From the NCBI GenBank assembly GCA_902606835.1, contig CACLHW010000004.1:12676-76675 (forward strand): a stretch of DNA of 64,000 nt, written 5' to 3'. The translations under genes and the position numbers were made by a program. Under the pieces are notes generated by a model that made no database searches, was not told where the DNA came from, and worked only from the letters and a program-made list of their open reading frames with translations. Source of the DNA: an uncultured Pelagibacteraceae bacterium. GTDB lineage: Bacteria; Pseudomonadota; Alphaproteobacteria; Pelagibacterales; Pelagibacteraceae. Of this stretch, positions 1 through 64,000 are shown piece by piece. How positions within the stretch are numbered: the first letter of the stretch is position 1; every line of letters starts with the position of its first letter.

Positions 1-37
1 CTATACTTCCTAGCATTAAACTTATTATTTTTTTCAT
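1..37 (-). CDS. 5' end of a gene that runs off the left edge (MKKIISLMLGSI..., signal-peptide-like)
   Basis: Minus-strand ATG (plus-strand 'cat' at 35-37) opens MKKIISLMLGSI and continues to position 1. Only 12 codons are visible. Confidence 0.25.
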   Translation of the reverse strand, partial: MKKIISLMLGSI

Positions 38-196
38 ATTTTCCTCTTAATAATTATTAAGTTATGAACAACATTTAAAATGAAAATCATAGATAAGTAA
101 AACAAAATTAATTACTACCCCAGGTTGCATAAACTAATTTTTTATTGGTAGTTTTGCGTTAAATGATAGTTTACAAATTATTTTATACTAAAAATT

Positions 197-1534
197 ATGA
201 GTTCAACAGATACATCAAAAATACCTAATTCTTTACAAGAACATTGGATGCCATTTACATCCAATAAAGATTTTAAAGAAAATCCAAGATTAATTACTGA
301 AGCAAAAGGTGTTTATTTAAAAAACCATCAAGGAAAAACGCAAATTGATGCTAGCTCAGGATTATTTTGTAATCCTTTGGGGCACGGTAGAAAAGAAATA
401 ACAGAAGCTGTTGCAAAACAATTAGAACAATTAGATTATGTTCAGCCTTTTCAACAAGGATTTGGTGGTTCTTTTGAATTAGCTAGAAGAATATCAAAAC
501 ATACTCCAGGAAATTTAAATAGAATTTTTTATACTATTTGCGGATCAACAGCAGTTGAAACGGCAATAAAAATTGTAATTGCTTATCACAAGGCAAAAGG
601 GCAAGGCCAGAGATTTCGTTTTGTAGGCAGAGAACGTGCTTATCACGGAATGAATATTGGAGCTACATCTGTAGGGGGGATGATTAATAATGTTAAAACT
701 TTTGCTAGCATCTTAATGCCAGGCGTAGTTCATATGAGACATACTCATCTACCAGATCATAAATTTGTTAGAGGACAACCATCAACTGGAGCAGAAATGG
801 CCGAAGATTTAGAACGTATATGTACTAATTTTGGTTCTGAAAATATTGCAGCCTGCATTGTTGAACCTGTTGCAGGGTCAACAGGAACATTAGTGCCACC
901 AAAAGGTTATTTAAAAAGATTAAGAGAGATTTGTGATAAGCATGGAATTATTTTAATTTTTGATGAAGTAATTACAGGATGGGGAAGAATGGGTTCAGCT
1001 TTTGCTTCTCAGGAATTTGGAGTTACTCCAGATGTTATGACAATGGCTAAAGCCACTACGAATGGTGTTGTACCAATGGGAGTTGTTGCGGTTAAAGAGG
1101 AAATTTACAACGCAGTTATGGATTCCGCTCCAAAGGGAGCAGTAGAACTATTTCATGGTTATACATATTCAGGAATTCCAATTGCTGTTGCTGCTGCATT
1201 AGCTGTCCAAAATATTTTTGAAAAAGAAGATATTTTTAAAAGATCAAAAGAAATGTCACCATATTTTTTAGACGGTTTATTTTCATTAAAAGATTTAGAT
1301 GCAGTAGACAATATCAGAGGGTATGGAATGATGGGTGGTATTGACATAAAATTAAAAGAAAAACCAGGAAGAGCAGGCTATGAATGTTTTAAGACATGCT
1401 ACGAAGCAGGGATCAATTTTAAAGCTACTGGAGATTGTCTAATAATAGCTCCTCAATTTATTTGTGAAAAAAAACATATAGATGAAATAATTGAAAAATT
1501 AAGAACTGGTATTTCAAATTATATGAAAAAGTAG
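197..1534 (+). CDS. Class III PLP-dependent aminotransferase, omega-amino acid (beta-alanine/taurine-type):pyruvate transaminase family
   Basis: 445-aa ORF with class III aminotransferase hallmarks: DEVITGWGRMG, PLP-lysine context MTMAKATTNG, and YTYSGIP. Substrate cannot be assigned by eye. Confidence 0.85.
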   Translation: MSSTDTSKIPNSLQEHWMPFTSNKDFKENPRLITEAKGVYLKNHQGKTQIDASSGLFCNPLGHGRKEITEAVAKQLEQLDYVQPFQQGFGGSFELARRISKHTPGNLNRIFYTICGSTAVETAIKIVIAYHKAKGQGQRFRFVGRERAYHGMNIGATSVGGMINNVKTFASILMPGVVHMRHTHLPDHKFVRGQPSTGAEMAEDLERICTNFGSENIAACIVEPVAGSTGTLVPPKGYLKRLREICDKHGIILIFDEVITGWGRMGSAFASQEFGVTPDVMTMAKATTNGVVPMGVVAVKEEIYNAVMDSAPKGAVELFHGYTYSGIPIAVAAALAVQNIFEKEDIFKRSKEMSPYFLDGLFSLKDLDAVDNIRGYGMMGGIDIKLKEKPGRAGYECFKTCYEAGINFKATGDCLIIAPQFICEKKHIDEIIEKLRTGISNYMKK

Positions 1535-1536
1535 TT

Positions 1537-2658
1537 ATGCGTATCGGAGTTCCTAAAGAAACTAAACCACAGGAGAATCGAGTAGGATTGACACCGGACA
1601 GCGTCAAAGTTTTATCATCAAATGGGCATGAAGTTTTAGTAGAAAGTAATAGCGGTTTTGAAGCTGGATTTGATGACGATCAATATAAAAAGTTTGGCGC
1701 AAAAATTGTAAAAAACGCTGAAGATATATTTAATGATTCCGAAATCATTGTTAAAGTTAAAGAACCTCTAAAAAATGAGATAGCAATGATTAAGGAGAAT
1801 CAAATTGTTTTCACTTATCTCCATTTAGCAGCTGCTAAAGAATTAACAGAGGGTTTAGTCAACTCCAAGTCTGTTTGCATAGCATATGAAACAGTTACAG
1901 ATAATTATGGTAGATTGCCATTATTAGCTCCTATGAGCGCAGTAGCGGGAAGAATGTCAATTCAAGCTGGTGCTCATTCTCTCGAAAAAAATCAAAAAGG
2001 CAGAGGATTGTTATTAGGAGGTGCTCCAGGTGTTGACCCAGGAACTGTAGTAATTCTTGGTGGGGGAGTAGTTGGAGAAAATGCTGCACTTATTGCTACG
2101 GGAATGAAATCTAAAGTTTATGTGGTAGATAAGTCTCAAAAAAGATTAGAAGAATTAAAAAAAACTTTTGGAGATTCTATTACTCCTATGTTAAGTGAAA
2201 AAACTAATTTAGAAAAATTAATTACAGAATGCGATTTATTGATTGGTGGTGTATTAATTCCAGGAGCCGAAGCTCCAAAGTTGATAACAAAAAAAATGTT
2301 AAAATTCATGAAAAGAGGATCAGTAATAGTTGATGTTGCAATTGATCAAGGAGGATGTGTTGAAACTAGCAAACCAACGACTCATGCTAACCCAACATAT
2401 ATTGTTGATAATGTTGTGCATTATTGTGTTGCAAATATGCCTGGTGGAGTTCCTAGAACTTCAACAATTGCGCTTAACAAAGCTACCCTTCCTTTTCTAT
2501 CTAAATTAGCAAGCAAAGGTTATCAAAAAGCTCTTACAGAAGATAAAAACTTTTTAGAAGGTCTAAATGTATTTAAAGGACAAGTTACATACAAAGCTGT
2601 AGCAGATGTATTTGGTCATAAATATATATCCCCAAATGAAGCTTTAACAAATGTATAA
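1537..2658 (+). CDS. ald: L-alanine dehydrogenase
   Basis: 373 aa. The N-terminus MRIGVPKETKPQENRVGLTP and NAD fold VILGGGVVGENAA are typical of Ald. It starts 3 nt after the aminotransferase stop. Confidence 0.9.
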   Translation: MRIGVPKETKPQENRVGLTPDSVKVLSSNGHEVLVESNSGFEAGFDDDQYKKFGAKIVKNAEDIFNDSEIIVKVKEPLKNEIAMIKENQIVFTYLHLAAAKELTEGLVNSKSVCIAYETVTDNYGRLPLLAPMSAVAGRMSIQAGAHSLEKNQKGRGLLLGGAPGVDPGTVVILGGGVVGENAALIATGMKSKVYVVDKSQKRLEELKKTFGDSITPMLSEKTNLEKLITECDLLIGGVLIPGAEAPKLITKKMLKFMKRGSVIVDVAIDQGGCVETSKPTTHANPTYIVDNVVHYCVANMPGGVPRTSTIALNKATLPFLSKLASKGYQKALTEDKNFLEGLNVFKGQVTYKAVADVFGHKYISPNEALTNV

Positions 2659-3079
2659 ACCTTTACCAAATTTCCTAACTATTAAAAAATCTCCAATAGA
2701 AGGCTTAGGCTTATATGCAACTACAAATATTAAAGCTAATTGCTTTATAGGATTAACTCATGTTCAAGATGATAACTTTGAGAATGGGTATATAAGGACA
2801 CCTTTAGGAGGTTTTTATAATCACTCTAACGATCCTAATGTCCGAAGAATTATTTCAGACAATTTGCCTAAATTAAAATGTGGAGATCCTATTGATGAGT
2901 CTTTAGATGTATCAAAAATACCCGACGGAAAAGCTAACAGAGAAAATTTATATCCAAAAGTACAAGGAAAATATATGTTTTTAGTTTCAATTAAAGATAT
3001 AAAACCAGGTGATGAATTGACCGCAAACTATAATCTTTACACATATCCCAAGACAGGTATAGGTTTGCAAGCATTATAA
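2651..3079 (+). CDS. Minimal SET-domain protein (putative protein-lysine methyltransferase)
   Basis: 142 aa. The ATG overlaps the ald stop (ATGTATAA). SET motifs are GLGLYAT (GxG), YNHSNDPN (NHS/CxxPN) and ELTANY. Confidence 0.7.
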   Translation: MYKPLPNFLTIKKSPIEGLGLYATTNIKANCFIGLTHVQDDNFENGYIRTPLGGFYNHSNDPNVRRIISDNLPKLKCGDPIDESLDVSKIPDGKANRENLYPKVQGKYMFLVSIKDIKPGDELTANYNLYTYPKTGIGLQAL

Positions 3080-3107
3080 TATTATTAAAACATAAAATTT
3101 TAATTGA

Positions 3108-4358
3108 ATGAAAAAAAATTTCTTAATTTTTTTGGCCTGGTTAATTACAATACTTATTTCAAGTATATATGTACATGAAAACCCAGAAAGTATAGAAAAA
3201 GTAAAAAGTCGTTTTAAAAATGAAAAAAATTTAGTCCTCGGAGCTGAAGTAGGAGAAATTTTAAGAACTCCAGGAAACTCATTTATGCTTGAATTTACAA
3301 AAAAGATTTCTTTTTCTGAAAAGACTGCTTTTATTACTCATAAAGAAAATTCTAAGAATTTTGACAAGAGTTTACTGCAAATATATTTCCAAAATGGAGA
3401 TTTGTATAAAAATTCTAAGACCCAAAAAATTAATTTACCAAAAAGCTTTACCGTTACAAAAAACGGTGGAATAAAAACTGTTTTTATCTATAAGGATAAT
3501 GAATTTGGTCTTATATCTTCCTTAGAAAAAAATTGCTTCTACGCATCAATAATATTAATAAAAAATGGAAAAGAGATACTTAAAACAAAATGTCTTCCCC
3601 AGAAAAAATTAGATTATAATGGATTGGGAAGTAGCCATATTCATCATAATGGAAAAATATTTTTAAGTATTGGATCTCCTGAACAAGCATCTCTGGAAAT
3701 AAGAAAACTTGCACAAAATAAAGAGTCTCTTTTTGGTAAAATTATAGAAATAGATAAGAAAGATTTGGACCAAATAATAGAAGACAAAAAAAGAGAAATT
3801 ACAGTAAAAATATTTACTTTGGGCCACAGAAATCCACAAGGGCTTACTAAAATTAAAGCAAATTTTTTTGCTGTTGAGCATGGTCCTAAAGGAGGTGATG
3901 AATTAAATAGAATTATAGAAGGCAAAAATTATGGATGGCCAGAAGTTTCTTATGGAACCCAGTATATTTATGACCAAAAAGGAAAATCTTATAAGATAAA
4001 TCATGAAAAATATAAATTTGAAGAACCTCTTTTTGCTTTTGTGCCATCAGTGGGAATTTCTTCATTAAACAATTGCCCAAAAGTTTTAAAAAATTATTAC
4101 AATAAACCTTGTTTACTTGCTTTATCTTTATACGGCAATAGCCTGAGAAGAGGCAGATCTATAATTATATATTTACTTAACAATGCTATGGACAAAATTC
4201 ATTCCATTGAAAAAATTCATTTAAGAGACAATTTAAAGCTTAGGCATTTCGTTACCAATTCAAAAAATGAGTTATATGAAGATATTGACGGAAGTATTTA
4301 TGTATCAGCAGACAATGTGGGTATTTATAAATTAAGTTTTAACTACTTTAGAAATTAA
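3108..4358 (+). CDS. PQQ-dependent sugar (glucose/sorbosone) dehydrogenase-like beta-propeller protein, membrane-anchored or secreted
   Basis: 416 aa with N-terminal hydrophobic segment FLIFLAWLITILISSIYV. Family motifs are GHRNPQGL, EHGPKGGDELN and GKNYGWPEVSYG (YliI/Asd-like). Confidence 0.6.
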   Translation: MKKNFLIFLAWLITILISSIYVHENPESIEKVKSRFKNEKNLVLGAEVGEILRTPGNSFMLEFTKKISFSEKTAFITHKENSKNFDKSLLQIYFQNGDLYKNSKTQKINLPKSFTVTKNGGIKTVFIYKDNEFGLISSLEKNCFYASIILIKNGKEILKTKCLPQKKLDYNGLGSSHIHHNGKIFLSIGSPEQASLEIRKLAQNKESLFGKIIEIDKKDLDQIIEDKKREITVKIFTLGHRNPQGLTKIKANFFAVEHGPKGGDELNRIIEGKNYGWPEVSYGTQYIYDQKGKSYKINHEKYKFEEPLFAFVPSVGISSLNNCPKVLKNYYNKPCLLALSLYGNSLRRGRSIIIYLLNNAMDKIHSIEKIHLRDNLKLRHFVTNSKNELYEDIDGSIYVSADNVGIYKLSFNYFRN

Positions 4359-4917
4359 AGTTTTTTTTTGTATTAAAATTTTTTTTAAAATTTTCATCAT
4401 TAAATTCAATATTAAAAACTCTATTTTTATTTAAATTTATTATTTTTTTTGCACCAAAATCACCATCTACAGACATAATTTCACTTTTCATTACCTTTGA
4501 AAACAATATTGGATTTTCTTGTTGACCTTTATATGTTGGCACAATTATATCATTCTTATTTCTCTCTTTAATTAAACTATTGTAGATATTTGGGTTAACA
4601 AAAGGCATATCTGCATGACATATAAAAAAGAATTCAGTTTTTTCATGAAGGTTACTTATACCTTCTTGAATTGACGTGGACATACCTTTTTCAAAATTTT
4701 TATTAAAAGTAAGTTTAATTTTTTTATTTTTTTCTATAATTTGTTCAACTTTTTCTTTTTGATAACCAAGAACTATAATTAAACTTTCAATTTGACTTGA
4801 TAATATATTATCTACTGAGTATTTTATTAAAGGAATACCTTTAAAATTTTTTACTAGCTTATTTTCATCCTTCATCCTTTTGGACTCCCCTGCGGCAAGC
4901 AAAATAGCTGAAATCAT
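4348..4917 (-). CDS. mocA: MobA-like NTP transferase, probable molybdenum cofactor cytidylyltransferase
   Basis: 189 aa with N-terminal LLAAGESKRM nucleotidyltransferase motif. It is the last gene of the cox-like operon. Its 3' end overlaps the convergent dehydrogenase gene by 11 nt. Confidence 0.65.
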   Translation of the reverse strand: MISAILLAAGESKRMKDENKLVKNFKGIPLIKYSVDNILSSQIESLIIVLGYQKEKVEQIIEKNKKIKLTFNKNFEKGMSTSIQEGISNLHEKTEFFFICHADMPFVNPNIYNSLIKERNKNDIIVPTYKGQQENPILFSKVMKSEIMSVDGDFGAKKIINLNKNRVFNIEFNDENFKKNFNTKKNFNF

Positions 4918-4944
4918 AATAAAATTTTGTTTAAAATATCTTTT

Positions 4945-5625
4945 CTAAGTATTGTAAACTTTAGAAACGAGTTGAGCAATAATTGATAAAGCAATTTCTG
5001 GAGCAGATCTTCCTCCTAATTTAATTCCAATAGGTCCAAAGATTTTATTTATCTCGTTATCACTATATCCTGATTGTTTTAATCTTTCACATCTTTTTGT
5101 GTGAGTATTTTTACTCCCTAAAGCACCAATGTAAAAAAATTTATTTTTTAATGCATGCTGAATTGCTGGATCATCAATTTTGGGATCATGAGTTAATGCT
5201 ATTAAAGCAGTATTTTGATCAGTCTTTATTTGTTTAAATGCTTCATTTGGCCATTCATTAATTATTTTCAGACCAGGAAATCTTTTCTCAGAAGCAAAGT
5301 AACCTCTGGGATCTATTATTAAAATTTCAAAATTTAAATTTTTAGCAAAATCTACTAAATACTGAGCAATGTGAACCGCCCCAACAATAATTACTTTTAT
5401 TGGAAGGATATAAGTTTCAACAAAGATATTTGTACCATCTATAATTCCATTTTTCTTGCTGTTGAATAATAAAAAAATTTTATCCTCATATTTTTTAAAG
5501 TTTTTTTCAACTGGTTTATTTTTTTCAAAAATGAAACTATGACCATTATCTAAATTTGTAATAATTGAGAATTCAATTTTTTTTTTCTTTTTATTTATAA
5601 TTTCTTCTAACAATTTTTTTTTCAT
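4945..5625 (-). CDS. XdhC/CoxI-family molybdoenzyme maturation protein, C-terminal Rossmann-like domain
   Basis: 226 aa with VIIVGAVHIAQYL Rossmann-like segment. The ATG directly abuts the TAA of the upstream XdhC N-domain ORF, in the same frame. Confidence 0.7.
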   Translation of the reverse strand: MKKKLLEEIINKKKKKIEFSIITNLDNGHSFIFEKNKPVEKNFKKYEDKIFLLFNSKKNGIIDGTNIFVETYILPIKVIIVGAVHIAQYLVDFAKNLNFEILIIDPRGYFASEKRFPGLKIINEWPNEAFKQIKTDQNTALIALTHDPKIDDPAIQHALKNKFFYIGALGSKNTHTKRCERLKQSGYSDNEINKIFGPIGIKLGGRSAPEIALSIIAQLVSKVYNT

Positions 5626-5955
5626 TTAACTAATCTGTTCAAGAAATATTTCAATTTCACCACCGCATGCTAATCCAACTTCCCATGCACTTTCATTTGA
5701 TACATTAAATTCAATTTTCTTAAAATTTTTATTTTCTTTAAATAAACTTAAACATTCTCTAACTACAGCAGCCTCAACACATCCACCCGTAACAGATCCA
5801 GAAAAATCTCCTTTATCATTAATAATCATTCTACTTCCAACAGGTCTAGGTGATGAACCCCAAGTTTGAATTACTGTAGCGAGGATGACATTACGTTTTG
5901 TTGCTAACCAATCACTAGCTTCTTCTAGTATTTTTTCATCAAATGAATTTTTCAT
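5626..5955 (-). CDS. XdhC/CoxI-family protein, N-terminal domain only
   Basis: 109 aa with the pattern ATVIQTWGSSPRPVGSRM...GSVTGGCVE typical of the XdhC_CoxI N-domain. Confidence 0.7.
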   Translation of the reverse strand: MKNSFDEKILEEASDWLATKRNVILATVIQTWGSSPRPVGSRMIINDKGDFSGSVTGGCVEAAVVRECLSLFKENKNFKKIEFNVSNESAWEVGLACGGEIEIFLEQIS

Positions 5956-5977
5956 TTGAGATAGTTTAAATTAAAAA

Positions 5978-6763
5978 TTAGCAGCTAGAAACAGCTTTTC
6001 TGGCCATTACTTTAATAATATGGGCTCTATATTCTGGAGATGCGTGTATATCTGAATTTAAGCCTTTGCTAGTAATGTTTACATTTTCTATAGCTGAAGC
6101 TGAAAAGTTTTTAGATAAAACCGATTCAAGTTCTTTTGATCTAAAAACACTACTTCCAGCACCTGTAACAGCAACTCTTACTTCTTTTTTTAGTTTTGCT
6201 ACGTAAACACCTACCAAAGCATATCTTGAAGCTGGATTTGGAAATTTTGCATAAGCTGATTTTTCCGGTACTTCAAATTCAATTGTTTCTATTAATTCAC
6301 CTTTTTTTAGTTCCGTTTCAAACATTCCAGTAAAAAATTTATCTGATAAAATTTTTCTTTTGTTTGTATGTATTGTTGCATTCAGTGCTAGACAAGCTGA
6401 TGGGTAGTCTGCAGCTGGATCGTTATTTGCTATTGATCCTCCTATTGTTCCTCTATTTCTTACTTGTGGATCTCCAATACCTTCTGCAAGCATAGAAAGC
6501 GATGGAATTGATTTTCCAACTTCTTTTGAAGCAGCAACTTCTGCATGTGTAGTCGTTGAACCTATTCTTATTGATTTGCTAGAAACTTTAATACCTGAAA
6601 GTCCCTTAATTTTTTTAATGTTTATTAGATCAGAATATGCCGCTAACCGTAGTTTCATTGCTGGTAATAGTGTCATTCCTCCAGCAAGGTATGTAGCTCT
6701 ACCAGTCGCTAGTTTAGCTGCATCTTTTGAATTTGTTGCTGATTTAAAATTAAAACTTTTCAT
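5978..6763 (-). CDS. coxM: Molybdopterin dehydrogenase FAD-binding medium subunit (CoxM-like)
   Basis: 261 aa with FAD-binding motifs YLAGGMTLLP and RNRGTIGGSIAN. It follows the large subunit by 3 nt. Confidence 0.85.
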   Translation of the reverse strand: MKSFNFKSATNSKDAAKLATGRATYLAGGMTLLPAMKLRLAAYSDLINIKKIKGLSGIKVSSKSIRIGSTTTHAEVAASKEVGKSIPSLSMLAEGIGDPQVRNRGTIGGSIANNDPAADYPSACLALNATIHTNKRKILSDKFFTGMFETELKKGELIETIEFEVPEKSAYAKFPNPASRYALVGVYVAKLKKEVRVAVTGAGSSVFRSKELESVLSKNFSASAIENVNITSKGLNSDIHASPEYRAHIIKVMARKAVSSC

Positions 6764-6766
6764 AGC

Positions 6767-9139
6767 TTATGCTGCTGCTTTCTTTGATCCATTTTTTTTC
6801 AAAGCATTCCAAACTTTTTCTGATGTAGCTGGCATAGATATATCACTACCAACTGCATCAATTACTGCATTCATCACAGCTGCGGGGGCTGCAATTGTGC
6901 CAGCTTCACCGCATCCTTTAGCACCTATCGGATTAGAAGTCGCTGGAGTGCAAGTATAATCAATTGTAATTTGAGGAAAATTATCTGCTCTTGGCATTGT
7001 ATAATCCATGTATGATGCAGATGTTAATTGACCAGATTCATCATAGTGTGCATTTTCATATAAAGCTTGCCCAACTCCTTGAGCTACACCACCATATACT
7101 TGACCTTCAACAATCATAGGATTTATTACTGTTCCAAAATCATCTACTACAGTATATTTAACTAATTTAGTTTCTCCTGTCTCTTCATCAACTTCAACTT
7201 CACAAATATGTGAGCCTGAAGGAAATGAAAAATTAGAAGGATCAAAAAAAGAAGTTTCAATCAAACCCGGTTCTACTCCCTCAGGAAGTGGAGATTTAAC
7301 ATCCCCAAATGTTCCTGGCAAGTAACAAGCAAATGCTATTTCGCCAATTGTTTTCTTTTTATTTGAATTTTTCAATATAAATTCTCCAGCTTTAAAATCT
7401 ATATCTTCTGGCTTGCCTTCAAGCATTTTTGCAGCAACTTTTTTACCTTTCGCAATAATTTTATCACATGCATTAACAATCGCCGTTCCTCCAACAGCAA
7501 GTGATCTTGATCCGTAGGTTCCCATACCAAAAGGACCTTTGTCAGTATCTCCGTGGACAATATCTATATTTTCAATAGCAACACCTAGTTTATCACCAAC
7601 GATTTGAGCAAAAGTTGTATCATGACTTTGTCCATGGCTATGAGTTCCGGTAAAGACAGAAACATTTCCAGTGGGATTAAATCTTACTTCAGCCGATTCC
7701 CATAAGCCTACTCCAGCACCGATCGACATTACTACAGCTGACGGCGCAACTCCGCACGCTTCAAAATAGGTAGAAAAACCTATACCTCTTAATTTTCCTT
7801 TTTTTGCAGACTGCGATCTTCTATTTTCAAAATTTTTATAATCTGCTAACTCAAGCGCTTTGTCCAAATGAGCGTTATAATCACCTGAATCAATATTATG
7901 TACTAAACATTGCTGATGTGGAAACTTGGTAATAAAGTTTTTCTTTCTAAACTCTGCTTGATCCATTCCAATTTCCTTTGCGGCTTTAGTAACTATTCTT
8001 TCTATTACATATGTCGCTTCTGGTCTGCCCGCTCCTCTGTAAGCATCAGTTGGTGCTGTATTTGTATAAACACCTTTAACAGTACAACATGCTGCTGGGA
8101 TATCATAAATTCCTAAAATCAAAGGTGCGTATAAATAAGTTGGTGTAACAGCAGCTAGAACTAAAGAATAAGCTCCTAAATTTGCAATAGTGTCAACTTT
8201 CATACCTATTATTTTTCCATCGTTTTTAAGTGCTAGTTGAGCGTGGGTAACATGATCTCTCCCATGGTTATCCGACATAAATGATTCACTTCTTTCAGCT
8301 ACCCATTTAACTGGTCTTCCAATTTTTTTAGATGCATAGGAAACGACCACATCTTCAGCATAAACATTAATTTTTGATCCAAAACCTCCACCTACATCAG
8401 GAGATACAATTCTAAATTTATGTTCTGGATGTACAGCATTAAAAGCAGACATAATTAATCTATCCAAATGAGGATTTTGACTTGCTGTATATAAAGTTAA
8501 TTCATCTGAGGATGTATTATAGTCACCAATAGCAGCTCTTGGCTCCATAGCGTTTGGTATTAATCTATTATTTATTATATCAAGTTTAACAATTTTATCA
8601 GCTTTAGAAAAAGCTTCATCAGTTTTTCCTTTATCCCCTAATAAAAAATCAAAAGACAAATTGTTATCAATTCCTTCATGGATAGTTTCAAAGCTGGTAG
8701 CATCCTCTGTTTTAGTTACTGCCTTTTGAACTTTATAACTCACGTTAACTAGTTCTGCAGCATTTTTTGCTTGTTCAAGTGTTTCCGCAACAACTACAGC
8801 TACATGATCACCTACAAAATTTACTGAATCTTTTGCTAAAACCGGATGAGGTGGACATTTCATATCTTTTCCGTCGTGACTTACAATTTTCCAACCACAT
8901 ATTAATCCTCCAATTTTATCCAAAGCAACACTATCTCCTGTGAAAACATCTATAACACCCGGAGCTTTCATTGCCTTAGAATGATCAACTTTAGTGATCT
9001 TTGCTCTTGCGTGCGGAGAGCGAACAAAATACGCATAAGATTGGTTTGGTAGATTAATATCCGCTGTGTATCTTCCTTTGCCTGTAAGAAATTTTTTATC
9101 TTCTTTCCTCTCTAATCTTGCCCCAACTAAATTTGCCAT
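6767..9139 (-). CDS. coxL: Aerobic-type CO dehydrogenase/xanthine dehydrogenase-family large molybdopterin subunit, form II (CoxL-like)
   Basis: 790 aa. The active-site loop reads AYRGAGR (encoded at 8024-8044), which is the form II signature rather than the form I AYxCSFR. Confidence 0.9.
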   Translation of the reverse strand: MANLVGARLERKEDKKFLTGKGRYTADINLPNQSYAYFVRSPHARAKITKVDHSKAMKAPGVIDVFTGDSVALDKIGGLICGWKIVSHDGKDMKCPPHPVLAKDSVNFVGDHVAVVVAETLEQAKNAAELVNVSYKVQKAVTKTEDATSFETIHEGIDNNLSFDFLLGDKGKTDEAFSKADKIVKLDIINNRLIPNAMEPRAAIGDYNTSSDELTLYTASQNPHLDRLIMSAFNAVHPEHKFRIVSPDVGGGFGSKINVYAEDVVVSYASKKIGRPVKWVAERSESFMSDNHGRDHVTHAQLALKNDGKIIGMKVDTIANLGAYSLVLAAVTPTYLYAPLILGIYDIPAACCTVKGVYTNTAPTDAYRGAGRPEATYVIERIVTKAAKEIGMDQAEFRKKNFITKFPHQQCLVHNIDSGDYNAHLDKALELADYKNFENRRSQSAKKGKLRGIGFSTYFEACGVAPSAVVMSIGAGVGLWESAEVRFNPTGNVSVFTGTHSHGQSHDTTFAQIVGDKLGVAIENIDIVHGDTDKGPFGMGTYGSRSLAVGGTAIVNACDKIIAKGKKVAAKMLEGKPEDIDFKAGEFILKNSNKKKTIGEIAFACYLPGTFGDVKSPLPEGVEPGLIETSFFDPSNFSFPSGSHICEVEVDEETGETKLVKYTVVDDFGTVINPMIVEGQVYGGVAQGVGQALYENAHYDESGQLTSASYMDYTMPRADNFPQITIDYTCTPATSNPIGAKGCGEAGTIAAPAAVMNAVIDAVGSDISMPATSEKVWNALKKNGSKKAAA

Positions 9140-9151
9140 ATTCTTATCCTT

Positions 9152-9613
9152 CTACATTTTTGAAGCTGCATCTTTAACAGCAGCAACAATACCTTGATAA
9201 CCTGTGCAACGACACAAGTTACCTTCTAGCCAATCTCTTATTTCTTGTTCACTAGGGTTTTTCTTTTTTTGTAATAAATCAACTGCACTCATAACCATAC
9301 CAGGTGTGCAAAAACCACATTGTAAACCATGATGTTTTTTAAAAGCTTCCTGCATAGGATGCATTTTTCCGTTTTTTGCTAATCCTTCTATCGTAGTAAT
9401 TTCAGAACCATCGCAATCAGCAGCTAAAGTAGTGCAGCTCTTTACTGAATTTCCATTTAAATGAACAACGCAAGCTCCACATTGTGATGTGTCGCATCCT
9501 ACATGTGTGCCAGTAAGATTTAATAAGTTTCTTAAAAAATCAGATAAAATTACGTTATCTGGAACTTCTTTTGAAATTTTTTTTCCGTTAACTTTTAAAT
9601 TTATTACTGCCAT
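9152..9613 (-). CDS. coxS: [2Fe-2S]-binding small subunit (CoxS-like)
   Basis: 153 aa with two cluster motifs, [11 protein letters not shown] and CGFCTPGM...CRCTGY. A strong SD (GGGGGAGGA) lies upstream. Confidence 0.9.
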
Positions 9614-9685
9614 TATCCTCCCCCAAAAATAATACCAAGTAACTCATTTATTAGAACTTAATAAAGGGAATAGATCAACCAGAAT

Positions 9686-10303
9686 TTAACGTGAAACAAA
9701 ATAAAAAATTGCAACTATCAGTAGAATTAAAATTCCAATTATCCCATAAATATACTTATTTAAAAAATTAGATTTAAGTTCTTTGACCCTTTTTTTCTCG
9801 ACTACTATTCCATCATTTGAAATTTCTTTAGTTAGAGATGTTTTTTTCTGATCATGTTCTTTTGTCAAAGGATCAACTATATCAGCAAATCTACCAAAAA
9901 AGTAATCAGACATTTTTTTTGCCACTCCATCAATTAATCTGGATCCTAACTGGGCTATTTTTCCTCCAACTGTTATATCTACCTCATAAGTTAAAGTTGT
10001 AACCCCATTTAATTCAGAAAGTTTTACATCAGCGTTTCCATTTGCAAACCCAACAGATGATTGTCCTTCACCAGAAAGAGTATAACTTATATTTTCATTA
10101 ATATTAGACAAATTGATGTTTCCAGAAAAAGTTGCATTCATAGGTCCTATTTGATTTGTTGCGCTTGCATAAAATGATGTACTGCTTTCTTTAGTAAAAG
10201 TTTCACAGCCTGGAATACATTGTTTTAAAATATTAGCATCATTTAAGGCTTTCCAAACAACTTCTTTTTTTACATTTAATTTATAAGAACCTGAAAGTTT
10301 CAT
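9686..10303 (-). CDS. coxG: CoxG-like SRPBCC-fold protein with a C-terminal transmembrane tail
   Basis: 205 aa. The N-terminal two thirds look like CoxG (MKLSGSYKLNVKKEVVWKALND...). The last ~22 aa, YIYGIIGILILLIVAIFYFVSR, are hydrophobic. Confidence 0.7.
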   Translation of the reverse strand: MKLSGSYKLNVKKEVVWKALNDANILKQCIPGCETFTKESSTSFYASATNQIGPMNATFSGNINLSNINENISYTLSGEGQSSVGFANGNADVKLSELNGVTTLTYEVDITVGGKIAQLGSRLIDGVAKKMSDYFFGRFADIVDPLTKEHDQKKTSLTKEISNDGIVVEKKRVKELKSNFLNKYIYGIIGILILLIVAIFYFVSR

Positions 10304-10335
10304 AATATATAAAATAGTATATAATAAATTCTATT

Positions 10336-10581
10336 ATGGACGACAGTACAAAAAAAGAATTGCAGTCAGCAGCTTTTGAAAGATTGATTCAACATTTACG
10401 TGAACGAAAAGATGTTCAAAATCTAGATTTAATGAATCTTGCCGGTTTTTGTAGAAACTGTTTATCAAAATGGTACCGAGAAGAAGCTGAAAAAAAAGGG
10501 ATAAAAATCTCAGATCCAGAAGCTAGAAAACATGTTTATGGAATGTCCTATGAAGAATGGAAGAACAAGTATCAAAAATAA
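10336..10581 (+). CDS. DUF1244-family small protein
   Basis: 81 aa. FERLIQHL...LAGFCRNCLSKWY...YGMSYEEWK matches my recollection of the conserved DUF1244 pattern. Confidence 0.6.
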   Translation: MDDSTKKELQSAAFERLIQHLRERKDVQNLDLMNLAGFCRNCLSKWYREEAEKKGIKISDPEARKHVYGMSYEEWKNKYQK

Positions 10582-10584
10582 TTT

Positions 10585-10728
10585 TTAAATAGAAAATTCT
10601 ATAATACGTAAATTTTTTATATTTGATTCTTTTGTATTTTTAATTATAGGCAAAAATAATCCTAAAATGTAAAAAAGGATTATAACTAAAGATACTATTA
10701 ACATTGCTCTTACAGCATTTAATTTCAT
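10585..10728 (-). CDS. Candidate 47-aa single-pass membrane peptide, not in the ORF track
   Basis: I translated it by hand: MKLNAVRAMLIVSLVIILFYILGLFLPIIKNTKESNIKNLRIIEFSI*. The ATG lies 5 nt downstream of the moaB stop on the same strand. It has one clear hydrophobic helix. Confidence 0.3.
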   Translation of the reverse strand: MKLNAVRAMLIVSLVIILFYILGLFLPIIKNTKESNIKNLRIIEFSI

Positions 10729-10732
10729 AAAT

Positions 10733-11233
10733 TTATTTTTCCTTTAATCTAGGAAATAATTCAACAAAATTGCATGGTTTATGATTGATATCGAGTTGGT
10801 ATTTTAAAATTAAATCCCACGCATCTGTTACTCCTCCAGAGGAACCTGGAAGTGCAAAAATATACTTTCCATTTCTTAAAATTGCAGAAGCTCTAGATTG
10901 TAAAGTCGAAGTTCCTACTGTTTTATAACTCAATTGTCTAAAAAGTTCACCGAAGCCAGGTATTTTTTTTTCGGCTATTTCATCCAAAACTTCAGGAGTA
11001 ATATCTCTACCAGTTAAACCCGTTCCACCAGTTGTAATAATTACATCAATTTCCTTTTTTTTAGTCCAATCTAAAATAATTTTTTTTATTTCATTTTTAT
11101 TATCTTTTACTATTTTACGATCAGCAAGTTTATGTTTTTGTTCAGCAATTTTTTTAACCAGAATACTACCTGATTTATCATTCTCTATAGTTCGAGTATC
11201 AGTGATTGTTAACAAAGCTATATTTACTTGCAT
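10733..11233 (-). CDS. moaB: MoaB/MogA-family molybdenum cofactor biosynthesis protein
   Basis: Motifs are LLTITDTR and IITTGGTGLTGRDITPE. I prefer the internal ATG at 11233 (MQVNIALLTITD), which removes the overlap with the divergent gene. The ORF track start is 11290. Confidence 0.75.
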   Translation of the reverse strand: MQVNIALLTITDTRTIENDKSGSILVKKIAEQKHKLADRKIVKDNKNEIKKIILDWTKKKEIDVIITTGGTGLTGRDITPEVLDEIAEKKIPGFGELFRQLSYKTVGTSTLQSRASAILRNGKYIFALPGSSGGVTDAWDLILKYQLDINHKPCNFVELFPRLKEK

Positions 11234-11261
11234 GACTAGGTTGGTAAGATAAATAACAGTT

Positions 11262-12011
11262 ATGTTATTAGCAATATTATTTTTAGTCACTGCAGCACTT
11301 TATTCCAGCGTAGGTTTTGGCGGAGGATCTACGTATTTAGCTTTACTCCTAGTTATGGGCGTACCTTATTTTGTTTTTCCTATTATTGCTTTGACCTGTA
11401 ATATTATTGTCGTCTCAGGTAACTGTTTTAATTATATTAGAGCTGGGAATTTAAATTTAAAACTACTTACTCCATACTTGTTTGGTTCAATACCATTAGC
11501 ATATATCGGAGGATCAATACCAATTGAAAAAAATTTTTTTGAGATATTGTTATTTTTAGTTTTAATAGGAGCTGGTATTTTACTTTTATTTAATTTTAAA
11601 TCTTACGATGATAAGGAATCAAGCTACAAAAAAATTCCTTTACCGTTTGCAATTTTTGTAGGTGGAGTATTAGGATTCATCTCAGGTGTTGTAGGGATAG
11701 GAGGAGGGATATTTTTAAGCCCGATACTATTCTTATTAAGAGCAGGAAGACCAAAACATATCGTAACTGTTGCTTCATTGTTTATTCTGATTAATTCAGT
11801 TGCTGGTATTATAGGGCAGTTATCTAAAAGTAATATTTTTTTAGAAGTATTAAATTATTGGTATTTGCTAGCTGCAGTTTTAATAGGAGGGCAGGTAGGA
11901 AATTTTTTAAATTTAAAAATTTTTCCGACACGTATATTGGCTTTTGTAACTGCTTGTCTTGTTATTTTTGTAGCTTTGAGAATAGGTATTGGTCTTATAC
12001 AAAATTTTTAA
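11262..12011 (+). CDS. TauE/SafE-family (DUF81) anion/sulfite exporter-like membrane protein
   Basis: 249 aa, polytopic, with the internally duplicated G-rich motifs (GFGGGSTY ... GIGGGIFLSP) typical of TauE/SafE. Confidence 0.8.
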   Translation: MLLAILFLVTAALYSSVGFGGGSTYLALLLVMGVPYFVFPIIALTCNIIVVSGNCFNYIRAGNLNLKLLTPYLFGSIPLAYIGGSIPIEKNFFEILLFLVLIGAGILLLFNFKSYDDKESSYKKIPLPFAIFVGGVLGFISGVVGIGGGIFLSPILFLLRAGRPKHIVTVASLFILINSVAGIIGQLSKSNIFLEVLNYWYLLAAVLIGGQVGNFLNLKIFPTRILAFVTACLVIFVALRIGIGLIQNF

Positions 12012-12823
12012 AAATCATGTATTGTTGGATACATTCTAAAAGTAAATGGAACTTTTATTGGGTTAATAAATCTGTTTATTTTATTTGAAAGTAAAAAATT
12101 TCCTAATCGGGCAAAAGATAAATATTTAACATTAGTATTTGTGGAAAACCAATAAGAAGTGTATCTCTCAGCTAAAAAAATAGGTAATCTAACATTAGCA
12201 TCTTTGCAAAGATTATTTTTATTACAGTAGTCTAAACACTTATCTAACCATGGAAATAAATATTCGCAATAATTTTTAAAATGATGAACTTTTGTTATAA
12301 ACATATTGCAAATACTAAACTCGTTTCCATTAAGATAATTTTTAAATTTTTCAGCATCTTCTTTTTCTAAAAAATTTATACAATTTTCTATTATATTTTT
12401 TCCATAAACCTTCTCAAACTGTTCTAAAACAGTTTCATTTTTTAAAAAAGTAGGTTGTAAGAGAACTGAATCGCAGTTTAAAAAAATCTTATTATTTGGA
12501 TTTAGTAGATTTGAATATAAACTTTTAATAGAAAGTTTCTGTTTTTTCTCATAATAGTCATTAAGCCACAATCTTCTATGTTGGCATGAGCCAATCCAAT
12601 CATTTTCATTCTTGTTTTTTAATCTATTTTTCCATATCCAGTAAAAGCCAGTTGCTTCTGCATAATGCTTGTTCATATTAGAAATATTTTCACCATTTTT
12701 TTCAATTAACCAATGTTTTGGAAAAATATTATTTCCCAAACCTAATGGCTTTATATATGGAGGCAGCTTATCTAGAATTCCAAAATATTGTATTGCCATG
12801 CAATAAATATCTAAATTAATCAT
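12008..12823 (-). CDS. DUF4422-family putative glycosyltransferase (paralog 1)
   Basis: 271 aa with motifs ENISNMNKHYAEATGFYWIWKN and GSCQHRRLW. It is a diverged paralog of 14148-14981. Confidence 0.65.
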   Translation of the reverse strand: MINLDIYCMAIQYFGILDKLPPYIKPLGLGNNIFPKHWLIEKNGENISNMNKHYAEATGFYWIWKNRLKNKNENDWIGSCQHRRLWLNDYYEKKQKLSIKSLYSNLLNPNNKIFLNCDSVLLQPTFLKNETVLEQFEKVYGKNIIENCINFLEKEDAEKFKNYLNGNEFSICNMFITKVHHFKNYCEYLFPWLDKCLDYCNKNNLCKDANVRLPIFLAERYTSYWFSTNTNVKYLSFARLGNFLLSNKINRFINPIKVPFTFRMYPTIHDF

Positions 12824-12933
12824 ACATTTTAACTTTTATTTGTTTTCTTATAAAAAATCTATATTAGATTGATTTTATGATAAATCATGATTGCAACAAA
12901 TTTCAAAAGTATTATAAATCAATAAATATTACT

Positions 12934-13010
12934 GGCGGGATAGCTCAGTTGGTTAGAGCGCGGGACTCATAAGCCCGAGGTCAGTGGTTCGACTCCACTT
13001 CCCGCTACCA
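12934..13010 (+). tRNA. tRNA with CAU anticodon (elongator Met by default; lysidine-modified Ile2 not excluded)
   Basis: I folded the cloverleaf by hand. Acceptor GGCGGGA/TCCCGCT (G1-U72), D stem GCTC/GAGC, anticodon loop CTCATAA, T stem AGTGG/CCACT with TTCGACT loop, discriminator A and encoded CCA. Position 1:72 is paired, so it is not an initiator. Confidence 0.85.
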
Positions 13011-13023
13011 TTTTGGCTATATA

Positions 13024-14151
13024 GTGATTAAAAAATATCTACAAAAAACATTTAAAAAAATATCTTATAGTTTTTTTTTAAAAATATATGGATCAATTGA
13101 AAATTCTATAAAAATTACAGATGATAATAGAATTAATGTAAGTGATATAAAAAAACACAAGGAAGCAAGTTATAAAGTTTATACAATTGATTCTGGTAGG
13201 TTGTATACAGATCGAATTCACGACATTGCAGCGATACTTGATAATAAAATTATTGAGGGACCTTCTCTTCAATTTAGAGATGGTCCAGAATCAACTATAC
13301 AAAATTTAAAAGCTGATAATAATATTGTCTTAGAGAAAGGCACACCAAGAAAATTAAGAAAATTAGATGGAACCGTTTTATCGCTACTAACAGGCGGAGC
13401 AGGAAATAATAATTATTGGCACTGGTTATATGATGTTCTTCCAAAATTAAATTTATGTACCCAATCTTACAGTTTAACTGATATTGATTATTTCTTGCTT
13501 CCTAGTAATGAGAAAAAATTTCAAAAGGAAACATTAGATTGTCTAAATATCCCTAATCACAAAAGAATTTCTAGTAAAAAGTTTAGACATATAAAAGCCA
13601 AAAAATTAATAATTACTGACCATCCTGTTTTAACAACAGGGAATGCTACCAAAGATATACAAAATATTCCTGGCTGGATTATTAGTTGGTTACGGGAAGA
13701 ATTTACAAGCAAACTTAAAAATATTAATAAGAATAAAAAAATTTATATTGATAGATATGATGAAAAATCTAAACAAAATTTTAAAAGATCTATAAAAAAT
13801 GAAGAAGAAATTAAAGCATTTCTTTTAAAAAATAATTTTATTATAGCAAAATTACACAATATGAGTTTTACAGATCAGGTAAGTTTATTTTTTAATGCAG
13901 ACTGCGTTGTAGGTCTTCATGGTGGTGGATTTGGAAATATTGCATTTTGTCAGCCTGGTACAAAAGTTATTGAATTTAAAAGTTTAACTGCTGGAGATGT
14001 TATAAAAAATTTAGCTATACAAGTAAAATTAGATTATAATTCTATAGACGCCACATCAGAAGGAACGGACAAATATAATTTTCCCACTCAACAAGGTAGT
14101 ATTCACATACCGATTGAAAAATTAATAAAAATATTAGGAAATAAAATATGA
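13024..14151 (+). CDS. GT61/DUF563-family glycosyltransferase
   Basis: 375 aa with a GTG start. It carries the NNYWHWLYDVLPKL motif characteristic of DUF563/GT61 and the C-terminal GLHGGGFGNIAF. Confidence 0.65.
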   Translation: MIKKYLQKTFKKISYSFFLKIYGSIENSIKITDDNRINVSDIKKHKEASYKVYTIDSGRLYTDRIHDIAAILDNKIIEGPSLQFRDGPESTIQNLKADNNIVLEKGTPRKLRKLDGTVLSLLTGGAGNNNYWHWLYDVLPKLNLCTQSYSLTDIDYFLLPSNEKKFQKETLDCLNIPNHKRISSKKFRHIKAKKLIITDHPVLTTGNATKDIQNIPGWIISWLREEFTSKLKNINKNKKIYIDRYDEKSKQNFKRSIKNEEEIKAFLLKNNFIIAKLHNMSFTDQVSLFFNADCVVGLHGGGFGNIAFCQPGTKVIEFKSLTAGDVIKNLAIQVKLDYNSIDATSEGTDKYNFPTQQGSIHIPIEKLIKILGNKI

Positions 14152-14981
14152 ATAATTTAAAAATGTTTTGTTTAACTTTGGAACCCAGTCACTTAAAATT
14201 TATAAAAGAATTAAATTATATTCCAGTAGGGTTAGGTGAAAAAATTTTTCATAATAATGAAGGATGGTTTACAGATAAATTAGATAATAATATTTCAGAA
14301 AAAAATAAATATTATGGAGAGTATACTTTTCATTATTGGTTGTGGAAGAACTATATAGACTTAGATAATGTCGAAGATGGATGGTTTGGTTTTTGTCAAT
14401 ATAGAAAATTTTGGAGCATAAATGATGATAATCTTATACCCAAAACAATTAATGAGTTAAAGCCTTTAGCTTTAAAAAATATACCAGAAACATATGAGAA
14501 CTTTGATGCAGTACTAGGAAATCCATATTTTATTAATCAATTTAAGATAATGAAGTTTTTAAAAAAAGGTTTTAAAATAATAGTTAATAATCCTACTTAT
14601 TTATTTAATAAAAATAAAAGAAATTTAAAATTTCACTTCGACTTAATGCATGGAAATGGAAATCTCGATAAAGCAATTGATTTGCTTGACGATAATAATA
14701 AGAAGGATTTTAAAAATTATGTAAATTCCAATGTTTCATTTAATCCTCATAATATGTTTATATGTAAGTCAAAAATACTATTAAAAAGGTACTACTCAGA
14801 TCTTTTTCCTTGGTTACTAAAATGTGAAAAACTATTTGGTTTTAAGGATCTCAAAGGATTTGGTAAAATACGTATTTATACTTTCTTAGCAGAAAGATTT
14901 ATGCCCTATTGGTTTAATAAGAATGCAAGAGTAAAAACAATGCCAATAGTTTTTTATGATATAAGAAAAGATATAAAATAA
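14148..14981 (+). CDS. DUF4422-family putative glycosyltransferase (paralog 2)
   Basis: 277 aa with motifs NNISEKNKYYGEYTFHYWLWKN, GFCQYRKFW and FLAERFMPYWF. It has an ATGA overlap with the GT61 gene. Confidence 0.7.
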   Translation: MNNLKMFCLTLEPSHLKFIKELNYIPVGLGEKIFHNNEGWFTDKLDNNISEKNKYYGEYTFHYWLWKNYIDLDNVEDGWFGFCQYRKFWSINDDNLIPKTINELKPLALKNIPETYENFDAVLGNPYFINQFKIMKFLKKGFKIIVNNPTYLFNKNKRNLKFHFDLMHGNGNLDKAIDLLDDNNKKDFKNYVNSNVSFNPHNMFICKSKILLKRYYSDLFPWLLKCEKLFGFKDLKGFGKIRIYTFLAERFMPYWFNKNARVKTMPIVFYDIRKDIK

Positions 14982-15003
14982 AAGTAATTTTTTAATTTAA
15001 GAA

Positions 15004-16515
15004 CTAATTACCAACAACCCAGCTTTTTCTTAAATTTTTAAATTCTTCACTATTGCAAGATTCCCAAGCCTGATCTCTAATTTTTTCCAGTTCTTGTGGT
15101 GGGACTTGTGTATTTTTTAAGTTTGCTTTTGTCCATTGAAATCTATCAGGATTATAATCTAGAGGAAGATGTTTGTTTTTAATGCAATAATCAAATATGG
15201 GTGTACCTGGTACAGGCATTACTAAATAAAAATTTGAATGATCTAAGCCATAATCTTTCATTTTTCTCGCAAACTTTACTGTTTCTTCTATTTCCTTTCT
15301 TGACTCATCTGGAAAACCCAACATGTAATTTGTTCCAACATACATATTATATTTTTTAATTGTTTTAATTAATTGACCAGGATCAAATCTGTCTAAAGCA
15401 AGTTTATTTGAACACCATTTTTTTATGATTCGTGGACTTGCAGATTCAAAAGGTAATACTATTTCTTTAAATCCAACTTCAGAAAGCAACTCAATTACTT
15501 CTTCATCTGGAATCATCCATCCAGGTCTATTACTTTTTTTAACTAGATGTATCATATTGACACCATTAACATCCATTAAATCCAAGCCGAAACCTACAAT
15601 ACGTTTTAAAAGTCGAATAGCTCTTCTTTTCATTCCAAAAATTGAGTCATCCTCAATAAAAATTTGTTTTGCACCAATCTTTTCTTTTAATATTGTTAAC
15701 TCGTTTATAACTCTCTCATCTGATTTAAATCGGAATTTACCAATAGCTCCTGATTTAGAACCTTCAACTTCTTCAGCAATATGGCAGTAGGAACAAGAAA
15801 AAGGACATCCTCTTGAAGTCATCATAGAGGAGTATTTTAATTCCTCACCATGTTTTGCCTTCCCCCCATGCGGTCTTCCAATTTTCCAATATCTTTTGTT
15901 TGGCAACAATTCCCAAGCAGGTATTGGTAATTTATCTAGATCCATTAAAATTTCGCCAAAATTAGAATTGTCTACAATCTTTCCATTATTGTCTTTAAAA
16001 TATATTTTTCCAACCGAACTAAAATCTTTGCTATTCTTTCTCATAATTTTAGCTACTTGTTGAATAGCAATTTCAGATTCCGAAGTAAAAATTATATCAA
16101 AACCAGAATTAAAAAAAATAGAAGACCTGGATTTTGCATTAACACCACCTGAAAATAATAAAATATTAGGGAATTTTTTTTTAATTATTTTAGCACAATG
16201 TAAAACCTGAGTTTCTTGCTGTGAAAAAATTGAAGTAATTCCAACAGCATCGTAATTACTGGCAATTTCTAATATTCTATTATCGCTTACACCGGTTCTT
16301 ATCATTCCACTCGGAAGAACAGTGCTTTTGTAAAAAAAATTATTAATATTATCTTTATCATTACCTACGCACGCATCATAAATATAAGATTCGACACCTA
16401 TATTTTTTAAAGCTCCTGCCAAATAAGGATAGGCTAAAGATCCATTGGGCTTAACCATAGTTTTTGGCCAAGATTGTTCGGGCGGATATAAAAGCAATAT
16501 TTTAATTTGGCGCAT
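15004..16515 (-). CDS. B12-binding-domain radical SAM enzyme (class B-like)
   Basis: 503 aa. The N-terminal Rossmann-like B12-binding-type domain reads KILLLYPP...AVGITSIF...LLFSGGV. The radical SAM cluster motif is SRGCPFSCSYCHI. Confidence 0.8.
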   Translation of the reverse strand: MRQIKILLLYPPEQSWPKTMVKPNGSLAYPYLAGALKNIGVESYIYDACVGNDKDNINNFFYKSTVLPSGMIRTGVSDNRILEIASNYDAVGITSIFSQQETQVLHCAKIIKKKFPNILLFSGGVNAKSRSSIFFNSGFDIIFTSESEIAIQQVAKIMRKNSKDFSSVGKIYFKDNNGKIVDNSNFGEILMDLDKLPIPAWELLPNKRYWKIGRPHGGKAKHGEELKYSSMMTSRGCPFSCSYCHIAEEVEGSKSGAIGKFRFKSDERVINELTILKEKIGAKQIFIEDDSIFGMKRRAIRLLKRIVGFGLDLMDVNGVNMIHLVKKSNRPGWMIPDEEVIELLSEVGFKEIVLPFESASPRIIKKWCSNKLALDRFDPGQLIKTIKKYNMYVGTNYMLGFPDESRKEIEETVKFARKMKDYGLDHSNFYLVMPVPGTPIFDYCIKNKHLPLDYNPDRFQWTKANLKNTQVPPQELEKIRDQAWESCNSEEFKNLRKSWVVGN

Positions 16516-16548
16516 TTAGGGAGAGAATATACTTTAATATTCTGTATT

Positions 16549-17085
16549 TTAAAAACCTTTATAAGTTTTTTTAAAATTTAAAAAAGTTCCCCATTGAGTA
16601 TCTCTTTTAGCAAGAATTGGTTTGTTTGTTGGCCATTTAAGCTTTATGCTTTTATCGTTCCATAAAATTCCACCTTCATATTTAGGTTGGTAATAATTTG
16701 AAAGTTTATAATAAATTAAATTTAACTTTGAGAAACTGTAGTAAGCGTGTCCAAAACCTTCAGGTATATATAGAGATTTACAATTATCCTCGGACAAAAT
16801 AATGCTAAAACTTTTACCAAATGTTTTTGATTTTTTTCTAAGATCAATAACACAGTCTAAAATTTTTCCTCTTAAAACCGTTACATATTTTGCTTGTGGG
16901 TATTTAGAATTGAAATGAAAACCTCTTAAAACATTTTTTTTTGATAAAGTGGCATAATCAAAAATTAAATCATCCCATTTTATAATTTTTTTTCTGAAAG
17001 TTTCTCTTAAAAACCCTCTAGAGTCACCGATTTTTTTTTGAATTATAATTTTTAAACCTTTAATTTTTGTATCTATTACACGCAT
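16549..17085 (-). CDS. rfbC: dTDP-4-dehydrorhamnose 3,5-epimerase
   Basis: 178 aa cupin with DSRGFLRETF, LRGFHF and IPEGFGHAY motifs. Confidence 0.85.
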   Translation of the reverse strand: MRVIDTKIKGLKIIIQKKIGDSRGFLRETFRKKIIKWDDLIFDYATLSKKNVLRGFHFNSKYPQAKYVTVLRGKILDCVIDLRKKSKTFGKSFSIILSEDNCKSLYIPEGFGHAYYSFSKLNLIYYKLSNYYQPKYEGGILWNDKSIKLKWPTNKPILAKRDTQWGTFLNFKKTYKGF

Positions 17086-17095
17086 AAATTATAAA

Positions 17096-17812
17096 TTATC
17101 TTATTATTTTTTTGAGTTTTGACAAGTTCATATATGGATTTAAAGGAAAATTATATGTAGAATTTTTTTTAATAAATATTTTTTTAACCTTAGGATTGTA
17201 TTTTTTTGCAAAATCATAAACAGTTTTTGTTTGGCCCCCCACATTAATAATTCCTTTTTTATCCATAATTTTAATTAAAATTTTTACCAAATCTTCATGA
17301 AAAAGAAAATTTAACTTAACATTTGCAAAAGCCTTTTTATGAATGAACGGTTTTTCAGTCATGCTTATTCTAAGTATTAATGAGTTTTTATACATTTGTA
17401 CCGCACATTCCCCACCCATTTTTGACCATGCATAATTATTCCAGGGAAGAATAGGATCTTCTTCTCTATAATTACCTTTTTTTCCTGGGTAAACGTAACT
17501 TGTAGAAAAATAAATTAATTTTATATTCATTTCTGAACATATTTTTACTAGGTTTGATGTACCAATAATATTTAGGCTTATACTTTTACTTATATTTGTA
17601 TCATGCATAGCCATGGGTCTAGATAATGCAGCAAGATGTAATATAGACTGAGGCTTTTCTTTTTTTAGAAATTTCTTAATAGAATTTAAATTAGTAATAT
17701 TTAATGAGCTTTTACTTGGATAAATAAATTTGTACTTAGATTTCACTTTTTTAAGACTTTGAGCAAATCTTCCGCTACCACCAGTAACAACTATTTTATT
17801 TTTAATGAGCAT
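17096..17812 (-). CDS. rfbD: Short NAD-dependent sugar reductase/epimerase, probable dTDP-4-dehydrorhamnose reductase
   Basis: 238 aa with the VTGGSGRFA Rossmann motif and YAWSK catalytic YxxxK. It sits between rfbA and rfbC and is shorter than typical RmlD. Confidence 0.55.
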   Translation of the reverse strand: MLIKNKIVVTGGSGRFAQSLKKVKSKYKFIYPSKSSLNITNLNSIKKFLKKEKPQSILHLAALSRPMAMHDTNISKSISLNIIGTSNLVKICSEMNIKLIYFSTSYVYPGKKGNYREEDPILPWNNYAWSKMGGECAVQMYKNSLILRISMTEKPFIHKKAFANVKLNFLFHEDLVKILIKIMDKKGIINVGGQTKTVYDFAKKYNPKVKKIFIKKNSTYNFPLNPYMNLSKLKKIIR

Positions 17813-18694
17813 TTATTTTTGATCTTTTTTAATCAAGGTTGATAAGTATTGTGAGTAATTACATTTTCCGTAAAATTTTATTGCATTTACTATATTTTTC
17901 TTATTAATCCATTTATTATTAAAAGCTATTTCTTCTAAGCATGCTATTTTAAGACCCTGTCTATTTTCTAAAGCCGATACGAAGGCTGATGTATTGTTAA
18001 AATCTTCAATAGAACCTGTATCCAGCCAAGCACCTCCACGACCAATAAAATTGGCTGAAAGTTTTTTTCTTTTTTTGTATTTATTTAATAAATCAACAAT
18101 TTCAACTTCTTTTCGTTTAGAAGGTTTAAGATTTTGACTATATTCAACAACTTTATTATCAAAGAAATAAAGTCCTGTTATCGCTAAATTGGAAAAATAC
18201 TTTTTTGGTTTTTCAACAATTTTTAATATTTTATTTTTTTTATTTATTTTTGCAATTCCATAAAGAGAGGGATTTTTTACAGGATGTAATAAAACATTAG
18301 CACCAGATTTTAGTTTAATACACTCTTTTAATCTATTTGTAAGACTTTGCCCGTAGAAAAAATTATCCCCTAAGATTAAGGCAACATTTTCTTTTCCAAT
18401 AAATTTTTTCCCTACAACAAAAGCATCGGGCAGACCCTTTGGATAAGATTGTTCAATATATGAAATTTTAATTCCCAAATTACTACCGTTTGGTAAAATT
18501 TTTTTAAACTGACTTAATTGTCCTTTATTAACTATAATTAATATATCTTTTATTCCTGATAACATTAAAATAGAGAGAGGGTAAAAAATTAAAGGTTTAT
18601 CGTAAATTGGTAGCAGCTGTTTATTTACAGCTTTTGTTATAGGACTCATCCTTGTACCAAAGCCTCCAGCTAAAATAATTCCTTTTTTAATCAT
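17813..18694 (-). CDS. rfbA: Glucose-1-phosphate thymidylyltransferase
   Basis: 293 aa with GIILAGGFGTRMSPIT, LGDNFFYG and the C-terminal RGGAWLDTG. Confidence 0.9.
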   Translation of the reverse strand: MIKKGIILAGGFGTRMSPITKAVNKQLLPIYDKPLIFYPLSILMLSGIKDILIIVNKGQLSQFKKILPNGSNLGIKISYIEQSYPKGLPDAFVVGKKFIGKENVALILGDNFFYGQSLTNRLKECIKLKSGANVLLHPVKNPSLYGIAKINKKNKILKIVEKPKKYFSNLAITGLYFFDNKVVEYSQNLKPSKRKEVEIVDLLNKYKKRKKLSANFIGRGGAWLDTGSIEDFNNTSAFVSALENRQGLKIACLEEIAFNNKWINKKNIVNAIKFYGKCNYSQYLSTLIKKDQK

Positions 18695-19707
18695 GTTTTT
18701 AATCCAAGTCTATTGACATAAAGTTTTTTAGAGACACTTTTAAAAAAATTTTTATTATTTAGATACCAATCAAAAGTTTGAACTAAACCTTTTTCTATTG
18801 ATATTTTCGCTTTCCAACCTAACTTTTTTTTAATTTTATTATTATTCAATGCATACCTGATATCATGGCCAGGTCTATCTTTTACAAATTTTATTTTTGT
18901 ATTACTATCAATATTTAAATATTTATTTTTTGCTATTTTTAGTAATTTTTGAGCAATATCTACGTTTTTAAGATTTATTCCTGATCCAATGTTATAATTT
19001 TCCCCAACTTTACCTTTTATAAAAATTAATAAAAGAGCCTCACAATGGTCTAGAACATGCATCCATTCTCTGGAATTTTTTCCTCTTCCATATATTGGCA
19101 ACGGTTTATTATTTATAATATTAAAAATTAATTTTGGTATTAATTTTTCAGGAAATTGATTGGGACCATAATTATTACAACAGTTAGAAATAACTGCCTG
19201 AATTTTATAAGTTCTTATATAAGCTTTAATTAGGTGATCTGCACTGGCTTTTGAAGATGAATAGGGAGAGCTTGGGTTATATGGATATTTTTCACTAGAT
19301 CTTCCTTTTAATATATCACCATAAACTTCATCAGTAGATATATGAATAAGTTTAATTTTTTTCTTATACGCCAGAATGGCTTCTAGTAAATTATAAGTTC
19401 CCAAAATATTACTATGGATAAAATTGTATGGTGTATCAATTGAACGATCTACGTGAGTTTCTGCAGCTAAATTAAAAATACCGCTTGGTTTATATTTTTT
19501 TAGAATTTGAGTAATTTTTTTTTTATTATTTAAATCAACTTTTATAAAAAGATAATTTTTATTTTTTTTTAAATCAGCAGTATTATAAGGATTTGCAGAA
19601 TATTTTAATGAATCTATATTAATTACGAAATATCTTTTACTTAATAAAAGTTTTACAAGATTACTTCCTATAAACCCAGAACCACCGGTAACTATTACCT
19701 TTTTCAT
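18691..19707 (-). CDS. rfbB: dTDP-glucose 4,6-dehydratase
   Basis: 338 aa with VTGGSGFIGSN, HISTDEVYGD and YSSSKA (YxxxK). It has a 4-nt overlap with rfbA. Confidence 0.9.
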   Translation of the reverse strand: MKKVIVTGGSGFIGSNLVKLLLSKRYFVINIDSLKYSANPYNTADLKKNKNYLFIKVDLNNKKKITQILKKYKPSGIFNLAAETHVDRSIDTPYNFIHSNILGTYNLLEAILAYKKKIKLIHISTDEVYGDILKGRSSEKYPYNPSSPYSSSKASADHLIKAYIRTYKIQAVISNCCNNYGPNQFPEKLIPKLIFNIINNKPLPIYGRGKNSREWMHVLDHCEALLLIFIKGKVGENYNIGSGINLKNVDIAQKLLKIAKNKYLNIDSNTKIKFVKDRPGHDIRYALNNNKIKKKLGWKAKISIEKGLVQTFDWYLNNKNFFKSVSKKLYVNRLGLKT

Positions 19708-19777
19708 ATTTTGCTTTTTACATTAGTAAAAACTGTTAGTATAGTTGTTATTCTAAAAAGTTAGTATTCATTATACT

Positions 19778-20656
19778 ATGTCAATATCTGGGCAAAATTT
19801 ATCAATTGTAATAGTTACTTTAAAAAGTGAAAAAGTAATACATGACTGCATCAAATCGATTAATCTAAATTTACCAATAATTGTTGTCGAACAATCTAAA
19901 AACAGAAATTTTAAAGATGAACTTGAAAATAAGTATAAAAATTTGAAATGCATTCTTTCAAATTCAAATTTGGGTATGGGCTCTGGTAATAATATTGGTA
20001 TAAAAGCCGCTGATACTGACTATGTGATGATACTAAACCCTGACACAGTTTTAAAAAGCGATACTATTGAAGAACTTATATTTGCAGCAAAATCTTTACC
20101 AAATTTTGAAATTTTAGCACCTTTGGAAGAAGATTTTTCTAATTATGAAATTCATTCAAATAAAGAAAAGATAGATTTAAATTTAGATCAATCACCGTTC
20201 CAAGTCGATTATGTCGATGGATTTGCAATGTTATTAAATAAAAAGAAACTTAAAGACGAAGTGTATTTTGATAAAAATTTTTTTATGTATTTAGAAAATA
20301 ACGACCTATGTTTAAGAACAAGAAAAAATGGGGGCAAAATTTTTATTGCACCTAAATCGAGAATAAAACATTTAGCAGCAAAAGCCGTTGATGAAAAATT
20401 TAGTATTGAAGTTGAATATTCTAGAAACTGGCATTGGATTTGGTCAAAATTTTATTTTAATAAAAAACATTATGGTTATATTAAAGCACTAAAAGAATGT
20501 TTGCCGACCTATTTATCTTCAATGATAAAATTTATATTTTATTTTTTAATTAATAATAAAATGAAAAAAAAAATATATTTTAATAGAGCATCAGGTTTTT
20601 ATAATGCTTTTATCGGAAGATCTTCTTGGTATAGACCAACTATTCCTACGGACTAA
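19778..20656 (+). CDS. Family 2 glycosyltransferase
   Basis: 292 aa with the LSIVIVTLKSE start, NLGMGSGNNIG and MILNPDTVL (DxD-type region), typical of GT2 rhamnosyltransferase-like proteins. Confidence 0.75.
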   Translation: MSISGQNLSIVIVTLKSEKVIHDCIKSINLNLPIIVVEQSKNRNFKDELENKYKNLKCILSNSNLGMGSGNNIGIKAADTDYVMILNPDTVLKSDTIEELIFAAKSLPNFEILAPLEEDFSNYEIHSNKEKIDLNLDQSPFQVDYVDGFAMLLNKKKLKDEVYFDKNFFMYLENNDLCLRTRKNGGKIFIAPKSRIKHLAAKAVDEKFSIEVEYSRNWHWIWSKFYFNKKHYGYIKALKECLPTYLSSMIKFIFYFLINNKMKKKIYFNRASGFYNAFIGRSSWYRPTIPTD

Positions 20657-21192
20657 TGACCTGGAAAATCCATTATGCTAAAAGTTTTATAACCTTTGCT
20701 TTCAAGAGATTTTGTGCCTCCTAAATCAAAAAGATTAATAACAAAAATAAATCCAGAAACTTTTCCACCTGATTTTTGAACCAACTTTGCAGCTGCCTCA
20801 GCTGTACCACCTGTAGCTATTAAATCGTCAACAATAATTACCTTTTCATTAGTTTTGATAGAATCTTTGTGAACTTCTAATGTAGCTTTGCCATATTCTA
20901 ATTCAAAGTCTACAGAATATCTTTCAGCTGGCAATTTATTTTTTTTTCTAAACAAAGCATAAGGTTTATTTAAATTATATGCTAATGGAGAAGCAAAGAT
21001 AAAACCTCTAGATTCTATCGCAGCTATTTTATCAAAATTTAATTTAGTTAATGTTTTTGCCATTTCATCTATACAATTTTTGAATGCAACCTCATCTTTA
21101 ATTAAAGTAGTTATATCTCTAAATAAAATACCTTTTTTAGGATAATCAGGAATTGAACGTATATATTTCTTTAAATCCATTTTTTGCTTCAA
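20653..21192 (-). CDS. apt: Adenine phosphoribosyltransferase
   Basis: 179 aa with IPDYPKKGILFRDIT and the PRPP loop VIIVDDLIATGGTAEAA. Confidence 0.9.
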   Translation of the reverse strand: MKQKMDLKKYIRSIPDYPKKGILFRDITTLIKDEVAFKNCIDEMAKTLTKLNFDKIAAIESRGFIFASPLAYNLNKPYALFRKKNKLPAERYSVDFELEYGKATLEVHKDSIKTNEKVIIVDDLIATGGTAEAAAKLVQKSGGKVSGFIFVINLFDLGGTKSLESKGYKTFSIMDFPGH

Positions 21193-21228
21193 AGTTAATT
21201 AAAAAGATCATATTAATTATAATAAATT

Positions 21229-22104
21229 ATGACAAAAAACAAACTAGCAATTATAGGGGGGAGTGGACTTTATGATATAGAGGGGATGCAAAATCCAAAA
21301 TGGAAATCCATATCAACTCCTTGGGGAAAACCCTCTGATCAAATATTAAATTTAAAATATAAAGGAAAAGAAGTTTGTTTTTTACCTCGGCATGCAAGAG
21401 GACATAAAATTTCACCATCAAATATAAACTTTAGAGCTAACATTGATTCTTTAAAACAATTAGGAGTTACCGATATCGTCTCAGTATCTGCGGTCGGCTC
21501 TTTAAAAGAAGATTTGCCACCAGGAAAATTTGTAATAGTTGATCAATTTATAGATAGAACCTTTGCTAGAAAAAAAACTTTTTTTGATGAAGATATTGTT
21601 GCTCACGTTTCAATGGCTCACCCAACATCAAATGGTTTAATGAATGCGTGTGAAGAAGCAATAAAGAAAGAAAAAATTGATTATCAAAGAGGAGGCACCT
21701 ATGTAGTTATGGAAGGACCTCAATTTTCTACATTAGCAGAATCCAATTTATATAGATCATGGAAAGCAGATGTTATTGGAATGACAAATATGCCGGAAGC
21801 AAAATTAGCAAGAGAAGCAGAAATTAGATACGCATCTGTTTCAATGGTAACAGATTACGATTGCTGGCATCCTGATCATGAAAACGTTGATGTTCAGACA
21901 GTGATTAAAGTTTTATTAGGTAATGCTGAAAAAGCAAAAAATATGGTTAAAAATATTATTGAGAACTTTGAAAATCATATAGATCCTAAAGACCCAACAA
22001 ACAATTGCTTAGACGTAGCAATTATTACAGCTCCAGAAAAAAGAACTAAAAAAACAATTAAAAAATTAAAAACAGTAGCAGGAAGAGTTCTTCTAAAAAA
22101 ATGA
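21229..22104 (+). CDS. mtnP: S-methyl-5'-thioadenosine phosphorylase
   Basis: 291 aa with LAIIGGSGLYD, FLPRHARGH and VIGMTNMPEAKLAREAE, as in MTAP-type PNP-family enzymes. Confidence 0.85.
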   Translation: MTKNKLAIIGGSGLYDIEGMQNPKWKSISTPWGKPSDQILNLKYKGKEVCFLPRHARGHKISPSNINFRANIDSLKQLGVTDIVSVSAVGSLKEDLPPGKFVIVDQFIDRTFARKKTFFDEDIVAHVSMAHPTSNGLMNACEEAIKKEKIDYQRGGTYVVMEGPQFSTLAESNLYRSWKADVIGMTNMPEAKLAREAEIRYASVSMVTDYDCWHPDHENVDVQTVIKVLLGNAEKAKNMVKNIIENFENHIDPKDPTNNCLDVAIITAPEKRTKKTIKKLKTVAGRVLLKK

Positions 22105-23177
22105 AAATAGAAGGAAAAGAATATCGAACAATTTGGTTTGATGAAAAAAATCAAGCTGTAAAAATTATTGATCAAACAAAACTACCTCATCAATTTATAA
22201 TTAAAGATCTTAAAACAGTTAAAGATGCAATTAATGCTATAAAAATAATGGAGGTAAGGGGAGCGCCATTAATAGGTGGAACTGCTGCTTACGGTATTGT
22301 TTTAGCTATTATGGAAAAAAATGATCCTAATTTTATTAAGAAAAGTTCAGAAGAGCTAATTCAATCAAGACCAACGGCAATCAATCTAAAGTGGGCAGTT
22401 GATCGTATGATGAAGAAATTATCAGGGGTTAATAATAATGAATTACTAAAAGTAGCACTTGATGAAGCAAAAGCAATTTGTGAAGAGGATGTTAAGTTTT
22501 GTGAAAATATTGGGTTAAATGGATTAAAAATTATTGAAGAAATTTATAAAAAAAAGAAGGATAAAGTAAACATATTAACCCATTGTAATGCGGGTTGGCT
22601 TGCAACAATTAACTGGGGAACAGCAACATCTCCGATATATCACGCTCATAAAAAAGGAATTCCAGTTCATGTTTGGGTAGATGAGACAAGACCAAGAAAT
22701 CAAGGAGCCAATCTAACCTCATATGAATTAAACGAGGAAAAAATTCCTAATACAATTATCGCTGATAATACTGGTGGAATATTAATGCAAAGAGGTGAAG
22801 TAGATATGTGTATTGTTGGAACCGATAGAACTTTATCTACAGGCGATGTAGCAAACAAAATTGGAACTTATTTAAAAGCTTTAGCAGCTAAAGATAATAA
22901 TGTTCCTTTTTACGTAGCTTTACCTAGTTCAACAATTGATTGGGATATAGAGAATTTTAAAGATATTCCAATTGAAGAAAGAAACTCCGAAGAATTATCT
23001 CACGTTGAAGGTTTAGATGAAAATAATAAAGTAAAAAAAGTAAGAATTTATCCAAAAAAAAGTAAAGCAATGAATTTGGCTTTTGATGTTACTCCTGCCA
23101 AATATGTTACAGGATTAATAACCGAAAAAGGTACTTGTGAAGCATCCAAGGAGGGATTAAAAAAATTATTTAAATGA
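22101..23177 (+). CDS. mtnA: S-methyl-5-thioribose-1-phosphate isomerase
   Basis: 358 aa with IIDQTKLPH, MEVRGAPLIGGTAAYG, THCNAG and VDETRPRNQGA. It has an ATGA overlap with mtnP. Confidence 0.85.
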   Translation: MKIEGKEYRTIWFDEKNQAVKIIDQTKLPHQFIIKDLKTVKDAINAIKIMEVRGAPLIGGTAAYGIVLAIMEKNDPNFIKKSSEELIQSRPTAINLKWAVDRMMKKLSGVNNNELLKVALDEAKAICEEDVKFCENIGLNGLKIIEEIYKKKKDKVNILTHCNAGWLATINWGTATSPIYHAHKKGIPVHVWVDETRPRNQGANLTSYELNEEKIPNTIIADNTGGILMQRGEVDMCIVGTDRTLSTGDVANKIGTYLKALAAKDNNVPFYVALPSSTIDWDIENFKDIPIEERNSEELSHVEGLDENNKVKKVRIYPKKSKAMNLAFDVTPAKYVTGLITEKGTCEASKEGLKKLFK

Positions 23178-23512
23178 GTAATATTACAGCATATATAATT
23201 TTAATTATTGCTGTTGCTTTGGGCACAGCAGCAAATGGTTTTGCAAAAAGCGCACAAGGATTTACAATATTGATACCAAGCATTATCACAGCAATTACAA
23301 TTGTTTTATGTATGTTCACTTTATCGCTTGTAATGAAAGTTATTCCTGTCGGTATAACATATGCTTCGTTTGCTGGACTTTGTATTATAGCAACAGTTTT
23401 AGTTGGAGTTTTTAAATTTAATCAGACGCCTAATCTTTATACAAACATCGGATTAGCTTTAATTATTATAGGTGTATTGATGGTTAATTTGGTTGGTAAG
23501 ACTAATAATTAA
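23174..23512 (+). CDS. SMR-family (EmrE/SugE-like) four-helix membrane protein, atypical (no acidic residues)
   Basis: 112 aa with four hydrophobic segments and the SMR TM3 signature IPVGITYASFAG. It has an ATGA overlap with mtnA. The position of the conserved TM1 Glu is Val (IAVALGT). Confidence 0.7.
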   Translation: MSNITAYIILIIAVALGTAANGFAKSAQGFTILIPSIITAITIVLCMFTLSLVMKVIPVGITYASFAGLCIIATVLVGVFKFNQTPNLYTNIGLALIIIGVLMVNLVGKTNN

Positions 23513-23720
23513 AATGAAAAAAATTATTCCAAAAGTAATTTTTATTGTAGTTGCTATCGTTCTTATTTATTTTCTTAAAACAAATTTTGCTGAATATAAT
23601 ATAGAAAAATCTATTTCAGCATGTGTTTTAGGTGAAAAGAGAACGACGGAATCTTTTGATTTAAAAAAAGCTCAAAAATATTGTGAAGAAGAGATTAGAA
23701 AACAGAAAAAAGGCGATTAG
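23493..23720 (+). CDS. Hypothetical small membrane-anchored protein
   Basis: 75 aa with one N-terminal TM segment (IIPKVIFIVVAIVLIYFL) and a Cys pair in the soluble tail. It overlaps the SMR gene by 20 nt. I recognise no family. Confidence 0.35.
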   Translation: MVRLIIKMKKIIPKVIFIVVAIVLIYFLKTNFAEYNIEKSISACVLGEKRTTESFDLKKAQKYCEEEIRKQKKGD

Positions 23721-23721
23721 T

Positions 23722-25782
23722 TTATCTTAACGACGCAGCTATATTTCCCCCATCAACAGTAAGAACAGCTCCAGTAGTTTTTTTAGAAGTAGCTAAATGA
23801 AAAAAAGCTTTAGCAACATCTTCAGCTTTTACTTCATTTAATAATAAATTTCCTTTCATATAGTCACTAGTACTTACCGCTCTTGCTTTTGCTCTAGTTT
23901 TAATCATTTTGTCTGTCATTAATCCGCTTCTTATTCTGTCAGCATTTACTCCATTAGATCTAATTCCATAAGATCCATAATCAACAGCGTATTGTTTGCA
24001 TAAACTTAGCAAGGCTGATTTAGGTAAACCATAAGGACCGAAATTTTTTCCGGGATTTACAGATTGTTTTGAAATATTAAAAAGAAGACAACCATTAGTA
24101 TTTTGTTTTTTCATTATTTTAACAGCTTCAGAAGCACAATTTTGATGTGAGAAGAAATTAATTTCAAAACTTTTTCTTAATAGCTCGTCACTTACTTCAC
24201 CTATAGATCCACCAGGAGCTGTACCTGCGTTTGAAATTAAAATATCAATTCCACCAAATTTTTCACAGATTTGATTAAAAGCTTTTTTCACACTTTTTTT
24301 ACTTGTTACATCACAATGTATACAAAGATCTTTAATTTTTGATTGCACTTCTTTCAAACGTTCTAAATTATTATCAAGTAGAATAACTTCAGCTCCATAA
24401 CTTTTAAACATTTTATAAGTTTCGAAACCTATAGTTCCAGTACTTCCTGTAACCACAACAACATTGCCTTCAAGAAGTTTTTTCTTCTTTTTTATTTTTG
24501 CCTGTTCTAAAGACCAATATTCAACATCAAACAGGTCTTTTTCTGGAATAAATTTGTAACTAGATGTTTCTTCAACGGAAGAAATTACTCTAGCATTAGT
24601 TTCAGTTAAATCTCCAGCAATTTTTGCTGCATTTAAATCTTTGCCAACACTAAACATGCCAACATTTTGTACTAAAACAACTCTTGGAGAGGTGTCTAGC
24701 ATCACTTTTTTTTCTTTAGTTTTTCTATGATTTACATTGAAATAATGAATATATTTTTTACGATAATTTTCAAAAGCTTTTTTTGCTATTTTTCTAAATT
24801 CTTCTACTGAAGAATTTTTTTTAGGAGTAATTATTAATGGAAATGGTTTTACTCTAATTACGTGATCAGGTGTAGCGGTGCCTTTTGATGAATAGGCTCT
24901 AACATTTTTTCCATTTATGAAATATTTTAGATGTTTATTAAGTCTATAATTAATAACAAATTTTTGATCTTTATTTTCAGATAAAAGACCTCGTATTATT
25001 GGGGCCACTTCATGAGGGTTAAATTTTGGAGAAAATTTTTTAATTTGTTTAATTTTTTTACTTTTTAATTTTTTAATAGTATTTTCAGCTTTTGAAACAT
25101 ACTTTATCATCAAATCGTAAGCTTCTTTGCAATCATTAGCAAAAGTAAAGATTCCATGGTTCATTAATATTAAGCAATTTATTTTTGGATTTTTAGAATA
25201 AACCTCATTGATTTTTTTCGCTAACATGAAACCCGGCATTACATATGGTACTATACTAACTTTATTTCCAAATATTTTTTTGCATAAATTTAATCCACCG
25301 GGTCTATTTGTTATATTAAGCACAGCATCAGCATGAGTATGGTCTACATATTTAAAAGGCAAGAAGGCATGCAAAAATGTTTCAACTGAAGGATTTGGTG
25401 ATTTTATATCAATCAGATTTCTTTTTTGATATGCAACCATATCTTCATCAGATAAATATTTTTTATTTTTTAGAGCTAGCAAAGGGTCTAATTTAACTGC
25501 AGGAAGACCAGGTGGCTCAATATCTGCCATGTCCCAACCACTTCCCTTTACACATAAAACTCTATATTTTTTTCCATCAATATCTTTAATTGTAGTTTTG
25601 ACAGAAGTATTTCCTCCACCATGTAATACTAACTCTTTGTTTCTACCTAGTAGCCGCGTTGTATAAACTCTAAGTGCTAAATCAGCAGAAAATCCAAGCT
25701 TTTCGTACTTTTTTATATATTTTTTTGCAATTTTTTTTGACCAATTATTTTTCAAAATTAAACTCCATAAACTTATTAACAA
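23722..25782 (-). CDS. Bifunctional class II aldolase/adducin-domain + short-chain dehydrogenase fusion (rhamnulose-1-phosphate aldolase/alcohol dehydrogenase-like)
   Basis: 686 aa. The N-terminal half has the class II aldolase pattern (LHGGGNTSVK ... DHTHADAVL ... MNHGIFTF). The C-terminal half is an SDR (VVVTGSTGTIGFE, NAGTAP, YGLPKSA). The start is TTG in the track and may lie up to 9 codons downstream. Confidence 0.8.
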   Translation of the reverse strand: MLISLWSLILKNNWSKKIAKKYIKKYEKLGFSADLALRVYTTRLLGRNKELVLHGGGNTSVKTTIKDIDGKKYRVLCVKGSGWDMADIEPPGLPAVKLDPLLALKNKKYLSDEDMVAYQKRNLIDIKSPNPSVETFLHAFLPFKYVDHTHADAVLNITNRPGGLNLCKKIFGNKVSIVPYVMPGFMLAKKINEVYSKNPKINCLILMNHGIFTFANDCKEAYDLMIKYVSKAENTIKKLKSKKIKQIKKFSPKFNPHEVAPIIRGLLSENKDQKFVINYRLNKHLKYFINGKNVRAYSSKGTATPDHVIRVKPFPLIITPKKNSSVEEFRKIAKKAFENYRKKYIHYFNVNHRKTKEKKVMLDTSPRVVLVQNVGMFSVGKDLNAAKIAGDLTETNARVISSVEETSSYKFIPEKDLFDVEYWSLEQAKIKKKKKLLEGNVVVVTGSTGTIGFETYKMFKSYGAEVILLDNNLERLKEVQSKIKDLCIHCDVTSKKSVKKAFNQICEKFGGIDILISNAGTAPGGSIGEVSDELLRKSFEINFFSHQNCASEAVKIMKKQNTNGCLLFNISKQSVNPGKNFGPYGLPKSALLSLCKQYAVDYGSYGIRSNGVNADRIRSGLMTDKMIKTRAKARAVSTSDYMKGNLLLNEVKAEDVAKAFFHLATSKKTTGAVLTVDGGNIAASLR

Positions 25783-25844
25783 GGTATTTTTAGTTGTAAA
25801 AAATAAAATAACAAGTTAAAAAAAAGTATCGAGTCGATAAAAAA

Positions 25845-26888
25845 ATGAAAAAAGTTGGAGAACACGTTACGATAGATTTTTTAGGTGTTAAACAGGATTA
25901 TTCTCCTGAATTTTACAATAAAGTTATCTATAAAATTGCCAAAAAAACCAGAGTAGAAGTTATTAATATTGCTGAAAAGGTGTTTAAACCTCAAGGATAT
26001 ACGTGCGTTGCACTTTTGGCAGAAAGCCACATGAGTTTTCACACTTTTCCAGAAAAAGGAATAATTAGTTTTGATTTTTTCACTTGTGCAAAAATTTCAC
26101 CAACAGCAGCGCTAGATATATTAAAAAAAGAGATTAAGCATGAAAGAGCTGTAGTAAGAAATTTTGATAGAAGTAATAAAGGTGTATATGAAGATATATA
26201 TAGTACACCAGGCCATCAAAAATATTATGTTGTTAATGATGTTTTAGAAAATTTTATATCAAAAGTAGGGCAGCATATTGAAATAATGAAATTAGAAGAA
26301 TTTGGAAATGCTTTATTTATAGATAGTGAATTGCAAGTCGCAGAGAAAGATGAAAAGAAATATAGTGGACAATTTGTTAATTCTGCACTTAGTTTATCAA
26401 AAGAAAATTCAAATGCAGCTATAATTGGTGGTGGAGATGGTGGTGTAGCAAGGGAATGTTTGTCAAAAGGGTTTGATTTAATTGATTGGTTTGAGCTAGA
26501 TCCCGAAGTGGTTAAAGTTTGTCAAAAACATCTCCCTAAAATCTGTGGAGAAGTTAAAGCTAATAATAATGTAAAAACATGTTGGGGAGATGCTTTCGAG
26601 AGTATTAAAAAAGTGAAAGACTCAAAATATGATAAAATTTTTGTAGATCTTAATGACGATCAGTTTTGCATAGATCTTGCAGCAAGAAATATGAAAAGTT
26701 TAAAAAGAATTCTAAAACCTGGTGGAGTTATAACTGCTCAAGTCGGAACTGTATCTAAAAAACCAAGACAGGTTAACAACTGGTTAAAAGTTCTTGACCA
26801 GAATTTTGGAAATGTAAAATTAGACGAAGCTTTAATACCAAGCTTTGATTGTCGTTGGAATTTTGCGTCTTCTATAATGAAATCCTAA
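25845..26888 (+). CDS. Fusion protein: pyruvoyl-dependent S-adenosylmethionine decarboxylase (N-terminal) + spermidine synthase-type aminopropyltransferase (C-terminal)
   Basis: 347 aa. Residues 1 to about 110 match small bacterial AdoMetDC, including the self-cleavage site LLAE/SHMSFHTFPE (Ser61 codon at 26025-26027). Residues from about 130 to the end carry IIGGGDGGVAREC, ELDPEVV and DKIFVDLND of spermidine synthases. Confidence 0.75.
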   Translation: MKKVGEHVTIDFLGVKQDYSPEFYNKVIYKIAKKTRVEVINIAEKVFKPQGYTCVALLAESHMSFHTFPEKGIISFDFFTCAKISPTAALDILKKEIKHERAVVRNFDRSNKGVYEDIYSTPGHQKYYVVNDVLENFISKVGQHIEIMKLEEFGNALFIDSELQVAEKDEKKYSGQFVNSALSLSKENSNAAIIGGGDGGVARECLSKGFDLIDWFELDPEVVKVCQKHLPKICGEVKANNNVKTCWGDAFESIKKVKDSKYDKIFVDLNDDQFCIDLAARNMKSLKRILKPGGVITAQVGTVSKKPRQVNNWLKVLDQNFGNVKLDEALIPSFDCRWNFASSIMKS

Positions 26889-26972
26889 ATAATTCAACTA
26901 TTTCACGTATTAATTTTTCTGGAATAATCTTTTTTTTAACCCTACTATTATAATTATTTATAAAGGGGGAAT

Positions 26973-27803
26973 ATGAAAAACATATTTAAATTTTTCCTAT
27001 CTTCTATTGCTGCGTTAATGATATTTTTTTCAAGCGCGCAAGCAGATAGTATTAGAATAGGAACAGAAGGGGCTTACCCACCATGGAATGCAAAAGATGA
27101 GTCAGGAAAGTTAATTGGTTTTGAAGTTGAACTTGCTAATTGGCTTTGCATTTATATGGGAGCTGATTGTACTTTAGTCGAACAAGACTGGGACGGAATG
27201 ATTCCTGGATTGATTATGAGAAAGTATGATGCAATCATGGCCGGAATGTCTATTACCGACGAAAGAATGAAAACAATCAACTTTTCACAAGGTTATGCAG
27301 ATGAAGTTGCTTCTTTAGCAGTAATGAAGGGATCATCTCTTGAAGGAATGGATACTCCTAAAGCTATAAATTTATCTACAGGTGGTGGAGATGTTAAAAA
27401 AGCTTTAAAAACTTTAACAGCTGCACTTGCAGGAAAAACTATTGGTGTTCAAACAGCAACAATTCACCAAAATTTTTTAGAGTCCGGAGATGTTGGAAGT
27501 GTAAAAGTTAGAACTTACAAAACTCAAGACGAAGTAAATTTAGATTTGGCTGCTGGAAGAATAGATGCTGCTTTAGCTGCAGCAGTTGCTTTTACTGATT
27601 ATGCTGAAAAATCTGGAAAACCAGTTGTACTTGTTGGTCCAACTTTTTCTGGAGGAGCATTTGGTAATGGTGTTGGAGTAGGTATTAGAAAAGATGATAC
27701 TGATCTTTTAAAAAGATTTAACAACGCTATTAATAAAGCAAGAAAAAATGGAAAAATTAGCGAATTAGCCATCAAGTGGTTTGGCTTTGACGCTTCAATG
27801 TAA
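26973..27803 (+). CDS. ABC transporter periplasmic substrate-binding protein, polar amino acid/opine family (HisJ/ArgT/OccT-like)
   Basis: 276 aa with signal peptide ...IFFSSAQA. Family-3 SBP motifs are IRIGTEGAYPPW and DAIMAGMSITDER. A strong SD (AAGGGGGAA) precedes the ATG. Confidence 0.85.
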   Translation: MKNIFKFFLSSIAALMIFFSSAQADSIRIGTEGAYPPWNAKDESGKLIGFEVELANWLCIYMGADCTLVEQDWDGMIPGLIMRKYDAIMAGMSITDERMKTINFSQGYADEVASLAVMKGSSLEGMDTPKAINLSTGGGDVKKALKTLTAALAGKTIGVQTATIHQNFLESGDVGSVKVRTYKTQDEVNLDLAAGRIDAALAAAVAFTDYAEKSGKPVVLVGPTFSGGAFGNGVGVGIRKDDTDLLKRFNNAINKARKNGKISELAIKWFGFDASM

Positions 27804-27816
27804 TAGTTTAATTTTT

Positions 27817-27843
27817 AAGGCGATAGTTTAAGTCTATCGCCTT
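27817..27843 (+). promoter_or_regulatory. Intercistronic stem-loop between the binding-protein and permease genes
   Basis: Perfect 10-bp inverted repeat AAGGCGATAG / CTATCGCCTT with a 7-nt loop (TTTAAGT). There is no downstream U-tract, so it is more likely an mRNA-stabilising or attenuating hairpin than a full terminator. Confidence 0.5.
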
Positions 27844-27850
27844 AAAATCT

Positions 27851-28543
27851 ATGGGACTTTTAGCTTACGGAGATACAGGTTGGGGAGACGAGCTTTTTTT
27901 TGCAACTCTCATGACTATTGCCGTTGCAGCAGCAGCAATATTCATAGGATTTTTTTTAGCTGCAATTTTTGCTTCGTTCAAACTATCAAAAATAAAAATA
28001 TTAAATTTAATAGGAAGTTTTTATACTACTGTATTTAGAGGGGTTCCTGAACTTTTAGTAATATATCTATTTTTTTTTGGCGGTAGTGGCGCAGTAATGT
28101 ATGTAGCAAGAATTTTTGGATATGATGGATATATTGAAGTTAATGCTTTTTTAACTGGAGCTTTTTCTATAGGTATAATATCCGGAGCATACTCTACTGA
28201 AGTATTTCGAGGTGCAATTCAATCAATCAATAAAGGCCAATTTGAAGCTTCAAAAGTTTTGGGTTTTAAAAAGAAAATTTACTATTACAAAATAATAATT
28301 CCACAAATGTTAAGATTGGCATTACCCAATATAAGTAATGTCTGGCAAATTACTTTAAAAGATACATCATTGATTTCTGTAACAGGTCTAGTTGAAATCA
28401 TGAGACAATCTTATATTGCTGCGGGCTCTACAAGAGATCCATTATTTTTCTATTCGTTTGCTGCAGTTTTATATTTGTTTTTAACTTTTTTAAGTATGAG
28501 AATATTTAATAAATTAGAAAAATATTACAGTAGAGGATATTAG
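27851..28543 (+). CDS. ABC transporter permease (HisQ/OccQ-like)
   Basis: 230 aa, polytopic, with the polar amino acid permease pattern FRGVPELLVIYLFFFG. Confidence 0.85.
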   Translation: MGLLAYGDTGWGDELFFATLMTIAVAAAAIFIGFFLAAIFASFKLSKIKILNLIGSFYTTVFRGVPELLVIYLFFFGGSGAVMYVARIFGYDGYIEVNAFLTGAFSIGIISGAYSTEVFRGAIQSINKGQFEASKVLGFKKKIYYYKIIIPQMLRLALPNISNVWQITLKDTSLISVTGLVEIMRQSYIAAGSTRDPLFFYSFAAVLYLFLTFLSMRIFNKLEKYYSRGY

Positions 28544-29221
28544 ATGGACTTAGTTTTTGCTTTAGAAAACTTCCCAAGGTTATTAAAAGCCACAATATTG
28601 ACCATTGAATTAACCTTTCTCTCACTATTCTTTGGTATATTTGTAGGTGTTTTCTTTGCTATTTTAAGAGCAAGCAAAATAAAAATACTTTTTTTTATAT
28701 CTTACTACTATTCATATATTTTCAGAGGCACTCCACTATTAGTTCAAATTTTTATAATATATTTTGGTCTTGCTCAGTTAGAATGGATTAGAGAATCTTT
28801 TCTTTGGATTGTTTTAAAAGAACCTTATTCATGCGCTATTATTGCGTTTACACTTAATACAGGGGCTTATTCTTCAGAAATTTTTAGATCTGCTTTTGAA
28901 ACCATAAATAAAGGTATTGTTGAAGCTGCAGAAAGTTTAGGTCTAAATAAAATAAATACTTTTTTAAGAATCAAATTACCAATAGCAATAAGGCAATCGT
29001 TACCAGCTTATGGAAACGAAATGATATTAATGTTGAAAGGAACTTCTTTAGCTAGCACTGTTACCTTGCTAGATCTCACTGGTGTTGCAAAACACATTAT
29101 ATCTACCACTTTCAGACCTGTAGAAGTTTTTATTGTTGCCGGAAGTATATATCTGATAATTACTTTTATAATTCACAATATAATTAAATTTCTAGAAAAA
29201 AAATATAGCTTTAATAGCTAG
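28544..29221 (+). CDS. ABC transporter permease (HisM/OccM-like)
   Basis: 225 aa with FRGTPLLVQIFIIYFG and a SLGL...RIKLP EAA-like loop. It starts immediately after the previous stop. Confidence 0.85.
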   Translation: MDLVFALENFPRLLKATILTIELTFLSLFFGIFVGVFFAILRASKIKILFFISYYYSYIFRGTPLLVQIFIIYFGLAQLEWIRESFLWIVLKEPYSCAIIAFTLNTGAYSSEIFRSAFETINKGIVEAAESLGLNKINTFLRIKLPIAIRQSLPAYGNEMILMLKGTSLASTVTLLDLTGVAKHIISTTFRPVEVFIVAGSIYLIITFIIHNIIKFLEKKYSFNS

Positions 29222-29606
29222 TATATTCCTTAACCTCTGAAATTATAGAATTTGTATGAACATTTATTTTATGTTTAATCTCAGCTCTTTTGTCATTCTT
29301 AAAATGGATATCCCTAGAAATTTTTATAAATTTTTCGCCAAAATCTTTATCTTTTTCACACTGTCTTTTTAAATCCTCAATTTCCCATAGATCAGAATTT
29401 ATATTAGTCAGTTCTTTAACACAGTCTTTTAAAAAACCTTCGATTTTATCTAATTTATTTTTTTTCAATGTTTTCTTTAAAGATTTAAGTTCTCTTTCAA
29501 TAACAATAAGCTTTGCTTGATCCTTAATCTTAACCTTTTTGATTTCCAAAATACTTATTTTGTCAAATAGTTCACCAGCAGATACTTCTATTAGAATTTT
29601 ATTCAT
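29211..29606 (-). CDS. Conserved hypothetical protein, charged and helical
   Basis: 131 aa, K/E-rich, with N-terminus ILIEVSAGELFDKISILEIK. It lies divergent from a GT9 gene. I cannot assign a function. Confidence 0.5.
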   Translation of the reverse strand: MNKILIEVSAGELFDKISILEIKKVKIKDQAKLIVIERELKSLKKTLKKNKLDKIEGFLKDCVKELTNINSDLWEIEDLKRQCEKDKDFGEKFIKISRDIHFKNDKRAEIKHKINVHTNSIISEVKEYTSY

Positions 29607-29639
29607 TAAACTTTTTTAATATGATAAATTGTTAAAAAT

Positions 29640-30578
29640 ATGTCTAATATTTTAATCATTAAGCACGGATCTTTAGGTGATATATCACAAATAAGTGGTG
29701 CTCTTCGAGATATAAAAGAAACTTATAAAGATAATAAAATCTTTATTTTAACAACTTTACCTTATGTTGAGCTTTTAAGTAAATGTCCATATCTAGATGG
29801 TGTATTAATAGATAAAAGACTTCCCAGGTGGAATATATTATACCTCTTAAAACTTAAAAAATTATTAGATAAATTCAAATTTTCCCATGTCTACGATTTA
29901 CAAAATTCATCCAGAACTTCTTTTTACAGAAAGTTTTTATTAAATTATCCAGTTTGGAGTAGCACTAATACAGTATTAAAAAATGGAAAAAAAAAGAAAG
30001 ATTTTAATGAGGAGTCTGTTTTAGAAAGATTCAAAATTCAATTAGACACTTCTAATATTATTACTTCATACACATTGAAGCCGGATTTTTCTTGGGCAGC
30101 TGTGAATGTAGATAAAATAGTTAATAAATATTTTGGAAAGAACTTTATTTTACTATTTCCTTTTTGCTCTCCTAAACTTTCACACAAGAAATGGCCGTAT
30201 TATAATAATTTAATTAAAATTATAAAATCCAAGCATCCTAAAATTGAAATTGCAGTAGCTCCTGGCCCTAATGAAATTGATGAAGCAAAACAAATTGAAG
30301 CAATCTCAATAACAAATAATGAAGAACCACTAACCATAATGGAGTTGGCTGGTTTAATAAAAAAATCAAGTTATGTAATAGCAAATGATACTGGGCCAGC
30401 TCATATGGCTGCGCATCTTAATAAAGAAGGTATAGTTTTGTTTGGATATCATACAACACCAAAAAAAGTTTCTATTGAAACAGATAAGTTTAAAGCAATT
30501 AGTTCAAAAAATTTAAATGATATAACAGCTGAGAATGTTTATTCTACTATTAAGAATAAATTAGATTTAATTAATTAA
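29640..30578 (+). CDS. Family 9 glycosyltransferase (LPS heptosyltransferase-like)
   Basis: 312 aa with ILIIKHGSLGD near the N-terminus and the NDTGPAHMAA motif of GT9. Confidence 0.75.
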   Translation: MSNILIIKHGSLGDISQISGALRDIKETYKDNKIFILTTLPYVELLSKCPYLDGVLIDKRLPRWNILYLLKLKKLLDKFKFSHVYDLQNSSRTSFYRKFLLNYPVWSSTNTVLKNGKKKKDFNEESVLERFKIQLDTSNIITSYTLKPDFSWAAVNVDKIVNKYFGKNFILLFPFCSPKLSHKKWPYYNNLIKIIKSKHPKIEIAVAPGPNEIDEAKQIEAISITNNEEPLTIMELAGLIKKSSYVIANDTGPAHMAAHLNKEGIVLFGYHTTPKKVSIETDKFKAISSKNLNDITAENVYSTIKNKLDLIN

Positions 30579-31664
30579 TTTCAAATAATTTTTTACAACT
30601 TTATCCCAGTAAAAATTTTTTGAAAATTCTCTCGCATTTTTTCCATATTTTATAAAATTTTCACTTTCAAAAAAGTTAATAACAGATTCATAAATTGAAT
30701 TTAAATCGTTACCATCACAAATTAAGCCGGTCTTTTTATGAGAAATTGCATCAGAAGCGCCACCATCTTTCCCTCCTATGGAGCCAACTCCATAAGAAGC
30801 AGCTTCAATAAAAGATATTCCAAAACCTTCAACAGATTTTTTTTCTATTCTTGATGGCATTAAGTATAAATTAGATTCTTCAATGAGTGCGATTTTATAT
30901 TCAAAATCAATATTTTTTAAAAATACAACTTCATTTTCTATTTCTAATTCTTTTTTTAATTGAAGCAAATTATTTTCTTCTTTTCCCGATCCTATAGATA
31001 TGTATTTTATTTTTGGATATTTTGATTTTAAATTTTTAATTAACATTAAAATTTTATCATGACCTTTTCTTTTATCTAATCTTGATACTGTTATAATTTT
31101 TGGAAAAGCATCACCAAAAGCTTTTACAGCTTTATTTTTGGAAATATTGTTTACTGGTTTAGGTCTATTTACTCCTGGAAAAATCACATTTATTTTTGAA
31201 GAGTCTATACCAACCTTTATAGCCAATTCTTTTGTGAAATTTGAATTCGAAACAATAAAATCTGCATTGTTTGTGCTTCTTATTAATCTTTTGTTCAAAG
31301 ATGAACCAACCTCATGATTAATTTCTTTTGAATGTAATAGACATATTGTTTTAATTTTTTTTAAGTTTTCTGTTTTTACCAATTCTAAACTTTTCCAATG
31401 ATCTGCAATTAGTGCTCTAATACTTGTGTTAGTATTAATAAAGCTATTAATTAAATTTGCTTTTCTATATTTTCTAAAAAGTTTAATACCTTTTACTCTT
31501 TCAATATTTATTGATGATTTATTATCATAATTAATAGAGTCAGGTGATTCATAGGTAAATACTTTTACAGGACCGTGATTTAATAAACTTTCAGATAATC
31601 CACCCATTAATGTTTGAATTCCTCCAACATCTGGCGGAAAATTTCTCGTAACTATTAGAAACAT
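30567..31664 (-). CDS. Family 4 (GT-B) glycosyltransferase
   Basis: 365 aa with FPPDVGGIQT at the N-terminus and the EGFGISFIEAASYGV E-x7-E region. Confidence 0.8.
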   Translation of the reverse strand: MFLIVTRNFPPDVGGIQTLMGGLSESLLNHGPVKVFTYESPDSINYDNKSSINIERVKGIKLFRKYRKANLINSFINTNTSIRALIADHWKSLELVKTENLKKIKTICLLHSKEINHEVGSSLNKRLIRSTNNADFIVSNSNFTKELAIKVGIDSSKINVIFPGVNRPKPVNNISKNKAVKAFGDAFPKIITVSRLDKRKGHDKILMLIKNLKSKYPKIKYISIGSGKEENNLLQLKKELEIENEVVFLKNIDFEYKIALIEESNLYLMPSRIEKKSVEGFGISFIEAASYGVGSIGGKDGGASDAISHKKTGLICDGNDLNSIYESVINFFESENFIKYGKNAREFSKNFYWDKVVKNYLKLIN

Positions 31665-32215
31665 TATTTAAACCATTTTATGCTACAACCCATACTTGGA
31701 AATTGTTGTTGAGGACCTTTTCCTGTTTCTGCAATTAATTTCATAGCTTTTCTTAATTCTGTTTCTCCAGAATGTACAGGTTTCAATTTTTTTGCTTCCA
31801 AAATTCTGCCTCTATACTGAAGTTCTGAGTTTTTATTGTAGCCAAAAAAATCGGGCGTACAAACAGCAGAATATTTTTTTGCCACTAGTTGACTTTCATC
31901 ATAAAGATATGGAAAAGCAAAATTATTTTCTTTTGCAAATTTTTTCATATTTTCAAAAGAGTCTTCAGGGTACGTTTTTGTATCATTTGACATTATAGCT
32001 ACAGATTTTATGCCAACACTTTCAAGATACTTCGCATCATCTACCAGAAAGTTTATAACTGCTTGGACGTATGGACAATGGTTACAAATAAACATTATTA
32101 AATAACCATTTTCACCTTTTATATCATTTAAACTTACTAATTTATTTTCGGTAGACTGGAGATTAAACTCATGAGACTTTTCTCCAAAATTACATATAGG
32201 TGTAGATACTGCCAT
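31664..32215 (-). CDS. Thioredoxin-fold (AhpC/TSA-redoxin-like) protein
   Basis: 183 aa with a CNHCPYV CxxC-type motif in a redoxin-like context. Confidence 0.7.
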   Translation of the reverse strand: MAVSTPICNFGEKSHEFNLQSTENKLVSLNDIKGENGYLIMFICNHCPYVQAVINFLVDDAKYLESVGIKSVAIMSNDTKTYPEDSFENMKKFAKENNFAFPYLYDESQLVAKKYSAVCTPDFFGYNKNSELQYRGRILEAKKLKPVHSGETELRKAMKLIAETGKGPQQQFPSMGCSIKWFK

Positions 32216-32255
32216 CTGTTACTTATAAATTAAAATTTATTTAATATCCAGCCTA

Positions 32256-32870
32256 TTAAGGAATTAACCATTTTTTTTCAAGTTTTTTTTTATTTAAATT
32301 GAAATAAGCTCTTCTATGACCTTTAGCAGCTAGATATAACCACTCTATAGATTCAATATAAGTTTCGATAACACAAAAATTTTTGTAACCAATTTCACTT
32401 TCTTCTTTTGTATATTTTAAATTATCAACCTCAGTTGTTAGACCTGATGTAGGAATAGATACTTTTGTACCAGGCGCCTTATCACCTAAATAACATTGTC
32501 TACTTAAGTGAGCAGTATTTCCCCATGATTTTTGAGAAACATGATTTTGGTAATTAATTTTTGTGTATCCAGAAACTCTTAATTGAATTTTTTCGTTTTT
32601 GTCATAAAAAAGCAACACAGCTTTTGCATTTGATTTAAGAATTTTTATTTTATTAGATCTAATATCACTATGAAACCAAATTTTTTTTTCGTTCTCATCA
32701 ACTCCTCTTAAAACAACTATTCGACCATTTGATTTGTCTTTATTACCACATATAAATACAGGTATATGAAAAGGTAAGTTTCTATCTTTTAAACCCAGTT
32801 TAAAAAGTTCCCATATTCTGAGATAAACTTTATCTAAATCATTATAGTAGTCAGGTTTATTTTTTTGCAC
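32256..32870 (-). CDS. Pyridoxamine 5'-phosphate oxidase-related FMN-binding protein
   Basis: 204 aa. The split-barrel-like pattern (RIVVLRG...WFHSDIRSNKIKIL...LRVSG) suggests the PNPOx-like family. This is a weak call made by eye. Confidence 0.55.
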   Translation of the reverse strand: MQKNKPDYYNDLDKVYLRIWELFKLGLKDRNLPFHIPVFICGNKDKSNGRIVVLRGVDENEKKIWFHSDIRSNKIKILKSNAKAVLLFYDKNEKIQLRVSGYTKINYQNHVSQKSWGNTAHLSRQCYLGDKAPGTKVSIPTSGLTTEVDNLKYTKEESEIGYKNFCVIETYIESIEWLYLAAKGHRRAYFNLNKKKLEKKWLIP

Positions 32871-33743
32871 TTATTTTTTTCTTAATCTTTTTATTAAACT
32901 AGATGTATCCCATCTATTACCACCCATTTTTTGAATTTCTTCATAGTAACCATCTACAATTTTTGTAATAGGTAAGGGGGAGTTATTTTTATTGGCTTCG
33001 TCTATTGCGATTTTTAAATCTTTTCTCATCCAATCAACAGCAAAACCAAAATCAAATTTATCATCAATCATTGTTTTATATCTGTTTTCCATTTGCCAAG
33101 ATTGTGCTGCACCTTTTGATATTACATCAATAACATCTTCCATTTTAAGTCCTGAATTTAAACCAAAATTAATTGCTTCAGATAATCCTTCGACCAAACC
33201 TGCTATGCATATTTGATTTACCATTTTAGCCAACTGACCGTTTCCAGAAGGTCCTAATAATTGTACTTTTTTGCTATAACAGTTAATTACATTTTTTGCT
33301 TTGTTAAAGTCTTTTTCATCTCCACCAACCATAACAGTCAATGCACCTTTTTCTGCACCAGCCTGTCCTCCAGAAACAGGTGCATCTAAAAAACCAAAAC
33401 CATGAGCTTTAGCATTTTTATAAAGTTCTCTAGCAACTGTGGCGGAAGCTGTAGTGTTATCTATATAGACAGAACCTTTTTTGATACTATTAAAAAGTCC
33501 TTTTTTCCCGATAGCAACTTCCTTTAAATCATCATCGTTACCAACACAAGTAAAAACAAAATCAGAATCTTTAGCTGCTTCTTCAGGTGTGTTAGCAATT
33601 TTGCCTTTATATTCTTTTATCCATTTTTCAGCTTTTGATTTTGTTCTATTATAAACAGTTACATTATGCCCTGCTTTTGATATATGTCCTGCCATGGGGA
33701 AGCCCATTACGCCCAAACCAATAAAGGAAACTTTACAACTCAT
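32871..33743 (-). CDS. 3-hydroxyisobutyrate dehydrogenase-family NAD(P) oxidoreductase
   Basis: I prefer the start at MSCKVSFIGLGVMGFPMAGH (33743), the classic N-terminal dinucleotide fold. DAPVSGG and GNGQLAKMVNQ motifs are present. The track ORF extends to 33827. Confidence 0.8.
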   Translation of the reverse strand: MSCKVSFIGLGVMGFPMAGHISKAGHNVTVYNRTKSKAEKWIKEYKGKIANTPEEAAKDSDFVFTCVGNDDDLKEVAIGKKGLFNSIKKGSVYIDNTTASATVARELYKNAKAHGFGFLDAPVSGGQAGAEKGALTVMVGGDEKDFNKAKNVINCYSKKVQLLGPSGNGQLAKMVNQICIAGLVEGLSEAINFGLNSGLKMEDVIDVISKGAAQSWQMENRYKTMIDDKFDFGFAVDWMRKDLKIAIDEANKNNSPLPITKIVDGYYEEIQKMGGNRWDTSSLIKRLRKK

Positions 33744-33746
33744 AAT

Positions 33747-34970
33747 ATGATTATAAATATTGTTAAATCTAATTTCAAAATAATAATTTTTGGTTTTATT
33801 TTCACATTTTTTTCCTCTATAGGCCAAAGTTTTTTTATAGGTCTATTTAATTCAAGTATAAGAGAAGAATTAAACATTACACATGGAGAATTTGGGTCAC
33901 TTTATGGGATAGCTACATTATGTAGCAGTATAACTTTAATATGGTTAGGAAAAAAAATTGATGATTTAAAATTAGTTAACTACTCTATTTTAGTAACTAT
34001 ATTTTTGTTTATTGCAGCCTTATTTTTTTCCTTCGTTAATGGAATAATTTTATTATTTATTGGTGTATTTTTTTTAAGACTATCTGGCCAAGGACTTATG
34101 GCTCATACTGCATCAACAGCTATATCTAGGTACTTTGAAAGAAGAAGAGGAAAGGCTTTGAGTTATATTTGGCTTGGCATGTCTCTAGGCGAATTTATAT
34201 TACCTGTTTTAATCATTTATCTTCTATCATTTATTTACTGGAGAGATCTATGGGTACAAATTTCTATAATTATTTTATTAATTTTACCATTAGTTTCATT
34301 TATTACAGTGAAGGATATAAGTATTTTTTCGAGGGAAAAAGAAAATGGAAAAAGCAAACTTTCATTTATTAAAAATTGGACAAGAAAAGAAGTATTAAGT
34401 GATTTAAAATTTTATACAATGTTACCAACATTGTTGGCTCCTTCATTTATAATAACAGGTATAGTTATTAATCAATCATTTATAATAGATTCAAAGGGAT
34501 GGGATGATTTTGCAATAGCAAAAGCTTTTATGTTTTACTCACTACTTACTGTAGTAACTTTATTTTTTTCTGGATTATTAGTTGATAAATTTACAAGCAG
34601 AAAATTATTACCTATTTTGAATATTCCACTAATACTAAGTTTAATTATATTAATAACTTTAGATCATTCTTATTCAGCTTTCATTTTTATGGGACTTCTT
34701 GGTGTAACCAACGGTTTGACTAATGTTTTGTTATCATCATTATGGGCTGAAATTTATGGAGTAAATTATTTAGGATCAATTAAAGCTCTAACAGGCTCAT
34801 TGATGGTTTTTTCAACTGCATTAGCTACAGCAATATTCGGTTCATTAATCGATTTAGGATATTCAATAGAAAATATTGCTTTTTTATGTTTAATTTATAC
34901 AGCAATATCAATAATCCTTGTGTTAATTTTTCAAAAAACTTATAAGCCAGTTAAACAAAATAAAGCTTGA
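33747..34970 (+). CDS. MFS transporter
   Basis: About 12 hydrophobic segments. I prefer the ATG at 33747 (MIINIVKSNFKIIIFGF...). The track start at 33684 would overlap the divergent gene. Confidence 0.7.
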   Translation: MIINIVKSNFKIIIFGFIFTFFSSIGQSFFIGLFNSSIREELNITHGEFGSLYGIATLCSSITLIWLGKKIDDLKLVNYSILVTIFLFIAALFFSFVNGIILLFIGVFFLRLSGQGLMAHTASTAISRYFERRRGKALSYIWLGMSLGEFILPVLIIYLLSFIYWRDLWVQISIIILLILPLVSFITVKDISIFSREKENGKSKLSFIKNWTRKEVLSDLKFYTMLPTLLAPSFIITGIVINQSFIIDSKGWDDFAIAKAFMFYSLLTVVTLFFSGLLVDKFTSRKLLPILNIPLILSLIILITLDHSYSAFIFMGLLGVTNGLTNVLLSSLWAEIYGVNYLGSIKALTGSLMVFSTALATAIFGSLIDLGYSIENIAFLCLIYTAISIILVLIFQKTYKPVKQNKA

Positions 34971-35006
34971 TTTTGTTATTGCTTTTTAATAATCATTGCA
35001 CATCTT

Positions 35007-35468
35007 ATGGCACGAATTACTGTAGAAGACTGCTTGGAAAAAATTGAAAGCCAATACGACCTAGTATTATTAGCAAAAGAAAGAACTGCACAACTTAATT
35101 CTGGTGAAAAACCCCTAGTTTCGGAAGACAATGATAAAAATACTGTTATTGCACTTAGAGAAATAGGCGGAGGAAAGATTTCTATAAAAACAATTGAAGA
35201 TTCAGCTATTAATAAATTAAGAAAAGTACAGAGTGAGCCTACAGAACTAGAAGACTTAGATTTAGAACAAGAAGATGATTTTGACAAAATATACAAAGGG
35301 GAAATTTCAAAAAGTGGTGCAGCTATTTTACCATCAAAAAGAGTGAGAAAAATTCCAGAAAAAGTTTTAACGCCACCTAAAGCAGAAGAGGAATCCGGGG
35401 AAAATGAAAAAGAATCTGAAGAAGAAATTAAAAATGATTCTCCTAAAGAAGAAAATAAACCCGAGTAA
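35007..35468 (+). CDS. rpoZ: DNA-directed RNA polymerase subunit omega with a long acidic C-terminal extension
   Basis: The N-terminus MARITVEDCLEKI...YDLVLLAKERTAQL is canonical omega. The protein is 153 aa and ends in an E/K/S-rich tail. Confidence 0.85.
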   Translation: MARITVEDCLEKIESQYDLVLLAKERTAQLNSGEKPLVSEDNDKNTVIALREIGGGKISIKTIEDSAINKLRKVQSEPTELEDLDLEQEDDFDKIYKGEISKSGAAILPSKRVRKIPEKVLTPPKAEEESGENEKESEEEIKNDSPKEENKPE

Positions 35469-35510
35469 TATATAATTCATTTTAAATACATTGAAAACAA
35501 AGGTTTGTTT

Positions 35511-36497
35511 ATGAAAAGAACAGTCTCTGTAGCACCTATGATGGATTGCACAGATAGACATGATCGCTTTTTTTTACGTTTAATTAGTAAAAATGTAATG
35601 TTGTATTCAGAAATGGTAGCAACCAAATCTGCACTTCATGGTGATAGAAAAAAAATATTATCTTTTAGTCAAGAAGAAAAACCATTAGCACTTCAGGTCG
35701 GAGGTTCAGACAAAAAGGAATTATCTGAAGTTGCCAAAATAGCCGAGGATATGGGATACGACGAAATTAATATTAACCTAGGATGTCCTAGTAAAAAGGT
35801 TCAAAAAAATATGTTTGGTGCATGCTTGATGAAAGAACCAGATTTAGTTTCAGAATGCATTAACGAAATGGTAAATTCTTGTAATATTCCAGTTACAGCC
35901 AAAACAAGAATTGGTTTCGATGATACAGAAGATTTTAATTATTTAAACAACTTTATACTTAAAATGAAAAAGGCTGGATGCAAAACTTTTATATTACATG
36001 CACGTAAAGCAATTCTTAAAGGATTGACCCCAAAACAAAATTTAAATATCCCAAAGTTAAATTACGAAATGGTTTATAAAATAAAAAAAGAAAATCCAGA
36101 TTTAGAAATTATTGTTAATGGAGGTATTTCTAAAACCGAAGAAATAAAAAAACATTTAAAAATATGTAACGGAGTTATGATTGGAAGAGCTATTTATCAA
36201 AATCCATATTTTTTAACTGAAATAGAAAAAGAAATATTTAACACGAAAGACAATCCAACAAGAGAACAAATTGTTGAAGAATTATTAAAATATTTAGAGA
36301 AAGAAGTTAAGCTTGGCACAAAAGTTAATCATATAATGAGACATACAGTTGGATTATACCACGGACAAGTAGGATCAAAAAATTGGAAGAGATATTTAAG
36401 CGATAATATGATGGCTAGAGATTCAGACTTTCAAAAAGCAAAACACATAATGACAATTGTTCAAAATAATGAGAAAGTTAATCAACCTACTGCATGA
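35511..36497 (+). CDS. dusA: tRNA-dihydrouridine synthase A
   Basis: VAPMMDCTDRHDRFFLRLIS, INLGCPS and ILHARKA are DusA-type motifs. I prefer the ATG at 35511 over the TTG at 35505. Confidence 0.85.
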   Translation: MKRTVSVAPMMDCTDRHDRFFLRLISKNVMLYSEMVATKSALHGDRKKILSFSQEEKPLALQVGGSDKKELSEVAKIAEDMGYDEININLGCPSKKVQKNMFGACLMKEPDLVSECINEMVNSCNIPVTAKTRIGFDDTEDFNYLNNFILKMKKAGCKTFILHARKAILKGLTPKQNLNIPKLNYEMVYKIKKENPDLEIIVNGGISKTEEIKKHLKICNGVMIGRAIYQNPYFLTEIEKEIFNTKDNPTREQIVEELLKYLEKEVKLGTKVNHIMRHTVGLYHGQVGSKNWKRYLSDNMMARDSDFQKAKHIMTIVQNNEKVNQPTA

Positions 36498-37327
36498 TAG
36501 AAAACTTAGGGCAAAATCAAATTATTTTTATTATTGTAGCGATGGCACTATCAGCTGTGCCAGTTGGATTTATGGCTGGATTGTTTGGAATAGGAGGGGG
36601 GCTAATTACCGTTCCTGTTCTTTTTTATATTTTTAATTCAGTTGGATTAGATCAAACTTTTATTATGCATTTATCTATAGGCACATCATTTGCAATAATA
36701 ATTCCGACTTCGATTTCATCCGTGATAACTCATATGAAATATAAAGCTGTAGATTTTAATGTTGTAAAAACTTTCGGAGTTTTTGTTATCTTGGGAGTTA
36801 TTTCAGGAACTTTATTCGCTGCTAACTTAAAAACTGGTGGGTTAATCTTGTTTTTTTCTATTATGACTTTTATTTTTTCATTATTTTTCTTAATTTTAAA
36901 GGAAAAACCTAATCCAATTAAAAGAGAAATCAATTTATTAATTAAAATTTTATCTGGTTTTACCTCAGGATTTTTATCTGCACCAATGGGTATTGGTGGG
37001 GGTATAATTAATACACCAATATTAAAAATGTTTGGCTATCCAATAAATGTAGCCATTGGCTGTTCAGCAGCTTTTGGTTTTTTGATTTCATTATTTGGTG
37101 CAATTGGTTTTATTATTTCAGGCCAATATCTTGATATAGAGGCTCCTTTAAGCATAGGATTTGTTAATATACCAGCTTTTTTAATATTTGTTCCTATAAC
37201 AACATTTATGGCAAAAGTTGGAGCAAAAACGGTTCATAAAGTTAACAAAAAAATTATTGGAAAATTGTTTGGGATTTTTCTTTTGTTGGTTTCTCTAAGA
37301 TTATTTTTTGAATACTATTCCTTTTAA
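36494..37327 (+). CDS. TauE/SafE-family (DUF81) membrane protein, second copy
   Basis: 277 aa, polytopic, with GIGGGLITVP and GIGGGIINTP repeats. It has an ATGA overlap with dusA. Confidence 0.8.
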   Translation: MIENLGQNQIIFIIVAMALSAVPVGFMAGLFGIGGGLITVPVLFYIFNSVGLDQTFIMHLSIGTSFAIIIPTSISSVITHMKYKAVDFNVVKTFGVFVILGVISGTLFAANLKTGGLILFFSIMTFIFSLFFLILKEKPNPIKREINLLIKILSGFTSGFLSAPMGIGGGIINTPILKMFGYPINVAIGCSAAFGFLISLFGAIGFIISGQYLDIEAPLSIGFVNIPAFLIFVPITTFMAKVGAKTVHKVNKKIIGKLFGIFLLLVSLRLFFEYYSF

Positions 37328-38778
37328 ATTTTTTGGTCGTAATCACCAACTTTACCAGTTTCTTTTAAAAGTTTATCAATAAATTCAAATATTTTCTTTT
37401 TTCTATCATCTGAAGTAGGGCTCTCCGTTACTACTACTAAAGAAGGTTTGTTAGAAGAAGCTCTAATTAATCCCCAAGAACCATCTTCTAAGGAAAAACG
37501 TATTCCATTTACTGTTAAAATATTAATAATTTTTTTTTCATCTATTCTTATATTTTTATTTTTAAGATTTTCTATTTTTTTAACAAGTTTAGCAACAACG
37601 TCATATTTTTCTTCATCTTTACAAAAAGGAGCCATGGTAGGTGTTTGGTATGTTTTTGGCAGTTCGTTTATTAATTTTGAAATTTTTTCGTTTTGTTTAT
37701 CTAATAAATTACACACTTGAATTGCAGAATTTATACCATCATCATAACCATAACCTAGAGGTTTGTTAAAAAAGAAATGACCGCTTTTTTCAAATCCAGC
37801 TAAAGCTTTAATTTCATTAACTTTTCTTTTAATATGTGAATGCCCAGTTTTCCAATACACTGTTTTACATTTGTTTTCTAATAAAATTTTGTCTTTTTCA
37901 AACAATCCAGTTGATTTTACGTCCACAACAAATTTTTCATTTTTATACTTTGATGATAAATTTCTAGCTATTAACAATCCAATCTTATCTGAAAAAATTT
38001 CTCTTCCTTTATCATCAATTACTCCAACTCTATCTCCATCTCCATCGAAACCAAATCCAACATCAGCTTTATTTGCTTTTACAGTTTTACTTATTTCTTC
38101 AAGCATTTTTAAATCTTCGGGGTTAGGGTTATATTTAGGAAATGAATAATCAAGATTACAATCAAGTTCTATCACATCGCAACCAATTTCTCTTAAAATT
38201 TTTGGTGCAAATATACCAGCTGTTCCGTTTCCGCAAGCAACTACGACTTTAAGTCTTTTTTTAATTTTATTTTTTATTAAACTATTTATGTATATATCTT
38301 TAAAATTTTTAATTTCTTTATAAGATCCTTTTCCTTTTTTGAATTCTTTATTAATTACTATTTTTTTTAATTCATTCATTTCAACAGGTGAGTGCGTTAA
38401 TCCTTTTTCAATGCCCATTTTAATTCCCGTCCAACCATTTTCATTGTGACTTGCTGTGACCATAGCGACCGCATCTGCTTTAAGATTAAATTGAGCAAAG
38501 TATGCTGTTGGAGATAAAGCCAAACCTATATCTTCAATATTACATCCTGTTTCAAGTAAACCTTCTATAAGTTTTTGTTTTACTTCTTCACTATAGGATC
38601 TGTAGTCATGTCCCACTATTACTCTTGGAGAATTATTAGTTTTTGATATAACTTGTGTGCCAAAACCTTGACCTACATTTTTAATTCCTGCTTTATTTAT
38701 GTCTTTAGGATATAACCACCGAGCATCATACTCTCTAAAACCTAATGGATTTATATGAACATCTTCTGATAACGGCAT
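37324..38778 (-). CDS. Phosphomannomutase/phosphoglucomutase
   Basis: 484 aa with the active-site loop TASHNENGWTGIK and Mg site GFGFDGDGDRVG. Confidence 0.85.
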   Translation of the reverse strand: MPLSEDVHINPLGFREYDARWLYPKDINKAGIKNVGQGFGTQVISKTNNSPRVIVGHDYRSYSEEVKQKLIEGLLETGCNIEDIGLALSPTAYFAQFNLKADAVAMVTASHNENGWTGIKMGIEKGLTHSPVEMNELKKIVINKEFKKGKGSYKEIKNFKDIYINSLIKNKIKKRLKVVVACGNGTAGIFAPKILREIGCDVIELDCNLDYSFPKYNPNPEDLKMLEEISKTVKANKADVGFGFDGDGDRVGVIDDKGREIFSDKIGLLIARNLSSKYKNEKFVVDVKSTGLFEKDKILLENKCKTVYWKTGHSHIKRKVNEIKALAGFEKSGHFFFNKPLGYGYDDGINSAIQVCNLLDKQNEKISKLINELPKTYQTPTMAPFCKDEEKYDVVAKLVKKIENLKNKNIRIDEKKIINILTVNGIRFSLEDGSWGLIRASSNKPSLVVVTESPTSDDRKKKIFEFIDKLLKETGKVGDYDQKI

Positions 38779-38894
38779 AATCCTTTATGTAATATTTTTT
38801 CTTTTTTAGCAGTATTTATATTTTATCCTTGCTATTATTCATATGTTCATATAATGTTCTATTGATTTGTAAAAACATCTAGTATATCAAGACA

Positions 38895-38906
38895 TTGTGT
38901 ACACAA
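38895..38906. promoter_or_regulatory. Perfect 12-bp palindrome TTGTGTACACAA upstream of nrdA (candidate operator)
   Basis: I read it directly. It lies 44 nt upstream of the nrdA ATG and is immediately followed by ACAAC-N5-GTTGT (38903-38917). Assignment to a regulator such as NrdR is unproven. Confidence 0.25.
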
Positions 38907-38949
38907 CATGTAGTTGTTTTTGCACAAAACTTTAATAAAAGAACGATTT

Positions 38950-40875
38950 ATGAATAAAAAACTGTCATTGGCTATAGAGAAAGCTGTCGAAAAAATTAGC
39001 CCACAGGATGATTTCTTAATTGAAAAAATAGGTAAAAAACCAGATCTTTTTTCACTAACTTCCCAGACGGAATTGTTTCAGAATGAAAAAGGTATAACTA
39101 TAAAAATTGACAGATCCAAAGACAACAAATTAACTGATTTTGGTAAAGCAACTTTAAGCGATAGATATTTAGGACAGAACGAGTCTTTCCAAGATTTGTT
39201 TGCTCGTGTCGCAAGCACATATGCTGATAATAATTTACATGCTCAAAGAATTTATAACTATATAAGTGATTTGTGGTTCATGCCTGCAACACCTATTTTA
39301 TCCAATGGTGGAACAGAAAGAGGATTGCCAATTTCATGCTTTTTGAATGAGGCGGGAGATAGTTTAGATGGAATTTTAGATTTGTGGAGTGAAAATGTTT
39401 GGTTAGCTGCAAAAGGAGGAGGAATTGGAAGTTATTGGGGAAATTTAAGATCTATTGGAGAAAAAATTGGAAGAGTTGGAAAAACCTCAGGAATAATTCC
39501 TTTTATTAAAGTAATGGATTCTCTAACTATGGCTATAAGTCAAGGATCTCTTCGTAGAGGTTCTGCTGCATGCTACCTTCCGATCGATCATCCAGAAATA
39601 GAAGAATTTATAGAGATGCGTAGGCCAACTGGTGGAGATCCCAATAGAAGATCATTAAATTTACATCATGGAGTTTTAGTTAGTGATGCATTTATGAGAG
39701 CAGTTGAAACAAATTCTGAATGGGCTCTCAAAAGTCCAAAAGATGGTGTTGTACAATCAACAGTTTCTGCGAGAAATTTATGGATAAGACTGTTAACAGC
39801 AAGAGTTGAAACAGGGGAACCATATATAATTTTTGTTGATACTGTAAATAGACTTATTCCCCAGCACCATAAATTAGCTGGACTTAATGTAAAAACATCT
39901 AATCTTTGCAGTGAGATAACATTACCTACAGGTATTGATAAAGATGGGAATGACCGAACAGCGGTATGCTGTTTGTCTTCTTTAAATTTAGAAACTTACA
40001 ACGAGTGGAAAGATCAACCAAATTTTATTGAAGATGTAATGAGATTTTTAGATAATGTTCTGGCAGATTTTATTAACAGAGCACCTGACTCATTTAAAGA
40101 TGCAAAATATTCAGCTATGAGGGAAAGAAGTGTAGGTTTAGGAGTTATGGGATTTCATTCCTTTTTACAAAAAAATTCTATACCGTTAGAATCTGTAATG
40201 AGCAAAGTTTGGAATGATAAAATTTTCAGACATATACAAACAAATGTGGATCAAGCTTCAAAAAAATTGGCTGAAGAGAGAGGACCTTGTCCGGATGCAG
40301 AAGAATATGGATTTGAGGAAAGATTTTCTAATAAAACAGCTATTGCTCCAACCGCTTCTATCTCTATAATTTGCGGAGGAGCGTCACCAGGAGTCGAACC
40401 AATAGCAGCAAATAGTTATACACATAAAACTCTTTCAGGTTCTTACAATGTAAGAAATAGATATCTAAAAGAAATTTTAGAAAAACACGGCAAAAATAAT
40501 GATGAGACTTGGTCTACAATTACTACTAACCAAGGTTCAGTTTCTCATTTAAATTTTTTAACAAAACATGAAAAAGAAGTGTTCAAAACTGCTTTTGAAT
40601 TAGATCAAAAATGGATAATTGAACTTGGAGCAGGAAGAACTCCTTACGTATCTCAAGCGCAGTCTATTAATATTTTCTTACCTGCAGATGTTCATAAAAA
40701 AGAATTACATCAGATACATTTTCAAGCATGGAAAAAAGGTTTAAAGAGTCTGTATTATTGTAGATCAAAATCAATACAGAGAGCAGAAAATATAAATAAT
40801 GAATTATCAACAACTGTGACAAAAAAAGAATCGAAAGAAGAACCAAATTACGAAGAATGTCTGTCATGTCAGTAG
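38950..40875 (+). CDS. nrdA: Class I ribonucleoside-diphosphate reductase alpha subunit, without an N-terminal ATP-cone
   Basis: Motifs are PISCFL, NLCSEI (catalytic Cys/Glu) and the C-terminal redox pair CLSCQ. I prefer the ATG at 38950 (MNKKLSL...); the track start is TTG at 38914. There is no KRDG-type ATP-cone motif in the N-terminus. Confidence 0.9.
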   Translation: MNKKLSLAIEKAVEKISPQDDFLIEKIGKKPDLFSLTSQTELFQNEKGITIKIDRSKDNKLTDFGKATLSDRYLGQNESFQDLFARVASTYADNNLHAQRIYNYISDLWFMPATPILSNGGTERGLPISCFLNEAGDSLDGILDLWSENVWLAAKGGGIGSYWGNLRSIGEKIGRVGKTSGIIPFIKVMDSLTMAISQGSLRRGSAACYLPIDHPEIEEFIEMRRPTGGDPNRRSLNLHHGVLVSDAFMRAVETNSEWALKSPKDGVVQSTVSARNLWIRLLTARVETGEPYIIFVDTVNRLIPQHHKLAGLNVKTSNLCSEITLPTGIDKDGNDRTAVCCLSSLNLETYNEWKDQPNFIEDVMRFLDNVLADFINRAPDSFKDAKYSAMRERSVGLGVMGFHSFLQKNSIPLESVMSKVWNDKIFRHIQTNVDQASKKLAEERGPCPDAEEYGFEERFSNKTAIAPTASISIICGGASPGVEPIAANSYTHKTLSGSYNVRNRYLKEILEKHGKNNDETWSTITTNQGSVSHLNFLTKHEKEVFKTAFELDQKWIIELGAGRTPYVSQAQSINIFLPADVHKKELHQIHFQAWKKGLKSLYYCRSKSIQRAENINNELSTTVTKKESKEEPNYEECLSCQ

Positions 40876-41807
40876 TTAAATTAGAAAAAAAGGGCGATAA
40901 AGTAGAAAAGTCAGGGTTACTAATCGGCAATCCAGTTTACAAACCATTTAGATACCCATGGTGTTACGACGCTTGGCTAACCCAACAAAGAATACATTGG
41001 TTACCTGAAGAAGTACCTTTAGGAGATGATGTTAGAGATTGGCAAAAAAATCTAAGCCAACCTGAAAAAAATTTACTTACACAAATTTTTAGATTTTTCA
41101 CACAAGCTGATGTTGAAGTTAGTAATTGTTACATTAGGCATTATATGAATGTTTTCAAACCTACAGAAGTTCTAATGATGATGTCATCATTTGCCTCGAT
41201 GGAGACTGTTCATATTGCAGCTTACTCACATTTACTAGATACGATTGGAATGCCAGAGGCTGAGTATTCAGCTTTTTTAAAATATAAAGAAATGAAAGAC
41301 AAATATGATTACATGCAGGGTTTTGATGTAAAATCAAATCATGATATTGCAAAAACAATAGCAGTTTTTAGTGGTTTTACAGAAGGCCTCCAATTATTTG
41401 CCAGTTTTGCAATTTTATTAAATTTTCCTAGGCAAAATAAAATGAAAGGTATGGGCCAAATTGTTACTTGGTCAGTTAGAGATGAAACTTTACATTGCAA
41501 TTCAATGATAAAGTTATTCAGAACTTTTATTGACGAAAATCCAAAAATTTGGACTGATAAATTAAAAAAAGAAATTTATGAAGCTTGTAGAACAATAATT
41601 TCACATGAAGATGCTTTTATTAACTTAGCATTTGAAATGGGACCGATTAATGGACTTACATCAGATCAAGTAAAACAATACATTCGATGGATTGGAAATA
41701 GAAGATTAGTTCAACTTGGACTTGAGCCAATATATCAAATTGATAAAAATCCTTTAACTTGGTTAGACACAATGTTGAATGCTGTTGAACACATGAATTT
41801 CTTCTAA
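40857..41807 (+). CDS. nrdB: Class I ribonucleotide reductase beta subunit, as annotated truncated by an in-frame TAA before the conserved C-terminal tail
   Basis: Metal and radical motifs are FFTQADVEV, SMETVHIAAYSHLL (ExxH...Y), FTEGLQLFASF and VRDETLH. The ORF stops after ...EHMNFF. The same frame stays open for 20 more codons (41808-41867). Confidence 0.85.
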   Translation: MSVMSVVKLEKKGDKVEKSGLLIGNPVYKPFRYPWCYDAWLTQQRIHWLPEEVPLGDDVRDWQKNLSQPEKNLLTQIFRFFTQADVEVSNCYIRHYMNVFKPTEVLMMMSSFASMETVHIAAYSHLLDTIGMPEAEYSAFLKYKEMKDKYDYMQGFDVKSNHDIAKTIAVFSGFTEGLQLFASFAILLNFPRQNKMKGMGQIVTWSVRDETLHCNSMIKLFRTFIDENPKIWTDKLKKEIYEACRTIISHEDAFINLAFEMGPINGLTSDQVKQYIRWIGNRRLVQLGLEPIYQIDKNPLTWLDTMLNAVEHMNFF

Positions 41808-41929
41808 GGTAGAGCAACAGAATATTCTAAAGCTTCAACTAAAGGTACTTGGGCGGAAGCTTTTTCATAATTTATTCACTTCCTTAAACATATATCTGCT
41901 AGTAAACTAATGCATTGAAAGGAGATGTT

Positions 41930-42253
41930 ATGGCAACATTTTATGCATTGGGTAATTACACTACTCAAGGATTTCAGGGTTTTATCAAAGATCCAAAATC
42001 AGATAGAGCAAAAGCAGCACAAGCTGCTGCGCAAGCTGTTGGAGCTAAATTAGTTTCTTATACAGGTTTAAGAGGACCTTATGATTTTTTAGCTGTATTC
42101 GAAGGTACTTTTGCACAAGGTGCAGGTATTAAGATGGCAACAGAAGCAAGCGGCGCTTTATGTAATATTGCAATCTGTGAAGCAATAGATATCAATGAAA
42201 TAGCAGCTAATGCTGCAAAAATTGCAGGGGCATACAAAGGTCCAGGAAAATAA
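41930..42253 (+). CDS. GYD-domain protein
   Basis: I prefer the ATG at 41930 (MATFYALGNYTTQG...), which is preceded by the SD AAAGGAG at 41918-41924. The family pattern ...TGLRGPYDFLAVFE is present. Confidence 0.65.
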   Translation: MATFYALGNYTTQGFQGFIKDPKSDRAKAAQAAAQAVGAKLVSYTGLRGPYDFLAVFEGTFAQGAGIKMATEASGALCNIAICEAIDINEIAANAAKIAGAYKGPGK

Positions 42254-42255
42254 TT

Positions 42256-43380
42256 TTATCTTTGGTTGAGAAGCATTACTTTACGGTGCTTCTCCCCACT
42301 GTATTTGGATAACGGTCTTATTAATTTATTAGCCGCATGTTGTTCCATAATATGCGCTGACCAACCTGTTATTCTTGATAGAACAAATATTGGAGTAAAA
42401 AAGTCAGTATCAAATCCCATCAAGTGATATGTGGGTCCAGTAGGAAAATCAACATTGGGATGGATATCTTTTCGTTCAATCATGACATTTTTAACTATCT
42501 CGTAAATTTTAAAAAATTTTTTATCGTTTTTTAATTTAGAAACCTTTTTAAAATATTTTTCCATTGTAGGAACTCTTGAATCACCTTTTTTATAAACCCT
42601 ATGACCAAAACCCATTACTACTTCTTTTTTATCAAGAGCATTATTTATCCATTTCAAGGCACTTTCAGGTTTTTTAATTTTATTCATCATATGCATTACT
42701 GCTTCATTAGCTCCACCATGCAAAGGACCTTTCAAACTTCCTATGGCACCAGTAATCGCGCTATGAATGTCTGACAAACTGCTTGTAATTGTTCTTGCAG
42801 TAAAAGTAGAAACATTAAAACTGTGCTCTGCATAAAGAATTAAAGAAACGTCAAAAGCATTAATAATTTCTTTATTGGGCATTTTTCCAAAGCACATATG
42901 AAAAAAATTTTCTGAAAAACTCAAACCTTGTTTTGGAGGTATGATTTTTTTGCCTCTTCTTGCTCGAAAAAAAGCAGCCATAGCGGTGGGAGTTTTTGCG
43001 AATATTCTTATTGCTTTTCTCATATTTGCTGCAGGAGAATTATTGCTTGTATCTTTATCTTCCAAACCCATTACACTAACAACTGTTCTTGCAACATCCA
43101 TTGGATGTGCCTTTTTAGGCATATGTTTTACGATTTCTCTAAGATTTATTGTAATATTTCTATTTTCATTTAGCTCTTTTTTAAATTTTTTTAAATTACT
43201 TTTATTTGGTAATTCTTTATTTAAAATTAAATAAGCTACTTCTTCAAAACTGCACTTTTCACATAGGTCTTGCACAGCATACCCTCTATAAGTTAACGAG
43301 TTTATATCTGGCATTACTTGAGAAACAGTTGTTTCGTCAACAACTATACCTAATAAACCTTTTTTTATATCTTCATTCAT
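42256..43380 (-). CDS. prpC: 2-methylcitrate synthase (citrate synthase family)
   Basis: 374 aa with the citrate synthase signature GFGHRVYKKGDSR. It lies directly downstream of prpB. Confidence 0.8.
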   Translation of the reverse strand: MNEDIKKGLLGIVVDETTVSQVMPDINSLTYRGYAVQDLCEKCSFEEVAYLILNKELPNKSNLKKFKKELNENRNITINLREIVKHMPKKAHPMDVARTVVSVMGLEDKDTSNNSPAANMRKAIRIFAKTPTAMAAFFRARRGKKIIPPKQGLSFSENFFHMCFGKMPNKEIINAFDVSLILYAEHSFNVSTFTARTITSSLSDIHSAITGAIGSLKGPLHGGANEAVMHMMNKIKKPESALKWINNALDKKEVVMGFGHRVYKKGDSRVPTMEKYFKKVSKLKNDKKFFKIYEIVKNVMIERKDIHPNVDFPTGPTYHLMGFDTDFFTPIFVLSRITGWSAHIMEQHAANKLIRPLSKYSGEKHRKVMLLNQR

Positions 43381-43383
43381 AAA

Positions 43384-44280
43384 TTATTCGTGCCCGTCAG
43401 TTTTAAAATCTGTAATTTTTTTATCTGGTTTATTATATTTTTCATACTCAACCAATTCATAAAGCCTTTTCCGAGTTTGCATTTTATCGATAATATTATT
43501 TTGATGTCCATCCTCAAAAATGACTTTTAACCCATCTTCCACATTTTTCATTGCTAGCCTTTGGGTTGTAACTGGATATATAACAATATTATAACCTAAA
43601 TTCTCAAGTTCATTGGCTGAGAGAAGCTTTGATTTACCAAACTCAGTCATATTAGCTAACAAACTTACTTTTGAAATTTTTCTAATTTTTTCAAATTCTT
43701 TTTCATCCTTCATGGCTTCTGGAAAAATAATATCAGCACCTGCATTTTCATAAGCTTTAATTCTTTCAATTGTTTTATTTAATCCTTCAACAGTATTGGC
43801 ATCAGTTCTGGCTATTATTAAAAAATTTTTGTCTTTTCTAGAATTTACACAGGTTTTAATTTTTTTTTCCATTTCTTTAGTTGATATAATTTCTTTATTA
43901 TCTAGATGACCGCATCTCTTTTCCTCAATTTGATCTTCAACATGGCAACCCGAAAGTCCCAAATTTTCAAAAGTCTCAATTGTTTTTTTACAATTTTTAA
44001 ATCCAGTATCCGCATCAACAATTGCAGGCAAATCTGATACTCTTGAAATTTGATTTGCTCTGTAGCTTACTTCTTTTAATGTAGTCAGGCCTATATCTGG
44101 AATACCCAAATCATTAGACATAACAGCTCCAGAAATATAAATACCATCAAAACCAATTTCAGTTATTAGTTTTGCAGTAAGAGGGTTGTAGGCCCCAGGA
44201 AATCTTAAAATTTTTTGTTTTTTTAGTTTATTTTTTAATTCAATTCTTTTTTCAGATGAATTTTTTTTTGTAAAGTGCAT
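43384..44280 (-). CDS. prpB: Methylisocitrate lyase
   Basis: 298 aa in the PEP mutase/isocitrate lyase superfamily, with VDADTGF and the EDQIEEKRCGHL catalytic loop. Confidence 0.85.
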   Translation of the reverse strand: MHFTKKNSSEKRIELKNKLKKQKILRFPGAYNPLTAKLITEIGFDGIYISGAVMSNDLGIPDIGLTTLKEVSYRANQISRVSDLPAIVDADTGFKNCKKTIETFENLGLSGCHVEDQIEEKRCGHLDNKEIISTKEMEKKIKTCVNSRKDKNFLIIARTDANTVEGLNKTIERIKAYENAGADIIFPEAMKDEKEFEKIRKISKVSLLANMTEFGKSKLLSANELENLGYNIVIYPVTTQRLAMKNVEDGLKVIFEDGHQNNIIDKMQTRKRLYELVEYEKYNKPDKKITDFKTDGHE

Positions 44281-44291
44281 ATCATAAATTA

Positions 44292-44891
44292 TTAATCTAT
44301 AACGATTATAACAGCTGTAATAACCAATAATAAAGCTAATAAATATTCTATTATTTTTTTAATTTTTCTATCTTTAATTATTAATTTAATTGAAGATCCA
44401 AAAAGTGCCCATATACAAATAGCAGGAATACAAACAAATGGTGCAGTTCCAGCTACAAATACAGTGGCTATAAGAAAATTTTCTTCACTAGGAAAAAATG
44501 CTGTCGCAGCAGTTAATGCTACAACCCAGGCTTTAGGATTTATAAATTGAAAAAGTGCTGCTTCATAAAATTTTAGAGGTCTGCCGCTTTCTTTATCGCT
44601 GTCAGATAAAGATCCAACAATTTTCCAACCTAAATAAAGTAGATAGAAAAAACAGAGCCATTTAAGATAAAGTTGTATAAATGGATATGTTTGAAATAAT
44701 GTACCAAGGCCAAAACAAACCAAGGTAATTTGAATAACATGTCCAAAAGGAATACCAAACATATGTGGCACAGTCCTTTTAAAACCAAATTTAATACCAG
44801 AGGCTGTTAACATAGCATTATTTGGTCCAGGTGTTGCAAACATTACAAAATAATAACTTATAAGAGCAAAAAAAAGTTTTATTTCAATCAT
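44292..44891 (-). CDS. LysE/RhtB-family amino acid exporter
   Basis: 199 aa with six hydrophobic segments and the ATPGPNNAMLTASG motif. Confidence 0.8.
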   Translation of the reverse strand: MIEIKLFFALISYYFVMFATPGPNNAMLTASGIKFGFKRTVPHMFGIPFGHVIQITLVCFGLGTLFQTYPFIQLYLKWLCFFYLLYLGWKIVGSLSDSDKESGRPLKFYEAALFQFINPKAWVVALTAATAFFPSEENFLIATVFVAGTAPFVCIPAICIWALFGSSIKLIIKDRKIKKIIEYLLALLLVITAVIIVID

Positions 44892-45553
44892 AAATATCTT
44901 TTAATAATTTTTTCTATTCCAATAAAATCTTTTATTAAATGATCATGGTATATTTCATTTGATTTTTTTTCTGTGTATCCGTCGTCAACTAGTATAAAAG
45001 GTATATTAGCAGCTTTTGAGGCGTTAGAATCAGTTTCGCTATCACCAATCATCAAAGTTTTTTTTATATTGCCACCTATAATCTCAATTGTATCTGTTAA
45101 ATGTCTAGGGTCAGGTTTATTATGATTAAAAGTATTTCCGCCTGCAACATAATCAAAAAAGTCATAAATTTTAATTTTTTTTAATAAATCAATAGATAAA
45201 TGTTCCTGCTTATTTGTGCAAATAGCCATAGAAATAGATTCTTTTTTACACCATCTTAAAAAATCTAAAGTTCCATTTTTTAAAGAACTTAGCTTATTAA
45301 TATTTTTACTGTAGTAATCAACAAACTCTTTTGTCATTTCTTCAATAATGTCATTATTCTTTTTTGTTTCTCCTTGCAAAGATTTAGTTAACATCACCTT
45401 AGACCCCTTACCAGCAAGTTTTTTTATATCTGATAATTTTTTTTCTTTATAACCATATTTTTTCATCACATAATTATGTGCATTCATTAAATCGGGAGCT
45501 GTATTAACTATCGTCCCATCTAAATCGAATAAAATTGTTAATTTTTGACTCAT
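44888..45553 (-). CDS. HAD-superfamily hydrolase (phosphoglycolate phosphatase-like)
   Basis: 221 aa with the FDLDGTIVNT motif I and MIGDSETD motif IV. Confidence 0.7.
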   Translation of the reverse strand: MSQKLTILFDLDGTIVNTAPDLMNAHNYVMKKYGYKEKKLSDIKKLAGKGSKVMLTKSLQGETKKNNDIIEEMTKEFVDYYSKNINKLSSLKNGTLDFLRWCKKESISMAICTNKQEHLSIDLLKKIKIYDFFDYVAGGNTFNHNKPDPRHLTDTIEIIGGNIKKTLMIGDSETDSNASKAANIPFILVDDGYTEKKSNEIYHDHLIKDFIGIEKIIKRYL

Positions 45554-45624
45554 TTAATTAAGTATTATTAAGAAATATTTTGTGAGTTATTACAAAGTTT
45601 ATATTAATGTAAAGAGAAATCTTG

Positions 45625-46263
45625 ATGACATCAACAAACAAAAAGAAAATAGCCTTAATAGAAAAGCATGATCAAGCAAAGTTACGAAATCATGCGATGA
45701 AAATAGGAGTAACTTTAAAATCTCCAGAAACGGTGTTTTTATCTAAAGATACCAGATATGGAAAAAATGTAGTTATAAACCCTTATGTTGTAATTGGAAA
45801 AAAAACAAAAATAGGAAACAACGTTGAAATTTTACCTTTTACTCATATTGAAAATGCAATTTTAGAAGATAATGTAAATGTTGGTCCTTTTTCTAGAGTT
45901 CGACCAGGATCTTATTTATCCAAAGGGTCTAGAGTTGGAAATTTTGTAGAAATTAAGAAAAGCAAAATAGGAAAGAATACAAAAATTAATCATTTATCTT
46001 ATATTGGAGATTCAAATGTTGGTAAAAATGTAAATATTGGAGCTGGAACCATTACTTGCAATTATGATGGTAAAAAGAAAAATAAAACTAAAATAATGGA
46101 TGGGGCCTTTATAGGTTCAAATACAGCTTTAGTAGCTCCTATAAAAGTTGGAAAAAACTCAGTAGTTGGTGCAGGTTCAACATTAACTAGTAATGTTAAA
46201 AATAAGTCGCTTTCGTTAACAAGATCAAAGCAGGTTGAAATAAAAAACTATAAAAGAAAGTAA
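45625..46263 (+). CDS. Stand-alone left-handed beta-helix acetyltransferase equivalent to the C-terminal (GlcN-1-P N-acetyltransferase) domain of GlmU
   Basis: About 212 aa. It aligns by eye to E. coli GlmU from roughly residue 235 to the end (GPFSRVRPGS..., GNFVEIKKS, HLSYIGDS, NIGAGTITCNYDG, VAP...VGAGST). No uridyltransferase domain is present, and the upstream gene is on the other strand. Confidence 0.75.
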   Translation: MTSTNKKKIALIEKHDQAKLRNHAMKIGVTLKSPETVFLSKDTRYGKNVVINPYVVIGKKTKIGNNVEILPFTHIENAILEDNVNVGPFSRVRPGSYLSKGSRVGNFVEIKKSKIGKNTKINHLSYIGDSNVGKNVNIGAGTITCNYDGKKKNKTKIMDGAFIGSNTALVAPIKVGKNSVVGAGSTLTSNVKNKSLSLTRSKQVEIKNYKRK

Positions 46264-46268
46264 AAATA

Positions 46269-48089
46269 ATGTGTGGAATAATTGGAATAGCTAGTAAAAA
46301 ATTAGTTACATCAAACATAATTCAATCTTTAAAAAAATTAGAATACAGAGGCTATGATTCAGCAGGAATTGCTACAATAGTTAATGGAGAAATAAATGAA
46401 AAAAAATGTGCAGGAAGAGTTGAAAATTTAGAAAAAATGTTATTCAAGAGCCCATCAAGTGGTAATCTTGGTATAGGTCATGTTAGGTGGGCAACTCATG
46501 GAATACCAAGCCATGTTAATGCACATCCACATTCCTCTGACGAAGTGTCCGTAGTTCATAATGGAATAATAGAAAATTCTAATGAATTAAAAAAAAATTT
46601 AGAAAAAAAAGGTTACAAATTCAAATCACAAACTGATACAGAAGTTATTACTTTTCTACTTACAGATTTTTTAAAAGATTTTGATTTAGTTGAAGCAATA
46701 AACAAAACTTTAAAAACACTTAATGGGAGCTTTGCTTTAGGTATACTTTTTAAGAAATATAGTAATATAGTAGTCGGAGCCAGAAGAGGAAGTCCATTAG
46801 CTGTTGGATACGGTCCAGAAGAAAATTATTTAGGATCAGATTCTTATGCATTGAAATCTATGACAAATAAAATAACTTATTTAGAGGATGGCGAAGTATG
46901 TTTATTAACCAATAATAAAATAGATTTTTATAATTCAAAAAATAAAAAAATAAATAAAGAAATTTTAACACTTTCTAATGATAAGCATACAGCAGAGAAA
47001 GGTGATTATAAAGATTTTATGTCAAAGGAAATTAATGAACAAAATATTACTGCTAAGGCCTGTATTAAAGAGTATGTTGATCATTTAAGAAAAGATATAA
47101 ATTTATATAATTTTCCTATTAATCCATTAGATATTAATAAAATAATTTTAATTGGTTGTGGGACCGCGTACCATTCTTGCGTAACTGCTAAATATTGGTT
47201 TGAAGAATTAACTAATATACCAATAGATATTGATATTGCTTCAGAGTTTAGATACAGAAAAATTAAATTAAATAAAAAAAATTTATATATTTTTGTTTCC
47301 CAATCAGGAGAAACAGCAGATACATTTGCTGCTCTTGATTTATGTAAAAAAAATAGTGTAAAAACTTGTTCAATTGTAAATGTGGTTGAAAGTTCTATCG
47401 CTAGATCTTCTGATTTTGTTTTACCAATACATGCAGGGCCTGAAATTGGAGTAGCTTCTACCAAAGCTTTTCTAGGACAAATGTTAGTATTATATATTTT
47501 AGCAATTAAAATTTCAGAAATTAGAAAGGAAATTTCTAAATCAGATTATGAAAAAAAAATTAATGATCTTAAAAAACTTCCTGATTTAATAAAAAACACA
47601 TTAAATTATTGCCAAGATAATGTGCCGATTATAGCTAAAGATTTTCTTAAGGCAAAAGGAGCTATGTTTTTAGGTCGAGGCCTATCTTTTCCAATAGCCT
47701 TAGAAGGTGCTTTAAAACTTAAAGAGTTGTCGTACTTACATGCAGAAGGGTATCCAGCGGGTGAAATGAAACATGGCCCTCTTGCTTTAATAGAAGAAGG
47801 TTTGCCTGTAGTAATTTTAGCTCCCAAAGATAGATATTTTGAAAAAACAATTTCAAATATGCAGGAAGTAATTGCACGAGGAGGTAAAGTAATTTTATTA
47901 ACTAACGAAGACAATAAAGTTATTAGGGAAAATGTAAGATTTACTTTAGAGATACCAGTTAGTAATGAACACCTAACTCCATTTTTAATGACAATTCCTC
48001 TTCAATTTTTAGCGTATCACGTGGCTTCACTAAAAAACTGCGATATTGATAAACCTAGAAATTTAGCAAAATCAGTTACAGTTGAATAA
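46269..48089 (+). CDS. glmS: Glutamine--fructose-6-phosphate aminotransferase
   Basis: 606 aa with the MCGIIG Ntn start, two SIS domains and the C-terminal ...NLAKSVTVE. Confidence 0.95.
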   Translation: MCGIIGIASKKLVTSNIIQSLKKLEYRGYDSAGIATIVNGEINEKKCAGRVENLEKMLFKSPSSGNLGIGHVRWATHGIPSHVNAHPHSSDEVSVVHNGIIENSNELKKNLEKKGYKFKSQTDTEVITFLLTDFLKDFDLVEAINKTLKTLNGSFALGILFKKYSNIVVGARRGSPLAVGYGPEENYLGSDSYALKSMTNKITYLEDGEVCLLTNNKIDFYNSKNKKINKEILTLSNDKHTAEKGDYKDFMSKEINEQNITAKACIKEYVDHLRKDINLYNFPINPLDINKIILIGCGTAYHSCVTAKYWFEELTNIPIDIDIASEFRYRKIKLNKKNLYIFVSQSGETADTFAALDLCKKNSVKTCSIVNVVESSIARSSDFVLPIHAGPEIGVASTKAFLGQMLVLYILAIKISEIRKEISKSDYEKKINDLKKLPDLIKNTLNYCQDNVPIIAKDFLKAKGAMFLGRGLSFPIALEGALKLKELSYLHAEGYPAGEMKHGPLALIEEGLPVVILAPKDRYFEKTISNMQEVIARGGKVILLTNEDNKVIRENVRFTLEIPVSNEHLTPFLMTIPLQFLAYHVASLKNCDIDKPRNLAKSVTVE

Positions 48090-48173
48090 AGCTATACAAA
48101 AAAGACTCTTTTACCTTGAATAATCAATCTTGGTTTTTTTGCTTCTATACATTATATATACTTTAGGTTGAAC

Positions 48174-49553
48174 ATGAAAAAATGGACATTAAATAGTTGG
48201 AGAAATTATCCAGTTAAACACATCCCAAAGTATGAGGATGAAAAGAAACTTAATATGGTTTTAAAAAAATTAAATTCTTTTCCTCCATTGGTTTTTGCTG
48301 GAGAAACTAGATCTTTAAAAAAATCACTTGCACAAGTGGTTGAAGGAAAAGCTTTTCTATTACAAGGTGGAGATTGCGCAGAAAGTTTTGCCGAGTTTCA
48401 TCCTGATAATATAAGAGATACGTTTAAAGTAATTTTACAAATGGCTTTGGTTCTAACATTTTCAGCTTCTTTGCCAGTTGTTAAAATTGGCAGAATTGCA
48501 GGGCAATTTTCTAAACCGAGAAGTTCTCCAATTGAAGTTAAAAATGGGAAAGAACTGCCTACATATTTAGGCGACAATATCAATGGTATTGAGTTTAGTG
48601 AAAAAGCACGAAAACCAGATCCTATGAGACTATTTAAAGCTTACTCACAATCTGCTTCCACATTAAATTTGTTAAGAGCTTTTTCGCAAGGTGGTTTTGC
48701 TGATTTAAGAAAAGTACATTTATGGAATTTAGGATTTGTAAACAAAAGTCCTCAAGGAAAAAAATTTAAGGAGATAGAAGATAAAATAAGTGATTCATTA
48801 GCTTTTATGGAAGCTTGTGGTGTAAATCCTGAAAATCATAGAAGATTACGAATGGTTAATTTTTATACTTCGCATGAAGCTTTGCTTTTGCCGTTCGAAC
48901 AATCAATGACAAGAGTAGATTCAACATCAGGAAAATATCATGATACATCCGCACACTTTGTTTGGATTGGAGATAGAACAAGACAACCTGATGGTGGCCA
49001 TGTTGAATTTTGTAGAGGAATTGAAAATCCTATTGGAATTAAATGTGGTCCAACTTTAAAAGATTCTGAGTTAATTAAACTTTGCAATATTTTAAATCCT
49101 AGCAATGAACCTGGAAGAATAACTCTTATCTCAAGATTTGGTGCTGACAATGTTGAAAAACATTTACCTAAGTTAATTAGATCAATTAAAAAAGAAGGTT
49201 TAAAAGTTGTTTGGTCATGTGATCCCATGCACGGCAATACAATAAAATCTGCAAATGGATTTAAAACAAGACCTTTTAATAATGTTGTTAAAGAAGTAAA
49301 AAGAGTGTTTTCAGTTCATAAAGCTGAAGGAAGTTATGCTGGAGGTCTTCACATCGAGATGACAGGGCAAAATGTCACTGAATGTACGGGCGGTGCTCAA
49401 AAAATATCTGAAAAAGATTTATCTCACAGATACCATACACATTGCGATCCTAGGCTTAATGCAAATCAGGCATTAGAACTTGCATTCTTAATTTCTGACG
49501 AAATTAAGAAAAATTCCCAATATTCAAAGAATATTATTCAGGCTGCATCTTAA
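48174..49553 (+). CDS. Class II 3-deoxy-7-phosphoheptulonate (DAHP) synthase
   Basis: About 459 aa with LLQGGDCAESF, KIGRIAGQFSKPRS and CDPMHGNT, as in plant/actinobacterial-type DAHP synthases. I prefer the ATG at 48174 over the TTG at 48168. Confidence 0.85.
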   Translation: MKKWTLNSWRNYPVKHIPKYEDEKKLNMVLKKLNSFPPLVFAGETRSLKKSLAQVVEGKAFLLQGGDCAESFAEFHPDNIRDTFKVILQMALVLTFSASLPVVKIGRIAGQFSKPRSSPIEVKNGKELPTYLGDNINGIEFSEKARKPDPMRLFKAYSQSASTLNLLRAFSQGGFADLRKVHLWNLGFVNKSPQGKKFKEIEDKISDSLAFMEACGVNPENHRRLRMVNFYTSHEALLLPFEQSMTRVDSTSGKYHDTSAHFVWIGDRTRQPDGGHVEFCRGIENPIGIKCGPTLKDSELIKLCNILNPSNEPGRITLISRFGADNVEKHLPKLIRSIKKEGLKVVWSCDPMHGNTIKSANGFKTRPFNNVVKEVKRVFSVHKAEGSYAGGLHIEMTGQNVTECTGGAQKISEKDLSHRYHTHCDPRLNANQALELAFLISDEIKKNSQYSKNIIQAAS

Positions 49554-49575
49554 TAATTGAATTTTAATTATTAAG
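49549..49575 (+). terminator. Candidate weak AT-rich hairpin overlapping the DAHP synthase stop codon
   Basis: Inverted repeat CTTAATAATT / AATTATTAAG with a 7-nt loop. The stem is almost all A/T, so it could be a chance feature of an AT-rich genome. Confidence 0.2.
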
Positions 49576-49605
49576 ATCTATTTTAAGAATAGGATATTAA
49601 TATTT

Positions 49606-50346
49606 ATGCAAACATCAGACAGAATTAATTATATAAAAAAATGGATATTAGATTATTGTAAATCAATGCCCAATGAACCAAGTTCTTTAGTTGTTGGTGT
49701 ATCAGGTGGAATCGATTCATCTGTTACTAGCACTATTTGTGCTTTGACAGAAAAAAAAACTATAGTTCTTTCTATGCCAATAAATCAAATTAAAGAGCAA
49801 AAAGATTTAAGTTTAAAACATCAAGAATGGCTTAAAAATAAATTTAAAAATGTAGAAAGTCATTTAGTAACTTTAGATGATGTATTTCATGCATTTAAAA
49901 ATTCATTAAATAAATTTGATAATAAACATGGGTTAGCAAATTCTAGAGCGAGGTTAAGAATGGCAACACTATATCAAGTAGCATCCTCAAATAATGGTAT
50001 TGTTGTAGGCACAGGTAATAAAATAGAGGATTTTGGCGTTGGTTTTTATACAAAGTATGGAGATGGTGGTGTCGATATTTCTCCGATAGCTGATTGTACA
50101 AAGTCTCAGGTTTGGGAAATGGGGAAAAATTTAGGAATACTAAAAGAAATAGTTGAAGCACAACCAACAGATGGCTTATGGGATGATGGCAGAACTGATA
50201 TTAATCAACTTGGAATGTCATATACAGAATTGGAAGAAGCCATGAAAGACTCTTCTAACAAGAATCACAAAAAGTATTTAGAAATTAGAAAAAGGAATTT
50301 GCATAAAATGAATCCTATTCCTGTATGCAAAATGAAAGATGACTAA
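49606..50346 (+). CDS. nadE: NH3-dependent NAD+ synthetase
   Basis: 246 aa with the PP-loop VGVSGGIDSS and GTGNKIEDFGVGFYTKYGDGG. Confidence 0.85.
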   Translation: MQTSDRINYIKKWILDYCKSMPNEPSSLVVGVSGGIDSSVTSTICALTEKKTIVLSMPINQIKEQKDLSLKHQEWLKNKFKNVESHLVTLDDVFHAFKNSLNKFDNKHGLANSRARLRMATLYQVASSNNGIVVGTGNKIEDFGVGFYTKYGDGGVDISPIADCTKSQVWEMGKNLGILKEIVEAQPTDGLWDDGRTDINQLGMSYTELEEAMKDSSNKNHKKYLEIRKRNLHKMNPIPVCKMKDD

Positions 50347-51697
50347 AAATTTAAATTTTTTTAATACTTTAACTAATAAAAAAGAAAAATTTGTTCCAAT
50401 TAATAATAATAAAGTGGGCATGTATGTCTGTGGGCCAACTGTTTATGATTTTCCACATATAGGTAATGCAAGACCTTTAGTTGTTTTTGATGTTTTGTTT
50501 AGACTTTTAAATAGCCTTTATGGTAAAGGCAAAGTTGCATACGTAAGAAATATTACTGATATTGATGACAAAATTATTGAGTCCTCTAAAAAAAACAAAA
50601 AAAATATTAAGGAATTAACTGATACTATAACTAAAAGTTTTCATGAAGATTGTGTATATCTAAATTGCTTAAATCCAACTTTTGAACCTAAGGCTACTGA
50701 ACATATTAACGAAATGATAAGTATGATTTCTAACTTATTAAAAAATAATTATGCTTATCAAAATGAAAAACATGTTTATTTTTCTGTCTCCTCATTCAAA
50801 AATTATGGAAAATTGTCAAATAAAAATTCTGAACAATTGGTAGCGGGCTCGAGAGTAGAAATTTCAAAATACAAAAAGGATCCATTAGATTTTGTTCTTT
50901 GGAAACCATCTAATAATGAAGATCCCGGTTGGGATTCACCATGGGGAAGAGGTCGCCCAGGCTGGCATTTAGAATGCTCCGTAATGAGTGAAAAATTTTT
51001 AGGTAAACAATTTGACATACATGGAGGTGGTTTAGATCTTGTTTTTCCACACCATGAGAATGAAATTGCCCAATCATGTTGTGCAAATAAAACTGAAAAC
51101 TTTGCAAATTATTGGTTACATAATGGTTTCGTTACTTTTGATAAAGAAAAAATGTCAAAATCTATTGGTAATATCGTGACCATTAATAAACTTCGCAAAA
51201 GTGTAAATGGCCAGGTGGTAAGGCTGGCTTTATTAAGTGCTCATTATAAACAGCCGTTAGACTGGAATGAAAAGTTAATTAATGAAAGCCAGAGTATTTT
51301 GGATAAGTGGTATAGCCAATTTGAAAAAATTAATCCTGAAGAATTAAACGATGAAATACTTAAACCTCTTCAAGAAGATTTAAATACCCCAGAGTATATA
51401 GCAAAATTGCATTCGCTTTATGAAGATTCATCTAAGGGAAAAAAGTCAGCTAAAGTTAAATTTTTATCAGCGTGTAAGCAAATTGGCTTACTCGAGGAAG
51501 ATAAAAAAACTTGGGAAAATTTTAAAAAAATAAAAGCTAATGTTGATGAAAACTTTATTAATAAAAAAATTAAAGATAGAAATGATGCTAGAAATAAAGG
51601 AAATTATGAGTTAGCTGATTTAATTAGAAAAGAATTAGAAGAAAGTGGTGTAATTATTGAGGATAAGCAAGAAAAAACTAAATGGAAATATAAATGA
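50339..51697 (+). CDS. cysS: Cysteine--tRNA ligase
   Basis: 452 aa with the HIGNARP (HIGH) and KMSKSIGN motifs, and WHLECS zinc-site context. Confidence 0.95.
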   Translation: MTKNLNFFNTLTNKKEKFVPINNNKVGMYVCGPTVYDFPHIGNARPLVVFDVLFRLLNSLYGKGKVAYVRNITDIDDKIIESSKKNKKNIKELTDTITKSFHEDCVYLNCLNPTFEPKATEHINEMISMISNLLKNNYAYQNEKHVYFSVSSFKNYGKLSNKNSEQLVAGSRVEISKYKKDPLDFVLWKPSNNEDPGWDSPWGRGRPGWHLECSVMSEKFLGKQFDIHGGGLDLVFPHHENEIAQSCCANKTENFANYWLHNGFVTFDKEKMSKSIGNIVTINKLRKSVNGQVVRLALLSAHYKQPLDWNEKLINESQSILDKWYSQFEKINPEELNDEILKPLQEDLNTPEYIAKLHSLYEDSSKGKKSAKVKFLSACKQIGLLEEDKKTWENFKKIKANVDENFINKKIKDRNDARNKGNYELADLIRKELEESGVIIEDKQEKTKWKYK

Positions 51698-53295
51698 GCA
51701 AAGAAAAGATATATATATTTGATACAACACTTCGAGATGGAGCCCAAACAGAAGGTGTTAATTTTTCTATTGATGATAAAAATAAAATAGCACAATCTTT
51801 ATCAACACTTGGCGTAGATTATTTAGAAGGAGGTTGGCCTGGAGCTAATACTACAGATACAACTTTTTTCAACAATCCCCCAAAATTAGGAAATACAACT
51901 TTAACTGCTTTTGGTATGACTAAAAAAGCAGGAAGAAGCGCTGAAAATGACCCTGGGCTTTCTGCATTACTAAATACAAAAGCACCAGCAATTTGTTTGG
52001 TAGGAAAGACATGGGATTTTCATGTTGATGTTGCTTTAGGAATTACTAAAGAAGAAAATTTAGAAAATATTAAAGAATCATCAAAATTATTTATAAAAAA
52101 TAAAAGGGAATTTATGTTTGATGCTGAACATTTTTTTGATGGTTATAAAAAAAATCCAGAGTATGCATTATCTTGTATTAAAACAGCTTTTGATGAAGGT
52201 GCACGATGGATAGTTCTTTGCGACACTAATGGAGGAACATTGCCTAATGAAGTTGGAGAGATTGTTTCTAAAGTAAGCAAACAAATTCCAGGAAAAAATC
52301 TTGGCATTCATGCACATAATGATACGGAAAATGCAGTGGCAAACTCCTTAACAGCAGTTTTAGCCGGAGTTCGCCAAGTGCAGGGCACTATCAATGGATT
52401 AGGAGAAAGATGTGGAAATGCAAATTTAATATCATTAATTCCATCTCTAGTTTTAAAAAAATCTTTTTCTGATAATTTTGAAATTAAAATAAATAAAGAT
52501 AAAGTTAAAACTTTAACAGAATGTTCCAGATTATTAGACGAGATCTTAAACAGAAAATCAAATAGAAGAGCGGCCTATGTTGGACCTTCAGCTTTTGCTC
52601 ATAAAGGAGGTTTACATGTATCTGCGGTTTCAAAAGATCCAAAAACTTATGAGCATATAGATCCAAGTTTAGTAGGTAATGTGAGAAATATTATTGTTTC
52701 TGATCAAGCAGGTAAATCAAATATTATGTCTAGACTTAATAAATATAAAATTAAAATTGATAAAAATGACCCAAAAGTTCAAACTCTATTAAATGAGGTT
52801 AAAGATAGAGAATTTGTAGGTTACTCATATGATGGAGCAGACGCATCATTTGAATTGCTGGCGAGAAGACTTTTAGGAGAAATACCAAAATATTTAACAA
52901 TTTCTAAATATGATGTTTCAGTTAAAAAAGATTCAAAAGATAAAATTAATTCTTTTGCAAGAGCTCATATTTTAGTTGATGGAAAAGAAATAGTTTGTGA
53001 AGGATCAGGAAATGGTCCAGTTAATGCTTTAGATAACGCTATAAGATCAAATGTTGATAAAGTTGGTAAATATTCAAAGTATTTGAAAGATTTAAAACTA
53101 GTAGATTATAAAGTGAGAATTTTAAATACTGGAACAAATGCAACAACAAGAGTTTCTATTGAAAGCACTGATAGAGAAGGTAAAAGCTGGTTTACAATCG
53201 GTGTTTCCCCAAATATTATTGAAGCTTCGTTCAAAGCATTAATTGATAGCCTTGATTATAAACTGTACAAGGAAAAAGCCCCTGCTAATAATTAA
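51694..53295 (+). CDS. cimA: Citramalate synthase (LeuA/CimA family)
   Basis: 533 aa with FDTTLRDGAQTEG and HAHNDTENAVANSL, plus a C-terminal LeuA-type regulatory domain. The length and N-terminus fit the CimA subgroup better than LeuA. Confidence 0.75.
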   Translation: MSKEKIYIFDTTLRDGAQTEGVNFSIDDKNKIAQSLSTLGVDYLEGGWPGANTTDTTFFNNPPKLGNTTLTAFGMTKKAGRSAENDPGLSALLNTKAPAICLVGKTWDFHVDVALGITKEENLENIKESSKLFIKNKREFMFDAEHFFDGYKKNPEYALSCIKTAFDEGARWIVLCDTNGGTLPNEVGEIVSKVSKQIPGKNLGIHAHNDTENAVANSLTAVLAGVRQVQGTINGLGERCGNANLISLIPSLVLKKSFSDNFEIKINKDKVKTLTECSRLLDEILNRKSNRRAAYVGPSAFAHKGGLHVSAVSKDPKTYEHIDPSLVGNVRNIIVSDQAGKSNIMSRLNKYKIKIDKNDPKVQTLLNEVKDREFVGYSYDGADASFELLARRLLGEIPKYLTISKYDVSVKKDSKDKINSFARAHILVDGKEIVCEGSGNGPVNALDNAIRSNVDKVGKYSKYLKDLKLVDYKVRILNTGTNATTRVSIESTDREGKSWFTIGVSPNIIEASFKALIDSLDYKLYKEKAPANN

Positions 53296-53298
53296 TTA

Positions 53299-54024
53299 AT
53301 GAGCTTGAGTAATATTTATTTTATTTTAGTAAGACCTCAGATGGGAGAAAATATTGGCTCAGTAGCAAGAGCTATAAAAAATTTTAATATAAAATATTTA
53401 AGAATAGTTAATCCACGATGTAATTGGCCAAATCAAAAAGCGTTAGCCACATCAGTAGGAGCTAAAGATATTTTAAAGTCTGCCAAGATTTATGATAGCG
53501 TAGAAAAATCAATTGGGGATTTAGATTTAATTTTTGCTAGCAGTTCGAGAATAAGAAAAGTTAATAAAAAAGTTATATCAGTTACAAATTTAAAAAATAA
53601 AATCGGAAGTGATAGAAAAATAGGAATTCTTTTTGGACCAGAGGCATCCGGCTTATCCAATAATGAAATAAGTTGTGCTGATTACTTAGTTAAAATTCCA
53701 AGTAATAAAAAATTCAGTTCGCTTAATTTATCTCATAGTGCAATAATTTTTTGTTTTGAGCTTTTTCAGCATTTTTCCAAAAAGAGAGTTGAATACAAAA
53801 CTGGCTACAAAAGTCTTATAGCTAAAAAGCATGAAGTAAATAAATTTTTAAATTTTATAATTAAAGGCTTAGATAAAAAAGGATTTTTACAACCAGATCA
53901 TAAAAGACAAAGTATGATAAGAAATATAAATAACATATTTCACAGATTAAATTTATCAGACCAAGAAATACGTATTTTGCTTGGAATTTTCACAACTTTA
54001 AATGAATTTAACAAGAAAAGCTGA
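53299..54024 (+). CDS. SpoU/TrmH-family RNA 2'-O-methyltransferase (TrmJ-like)
   Basis: 241 aa with ILVRPQMGENIGSVARAIKNF and LFGPEASGLSNNE motifs. Confidence 0.75.
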   Translation: MSLSNIYFILVRPQMGENIGSVARAIKNFNIKYLRIVNPRCNWPNQKALATSVGAKDILKSAKIYDSVEKSIGDLDLIFASSSRIRKVNKKVISVTNLKNKIGSDRKIGILFGPEASGLSNNEISCADYLVKIPSNKKFSSLNLSHSAIIFCFELFQHFSKKRVEYKTGYKSLIAKKHEVNKFLNFIIKGLDKKGFLQPDHKRQSMIRNINNIFHRLNLSDQEIRILLGIFTTLNEFNKKS

Positions 54025-54066
54025 ATTGACAAAAGGTCCTCATTGTTTATAAATCATTTTTAAAAT

Positions 54067-54684
54067 ATGACAAAAAGATTATCATCTAAGCATAAAGTCG
54101 ACAGAAGATTAAAAACAAATTTATGGGGCAGACCTAAAAGCCCATTTAATTCAAGAAATTATAAACCAGGACAGCATGGAAAATCATCCAGGGGAAAAAA
54201 TTCAGATTACGGCACACAATTACAGGCAAAACAAAAATTAAAATTTTATTATGGAAATATGAACGAAAGACAGTTTAGAAATGTGTTTAGAAGAGCTTTA
54301 CAAAAAAAAGGCAACACAACTGAAAATTTTATTGGATTTTTAGAAAGAAGATTAGATACTGTAATATATAGGGCGAAATTTGCAATTACAGTTTTTGCTG
54401 CAAGACAATTGATTAATCATGGACATGTTAAAGTAAATGGAAAGAAAGTTAACATTTCAAGTTATTTAGTAAGCGAAAAAGACACTATAGAAATAAAAGA
54501 TAAATCAAAAGGTTTAGTCGTAATTGAAGGTTCCTTGGTTAGTAAAGAAAGGGACATTCCTGACTATATTCAATCTGATGAAAAAAATAAGATAGCTAAA
54601 TTAATTAGAGTTCCAAAATTTTCTGAAGTTCCTTATCCTTCAATTATGGAACCAAATTTAGTAGTAGAATATTACTCAAGATAA
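54067..54684 (+). CDS. rpsD: 30S ribosomal protein S4
   Basis: 205 aa with YGTQLQAKQKLKFYYG and LERRLDTVIYRAKFA...ARQLINHGHVKVNGKKV (S4 domain). Confidence 0.95.
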   Translation: MTKRLSSKHKVDRRLKTNLWGRPKSPFNSRNYKPGQHGKSSRGKNSDYGTQLQAKQKLKFYYGNMNERQFRNVFRRALQKKGNTTENFIGFLERRLDTVIYRAKFAITVFAARQLINHGHVKVNGKKVNISSYLVSEKDTIEIKDKSKGLVVIEGSLVSKERDIPDYIQSDEKNKIAKLIRVPKFSEVPYPSIMEPNLVVEYYSR

Positions 54685-54695
54685 AAAAATTTAAT

Positions 54696-55310
54696 TTGCT
54701 AAAAAGAACTTCGATAACTTACTTAAACAAGCTGATAGAGCAAAATTCTAAATGGAAAATTCTTGATATAGGTTGCGGATACAGGGCCCATCCCAAAGCA
54801 AATGTGATTGCTGACGTTCAAGATTTCTCAAATTTCTATAAAGAAAGAAAATTTATAAAGATAAATGAAAAAAATTTACCATTTAGAGATAAGGAATTTG
54901 ATTTCGTTATATCAAGTCATGTAATTGAGCATGTTGAAGATTTTGAATTTTTTTTAAAAGAATTAGAAAGAATTTCAAACAAAGGATATATAGAATTACC
55001 ATCTAGATTGGGAGATAATCTAGTTTTTGAAAATAAAACAGATCATATTTGGTGGTTTTATTATGATGATAATAAAAATGAACTCTTGGCCTCAAAAAGA
55101 AGACAATTAGTAGATCCATTTATTACAGTATCTACAGCTAAATTATTTGAAAATATATTTAGAGAAAGTTTAGTGATAGAGATAATCTGGGAAGATAAAA
55201 TTAATTATAGAATTGACAATACAATTAAAAATGAAAATGTACAAAAAACTACTTTTTTAAAAATTTTAAGAAAATATTTAAGTAAAAAAATTAGAAGTAT
55301 ATTTAGGTAG
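54696..55310 (+). CDS. Class I SAM-dependent methyltransferase
   Basis: 204 aa with a TTG start. It has SAM motif I ILDIGCGY and the FDFVISSHVIEHV post-I/II pattern. Confidence 0.6.
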   Translation: MLKRTSITYLNKLIEQNSKWKILDIGCGYRAHPKANVIADVQDFSNFYKERKFIKINEKNLPFRDKEFDFVISSHVIEHVEDFEFFLKELERISNKGYIELPSRLGDNLVFENKTDHIWWFYYDDNKNELLASKRRQLVDPFITVSTAKLFENIFRESLVIEIIWEDKINYRIDNTIKNENVQKTTFLKILRKYLSKKIRSIFR

Positions 55311-55315
55311 ATTAT

Positions 55316-55651
55316 TTAGTTTTTTTTATAAGAAACTTGTTTATCCGCTAATTTTTTTTGAAGGTCTCCCGTTTCATACATTTCTTTTACAATATCACAG
55401 CCTCCTATGAATTCGCCTTTTATATAAAGCTGAGGTATTGTAGGCCATTCACTAAATATTTTTATACCTTCTCTAAGTTCGTTGCTTTCCAGAACGTTTA
55501 CTCCTTTAAATTTAACATCTAAGTGTTTTAACAAATTTGAGACTGCCAAAGAAAAACCACACTGAGGAGCATCCGGGGTTCCTTTCATAAACAAGCAAAC
55601 TTCATTTTCATTTAATTCTTTTTTAATTTTGTCGTTAGTATTTTTGTCCAT
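55316..55651 (-). CDS. grxD: Monothiol glutaredoxin (Grx4 family)
   Basis: 111 aa with the CGFS active site in [14 protein letters not shown], and WPTIPQLYI. Confidence 0.9.
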
Positions 55652-55654
55652 AAT

Positions 55655-55897
55655 TTAACTTTCCAATGTATTTAGAGCTAATGCGTGCAGCTCGTTACCC
55701 ATTTTACCTTTTAATGCTTTATATACAAGTTTATGTTGTTCAATTTTACTTTTTCCGGCAAAAATTTTTGACTTTATCGTCGCAGAATAGTGATTCTCAT
55801 CTCCTGCCAAGTCTTGAATAATGATTTCTGCATCAGGCATTGCTTCTTGTATTAAACTTTTTATTTCTTCTAATTTAAGACCCATAATTTTCTTCAA
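55655..55897 (-). CDS. bolA: BolA-family protein
   Basis: 80 aa with the GDENHY...ELHALAL pattern. It is paired with grxD, as is common. Its 5' end overlaps the purL 3' end. Confidence 0.8.
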
Positions 55898-58076
55898 AAT
55901 AATTTTTAAACCAAATCGAATTAAATTTACTTAATTCTGAAATATTAATTTTAAATTCTTTTTCTAAATCTAAGTAATCCTTTTGTGTTTTTCCTATTAC
56001 TTCGTAGTATACACTATTTTTTTCTAAAATTTTAATAGCTTCTTTTTTATTTTTTTCACTAATTTCAACTATATATCTACTTTGATCTTCACCAAATAAA
56101 TATTCATGTTTACCAATAATGTTGTTAGGAATTCTAATTTTTGCACCAATTTTACCAGATATGCACATTTCAGATAAAGCTATAAGCATACCACCAGAAG
56201 ATATGTCATGAACTGAGCTCACAAGTTTTTTTGAAATAAGGTCAAGAATCAATAGACCATTATTTTTTTCGTTAAATAAATTTACTTTAGGAGGTGGGCC
56301 GTTGTTAAAATTCATAATTTCTCTAAAAAATTCACTTTGATAAAGGTGACCCAATGTTTTGCCTATAACAAATATATGATTTTCAGGTTCTTTAAAATTT
56401 TTTGTCATCATATTATTTAAATTTTTAATTAACCCAACCCCACCAATAGTTGGTGTGGGTGGTATAGAATTATTTTTTGTTTCGTTATAAAAAGAAACGT
56501 TTCCTGAGACCACAGGAAAATCTAGGTATGTGCAGGCCTGAGAAATTCCATCTATAGTTTCAACAAACTGTCCCATTATTTTATCTTTTTCAGGGTTTCC
56601 AAAATTTAAACAGTTTGTGATAGCTAATGGTTTTGACCCTACAGATATAAGATTTCTCCAAGTTTCACAAACTACCTGTTTTGCCCCCGTTACAGGATCA
56701 GCAAGACAATAGTTAGCAGAGGAGTCTACTGTTAAAGCTATACCTTTATTTTTTCCGTGAATTCTAATTACCCCAGAATCGCCCCCTGGTTTTTGAACAG
56801 TATCACCCATTACAGTATGATCATATTGTTCCCAGACCCAACTTTTCTCAGAATTATTAGGACTCTTTAGTATTTTTTCCAAACAAGTTGATATTTTTAA
56901 AGATTTAAAATTTTTTGGATTTTCAGTTTTTTTTGAATTTGTGCTTTTAATCCATTTTCTATCGTATTCGGGAGCATCTTTTGATAGTGAACTTAATGGT
57001 AAATTTGCAACTTCATTTCCATTATAATTTAAAATTAAATTTTTAGAATTAGTAGTTTTTCCAATTATGGAAAAATCTAATCCCCATTTAGAAAAAATTT
57101 TTTTTGCTTGATTTTCCTTTCCTGAATTTAATATAAGTAACATTCTTTCTTGACTTTCAGACAACATTATCTCATATGGAGTCATATTTTCTTCTCTACA
57201 AGGAACTTTTTCTAATTCTAATTCAATTCCTAAATTTCCTTTTGACGCCATTTCAACGCTAGACGAAGTGAGTCCAGCTGCACCCATATCCTGTATTGAA
57301 ATAATGGAATTATCTTTCATAAGTTCTAGACAAGCTTCTAAAAGAAGTTTTTCTGTGAAAGGGTCACCAACTTGAACAGTTGGTTTTTTTTGTTCAGAAT
57401 TATTATCAAATTTATTGGAAGCCATACTTGCCCCATGTATTCCATCTCGTCCAGTTTTTGACCCAACATAGATCACTGGTTGGTTAATACCTTTTGCTTT
57501 TGAATAAAATATTTTATTTTTTTTAACAAGACCAACGGCCATAGCATTAACAAGAATATTTTCATTATAAGAAGAGTTAAATTTAACTTCACCTCCAATA
57601 GTTGGTATACCCATGCAATTGCCATAACCACCTATTCCTAATACAACGCCATTTAAAAGATTTTTTGTTTTCGAATGTAAATGACTTCCAAAATGTATAG
57701 AATTTAAAGTAGCTATAGGTCTTGCTCCCATAGTAAAAACATCTCTCAATATACCTCCAACACCAGTTGCTGCACCTTGATATGGTTCAATAAAAGATGG
57801 ATGATTATGGCTTTCAATTTTAAAAACTATAGCATCATTGTCTTCAATATCTACAATACCAGCATTTTCACCAGGACCTTGAATAACTTTATCATTTTTG
57901 ATTGGAAGAGTTTTTAAATATTTTTTTGAAGATTTATAAGAGCAGTGCTCATTCCACATAGCAGAAAATATACCTAACTCTAATAAATTTGGATTTTTTC
58001 CAATTAGCTTAATTATTTTTTTGTATTCATCTGGCTTAATTCCATGTTTATCAATTATTTCTGGTGTAATTTTCAT
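55875..58076 (-). CDS. purL: Phosphoribosylformylglycinamidine synthase subunit PurL
   Basis: 733 aa with [13 protein letters not shown] and ESHNHPS motifs. It follows purS-purQ. Confidence 0.95.
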
Positions 58077-58084
58077 TTTATATT

Positions 58085-58765
58085 TTATGATTTGATTAAA
58101 CTTGTGAATAATATAGAGCCATCTTCACCAGATAGTAATGGGTCAATTAATCTTTCAGGATGAGGCATCATTCCTAAAATATTTTTTTTTTCACTAATAA
58201 CCCCAGCTATATTGTTGGAAGATCCATTTGGATTTGAGTTTTCTTCTATTTCTCCATTTTTATTACAATATTTAAAAGCTATTAGGTTATTATCTTCTAA
58301 CATTTTTAATAATTCTTTTTTTGCAAAAAAATTTCCTTCATTATGTGCTATTGGCAATTGAATAATGTCTTTATTTTTGTAGTTCAAACAAAATTGGTTG
58401 TCAGTATTAACAACTTTAAGAAAAACATTTTTGGATAGAAATCTCAAACCTATATTTCTTAATAAAATACCAGGTAATAGGCCTGCTTCGATCAATATTT
58501 GAAAACCATTACAGATTCCTAAAATTAAACCCCCTTTTTTAGCATGCCTTATAACATCATCTATAATTTTTGATTTACTCGCTATACAACCGGTTCTTAA
58601 ATAATCACCATAAGAAAATCCTCCAGGCAAGACTACCAAGTCAGTTTTTGGCAAATTGGTATCGTTATGCCAAACCATTTGATTTTTAATATGAAATTTT
58701 TCTAAGGCTACCGCAACATCTCTATCACAGTTTGATCCAGGAAAAACAATTACAGATGACCTCAT
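58085..58765 (-). CDS. purQ: Phosphoribosylformylglycinamidine synthase glutaminase subunit PurQ
   Basis: 226 aa with the [10 protein letters not shown] start, catalytic GICNGFQIL and MPHPER. Confidence 0.9.
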
Positions 58766-59004
58766 TATTTGTAATTAATTATATAGTCCTCAATAACAAC
58801 ATTTGATAAAAGTTTTTTACAAATATCTTCTATAATTTCTTTTGCTTTTTCTTTATTAGCCTCATCAATTTCAATTTCAAAATACTTTCCCTGTCTAACA
58901 TCTGTAACATTTTTAAAACCCATGTTTTTAATCGTCTGATTTACAGCTTTTCCTTGTGGGTCAAGCACATCTTTTTTCAAAGTGACTGTTGCCGATATTT
59001 TCAA
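58765..59004 (-). CDS. purS: Phosphoribosylformylglycinamidine synthase subunit PurS
   Basis: 79 aa with VTLKKDVLDPQGKAV typical of PurS. It has a 1-nt overlap with purQ. Confidence 0.85.
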   Translation of the reverse strand: MKISATVTLKKDVLDPQGKAVNQTIKNMGFKNVTDVRQGKYFEIEIDEANKEKAKEIIEDICKKLLSNVVIEDYIINYK

Positions 59005-59005
59005 T

Positions 59006-59794
59006 TTATTTTTTCTTTATGTTAACTGCTTTAGGTTTACCAAATTTGACAGTACTTATATTACTTTCTTCATGAATTATACCAAGTCTTCTAGCAACCT
59101 CTTGGTATGCTTGAATTATGTTACCTAGATCTTTTCTAAATCTATCTTTATCTAATTTTTTTTCACTAACCACATCCCACAATCTACAAGTGTCAGGACT
59201 AATTTCATCAGCTAATATTATTTGTTCTTTTCCATCAATAGTAGTTATTCCAAATTCAAGTTTAAAATCTACAAGTTTAATTCCAACTCCTCTAAACATA
59301 CCTTGCATAAAGTCATTTATTCTTAAGCAGGTGTCGTTTATAAAATTTAGTGATTTTATATTTTTTACCCATTTGAATTCTAATATATGTTCTCTAGCAA
59401 TAAGAGGATCTCCCAATTCATCATTTTTATAACTATATTCAATCAAAGGTTTTGACAAAACTGTGCCATCAGCAATCCCAAGTCTTTTTGTTAAAGATCC
59501 TGTAGCAATATTTCTTACAATAAATTCAACAGGAATAATATTGACCAAATAAATTAATTGTTCGCGCATATTTAATCTTCTTATTAAATGAGTTTTTATT
59601 CCTATTTGATTTAAATTATTTAAAATATGTTCAGAGATTCTATTATTTAAAACCCCTTTACCCTCAACAGTGGATTTTTTTTGATTATTAAAAGCAGTAG
59701 CGTCGTCTTTAAAATGTTGTATAGCTGTACCTTTTTCCGGACCCTCGTAAACTATTTTTGCTTTTCCTTCGTAAAGTTTCTTTCCTTTATTCAT
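59006..59794 (-). CDS. purC: Phosphoribosylaminoimidazole-succinocarboxamide synthase
   Basis: 262 aa with [21 protein letters not shown] and [14 protein letters not shown]. Confidence 0.9.
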
Positions 59795-59795
59795 T

Positions 59796-61088
59796 CTATT
59801 TAAATATTCTTTTATATATGACGTTTATTTTTTTGGTATGGTAATTAAGATCAAACATTTTTATTAATTCTTTATTAGAAATTTTTTTATTAATCAACGA
59901 GTCTTTTGCTAAAGTATCGTACAAAGATGTATTTTTTGTCCAAGCATTTTGAGCACTTTTTTGAACCAGTGCATAAGCTTTTTCCCTTGAAAGTCCGTGT
60001 TTTGTCAATTCTATCATTACTCTTTGCGAAAAAATTAATCCATTAGTAATATTAAGATTCTTTAACATTTTTTTTGGATAAACATTCATATTTTTTAAAA
60101 TATTTTTTAGCCTATTAAGAGCAAAATCTAACGTAATAGTAGAATCGGGACCAATATTTCGCTCAACGCTAGAATGAGAAATATCTCTTTCGTGCCATAA
60201 AGAAATATTTTCAAGAGCAGGTATAACATAGCTTCGAACCATTCTTGATAGACCTGTTAAGTTTTCACTTAATATTGGGTTTCTTTTGTGAGGCATAGCC
60301 GAAGATCCCTTTTGTTTTTTATCAAAAAATTCTTCAACTTCTTGTAATTCAGTTTTTTGTAGATTTCTTATTTCAATTGCAACCCTTTCAACCGACCCAG
60401 CAATTATAGCTAAGACAGAAAAATAATAAGCATGTCTATCCCTAGGTATAATTTGAGTAGATATTGGTTCAATTTTTAAATTAAGTTTTTTTGCTACATA
60501 TTCTTCAATTTTTGGATCAACATTAGCAAAGGTGCCAACAGCACCTGAAATTGCACATGTAGATACTTCATTAATTGCATTTTCTAGTCTTTTTTTATTT
60601 CTTTTAAACTCTTCATAAAAACTAGCTAATTTTAAACCAAATGTTGTTGGTTCAGCATGGATACCATGGCTTCTACCTATGCAAATTGTATTTTTATACT
60701 TTAGAGATTTGTTTTTTAATACTTTTAATATTTCATTAATATCTTCAATAAGTATTTTTCCAGATTTGATTAATTGAATATTAAAACTTGTGTCTATAAC
60801 ATCTGAAGAAGTCATACCTTTGTGCAAATATTTACCTACTGGACCAACTTTTTCAGTAATAGAAGTTAAAAAGGCAATCACATCATGGTGAACTTTATTT
60901 TCAATCTTATGAATTCTATCAATATTTATTTTAGCTTTTTTTTTAACTTTAGAAGCAACTCCACGCGGTATAAGTCCAAGTTTTTCCATAGCTTGGGCAG
61001 CAGCTATTTCAATATCTAGCCAAATTTTATACTTATTTTCTTCATCCCAGATTTCTTTTATTTCTTTTCTTGAGTATCTTTCAATCAT
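59796..61088 (-). CDS. purB: Adenylosuccinate lyase
   Basis: 430 aa with the [10 protein letters not shown] start and the fumarate-lyase signature [11 protein letters not shown]. Confidence 0.9.
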
Positions 61089-61861
61089 AATTGATAAGGC
61101 GGCTGTTCATAATTTTTTTTTGACTTTGTAAATATTTCAAATCCAGTGTCTGTTACACCAATAGTATGTTCGAATTGTGCCGATAAAGATTTATCTTTTG
61201 TTACAGCTGTCCATCCATCTTTAAGTAATTTGGTATTATAAACACCTTCATTTATCATAGGTTCAATTGTAAAAATCATTCCAGTTTTTAATTTTATTCC
61301 TTCGCCTTTATTTCCATAATGTAGAACATTTGGTGGTTCATGAAATATTTTTCCTATGCCGTGCCCACAGAAATCTCGAACTACAGAAAAACCTTTTTCT
61401 TCAACATAAGATTGAATAGCATTACCTATATCACCTAAGTGTGTACCATCTTTGACTATTGAAATAGCTTTGATCATAGAATTGTAGGCTGTAGAAATTA
61501 AATTTTTACTTTTTACCGAAACATCACCCACAAAAAACATTCTGCTTGTATCGCCATGCCATCCATTAACGATTGATGTAACATCAATATTAATTATATC
61601 ACCATCTTTTAAATATTTTTCGGTGGGAATACCATGACAAACTACATGGTTTACAGAAGTGCAGCAAGATTTGGGAAAACCTCTATAGTAAAGTGGAGCA
61701 GAGTACCCTCCATTGTCTCTTATAAACTCATAGCAAATTTTATCTATTTTTCCAGTTGTGACACCTGGTTTAACATAGGAAGTAATTTCATCTAAAGCGT
61801 CAGCAGCTAAACTGCCTGCAATTTTAGTTTTTTCAAAAGATTCTTTATAACTATTTTTCAT
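61085..61861 (-). CDS. map: Type I methionine aminopeptidase
   Basis: 258 aa with the metal-ligand contexts VCHGIP, DVTSIVNGWHGDTS, FCGHGIG and FTIEPM. Confidence 0.9.
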   Translation of the reverse strand: MKNSYKESFEKTKIAGSLAADALDEITSYVKPGVTTGKIDKICYEFIRDNGGYSAPLYYRGFPKSCCTSVNHVVCHGIPTEKYLKDGDIINIDVTSIVNGWHGDTSRMFFVGDVSVKSKNLISTAYNSMIKAISIVKDGTHLGDIGNAIQSYVEEKGFSVVRDFCGHGIGKIFHEPPNVLHYGNKGEGIKLKTGMIFTIEPMINEGVYNTKLLKDGWTAVTKDKSLSAQFEHTIGVTDTGFEIFTKSKKNYEQPPYQL

Positions 61862-62546
61862 AATTAATTTGTTTATTAAGTTTTATCTCTTCATTGTTCA
61901 ATTGACAATCATAACAAAGAATTTTTACATCATTTTTTAAGGCATCGTTAAAAGCATTTTTATACTCTTCATCTATATCTTTAGCAATTTTAAAAGTTTC
62001 ACAATCTTCTCTTTGAATTAAGTATAATATATAACTTTCAAATCCTGCATTTTTAGCTTTAATCAACTCACGTAAATGTTTTGTGCCACGAGAAGTTATT
62101 GCATCAGGAAACTCTGCAACTTTTTTATTTCTCATTAAAGTTACATTTTTTACTTCGAGAAAGCATTTTTCTTTGTTATTTGAAATATAAAAATCAAATC
62201 TAGTATTATTTGAAAATTTAGTTTCGGGTTTTATTTTATTATATTTAATTAAATTTTTGATTTTTTTGTTATTTAAAGCTTCTAAAACAATTTTATTAGC
62301 AAGATGTGTATTTACTCCTACAGGTTTTTTATCAACGTAAATTATTTCTAATGTATATTTTAATTTTCTTTTTGGATTATCAGATTGCGAAAAGCAAACA
62401 TCATTACCTTTATCTATTAGTCCTGACATTGATCCGGAATTGGGGCAATGAGCTGTAATAGTTTTGTTTTTATATTTTATATCAGCAAAAAATCTTTTAT
62501 ATCTTTTAATCAAGGTTCCTTGTAATAATTTCTCTTTAAACTTCAT
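61851..62546 (-). CDS. sfsA: SfsA-family (sugar fermentation stimulation) nuclease-fold protein
   Basis: 231 aa with the LIKRYKRFFADI N-terminus and EVKNVTL...FPDAITSRGTKHLREL. Confidence 0.8.
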   Translation of the reverse strand: MKFKEKLLQGTLIKRYKRFFADIKYKNKTITAHCPNSGSMSGLIDKGNDVCFSQSDNPKRKLKYTLEIIYVDKKPVGVNTHLANKIVLEALNNKKIKNLIKYNKIKPETKFSNNTRFDFYISNNKEKCFLEVKNVTLMRNKKVAEFPDAITSRGTKHLRELIKAKNAGFESYILYLIQREDCETFKIAKDIDEEYKNAFNDALKNDVKILCYDCQLNNEEIKLNKQINYEK

Positions 62547-62568
62547 TTTATATAAATATTATTAGAAT

Positions 62569-63330
62569 ATGAAAAAAGCTAACAAAAAAATGAGTGCCGC
62601 AATTATCATTATTGGCAATGAAATTTTATCAGGTAGAACTCAAGATACAAATGTAGTGTTAATAACTAAATGGTTAAATAGACTAGGTGTAAAACTTAAA
62701 GAAGTAAGAATAATACCTGATATAGAAAAATCGATAGTGCGAACAGTAAACAGGTTGAGAAAAAAATTTAACTATGTTTTTACTACTGGAGGAATAGGAC
62801 CTACACATGATGATATTACATCAAGATCAATAGCTAAAGCTTTTAGACAATCATACGGATATCATAAAGAAGCTTATAAGATTTTAGAAAATTATTATGG
62901 AAAAGATAATTTTAATCAGGGAAGAAAAAAGATGGCCAAAATTCCTAAAAAAGCTAAATTGATTTTTAATCCCTCAAGTGCTGCACCAGGGTTTATTGTT
63001 AATAATGTTTTTTGCCTACCCGGAGTTCCTTCAATACTTGAATCAATGTTAATAGGTTTAGAAGGCAAAATTGTTAAAGGAAAAAAAATTATAAGCAAAT
63101 CTATTAATATAAGAACAGTAGAAAGTGAAATTGCTCGTGAACTGGAGTTAGTTCAAAATAATTATAAAAAAGATGTAGAAATTGGTAGTTATCCTTTTTT
63201 TAAACAAGGAAAAATAGGGGTTTCTATTGTAATAAGATCAATTAAAAAAAATAAAATTGACGATTGTTTTAAAAAAATTGTAAGTTTTTTAAAAAAGAAA
63301 AAAATTAAAATTATTTATAAAAAGGAATAA
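62569..63330 (+). CDS. CinA-N-terminal-like molybdopterin-binding (MoCF_BD) domain protein
   Basis: 253 aa with AAIIIIGNEILSGRTQDTN and TTGGIGPTHDDIT. Confidence 0.7.
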   Translation: MKKANKKMSAAIIIIGNEILSGRTQDTNVVLITKWLNRLGVKLKEVRIIPDIEKSIVRTVNRLRKKFNYVFTTGGIGPTHDDITSRSIAKAFRQSYGYHKEAYKILENYYGKDNFNQGRKKMAKIPKKAKLIFNPSSAAPGFIVNNVFCLPGVPSILESMLIGLEGKIVKGKKIISKSINIRTVESEIARELELVQNNYKKDVEIGSYPFFKQGKIGVSIVIRSIKKNKIDDCFKKIVSFLKKKKIKIIYKKE

Positions 63331-63331
63331 C

Positions 63332-63754
63332 ATGCAGTATTATTTTGCTTATGGCAGCAACCTTCATCACGCACAAATGAAAAAAAGATGTCCAAAATGT
63401 CGTTATATTAAAAAACACATTCTTAATAATTACCAATTAACTTTTAGAAGCAAATATGGAGCCTGTGATATAGAAAAAAAAATGGGCAAGAAAGTTTATG
63501 GTGCATTGTATTTAATTTCTAAGTGTGCAGAAAAAAGACTGGATGTTTATGAGGAATTTCCGACATTATACAAGAAAATTTATTTTAAGTATAAAAATAA
63601 TAAAGTAATGACATACACTATGGTAAGAAAAACGAAATTAGTTCCCCCAACCCAAAGATACTTGAATATTGTAAAACAAGGTTATAAAGACTGCAAACTT
63701 AATATTAAAAGTTTACAAACTGCTTTGCTGCCTGTAGCACATCTTCAACGGTAA
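63332..63754 (+). CDS. Gamma-glutamylcyclotransferase/AIG2-like family protein
   Basis: 140 aa with the YFAYGSNL N-terminal motif and a ...LDVYEEFP... segment. Confidence 0.6.
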   Translation: MQYYFAYGSNLHHAQMKKRCPKCRYIKKHILNNYQLTFRSKYGACDIEKKMGKKVYGALYLISKCAEKRLDVYEEFPTLYKKIYFKYKNNKVMTYTMVRKTKLVPPTQRYLNIVKQGYKDCKLNIKSLQTALLPVAHLQR

Positions 63755-64000
63755 TATCAGAAACATTTTTTGAATTATAAATTCTTTTGCTATCTAAAAT
63801 TTTAGAATTTTTATATTTAGGAGCAAACTTTTCAGCATTAGTTGGACCAAATAAAGATATAATTGGAACTTCGCTTAGTGAAAGCATATGCATAATTCCA
63901 TTATCTATAGTTATTGCTAGATCCAATCTTTTTCCAAGACATGTAACTAAGGCTGGTGAATTTAGAGTTGTTTCATGCTCTGGAAATAACGCAGATGGAA
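63705..64000 (-). CDS. Family 9 glycosyltransferase (heptosyltransferase-like), 3' part; gene continues beyond the right edge
   Basis: The reading frame is open from 64000 down to the stop at 63705 (checked by hand: ...SALFPEHETTLNSPALVTCLGKRLDLAITIDNGIMHMLS...LFGPTN). DNGxMH plus LFGPT is the GT9 C-terminal signature. Confidence 0.6.
   Translation of the reverse strand, partial: PSALFPEHETTLNSPALVTCLGKRLDLAITIDNGIMHMLSLSEVPIISLFGPTNAEKFAPKYKNSKILDSKRIYNSKNVSDITVEDVLQAAKQFVNF

What the first reader, a model, noticed from the sequence alone, without database searches (positions are those of the whole stretch)
21229..25782. mtnP-mtnA next to a fused class II aldolase/SDR: candidate DHAP-shunt-type salvage of methylthioadenosine and 5'-deoxyadenosine
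mtnP (MTA phosphorylase) and mtnA (MTR-1-P isomerase) are translationally coupled. The canonical downstream methionine-salvage genes (mtnB dehydratase, mtnC enolase-phosphatase, mtnD dioxygenase) are absent from the neighbourhood. Instead, the convergent neighbour is a 686-aa fusion of a class II aldolase domain to a short-chain dehydrogenase, the rhamnulose-1-P aldolase/lactaldehyde dehydrogenase architecture. In the DHAP shunt described for Rhodospirillum rubrum and some E. coli, a class II aldolase cleaves methylthioribulose-1-P (or 5-deoxyribulose-1-P) into DHAP plus methylthioacetaldehyde (or acetaldehyde), and a dehydrogenase then processes the aldehyde. A fused aldolase-dehydrogenase would perform both steps. 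The surrounding genes fit this reading. The speD-speE fusion makes MTA, apt recycles the adenine released by MtnP, and a radical SAM enzyme that produces 5'-deoxyadenosine is also in the window. No rhamnose catabolic genes (rhaA, rhaB, transporter) are nearby to support the default rhamnose annotation.
Basis: inference. Interest (0 to 1): 0.7.

Follow-up and report, generated by a model that had tools for sequence, protein, structure and literature searches.

The report
Fused aldolase-dehydrogenase linked to methylthioadenosine salvage
A SAR11-type genome keeps a fused aldolase-dehydrogenase beside the first two methylthioadenosine-recycling genes, and many other bacteria put all three in one operon, so the enzyme, usually mislabelled as a rhamnose gene, probably disposes of this by-product of S-adenosylmethionine use.

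Summary
The window holds apt(-), then mtnP-mtnA-SMR(+) with ATGA stop/start overlaps at both junctions. A class II aldolase/SDR fusion (-) converges on these, and a speD-speE fusion (+) diverges from it. The fusion's start supported by homologues gives 677 aa, not 686.

The fusion passes the generic NCBIfam model NF006192 and fails the rhamnose-specific TIGR02632. Its aldolase domain is RhaE-type, not FucA/Ald2-type.

- In 25 of 72 species-level loci with enough upstream flank, mtnA lies directly upstream on the same strand (median gap 11 bp, six overlaps). It is often part of mtnP-(apt)-mtnA-fusion.
- About half of the 80 loci have mtn genes within 10 kb.
- SAR11 proteins group with two mtnA-adjacent relatives in 185 of 200 bootstraps.
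- SAR324 and Lambdaproteobacteria place the gene near speD-speE.
- No rhamnose genes or FucA-type aldolases occur in 97 sequences, and a true RhaEW sits in a rha locus.

Caveats:
- Half of the loci show no linkage.
- Rhizobiaceae plasmid paralogues sit in a glycerol-phosphate/sugar cluster.
- Absence of mtnB, mtnC and mtnD from the genome could not be tested.
- No biochemistry exists for this subfamily.

Verdict: a probable fused, non-orthologous DHAP-shunt variant. Confidence is about 0.55 for this mechanism and about 0.8 for some functional link to MTA/5'-deoxyadenosine salvage.

The parts
20653..21192 (-). apt, adenine phosphoribosyltransferase. It recycles the adenine released by MtnP and is divergent from mtnP across 36 bp.
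   Evidence: NF002634 223.1 bits (cutoff 170). apt lies between mtnP and mtnA in 15 related loci. It is conserved next to mtnP in four other SAR11 contigs.
21229..22104 (+). mtnP, 5'-methylthioadenosine phosphorylase (MTA to adenine plus MTR-1-P). Enzymes of this family are known to accept 5'-deoxyadenosine as well.
   Evidence: NF006492 462.7 bits (cutoff 437) and TIGR01694 316 bits (cutoff 275). Pfam PNP_UDP_1.
22101..23177 (+). mtnA, methylthioribose-1-phosphate isomerase (MTR-1-P to MTRu-1-P). It is translationally coupled to mtnP through an ATGA overlap.
   Evidence: TIGR00512 416.5 bits (cutoff 279). The overlap was read directly.
23174..23512 (+). SMR-family small membrane transporter, third gene of the mtnP-mtnA operon (ATGA overlap with mtnA). 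It occupies a variable slot: other SAR11 genomes carry ECH_1, CoA_binding_2 and sometimes GFA here instead.
   Evidence: Pfam Multi_Drug_Res 53.6 bits. It is below every NCBIfam cutoff. Overlap read. Slot variation seen.
23513..23721 (.). 209-bp convergent intergenic region between the end of the mtnP-mtnA-SMR operon and the end of the fusion gene.
   Evidence: No terminator-like site lies within this region: both terminator-like sites found in 21100-25950 lie elsewhere, and their number (2) matches the shuffled expectation (1.8). No Rfam match.
23722..25755 (-). Bifunctional class II aldolase / short-chain dehydrogenase, 677 aa from the TTG at 25755 (the mechanical ORF extends to 25782). It belongs to subfamily NF006192. 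Proposed role: MTRu-1-P / 5-deoxyribulose-1-P aldolase plus NAD-dependent (methylthio)acetaldehyde dehydrogenase.
   Evidence: NF006192 890.9 bits (cutoff 639); TIGR02632 458.3 bits, below its cutoff of 567.75. AlphaFold model pLDDT 89.2, pTM 0.88. Synteny. Phylogeny.
25093..25668 (-). Aldolase_II domain (residues 39-230 of the 686-aa ORF). In 677-aa numbering the catalytic Glu is E125 (PSVET) and the metal-binding His residues are H139 and H141 (DHTH) and H200 (NHG).
   Evidence: Pfam PF00596 83.5 bits. These residues are invariant or nearly invariant across the family. The closest solved structure is 3m4r: E 3e-53, TM 0.93. FucA, RhaD and the MtnB-like 2irp give only marginal matches.
24475..25092 (-). 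Middle region of about 200 aa with no Pfam assignment. It is well conserved across the family (for example TPDHVIR and EYWSLEQAK) and confidently modelled.
   Evidence: No Pfam hit. Invariant columns. pLDDT is mostly 85-97 in this stretch.
23725..24474 (-). Classical SDR domain. It has the glycine-rich motif TGSTGTIG, an Asp at the end of beta-2 (D461, predicting NAD(H)), and the catalytic S562, Y575 and K579.
   Evidence: Pfam adh_short_C2 131.7 bits and adh_short 121.6 bits. Motifs and clade comparison. Structural matches to NAD(H)-dependent SDRs with TM 0.8-0.9.
25756..25844 (.). 89-bp divergent intergenic region shared by the fusion gene and speD-speE. It presumably holds both promoters.
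   Evidence: Read. The promoter scan was not above shuffled expectation. No riboswitch was found.
25845..26888 (+). speD-speE fusion: S-adenosylmethionine decarboxylase plus an aminopropyltransferase. It is the cell's source of MTA.
   Evidence: Pfam AdoMet_dc 82.2 bits and Spermine_synth 86.4 bits. TIGR03330 87.5 bits (cutoff 75.65). It is adjacent to the fusion in all five SAR11 contexts. Separate speD and speE genes lie 2-5 kb from the fusion in SAR324 and Lambdaproteobacteria.

Best explanation
The 677-aa protein belongs to a distinct subfamily (NCBIfam NF006192) of the RhaEW-type aldolase/short-chain-dehydrogenase fusions. This subfamily has been recruited to the salvage of 5'-deoxynucleoside by-products of S-adenosylmethionine.

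Proposed pathway:
1. SpeD-SpeE (and radical SAM enzymes) produce MTA (and 5'-deoxyadenosine).
2. MtnP phosphorolyses these to adenine, which Apt recycles, plus MTR-1-P (or 5-deoxyribose-1-P).
3. MtnA isomerises that product to MTRu-1-P (or 5-deoxyribulose-1-P).
4. The N-terminal metal-dependent class II aldolase domain of the fusion cleaves the ketose-1-phosphate into DHAP plus 2-(methylthio)acetaldehyde (or acetaldehyde).
5. The C-terminal NAD-dependent SDR domain converts the reactive aldehyde at once. By analogy with RhaW it most likely oxidises it to 2-(methylthio)acetate (or acetate). Reduction to the alcohol is the alternative.

This is a fused, non-orthologous equivalent of the Ald2 + 'putative alcohol dehydrogenase' steps of the DHAP shunt.

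Shown here: gene identities, operon structure, subfamily membership, conserved catalytic residues, conserved gene linkage.
Inferred: substrate, cleavage chemistry, direction of the redox step.
For: (1) Linkage outside SAR11. In 80 species-representative loci at 47-54% identity, mtnA is found in 37, mtnP in 30 and apt in 15. Of 72 loci with at least 1.2 kb upstream, 25 have mtnA immediately upstream on the same strand. The median stop-to-start distance is 11 bp, 19 of 25 are 26 bp or less, and 6 overlap by 4-8 nt. A random single-copy gene would fall within 10 kb in about 0.5% of genomes.

(2) The arrangements differ: mtnP-mtnA-F, mtnP-apt-mtnA-F, mtnP-F, uvrC-mtnA-F in a Thiotrichaceae MAG, mtnA downstream, and unrelated inserts between the genes. 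Linkage has therefore survived rearrangement. A cultured strain, Tistrella mobilis pTM3, has mtnP-mtnA-F.

(3) SAR11 keeps apt, mtnP-mtnA, the fusion and speDE together in five genomes, although the block borders a hypervariable region.

(4) SAR11 proteins group with L018 and L021, both mtnA-adjacent, in 185 of 200 bootstraps, and nest inside the core clade in 200 of 200.

(5) There is an independent link to MTA production. The fusion is divergent from speD-speE in SAR11, and speD-speE lie 2-5 kb away in SAR324 and Lambdaproteobacteria.

(6) It is not RhaEW: TIGR02632 scores 458.3, below the 567.75 cutoff. The RhaEW clade is separate in 200 of 200 bootstraps. No rha genes of the E. coli or Rhizobium type occur in 97 sequences, whereas a true RhaEW sits in a rha locus.

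(7) The fusion is the only class II aldolase in these neighbourhoods.

(8) The catalytic Glu and His triad, the SDR Ser-Tyr-Lys and the NAD-type Asp are all conserved. 14 of the 20 positions that discriminate it from RhaEW lie in the SDR substrate region.

(9) RhaEW enzymes of the same architecture do cleave a 1-phospho-ketose to DHAP plus an aldehyde and oxidise that aldehyde with NAD+ (PMC3870299). The DHAP shunt's dehydrogenase is still unidentified (PMC5893883).
Against: No enzyme of the NF006192 subfamily has been assayed, so substrate and chemistry are inference.

About half of the 80 loci, including a whole Reyranella subclade, have no mtn gene within 10 kb.

Much of the linked set shares a conserved alphaproteobacterial housekeeping neighbourhood (petABC upstream; prs, rplY, pth and ychF downstream). 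Part of the synteny may therefore be inherited gene order.

Rhizobiaceae plasmid paralogues at 44-46% identity sit in a glycerol-phosphate/sugar-ABC cluster, and their position relative to the core clade is unresolved (73 of 200).

Contexts in Elusimicrobia, Polyangiales and the P0126 clade show no link.

In SAR11 the gene is convergent with mtnA, not co-transcribed with it.

RhaE cleaves a (3R,4S) substrate, whereas D-ribulose-type substrates are (3R,4R). The known MTRu-1-P and 5-dRu-1-P aldolases (Ald2, DrdA) are FucA-like, and this domain is not.

Two Arg residues specific to the clade in the SDR substrate loop (R607, R609) could indicate an anionic substrate rather than a small neutral aldehyde.

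Genome-wide absence of mtnB, mtnC and mtnD in SAR11 was not tested. One preprint calls methionine salvage 'complete' in Pelagibacter without defining the gene set.
Confidence: 0.55

Rival explanations
1. Inherited neighbourhood, unrelated function. The fusion would be a housekeeping or catabolic enzyme for some other phosphorylated sugar or polyol that yields DHAP, as suggested by the Rhizobiaceae paralogues in glycerol-phosphate/sugar-ABC clusters. Its position beside mtnA would be a relic of an ancestral alphaproteobacterial gene order with no metabolic meaning.
For: The same flanking housekeeping genes recur: petABC in 19 loci, and ychF, prs, rplY and pth downstream. Half of the loci lack mtn genes. 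Plasmid paralogues sit with glpD, G1P/G3P dehydrogenases, a HAD hydrolase and a sugar ABC transporter, and their placement outside the core is unresolved. Deep-branch members show no mtn or spe context.
Against: Stop/start overlaps and gaps of 26 bp or less in 19 of 25 pairs indicate co-translation, not mere proximity. Linkage persists in different flanks (uvrC-mtnA-F in a gammaproteobacterial MAG, a Tistrella megaplasmid) and through the SAR11 rearrangement. The separate association with speD-speE in SAR11, SAR324 and Lambdaproteobacteria cannot be inherited alphaproteobacterial order. apt, mtnP and mtnA are themselves functionally related, so the block is a functional unit.
Confidence: 0.17
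2. MtnB-like chemistry rather than aldol cleavage. The class II aldolase-fold domain would dehydrate (or epimerise or isomerise) MTRu-1-P as MtnB does, and the SDR domain would reduce or oxidise the resulting keto intermediate. This would be an undescribed, non-DHAP branch of methionine salvage that retains the carbon skeleton.
For: MtnB, AraD epimerase and several decarboxylases share this fold and the same Glu/His3 site, so the motifs cannot discriminate between them. The second-best profile hit in the PDB is the Aquifex class-2 aldolase 2irp, E 0.005. SAR11 depends on reduced sulfur (PMC5069961), so keeping the sulfur on a methionine precursor would be advantageous. Two conserved Arg residues in the SDR substrate loop could bind a phosphate.
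Against: The nearest characterised relatives with the same three-part architecture (RhaEW) are true aldolases coupled to an aldehyde dehydrogenase. No MtnC-, MtnD- or MtnW/X-like partner appears in any of 97 contexts by motif search. The matches to 2irp, FucA and RhaD are all marginal.
Confidence: 0.1
3. The default annotation is right. The protein would be a rhamnulose-1-phosphate aldolase / lactaldehyde dehydrogenase (RhaEW) used for L-rhamnose or another 6-deoxyhexose.
For: It has the same domain architecture and 30-32% identity to RhaEW-type proteins. JGI pipelines name relatives 'rhamnose utilization protein RhaD'. dTDP-rhamnose genes are nearby in the window.
Against: It is below the TIGR02632 and NF006189 cutoffs. 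It forms a separate clade from RhaEW in 200 of 200 bootstraps. No rhaA/B/D/M/S/T or rhaI/K/M homologues occur in the window or 96 loci, while the control RhaEW sits inside a rha locus, and the literature reports RhaEW orthologues always in rha loci (PMC3870299). The nearby rfb genes are biosynthetic, not catabolic.
Confidence: 0.03

Closest known systems
DHAP shunt (MtnP or MtnN/MtnK, MtnA, Ald2, plus an unidentified alcohol dehydrogenase) of Rhodospirillum rubrum, Rhodopseudomonas palustris and ExPEC E. coli; also the DrdK-DrdI-DrdA 5-deoxyribose pathway of Bacillus thuringiensis
   Same: Both begin with MtnP and MtnA. In both, a class II aldolase-fold gene clusters with mtnA, often in one operon. 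The predicted products are the same: DHAP plus a C2 aldehyde that is then processed by a dehydrogenase. Both would handle MTA and 5'-deoxyadenosine.
   Different: The aldolase is not an Ald2/DrdA (FucA-like) orthologue. FucA gives only a marginal match to it (E about 0.03), and the DrdA and APIP/MtnB structures assumed to be in the PDB copy gave no match at all. The dehydrogenase is covalently fused, whereas in the known shunt it is separate and unidentified. The fused SDR is predicted to use NAD, and by analogy with RhaW it may oxidise the aldehyde to the acid rather than reduce it to methylthioethanol. No biochemical evidence exists.
RhaEW (YuxG of Bacillus subtilis, Caur_2283 of Chloroflexus aurantiacus; TIGR02632): L-rhamnulose-1-phosphate aldolase fused to L-lactaldehyde dehydrogenase
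   Same: The three-part architecture is the same (aldolase II, a conserved middle region of about 200 aa, and an SDR). Identity is 30-32% over the full length. The catalytic Glu/His3 and Ser-Tyr-Lys are conserved, as is the NAD-type Asp.
   Different: It scores below the equivalog cutoff and forms a separate clade. It is never found in rha loci (against control). 14 of 20 clade-discriminating positions lie in the SDR substrate region, including N533/L, H537/Y, Q538/F, R607/A and R609/G. The genomic partners are mtnP, mtnA, apt and speDE instead of rhaA/I, rhaB/K and rhaM.
PDB 3m4r, N-terminal class II aldolase domain of an uncharacterised Thermoplasma acidophilum protein
   Same: It is the closest solved structure: 43% identity, E 3e-53, target-normalised TM-score 0.93. 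It shares the PSVETFLHAFLP and H-x-H motifs.
   Different: Only the isolated N-terminal domain was solved. It has no assigned function and comes from an archaeon. It says nothing about substrate.
MtnB (methylthioribulose-1-phosphate dehydratase; human APIP, B. subtilis MtnB)
   Same: It acts on the product of MtnA, has the class II aldolase fold and uses a metal site. It would occupy the same pathway position.
   Different: Sequence similarity is at most marginal (Aquifex 2irp E 0.005; APIP not detected). MtnB is not fused to an SDR. MtnB works with MtnC and MtnD, and none was seen near any of the loci.

Membership tests
NF006192 (PRK08324.1-6) bifunctional aldolase/short-chain dehydrogenase | Whole-protein score at or above the curated cutoff of 639 bits | tested here: met
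   890.9 bits. The mtn-linked L063 (1008.7) and L057 (1023.9) and the unlinked L011 (1039.1) also pass.
RhaEW (TIGR02632 / NF006189) | Whole-protein score at or above the curated equivalog cutoff (567.75 / 634 bits) | tested here: not met
   458.3 and 428.9 bits. The genuine RhaEW-type proteins P0208 and P0255 score 865 and 768.
RhaEW (TIGR02632 / NF006189) | Fused Aldolase_II + SDR architecture with intact catalytic residues | tested here: met
   Pfam domains. E125, H139, H141, H200, S562, Y575, K579 and D461 are conserved.
RhaEW (TIGR02632 / NF006189) | Encoded within a rhamnose-utilisation locus (rhaA/rhaI, rhaB/rhaK, rhaM, transporter, regulator), as reported for all orthologues (PMC3870299) | tested here: not met
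   No homologues of the E. coli or Rhizobium rha genes in the window or 96 loci. The positive control on pRL11 shows the expected locus.
RhaEW (TIGR02632 / NF006189) | Cleaves L-rhamnulose-1-P and oxidises L-lactaldehyde with NAD+ | not testable with these tools
   This needs an enzyme assay.
DHAP shunt (MtnP/MtnK-MtnA-Ald2) | MTA phosphorylase (or nucleosidase + kinase) and MTR-1-P isomerase are present and clustered | tested here: met
   mtnP and mtnA pass their equivalog cutoffs and overlap by 4 nt.
DHAP shunt (MtnP/MtnK-MtnA-Ald2) | The aldolase is an Ald2/DrdA-type (FucA-like) class II aldolase, EC 4.1.2.62 | tested here: not met
   The domain is RhaE-type. FucA 2opi scores E 0.027-0.029 and RhaD E 2.2, and no match to DrdA or APIP was found in the PDB. 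No FucA-like gene occurs in the window or loci.
DHAP shunt (MtnP/MtnK-MtnA-Ald2) | The aldolase gene is genomically associated with mtnA/mtnP | tested here: met
   Adjacent and convergent in SAR11. Directly downstream of mtnA in 25 of 72 loci, with a median gap of 11 bp. Also in Tistrella pTM3.
DHAP shunt (MtnP/MtnK-MtnA-Ald2) | Converts MTRu-1-P / 5-dRu-1-P to DHAP plus (methylthio)acetaldehyde | not testable with these tools
   This needs an enzyme assay or labelled-MTA feeding.
DHAP shunt (MtnP/MtnK-MtnA-Ald2) | The organism lacks the canonical downstream enzymes (MtnB, MtnC or MtnW/X, MtnD), so the shunt is the route taken | not testable with these tools
   Only the 64-kb window and flanks of 10 kb or less were available. 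No ARD or MtnC motif was found there (a weak test).
Canonical methionine salvage, MtnB dehydratase | Recognisable sequence similarity to MtnB/APIP and co-occurrence with MtnC/MtnD | tested here: not met
   APIP was not detected, and the Aquifex 2irp match is marginal at E 0.005. No MtnC or MtnD motifs occur in any locus.

The most novel reading that the evidence does not exclude
NF006192 would be a previously unrecognised enzyme family: a single-polypeptide MTRu-1-P / 5-deoxyribulose-1-P aldolase plus (methylthio)acetaldehyde dehydrogenase. It would replace both Ald2 and the still-unidentified dehydrogenase of the DHAP shunt. It would be the main fate of MTA and 5'-deoxyadenosine in SAR11 and in many soil and aquatic Alphaproteobacteria that lack MtnB, MtnC and MtnD. 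Because the SDR is NAD-type and its RhaW relative only oxidises, the product would be 2-(methylthio)acetate rather than 2-(methylthio)ethanol. That would add an unreported organosulfur metabolite, possibly exported by the co-transcribed SMR or processed by the alternative ECH/CoA-binding/GFA genes, to the sulfur economy of the ocean's most abundant bacterium, which depends on reduced sulfur.
Probability: 0.3. Interest if true: 0.8.

Novelty: new variant of a known kind. Interest (0 to 1): 0.66.

Why it matters
Every cell that makes polyamines or uses radical SAM enzymes must remove MTA and 5'-deoxyadenosine. [quoted passage not shown]

If the assignment holds, four things follow:
1. It gives a function to a large protein family, present in SAR11, Bradyrhizobium, Reyranella, Rhodospirillales, SAR324 and others. 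That family is now annotated generically or wrongly as 'rhamnose utilization protein RhaD'.
2. It supplies a candidate for the missing dehydrogenase step of the DHAP shunt.
3. It shows a second, independent recruitment of a class II aldolase lineage to MTRu-1-P cleavage.
4. It predicts a specific sulfur-containing product (methylthioacetate or methylthioethanol) that bears on marine organosulfur and methanethiol cycling.

The hypothesis is directly testable with a recombinant enzyme and with a cultured strain that carries the contiguous mtnP-mtnA-fusion cluster (Tistrella mobilis).

Tried and rejected
- **Riboswitch or other RNA control.** Rfam at gathering threshold over the whole window found only a tRNA. 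A permissive scan of 20400-27100 found only a chance SprX match, E 3.5. No SAM riboswitch is present.
- **Promoter and terminator scan of 21100-25950.** It found fewer promoter-like sites than in shuffled sequence and terminator-like sites at the chance rate, so it was uninformative.
- **Exact look-up of the window protein's 100% match (P0001).** Not on record.
- **Literature.** Six of ten searches turned up no paper linking SAR11 or the fused enzyme to the DHAP shunt or to MTA fate. One further attempt was rejected for syntax. A preprint says methionine salvage is 'complete' in Pelagibacter but gives no KO list, so it could not be used either way.
- **Motif search for MtnD (ARD) and MtnC in all loci and the window.** Nothing was found, but a regex is a weak test.
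- **Refutation test through R. palustris.** The question was whether RPA4819, next to mtnA, is an NF006192 member. The last protein search, seeded with a Bradyrhizobium-type protein, returned only Bradyrhizobium-like sequences at 87-91% identity, so the test is inconclusive.
- **Greedy ORF calling in high-GC loci.** It produced spurious antisense ORFs (for example clusters 4, 11 and 17). Only clusters with clear identities were used.
- **Rejected idea: the nearby rfbCDAB genes support a rhamnose role.** They make dTDP-L-rhamnose for cell-surface polysaccharide and lie in the known hypervariable glycosyltransferase region.

Full report
**What is in the window.**
- apt, 20653-21192(-): NF002634 223 bits, cutoff 170.
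- mtnP, 21229-22104(+): NF006492 462.7 bits, cutoff 437.
- mtnA, 22101-23177(+): TIGR00512 416.5 bits, cutoff 279.
- An unmentioned 112-aa SMR-family transporter, 23174-23512(+).
- A convergent class II aldolase/short-chain dehydrogenase fusion, 23722-25782(-).
- A divergent speD-speE fusion, 25845-26888(+).

The mtnP/mtnA and mtnA/SMR junctions are both ATGA stop/start overlaps, so these three genes form one translationally coupled operon. All close homologues of the fusion are 677-679 aa. The family consensus MKNRWSD aligns with MKNNWSKK starting at the TTG at 25755. The protein is therefore 677 aa, and the gap to speD-speE is 89 bp. G+C content is about 29%, and the nearest relatives are named Candidatus Pelagibacter.

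A radical SAM protein is present at 15004-16515(-). It lies in a glycosyltransferase/rfb region and has no specific tie to the cluster.

**What the fusion is by sequence and structure.**
Pfam finds Aldolase_II (residues 39-230) and adh_short/adh_short_C2 (residues 440-679). About 200 conserved residues between them have no assignment.

NCBIfam places the protein in NF006192, 'bifunctional aldolase/short-chain dehydrogenase' (890.9 bits, cutoff 639). It falls below the cutoffs of the rhamnose-specific models TIGR02632 (458.3 against 567.75) and NF006189 (428.9 against 634).

The aldolase domain is a divergent lineage of the class II aldolase superfamily. As a single sequence or as a profile it matches only one solved structure well. 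That is 3m4r, the N-terminal domain of an uncharacterised Thermoplasma protein (E 3e-53 and 8e-70). The Aquifex 2irp, FucA and RhaD matches are marginal (E 0.005, 0.03 and 2.2), and DrdA and APIP/MtnB are not detected.

An AlphaFold model built on 44 sequences is confident (pLDDT 89.2, pTM 0.88). Its N-terminal domain superposes on 3m4r (TM 0.93) and its C-terminal domain on NAD(H)-dependent classical SDRs (TM 0.8-0.9). No full-length structure of this architecture has been solved.

The catalytic Glu (E125), the three metal-binding His residues (H139, H141, H200), the SDR Ser-Tyr-Lys (S562, Y575, K579), the glycine-rich motif and the Asp at the end of beta-2 (D461) are all invariant or nearly so. 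That Asp favours NAD over NADP.

**Comparative genomics, the main new evidence.**
A scan of one genome per GTDB species returned 80 loci whose fusion is 47-54% identical to the window protein. Most are from non-SAR11 Alphaproteobacteria. tblastn with the window's own proteins found mtnA in 37 loci, mtnP in 30 and apt in 15.

Of the 72 loci with at least 1.2 kb upstream, 25 have mtnA immediately upstream on the same strand. The distance from the mtnA stop to the fusion start has a median of 11 bp. It is 26 bp or less in 19 of 25 pairs, and in six pairs the genes overlap by 4-8 nt.

The arrangements vary:
- mtnP-mtnA-fusion
- mtnP-apt-mtnA-fusion
- mtnP-fusion
- uvrC-mtnA-fusion in a Thiotrichaceae MAG
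- mtnA downstream of the fusion
- mtnP-mtnA separated from the fusion by unrelated inserts (carbonic anhydrase, aquaporin, a diguanylate cyclase)

A cultured strain, Tistrella mobilis KA081020-065, carries mtnP-mtnA-fusion contiguously on megaplasmid pTM3.

Four further SAR11 contigs keep apt, mtnP-mtnA, the fusion and speD-speE together, although the block abuts a hypervariable glycosyltransferase region. The slot after mtnA varies between an SMR gene and an ECH_1/CoA_binding_2(/GFA) set.

**Phylogeny.**
On NJ trees of about 190 family members, the mtn-linked loci are spread through one large clade that corresponds to NF006192. RhaEW-type proteins (which pass TIGR02632) and an NF006194 clade are distant.

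In a 61-taxon bootstrap:
- The SAR11 proteins group with L018, L021, P0125 and P0128 in 185 of 200 replicates. L018 and L021 have mtnA directly upstream, at 23 bp and a 4-nt overlap.
- The SAR11 group nests within the core clade in 200 of 200 replicates.
- The RhaEW group is monophyletic and separate in 200 of 200 replicates.

**An independent link to MTA production.**
Outside the Alphaproteobacteria, the SAR324 and Lambdaproteobacteria homologues lie 2-5 kb from separate speD and speE genes. This echoes the divergent speD-speE neighbour in SAR11. Inherited alphaproteobacterial gene order cannot explain this association.

**Controls.**
No homologue of E. coli rhaA/B/D/M/S/T, or of Rhizobium rhaI/rhaK/rhaM, occurs in the window or in any of the other 96 sequences. 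The only hits were non-specific matches to sugar-binding proteins.

A plasmid-borne RhaEW-type gene (about 31% identical) in R. leguminosarum pRL11 sits inside a textbook rha locus with rhaI, rhaM, rhaS, a kinase and a DeoR regulator. This matches the literature statement that RhaEW orthologues are always in rha loci (PMC3870299).

No FucA/RhaD-type stand-alone aldolase is present in any of these neighbourhoods. The fusion is the only class II aldolase next to mtnA.

**Caveats that limit the claim.**
- About half of the 80 loci, including a whole Reyranella subclade in which a TauD-like dioxygenase follows the gene, have no mtn gene within 10 kb.
- Many linked loci share a conserved housekeeping neighbourhood: petABC upstream, and prs, rplY, pth and ychF downstream. 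Some of the synteny is therefore inherited rather than independently selected.
- Rhizobiaceae plasmids carry paralogues at 44-46% identity in a cluster with glpD, glycerol-1-P and glycerol-3-P dehydrogenases, a HAD hydrolase and a sugar ABC transporter. These are monophyletic (200 of 200), but their position relative to the core is unresolved (73 of 200). The clade therefore contains at least one lineage with a different context.
- Contexts in Elusimicrobia, Polyangiales and the P0126 clade are uninformative.
- In SAR11 itself the fusion is convergent with the mtn operon, not part of it.
- Stereochemistry is an open point, from established knowledge. RhaD/RhaE-type enzymes cleave (3R,4S) ketose-1-phosphates, whereas ribulose-type substrates are (3R,4R). 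The known MTRu-1-P and 5-dRu-1-P aldolases are FucA-like (PMC6079011).
- Genome-wide absence of mtnB, mtnC and mtnD could not be tested.
- The attempt to use published R. palustris mutant data as a refutation test failed, because I could not establish whether that organism has the gene.

**Mechanism proposed.**
SpeD-SpeE and radical SAM enzymes generate MTA and 5'-deoxyadenosine. MtnP releases adenine, which Apt recycles, and a pentose-1-phosphate. MtnA makes the ketose-1-phosphate. The aldolase domain of the fusion cleaves it to DHAP and (methylthio)acetaldehyde or acetaldehyde. The SDR domain then removes the reactive aldehyde.

Of the 20 positions conserved within, but different between, the NF006192 and RhaEW clades, 14 lie in the SDR substrate region. 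This is what one expects if the aldehyde differs while the overall chemistry is kept.

RhaW oxidises lactaldehyde with NAD+ and shows no reductase activity (PMC3870299), and the NAD-type Asp is conserved. I therefore favour oxidation to methylthioacetate or acetate, but this direction is inference. The DHAP-shunt literature still lists its dehydrogenase as 'putative' (PMC5893883). None of the six completed literature searches found a paper linking this fusion or SAR11 to the shunt.

**Verdict.**
Its interpretation is substantially strengthened but not proven. The gene is not a rhamnose gene. It is very probably (about 0.8) tied functionally to MTA/5'-deoxyadenosine salvage. It probably (about 0.55) acts as a fused, non-orthologous equivalent of Ald2 plus the shunt's dehydrogenase.

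By descent it belongs to the RhaEW-like superfamily, subfamily NF006192. By function it would be an analogue, not a member, of the Ald2-based DHAP shunt. I rate it a new variant of a known kind, with interest 0.66.

Noticed in passing
window 16549-19707 (and 13024-14981, 19778-20656, 29640-31664): A complete dTDP-L-rhamnose biosynthesis set lies about 1 kb from apt: rfbC 16549-17085, rfbD-like 17096-17812, rfbA 17813-18694 and rfbB 18691-19707. It sits among glycosyltransferases (GT61, DUF4422, GT2, GT9). These genes are anabolic cell-surface genes of the SAR11 hypervariable/O-chain region. They could wrongly appear to support the 'rhamnose' annotation of the fusion.
   Followed up: partly
L081 10042-11297 and L083 9061-10721 (SAR11 contigs); equivalent slot in the window is 23174-23512: The position after mtnA in the SAR11 operon is a variable slot. 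This window, L082 and L084 have an SMR transporter there. L081 and L083 instead have an enoyl-CoA hydratase family gene (ECH_1, 261 aa) followed by CoA_binding_2 (156 aa), and L083 also has a GFA-family gene. A crotonase in an mtn operon recalls DmdD, which SAR11 lacks. It might act on a methylthio-acyl-CoA derived from the pathway's product. This is speculative.
   Followed up: partly
L081 12367-13545: In one SAR11 genome a 392-aa ORF with no Pfam hit is inserted between mtnP and mtnA on the same strand.
   Followed up: no
L097 7001-8251 (Sinorhizobium meliloti pSymB): A 417-aa homologue (42% identity) has the aldolase and middle regions but no SDR domain. It is the last gene of the lsr operon for autoinducer-2 uptake and phosphorylation (lsrK, a regulator, lsrACDB). 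So another member of this aldolase lineage is associated with a phosphorylated C5 by-product of SAM metabolism that is known to end as DHAP plus a C2 unit.
   Followed up: no
L093 and L094 (R. leguminosarum pRL1, Agrobacterium salinitolerans pAtCFBP5507a), fusion at 8001-10049: Plasmid paralogues at 44-45% identity sit in a conserved cluster. The cluster holds sn-glycerol-1-phosphate dehydrogenase, a HAD-IIB hydrolase, glpD, a sugar ABC transporter, an SDR, ugpC and a second glycerol-3-phosphate dehydrogenase. This suggests a different, unknown phosphosugar or polyol substrate that also yields a triose phosphate.
   Followed up: partly
L011, L022, L041, L044, L047, L051 (Reyranella and relatives), immediately downstream of the fusion: In the subclade that has lost mtn linkage, a gene for a protein of about 310 aa lies immediately downstream of the fusion on the same strand (from a 25-nt overlap to 57 bp in most loci, 491 bp in L022). 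I read it by eye as TauD/TfdA-family dioxygenase-like and did not run a family scan on it. Its function and its relation to the fusion are unknown.
   Followed up: no
L086 2962-4268 and L087 271-1595: In SAR324 and Lambdaproteobacteria MAGs, separate speD and speE genes lie 2-5 kb upstream of the fusion, with a UbiA-family prenyltransferase between them. No mtnP or mtnA lies within 6 kb.
   Followed up: partly
L001-L080, upstream of mtnP: In 19 loci the cytochrome bc1 genes (Rieske protein, cytochrome b, cytochrome c1) lie just upstream of mtnP-(apt)-mtnA-fusion. ychF, pth, rplY and prs recur downstream. This is a conserved alphaproteobacterial housekeeping neighbourhood and must be discounted when synteny is read as functional evidence.
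   Followed up: yes
window 26973-29221: A polar amino-acid-type ABC transporter (an SBP_bac_3 binding protein and two BPD_transp_1 permeases) follows speD-speE on the same strand in the window and in all four other SAR11 contigs. No ATPase gene lies directly adjacent.
   Followed up: no
window 15004-16515 (-): A 503-aa radical SAM protein (CPFSCSYC motif, Pfam Radical_SAM 57 bits) is embedded in the glycosyltransferase region. It is probably a sugar- or surface-modifying enzyme rather than a partner of the salvage cluster.
   Followed up: partly
bioRxiv 10.64898/2026.04.03.716430 (literature): A 2026 preprint on 135 Pelagibacter genomes scores 'methionine salvage' as at least 98% complete, using KofamScan with thresholds relaxed to 0.75x. 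It does not list the KOs. If the canonical KEGG module was meant, relaxed thresholds might have counted this fusion as MtnB. This should be checked.
   Followed up: partly

Follow-up and report, generated by a model that had tools for sequence, protein, structure and literature searches.

The class I ribonucleotide reductase (RNR) beta-subunit gene nrdB, located in a 64,000-nucleotide stretch (the window) of DNA from a Pelagibacteraceae (SAR11) bacterium, is closed by an in-frame TAA at a position where its relatives carry a glutamate codon, and the reading frame continues directly behind this stop. Does the stop represent an error in the deposited sequence, a recent nonsense mutation, or a codon that is functionally read through or suppressed, the three options that had been offered by the initial annotation of the locus? 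The features that bear on this question are the following.

38950..40875, + strand: nrdA, class I RNR alpha subunit, 641 amino acids from ATG 38950 (the start in the public record), with PF02867 (E 2e-117) and PF00317
40857..41807, + strand: nrdB open reading frame (ORF), start ATG 40857, a C-terminally cut beta subunit of 316 amino acids; its first 19 nt overlap nrdA
41805..41807, + strand: premature TAA at codon 317, in place of an invariant Glu codon (GAA/GAG), with G>T at 41805 and G as the fourth base
41808..41867, + strand: stranded C-terminal tail of 20 codons, GRATEYSKASTKGTWAEAFS, with Y323 and the alpha-docking C-terminus; aligns to the C-terminus of 9dws
41868..41870, + strand: natural, ancestral nrdB stop, TAA with T as the next base; relatives stop at this same position, after ...AFS

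Direct reading of the sequence gives ...LNAVEHMNFF, TAA and then, in the zero frame, GGT AGA GCA ACA GAA TAT and so forth, which translates as GRATEYSKASTKGTWAEAFS; the stop-spanning context in the window is AATTTCTTCTAAGGTAGA, and the longer context around the internal stop is AATTTCTTCTAAGGTAGAGCA. The stop at 41805-41807 and the 20 in-frame codons up to the TAA at 41868-41870, as given by the initial annotation, proved exact in both coordinates and sequence on re-reading. An open extension of at least 20 codons past the stop is found in 33% of the window ORFs of at least 80 amino acids and is hence unremarkable per se. The homology of the nrdB extension to R2 tails, on the other hand, lies far beyond chance. 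The closest solved R2 is PDB 9dws, followed by the Chlamydia trachomatis R2 (1syy/2ani), and the read-through NrdB aligned end to end with 9dws (E 1e-97), up to the last residue of the latter. The 9dws tail, NFFENRVTEYEVAGLTGSWDEAYS, stands against NFFxGRATEYSKASTKGTWAEAFS in the window, such that NFF-E-N-R-V-T-E-Y...W.EAYS of 9dws lies opposite NFF-x-G-R-A-T-E-Y...WAEAFS, and the Chlamydia R2 tail, ...NFFETRVIEYQHAAS, also aligns with the read-through protein. Because the read-through product aligns end to end with a solved R2, the stranded 20 codons represent the genuine class I RNR beta C-terminal tail, including the pathway tyrosine Y323, the equivalent of the radical-transfer residue Y356 of E. 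coli. The claim that an intact R-x-T-E-Y tail with the radical-transfer tyrosine persists behind the stop is thus borne out, both by the match to the 9dws C-terminus and by agreement with the nearest relatives at 20/20 residues.

The part of NrdB upstream of the stop looks like that of an ordinary class I R2. It matched PF00268 (Ribonuc_red_sm, ferritin-like; Pfam) over profile positions 3-281 of 281 with an E value of 2.4e-76, and the core is complete, with the metal ligands D85, E116, H119, E176, E210 and H213 and the radical-site residue Y123. These ligands, whose identities we presume from established knowledge of the family, and Y123 are in register with E89/E120/H123/E193/E227/H230/F127 of the Chlamydia R2 in the alignment. 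The window NrdB accordingly shares with class I R2 proteins the full core, the six ligands, the radical-site tyrosine and an adjoining, overlapping nrdA and, if the stop is read through, also the NFF-E-x-R-x-T-E-Y motif and the W..EA.S C-terminus. It differs in that codon 317 is TAA rather than GAA and that the deposited product is 21 residues short. In a class I beta subunit, the tail tyrosine is joined to the core in one polypeptide; in the record, TAA 41805-41807 intervenes between the two, and they would be joined only if the stop were either erroneous or bypassed by readthrough.

The partner gene shows no comparable defect. The mechanically called nrdA ORF begins at TTG 38914, upstream of the public-record start, and the C-terminus of NrdA carries a CxxC motif (ECLSCQ), while the Pfam scan gave no match to an ATP-cone in this protein. 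Family scans with Pfam and NCBIfam were run on about 60 ORFs, reaching 61.1 kb and covering most of the sequence to that point, with four ORFs at 61085..63754 left out. Among the ORFs scanned, NrdA and NrdB were the only RNR proteins and no second RNR was found, in agreement with the earlier description of this enzyme as the sole RNR of the window. The window has a GC content of 29%, and the scanned ORFs showed ordinary domain coverage, with the nrdB stop being the only lesion found.

Further evidence comes from the codon that relatives carry at the same site. In 80 species-representative Pelagibacteraceae genomes the codon after NFF is GAA in 65 and GAG in 15, with stops in none, and among the 120 metagenome contigs listed, out of at least 120 matches, it is GAA in 101 and GAG in 19. 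The stop is thus conserved in 0/200 of the related DNA loci listed. At the protein level, Glu was found at the site in 109/109 of the C-termini parsed among the best 120 protein matches, and 8 of the 11 unparsed ones visibly read NFFE or NYYE. Given that the codon of the relatives is GAA or GAG, the TAA of the window lies one G>T step from an ancestral GAA. Two earlier statements, namely that the stop is a single G-to-T difference from GAA and that NFF-E is a conserved motif, therefore stand, with GAA or GAG in 200/200 of the related DNA loci listed and Glu at the site throughout the relatives' proteins and DNA loci parsed. Nor do the relatives end at NFF with unconserved sequence over the next 60 nt, an outcome for which the initial annotation had allowed; they have the Glu and a conserved tail. 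In the 80 genomes, this tail is kept as protein and is variable synonymously (GGT/GGA/GGC, AGA/CGT etc.), and because the protein stays constant while synonymous sites vary, the pattern indicates that the tail is under purifying selection in the relatives.

The stop was also sought on a wider scale. A wobble-degenerate pattern with T-R-R (TAA/TAG/TGA/TGG) at the nrdB site, which the window itself satisfies, had no match in 241 million metagenome records and none in the viral contig collection, and a control scan with the same pattern and a free codon gave at least 120 matches, those listed all being GAA or GAG. Out of about 15 billion proteins, the exact 316-amino-acid product has a single entry. 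It comes from one NCBI contig (86,510 bp) on which the other proteins of the window, including the exact 641-amino-acid NrdA, are also found, and the source is therefore a draft assembly. The lineage of the window is hardly sampled, because the nearest nrdB shares about 85% nucleotide identity with that of the window and both NrdA and PrpC of the window form singleton 90% clusters, and the absence of the TAA elsewhere is thus uninformative on the window's own population. A relative of the N-terminal XdhC part, L201 (771 bp), shows 92% identity and therefore belongs to a different population.

The age of the lesion can be approached through the private changes on the window's branch, which were counted against the four closest relatives (L001-L004). 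Besides the nonsense change, nrdB carries 29 synonymous and 13 missense private changes and no indels. The tail holds two synonymous private changes and no missense change; random tail changes are synonymous in 24% of cases, and the probability of two out of two is about 0.06 under neutrality. The 20 tail residues are all identical to those of L001-L004, from which they differ in 4-6 codons, all synonymously. Among the columns that are at least 98% conserved in 138 relatives, NrdB departs at two only, the stop and A173G, and NrdA departs at 0/399. These counts suggest that nrdB has been under selection until essentially the present and that the lesion would be evolutionarily instantaneous. An established pseudogene, while sharing with the window nrdB a premature stop in the coding sequence, differs from it by many lesions and relaxed selection, whereas the window nrdB has a single lesion, a low missense-to-synonymous ratio, an undecayed tail and an intact partner; neither relaxed selection nor multiple lesions were found here. 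As a separate observation, the A173G change (GCT>GGT, 41373..41375, + strand) is private, lies three residues before the ligand E176 and falls in a column that is invariant in the 138 relatives; it is mild and might reflect either another base error or a genuine change specific to the lineage.

What a beta subunit ending at NFF would be able to do can be judged from work on the E. coli enzyme. At the beta C-terminus, both E350 and Y356 are essential for turnover, and the tail tyrosine is essential and conserved in all characterised class I RNRs (PMC8463856). Substitution of E350 disrupts radical transfer, and this residue positions the tail (PMC11482829). Glu317, as encoded by the relatives, and Tyr323 are six residues apart, the same spacing as between E350 and Y356 of E. 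coli, and from this spacing and the invariance of the residue we infer that Glu317 is equivalent to E350, the phmmer match to E. coli R2 spanning residues 175-307 only. The lost Glu317 is thus probably essential in itself. Since tail residues of the E350/Y356 type are essential for turnover, the 316-amino-acid NrdB should be inactive. C-terminally truncated E. coli R2 and the E350 and Y356 tail mutants offer a close parallel: the predicted 316-amino-acid product corresponds to a beta subunit without the flexible tail, which holds the alpha-binding determinants and the pathway tyrosine. The E. coli proteins differ in having been obtained by engineering or proteolysis. When UAA is decoded by near-cognate readthrough, the residue inserted is Gln, Lys or Tyr rather than Glu. 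An enzyme with one of these residues at codon 317 would probably still be defective, because the lost Glu is apparently required, and this weakens the reading of the stop as a site of functional readthrough.

Recoding found no support in the direct tests either. TAA ends 55/82 of the window ORFs of at least 80 amino acids and, because it serves as the terminator of so many, this argues against a reassignment of TAA in the window's genome. The base after TAA is A or T in 48/55 of the TAA-ending ORFs and G in 4/55, with nrdB itself and spurious ORFs counted among them. The internal nrdB stop is TAA-G and the natural one, 63 nt further on, is TAA-T; UAA-G is not a known leaky context. UAA is in general the least leaky stop, and both release factors recognise it. 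The predicted RNA structure at 41790-41935 (-23.8 kcal/mol) does not stand out from shuffled sequence (mean -24.5 kcal/mol, z=0.20), and no hairpin or terminator was found on the + strand near the nrdB stop. The window encodes tRNA-Met as its only tRNA, so no suppressor tRNA lies within the 64 kb, and the literature search returned no paper linking nrdB to readthrough. Two further routes to a tailed protein were rejected. Frameshifting or hopping at TTC TTC TAA G does not apply, as the tail lies in frame zero and neither a slippery pattern nor a landing site is present; independent translation of the tail was dismissed since it contains no in-frame ATG, GTG or TTG. Known readthrough systems (Qbeta A1 at UGA, Sec/Pyl recoding, suppressor tRNAs) share with the window nrdB an in-frame stop and a required in-frame extension. 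In these cases, however, the stop is conserved in relatives, is usually UGA or UAG, and often comes with a defined context, RNA element or dedicated tRNA, whereas the nrdB stop of the window is UAA and occurs in one record, and neither a structure nor a tRNA was detected for it.

Taken together, the nrdB TAA is a one-off GAA>TAA (G>T) change private to this record, and we consider it likely that its origin is technical, namely an amplification, sequencing or assembly error in a draft genome. For example, a damaged G on one template molecule might have been read as T; the real nrdB of the organism would then have GAA and encode a normal 337-amino-acid beta subunit, whose intact tail (Glu317...Tyr323...WAEAFS) would dock on NrdA and relay the radical, as it does in every class I RNR. 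A stop arises from about 6% of random single-base changes in nrdAB, and among thousands of marine draft genomes the occasional nonsense artefact is therefore expected. A single lesion in 64 kb fits an error-prone assembly but does not indicate one, and as a counterpoint to the artefact there is no other obvious error in the window. The same accuracy of the remaining window speaks for a real nonsense mutation of very recent date, in the sampled cell, in a clone or in a minor variant, by which nrdB would be knocked out or nearly so; we regard this as rather unlikely, though worth serious consideration. The cell might then be non-viable or dying, survive on traces of readthrough, or be rescued by a second nrdB or another RNR class outside the window. 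The deposited sequence does carry the TAA, the undecayed tail fits a very young event, and extra R2 paralogues exist in the SAR11 clade, some members of which carry a further R2-like gene within an accessory island (PMC12816887). Against this, a beta subunit without its tail is expected to be inactive (PMC8463856), and selection should remove the allele immediately, before it could become the consensus of a metagenome-assembled genome (MAG) or a culture; that a living population would carry such a lethal allele at consensus level is thus implausible. In addition, the allele was seen nowhere else in the genomes, metagenomes and protein records compared, and the scanned part of the window has no second RNR. 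Per-base error in draft assemblies typically exceeds de novo mutation per site and generation by orders of magnitude. It is from such base rates, and not from data, that the weighting of artefact against mutation derives, and we infer the artefactual origin on that footing.

A functional recoding, with the TAA fixed in the lineage and usefully decoded by near-cognate readthrough or a suppressor tRNA, maybe throttling RNR, seems very improbable to us. It would fit the perfect, in-frame preservation of the tail and the synonymous nature of both window-private tail changes, although the neutral probability of the latter is only about 0.06, and the sparse sampling of the lineage leaves room for fixation. 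However, the stop is absent from every relative, it is of the least leaky kind and read by both release factors, and its TAA-G context, rare as it is in the window (4/55), is no known leaky one. The RNA downstream is unstructured (z=0.20), tRNA-Met is the sole tRNA in the window, and global suppression would be costly with TAA terminating 55/82 ORFs. Moreover, insertion of Gln, Lys or Tyr cannot supply the invariant, E350-spaced Glu (PMC11482829, PMC8463856), and a link between nrdB and readthrough did not emerge from the literature search. We could further speculate that UAA is fixed at codon 317 and that a low but sufficient level of decoding yields few tailed beta chains, such that dNTP synthesis in this slow-growing oligotroph would be throttled at the level of translation, but we attach hardly any weight to this idea. 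Practically negligible, in our judgement, is the chance that the 316-amino-acid NrdB is the intended functional product, with the tail dispensable or supplied separately. Nothing beyond the ORF itself speaks for it, and it is at odds with the purifying selection that keeps the tail in all 200 related loci listed, with the missing in-frame start codon in the tail, with the essential role of the tail tyrosine in all characterised class I RNRs (PMC8463856), and with the co-encoded NrdA, a normal class I alpha that would require the tail. From the three options of the initial annotation, error and recent nonsense mutation thus emerge as strongly favoured, while readthrough is unsupported, there being no conserved stop, a poor context, no structure and no suppressor tRNA in the window. 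As such, the nrdB stop represents no novel type of feature, being either unreal or an ordinary nonsense mutation.

Should the stop prove to be artefactual or a one-off mutation, the practical consequence is that the public NrdB is annotated 21 residues short, or flagged as a pseudogene. The short annotation could mislead metabolic reconstructions, such that this SAR11 would be reported without a functional aerobic RNR, and the case illustrates the known hazard of single-base nonsense calls in draft single-cell and metagenome genomes. If the stop were real and fixed, it would represent a rare bacterial UAA readthrough in an essential enzyme, but no evidence points there.

Several minor observations were made around the locus and elsewhere in the window. 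The 90% cluster that holds the window NrdB (P0243/P0010) lists members that JGI calls phosphomannomutase (P0245-P0247), and nrdA of the window is itself closely preceded by a PGM/PMM gene; P0001, the protein match of NrdB with the highest score, is a 448-amino-acid oddity. The phosphomannomutase labels and P0001 are probably database labelling or gene-call artefacts. Past the natural nrdB stop, the spacer at 41871..41930 on the + strand (translated FIHFLKYISVSKLI...) is nearly identical in L001-L004, and may hold conserved regulatory sequence for the GYD-domain gene at 41930..42253. Farther downstream, at 45622..46263 on the + strand and directly upstream of glmS, a 213-amino-acid ORF has a hexapeptide/LbH (GlmU C-terminal-like acetyltransferase) domain only, without a nucleotidyltransferase domain, and the gap upstream of it is only 69 nt.

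On the - strand, a molybdenum hydroxylase cluster at 4348..9613 comprises small, large and medium subunits, a MocA-like cytidylyltransferase and a split XdhC; its best matches are glyceraldehyde dehydrogenase and aerobic CO dehydrogenase models, all below curated cut-offs. The XdhC/CoxF-family maturation factor of this cluster (4945..5955, - strand) consists of same-frame N-terminal (5626..5955, 109 amino acids) and C-terminal (4945..5625, 226 amino acids) parts with a TAA-ATG junction. It was considered as a second in-frame TAA and a hint of suppression and was rejected, as the N-terminal part is separate, with 109-110 amino acids, in 120/120 of the best relatives; the split is thus the standard arrangement in SAR11, conserved as two genes, rather than a gene that has been broken. 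A sugar/LPS island (~13000..21200) with rmlA/B/C/D-like genes and glycosyltransferases contains a radical SAM protein with a B12-binding domain (15004..16515, - strand), and four ORFs neighbouring this gene (11262..14981) had no match in NCBIfam. Lastly, two domain fusions were found, an AdoMet decarboxylase-spermidine synthase of 347 amino acids (25845..26888, + strand) and a class II aldolase-short-chain dehydrogenase of 686 amino acids (23722..25782, - strand).
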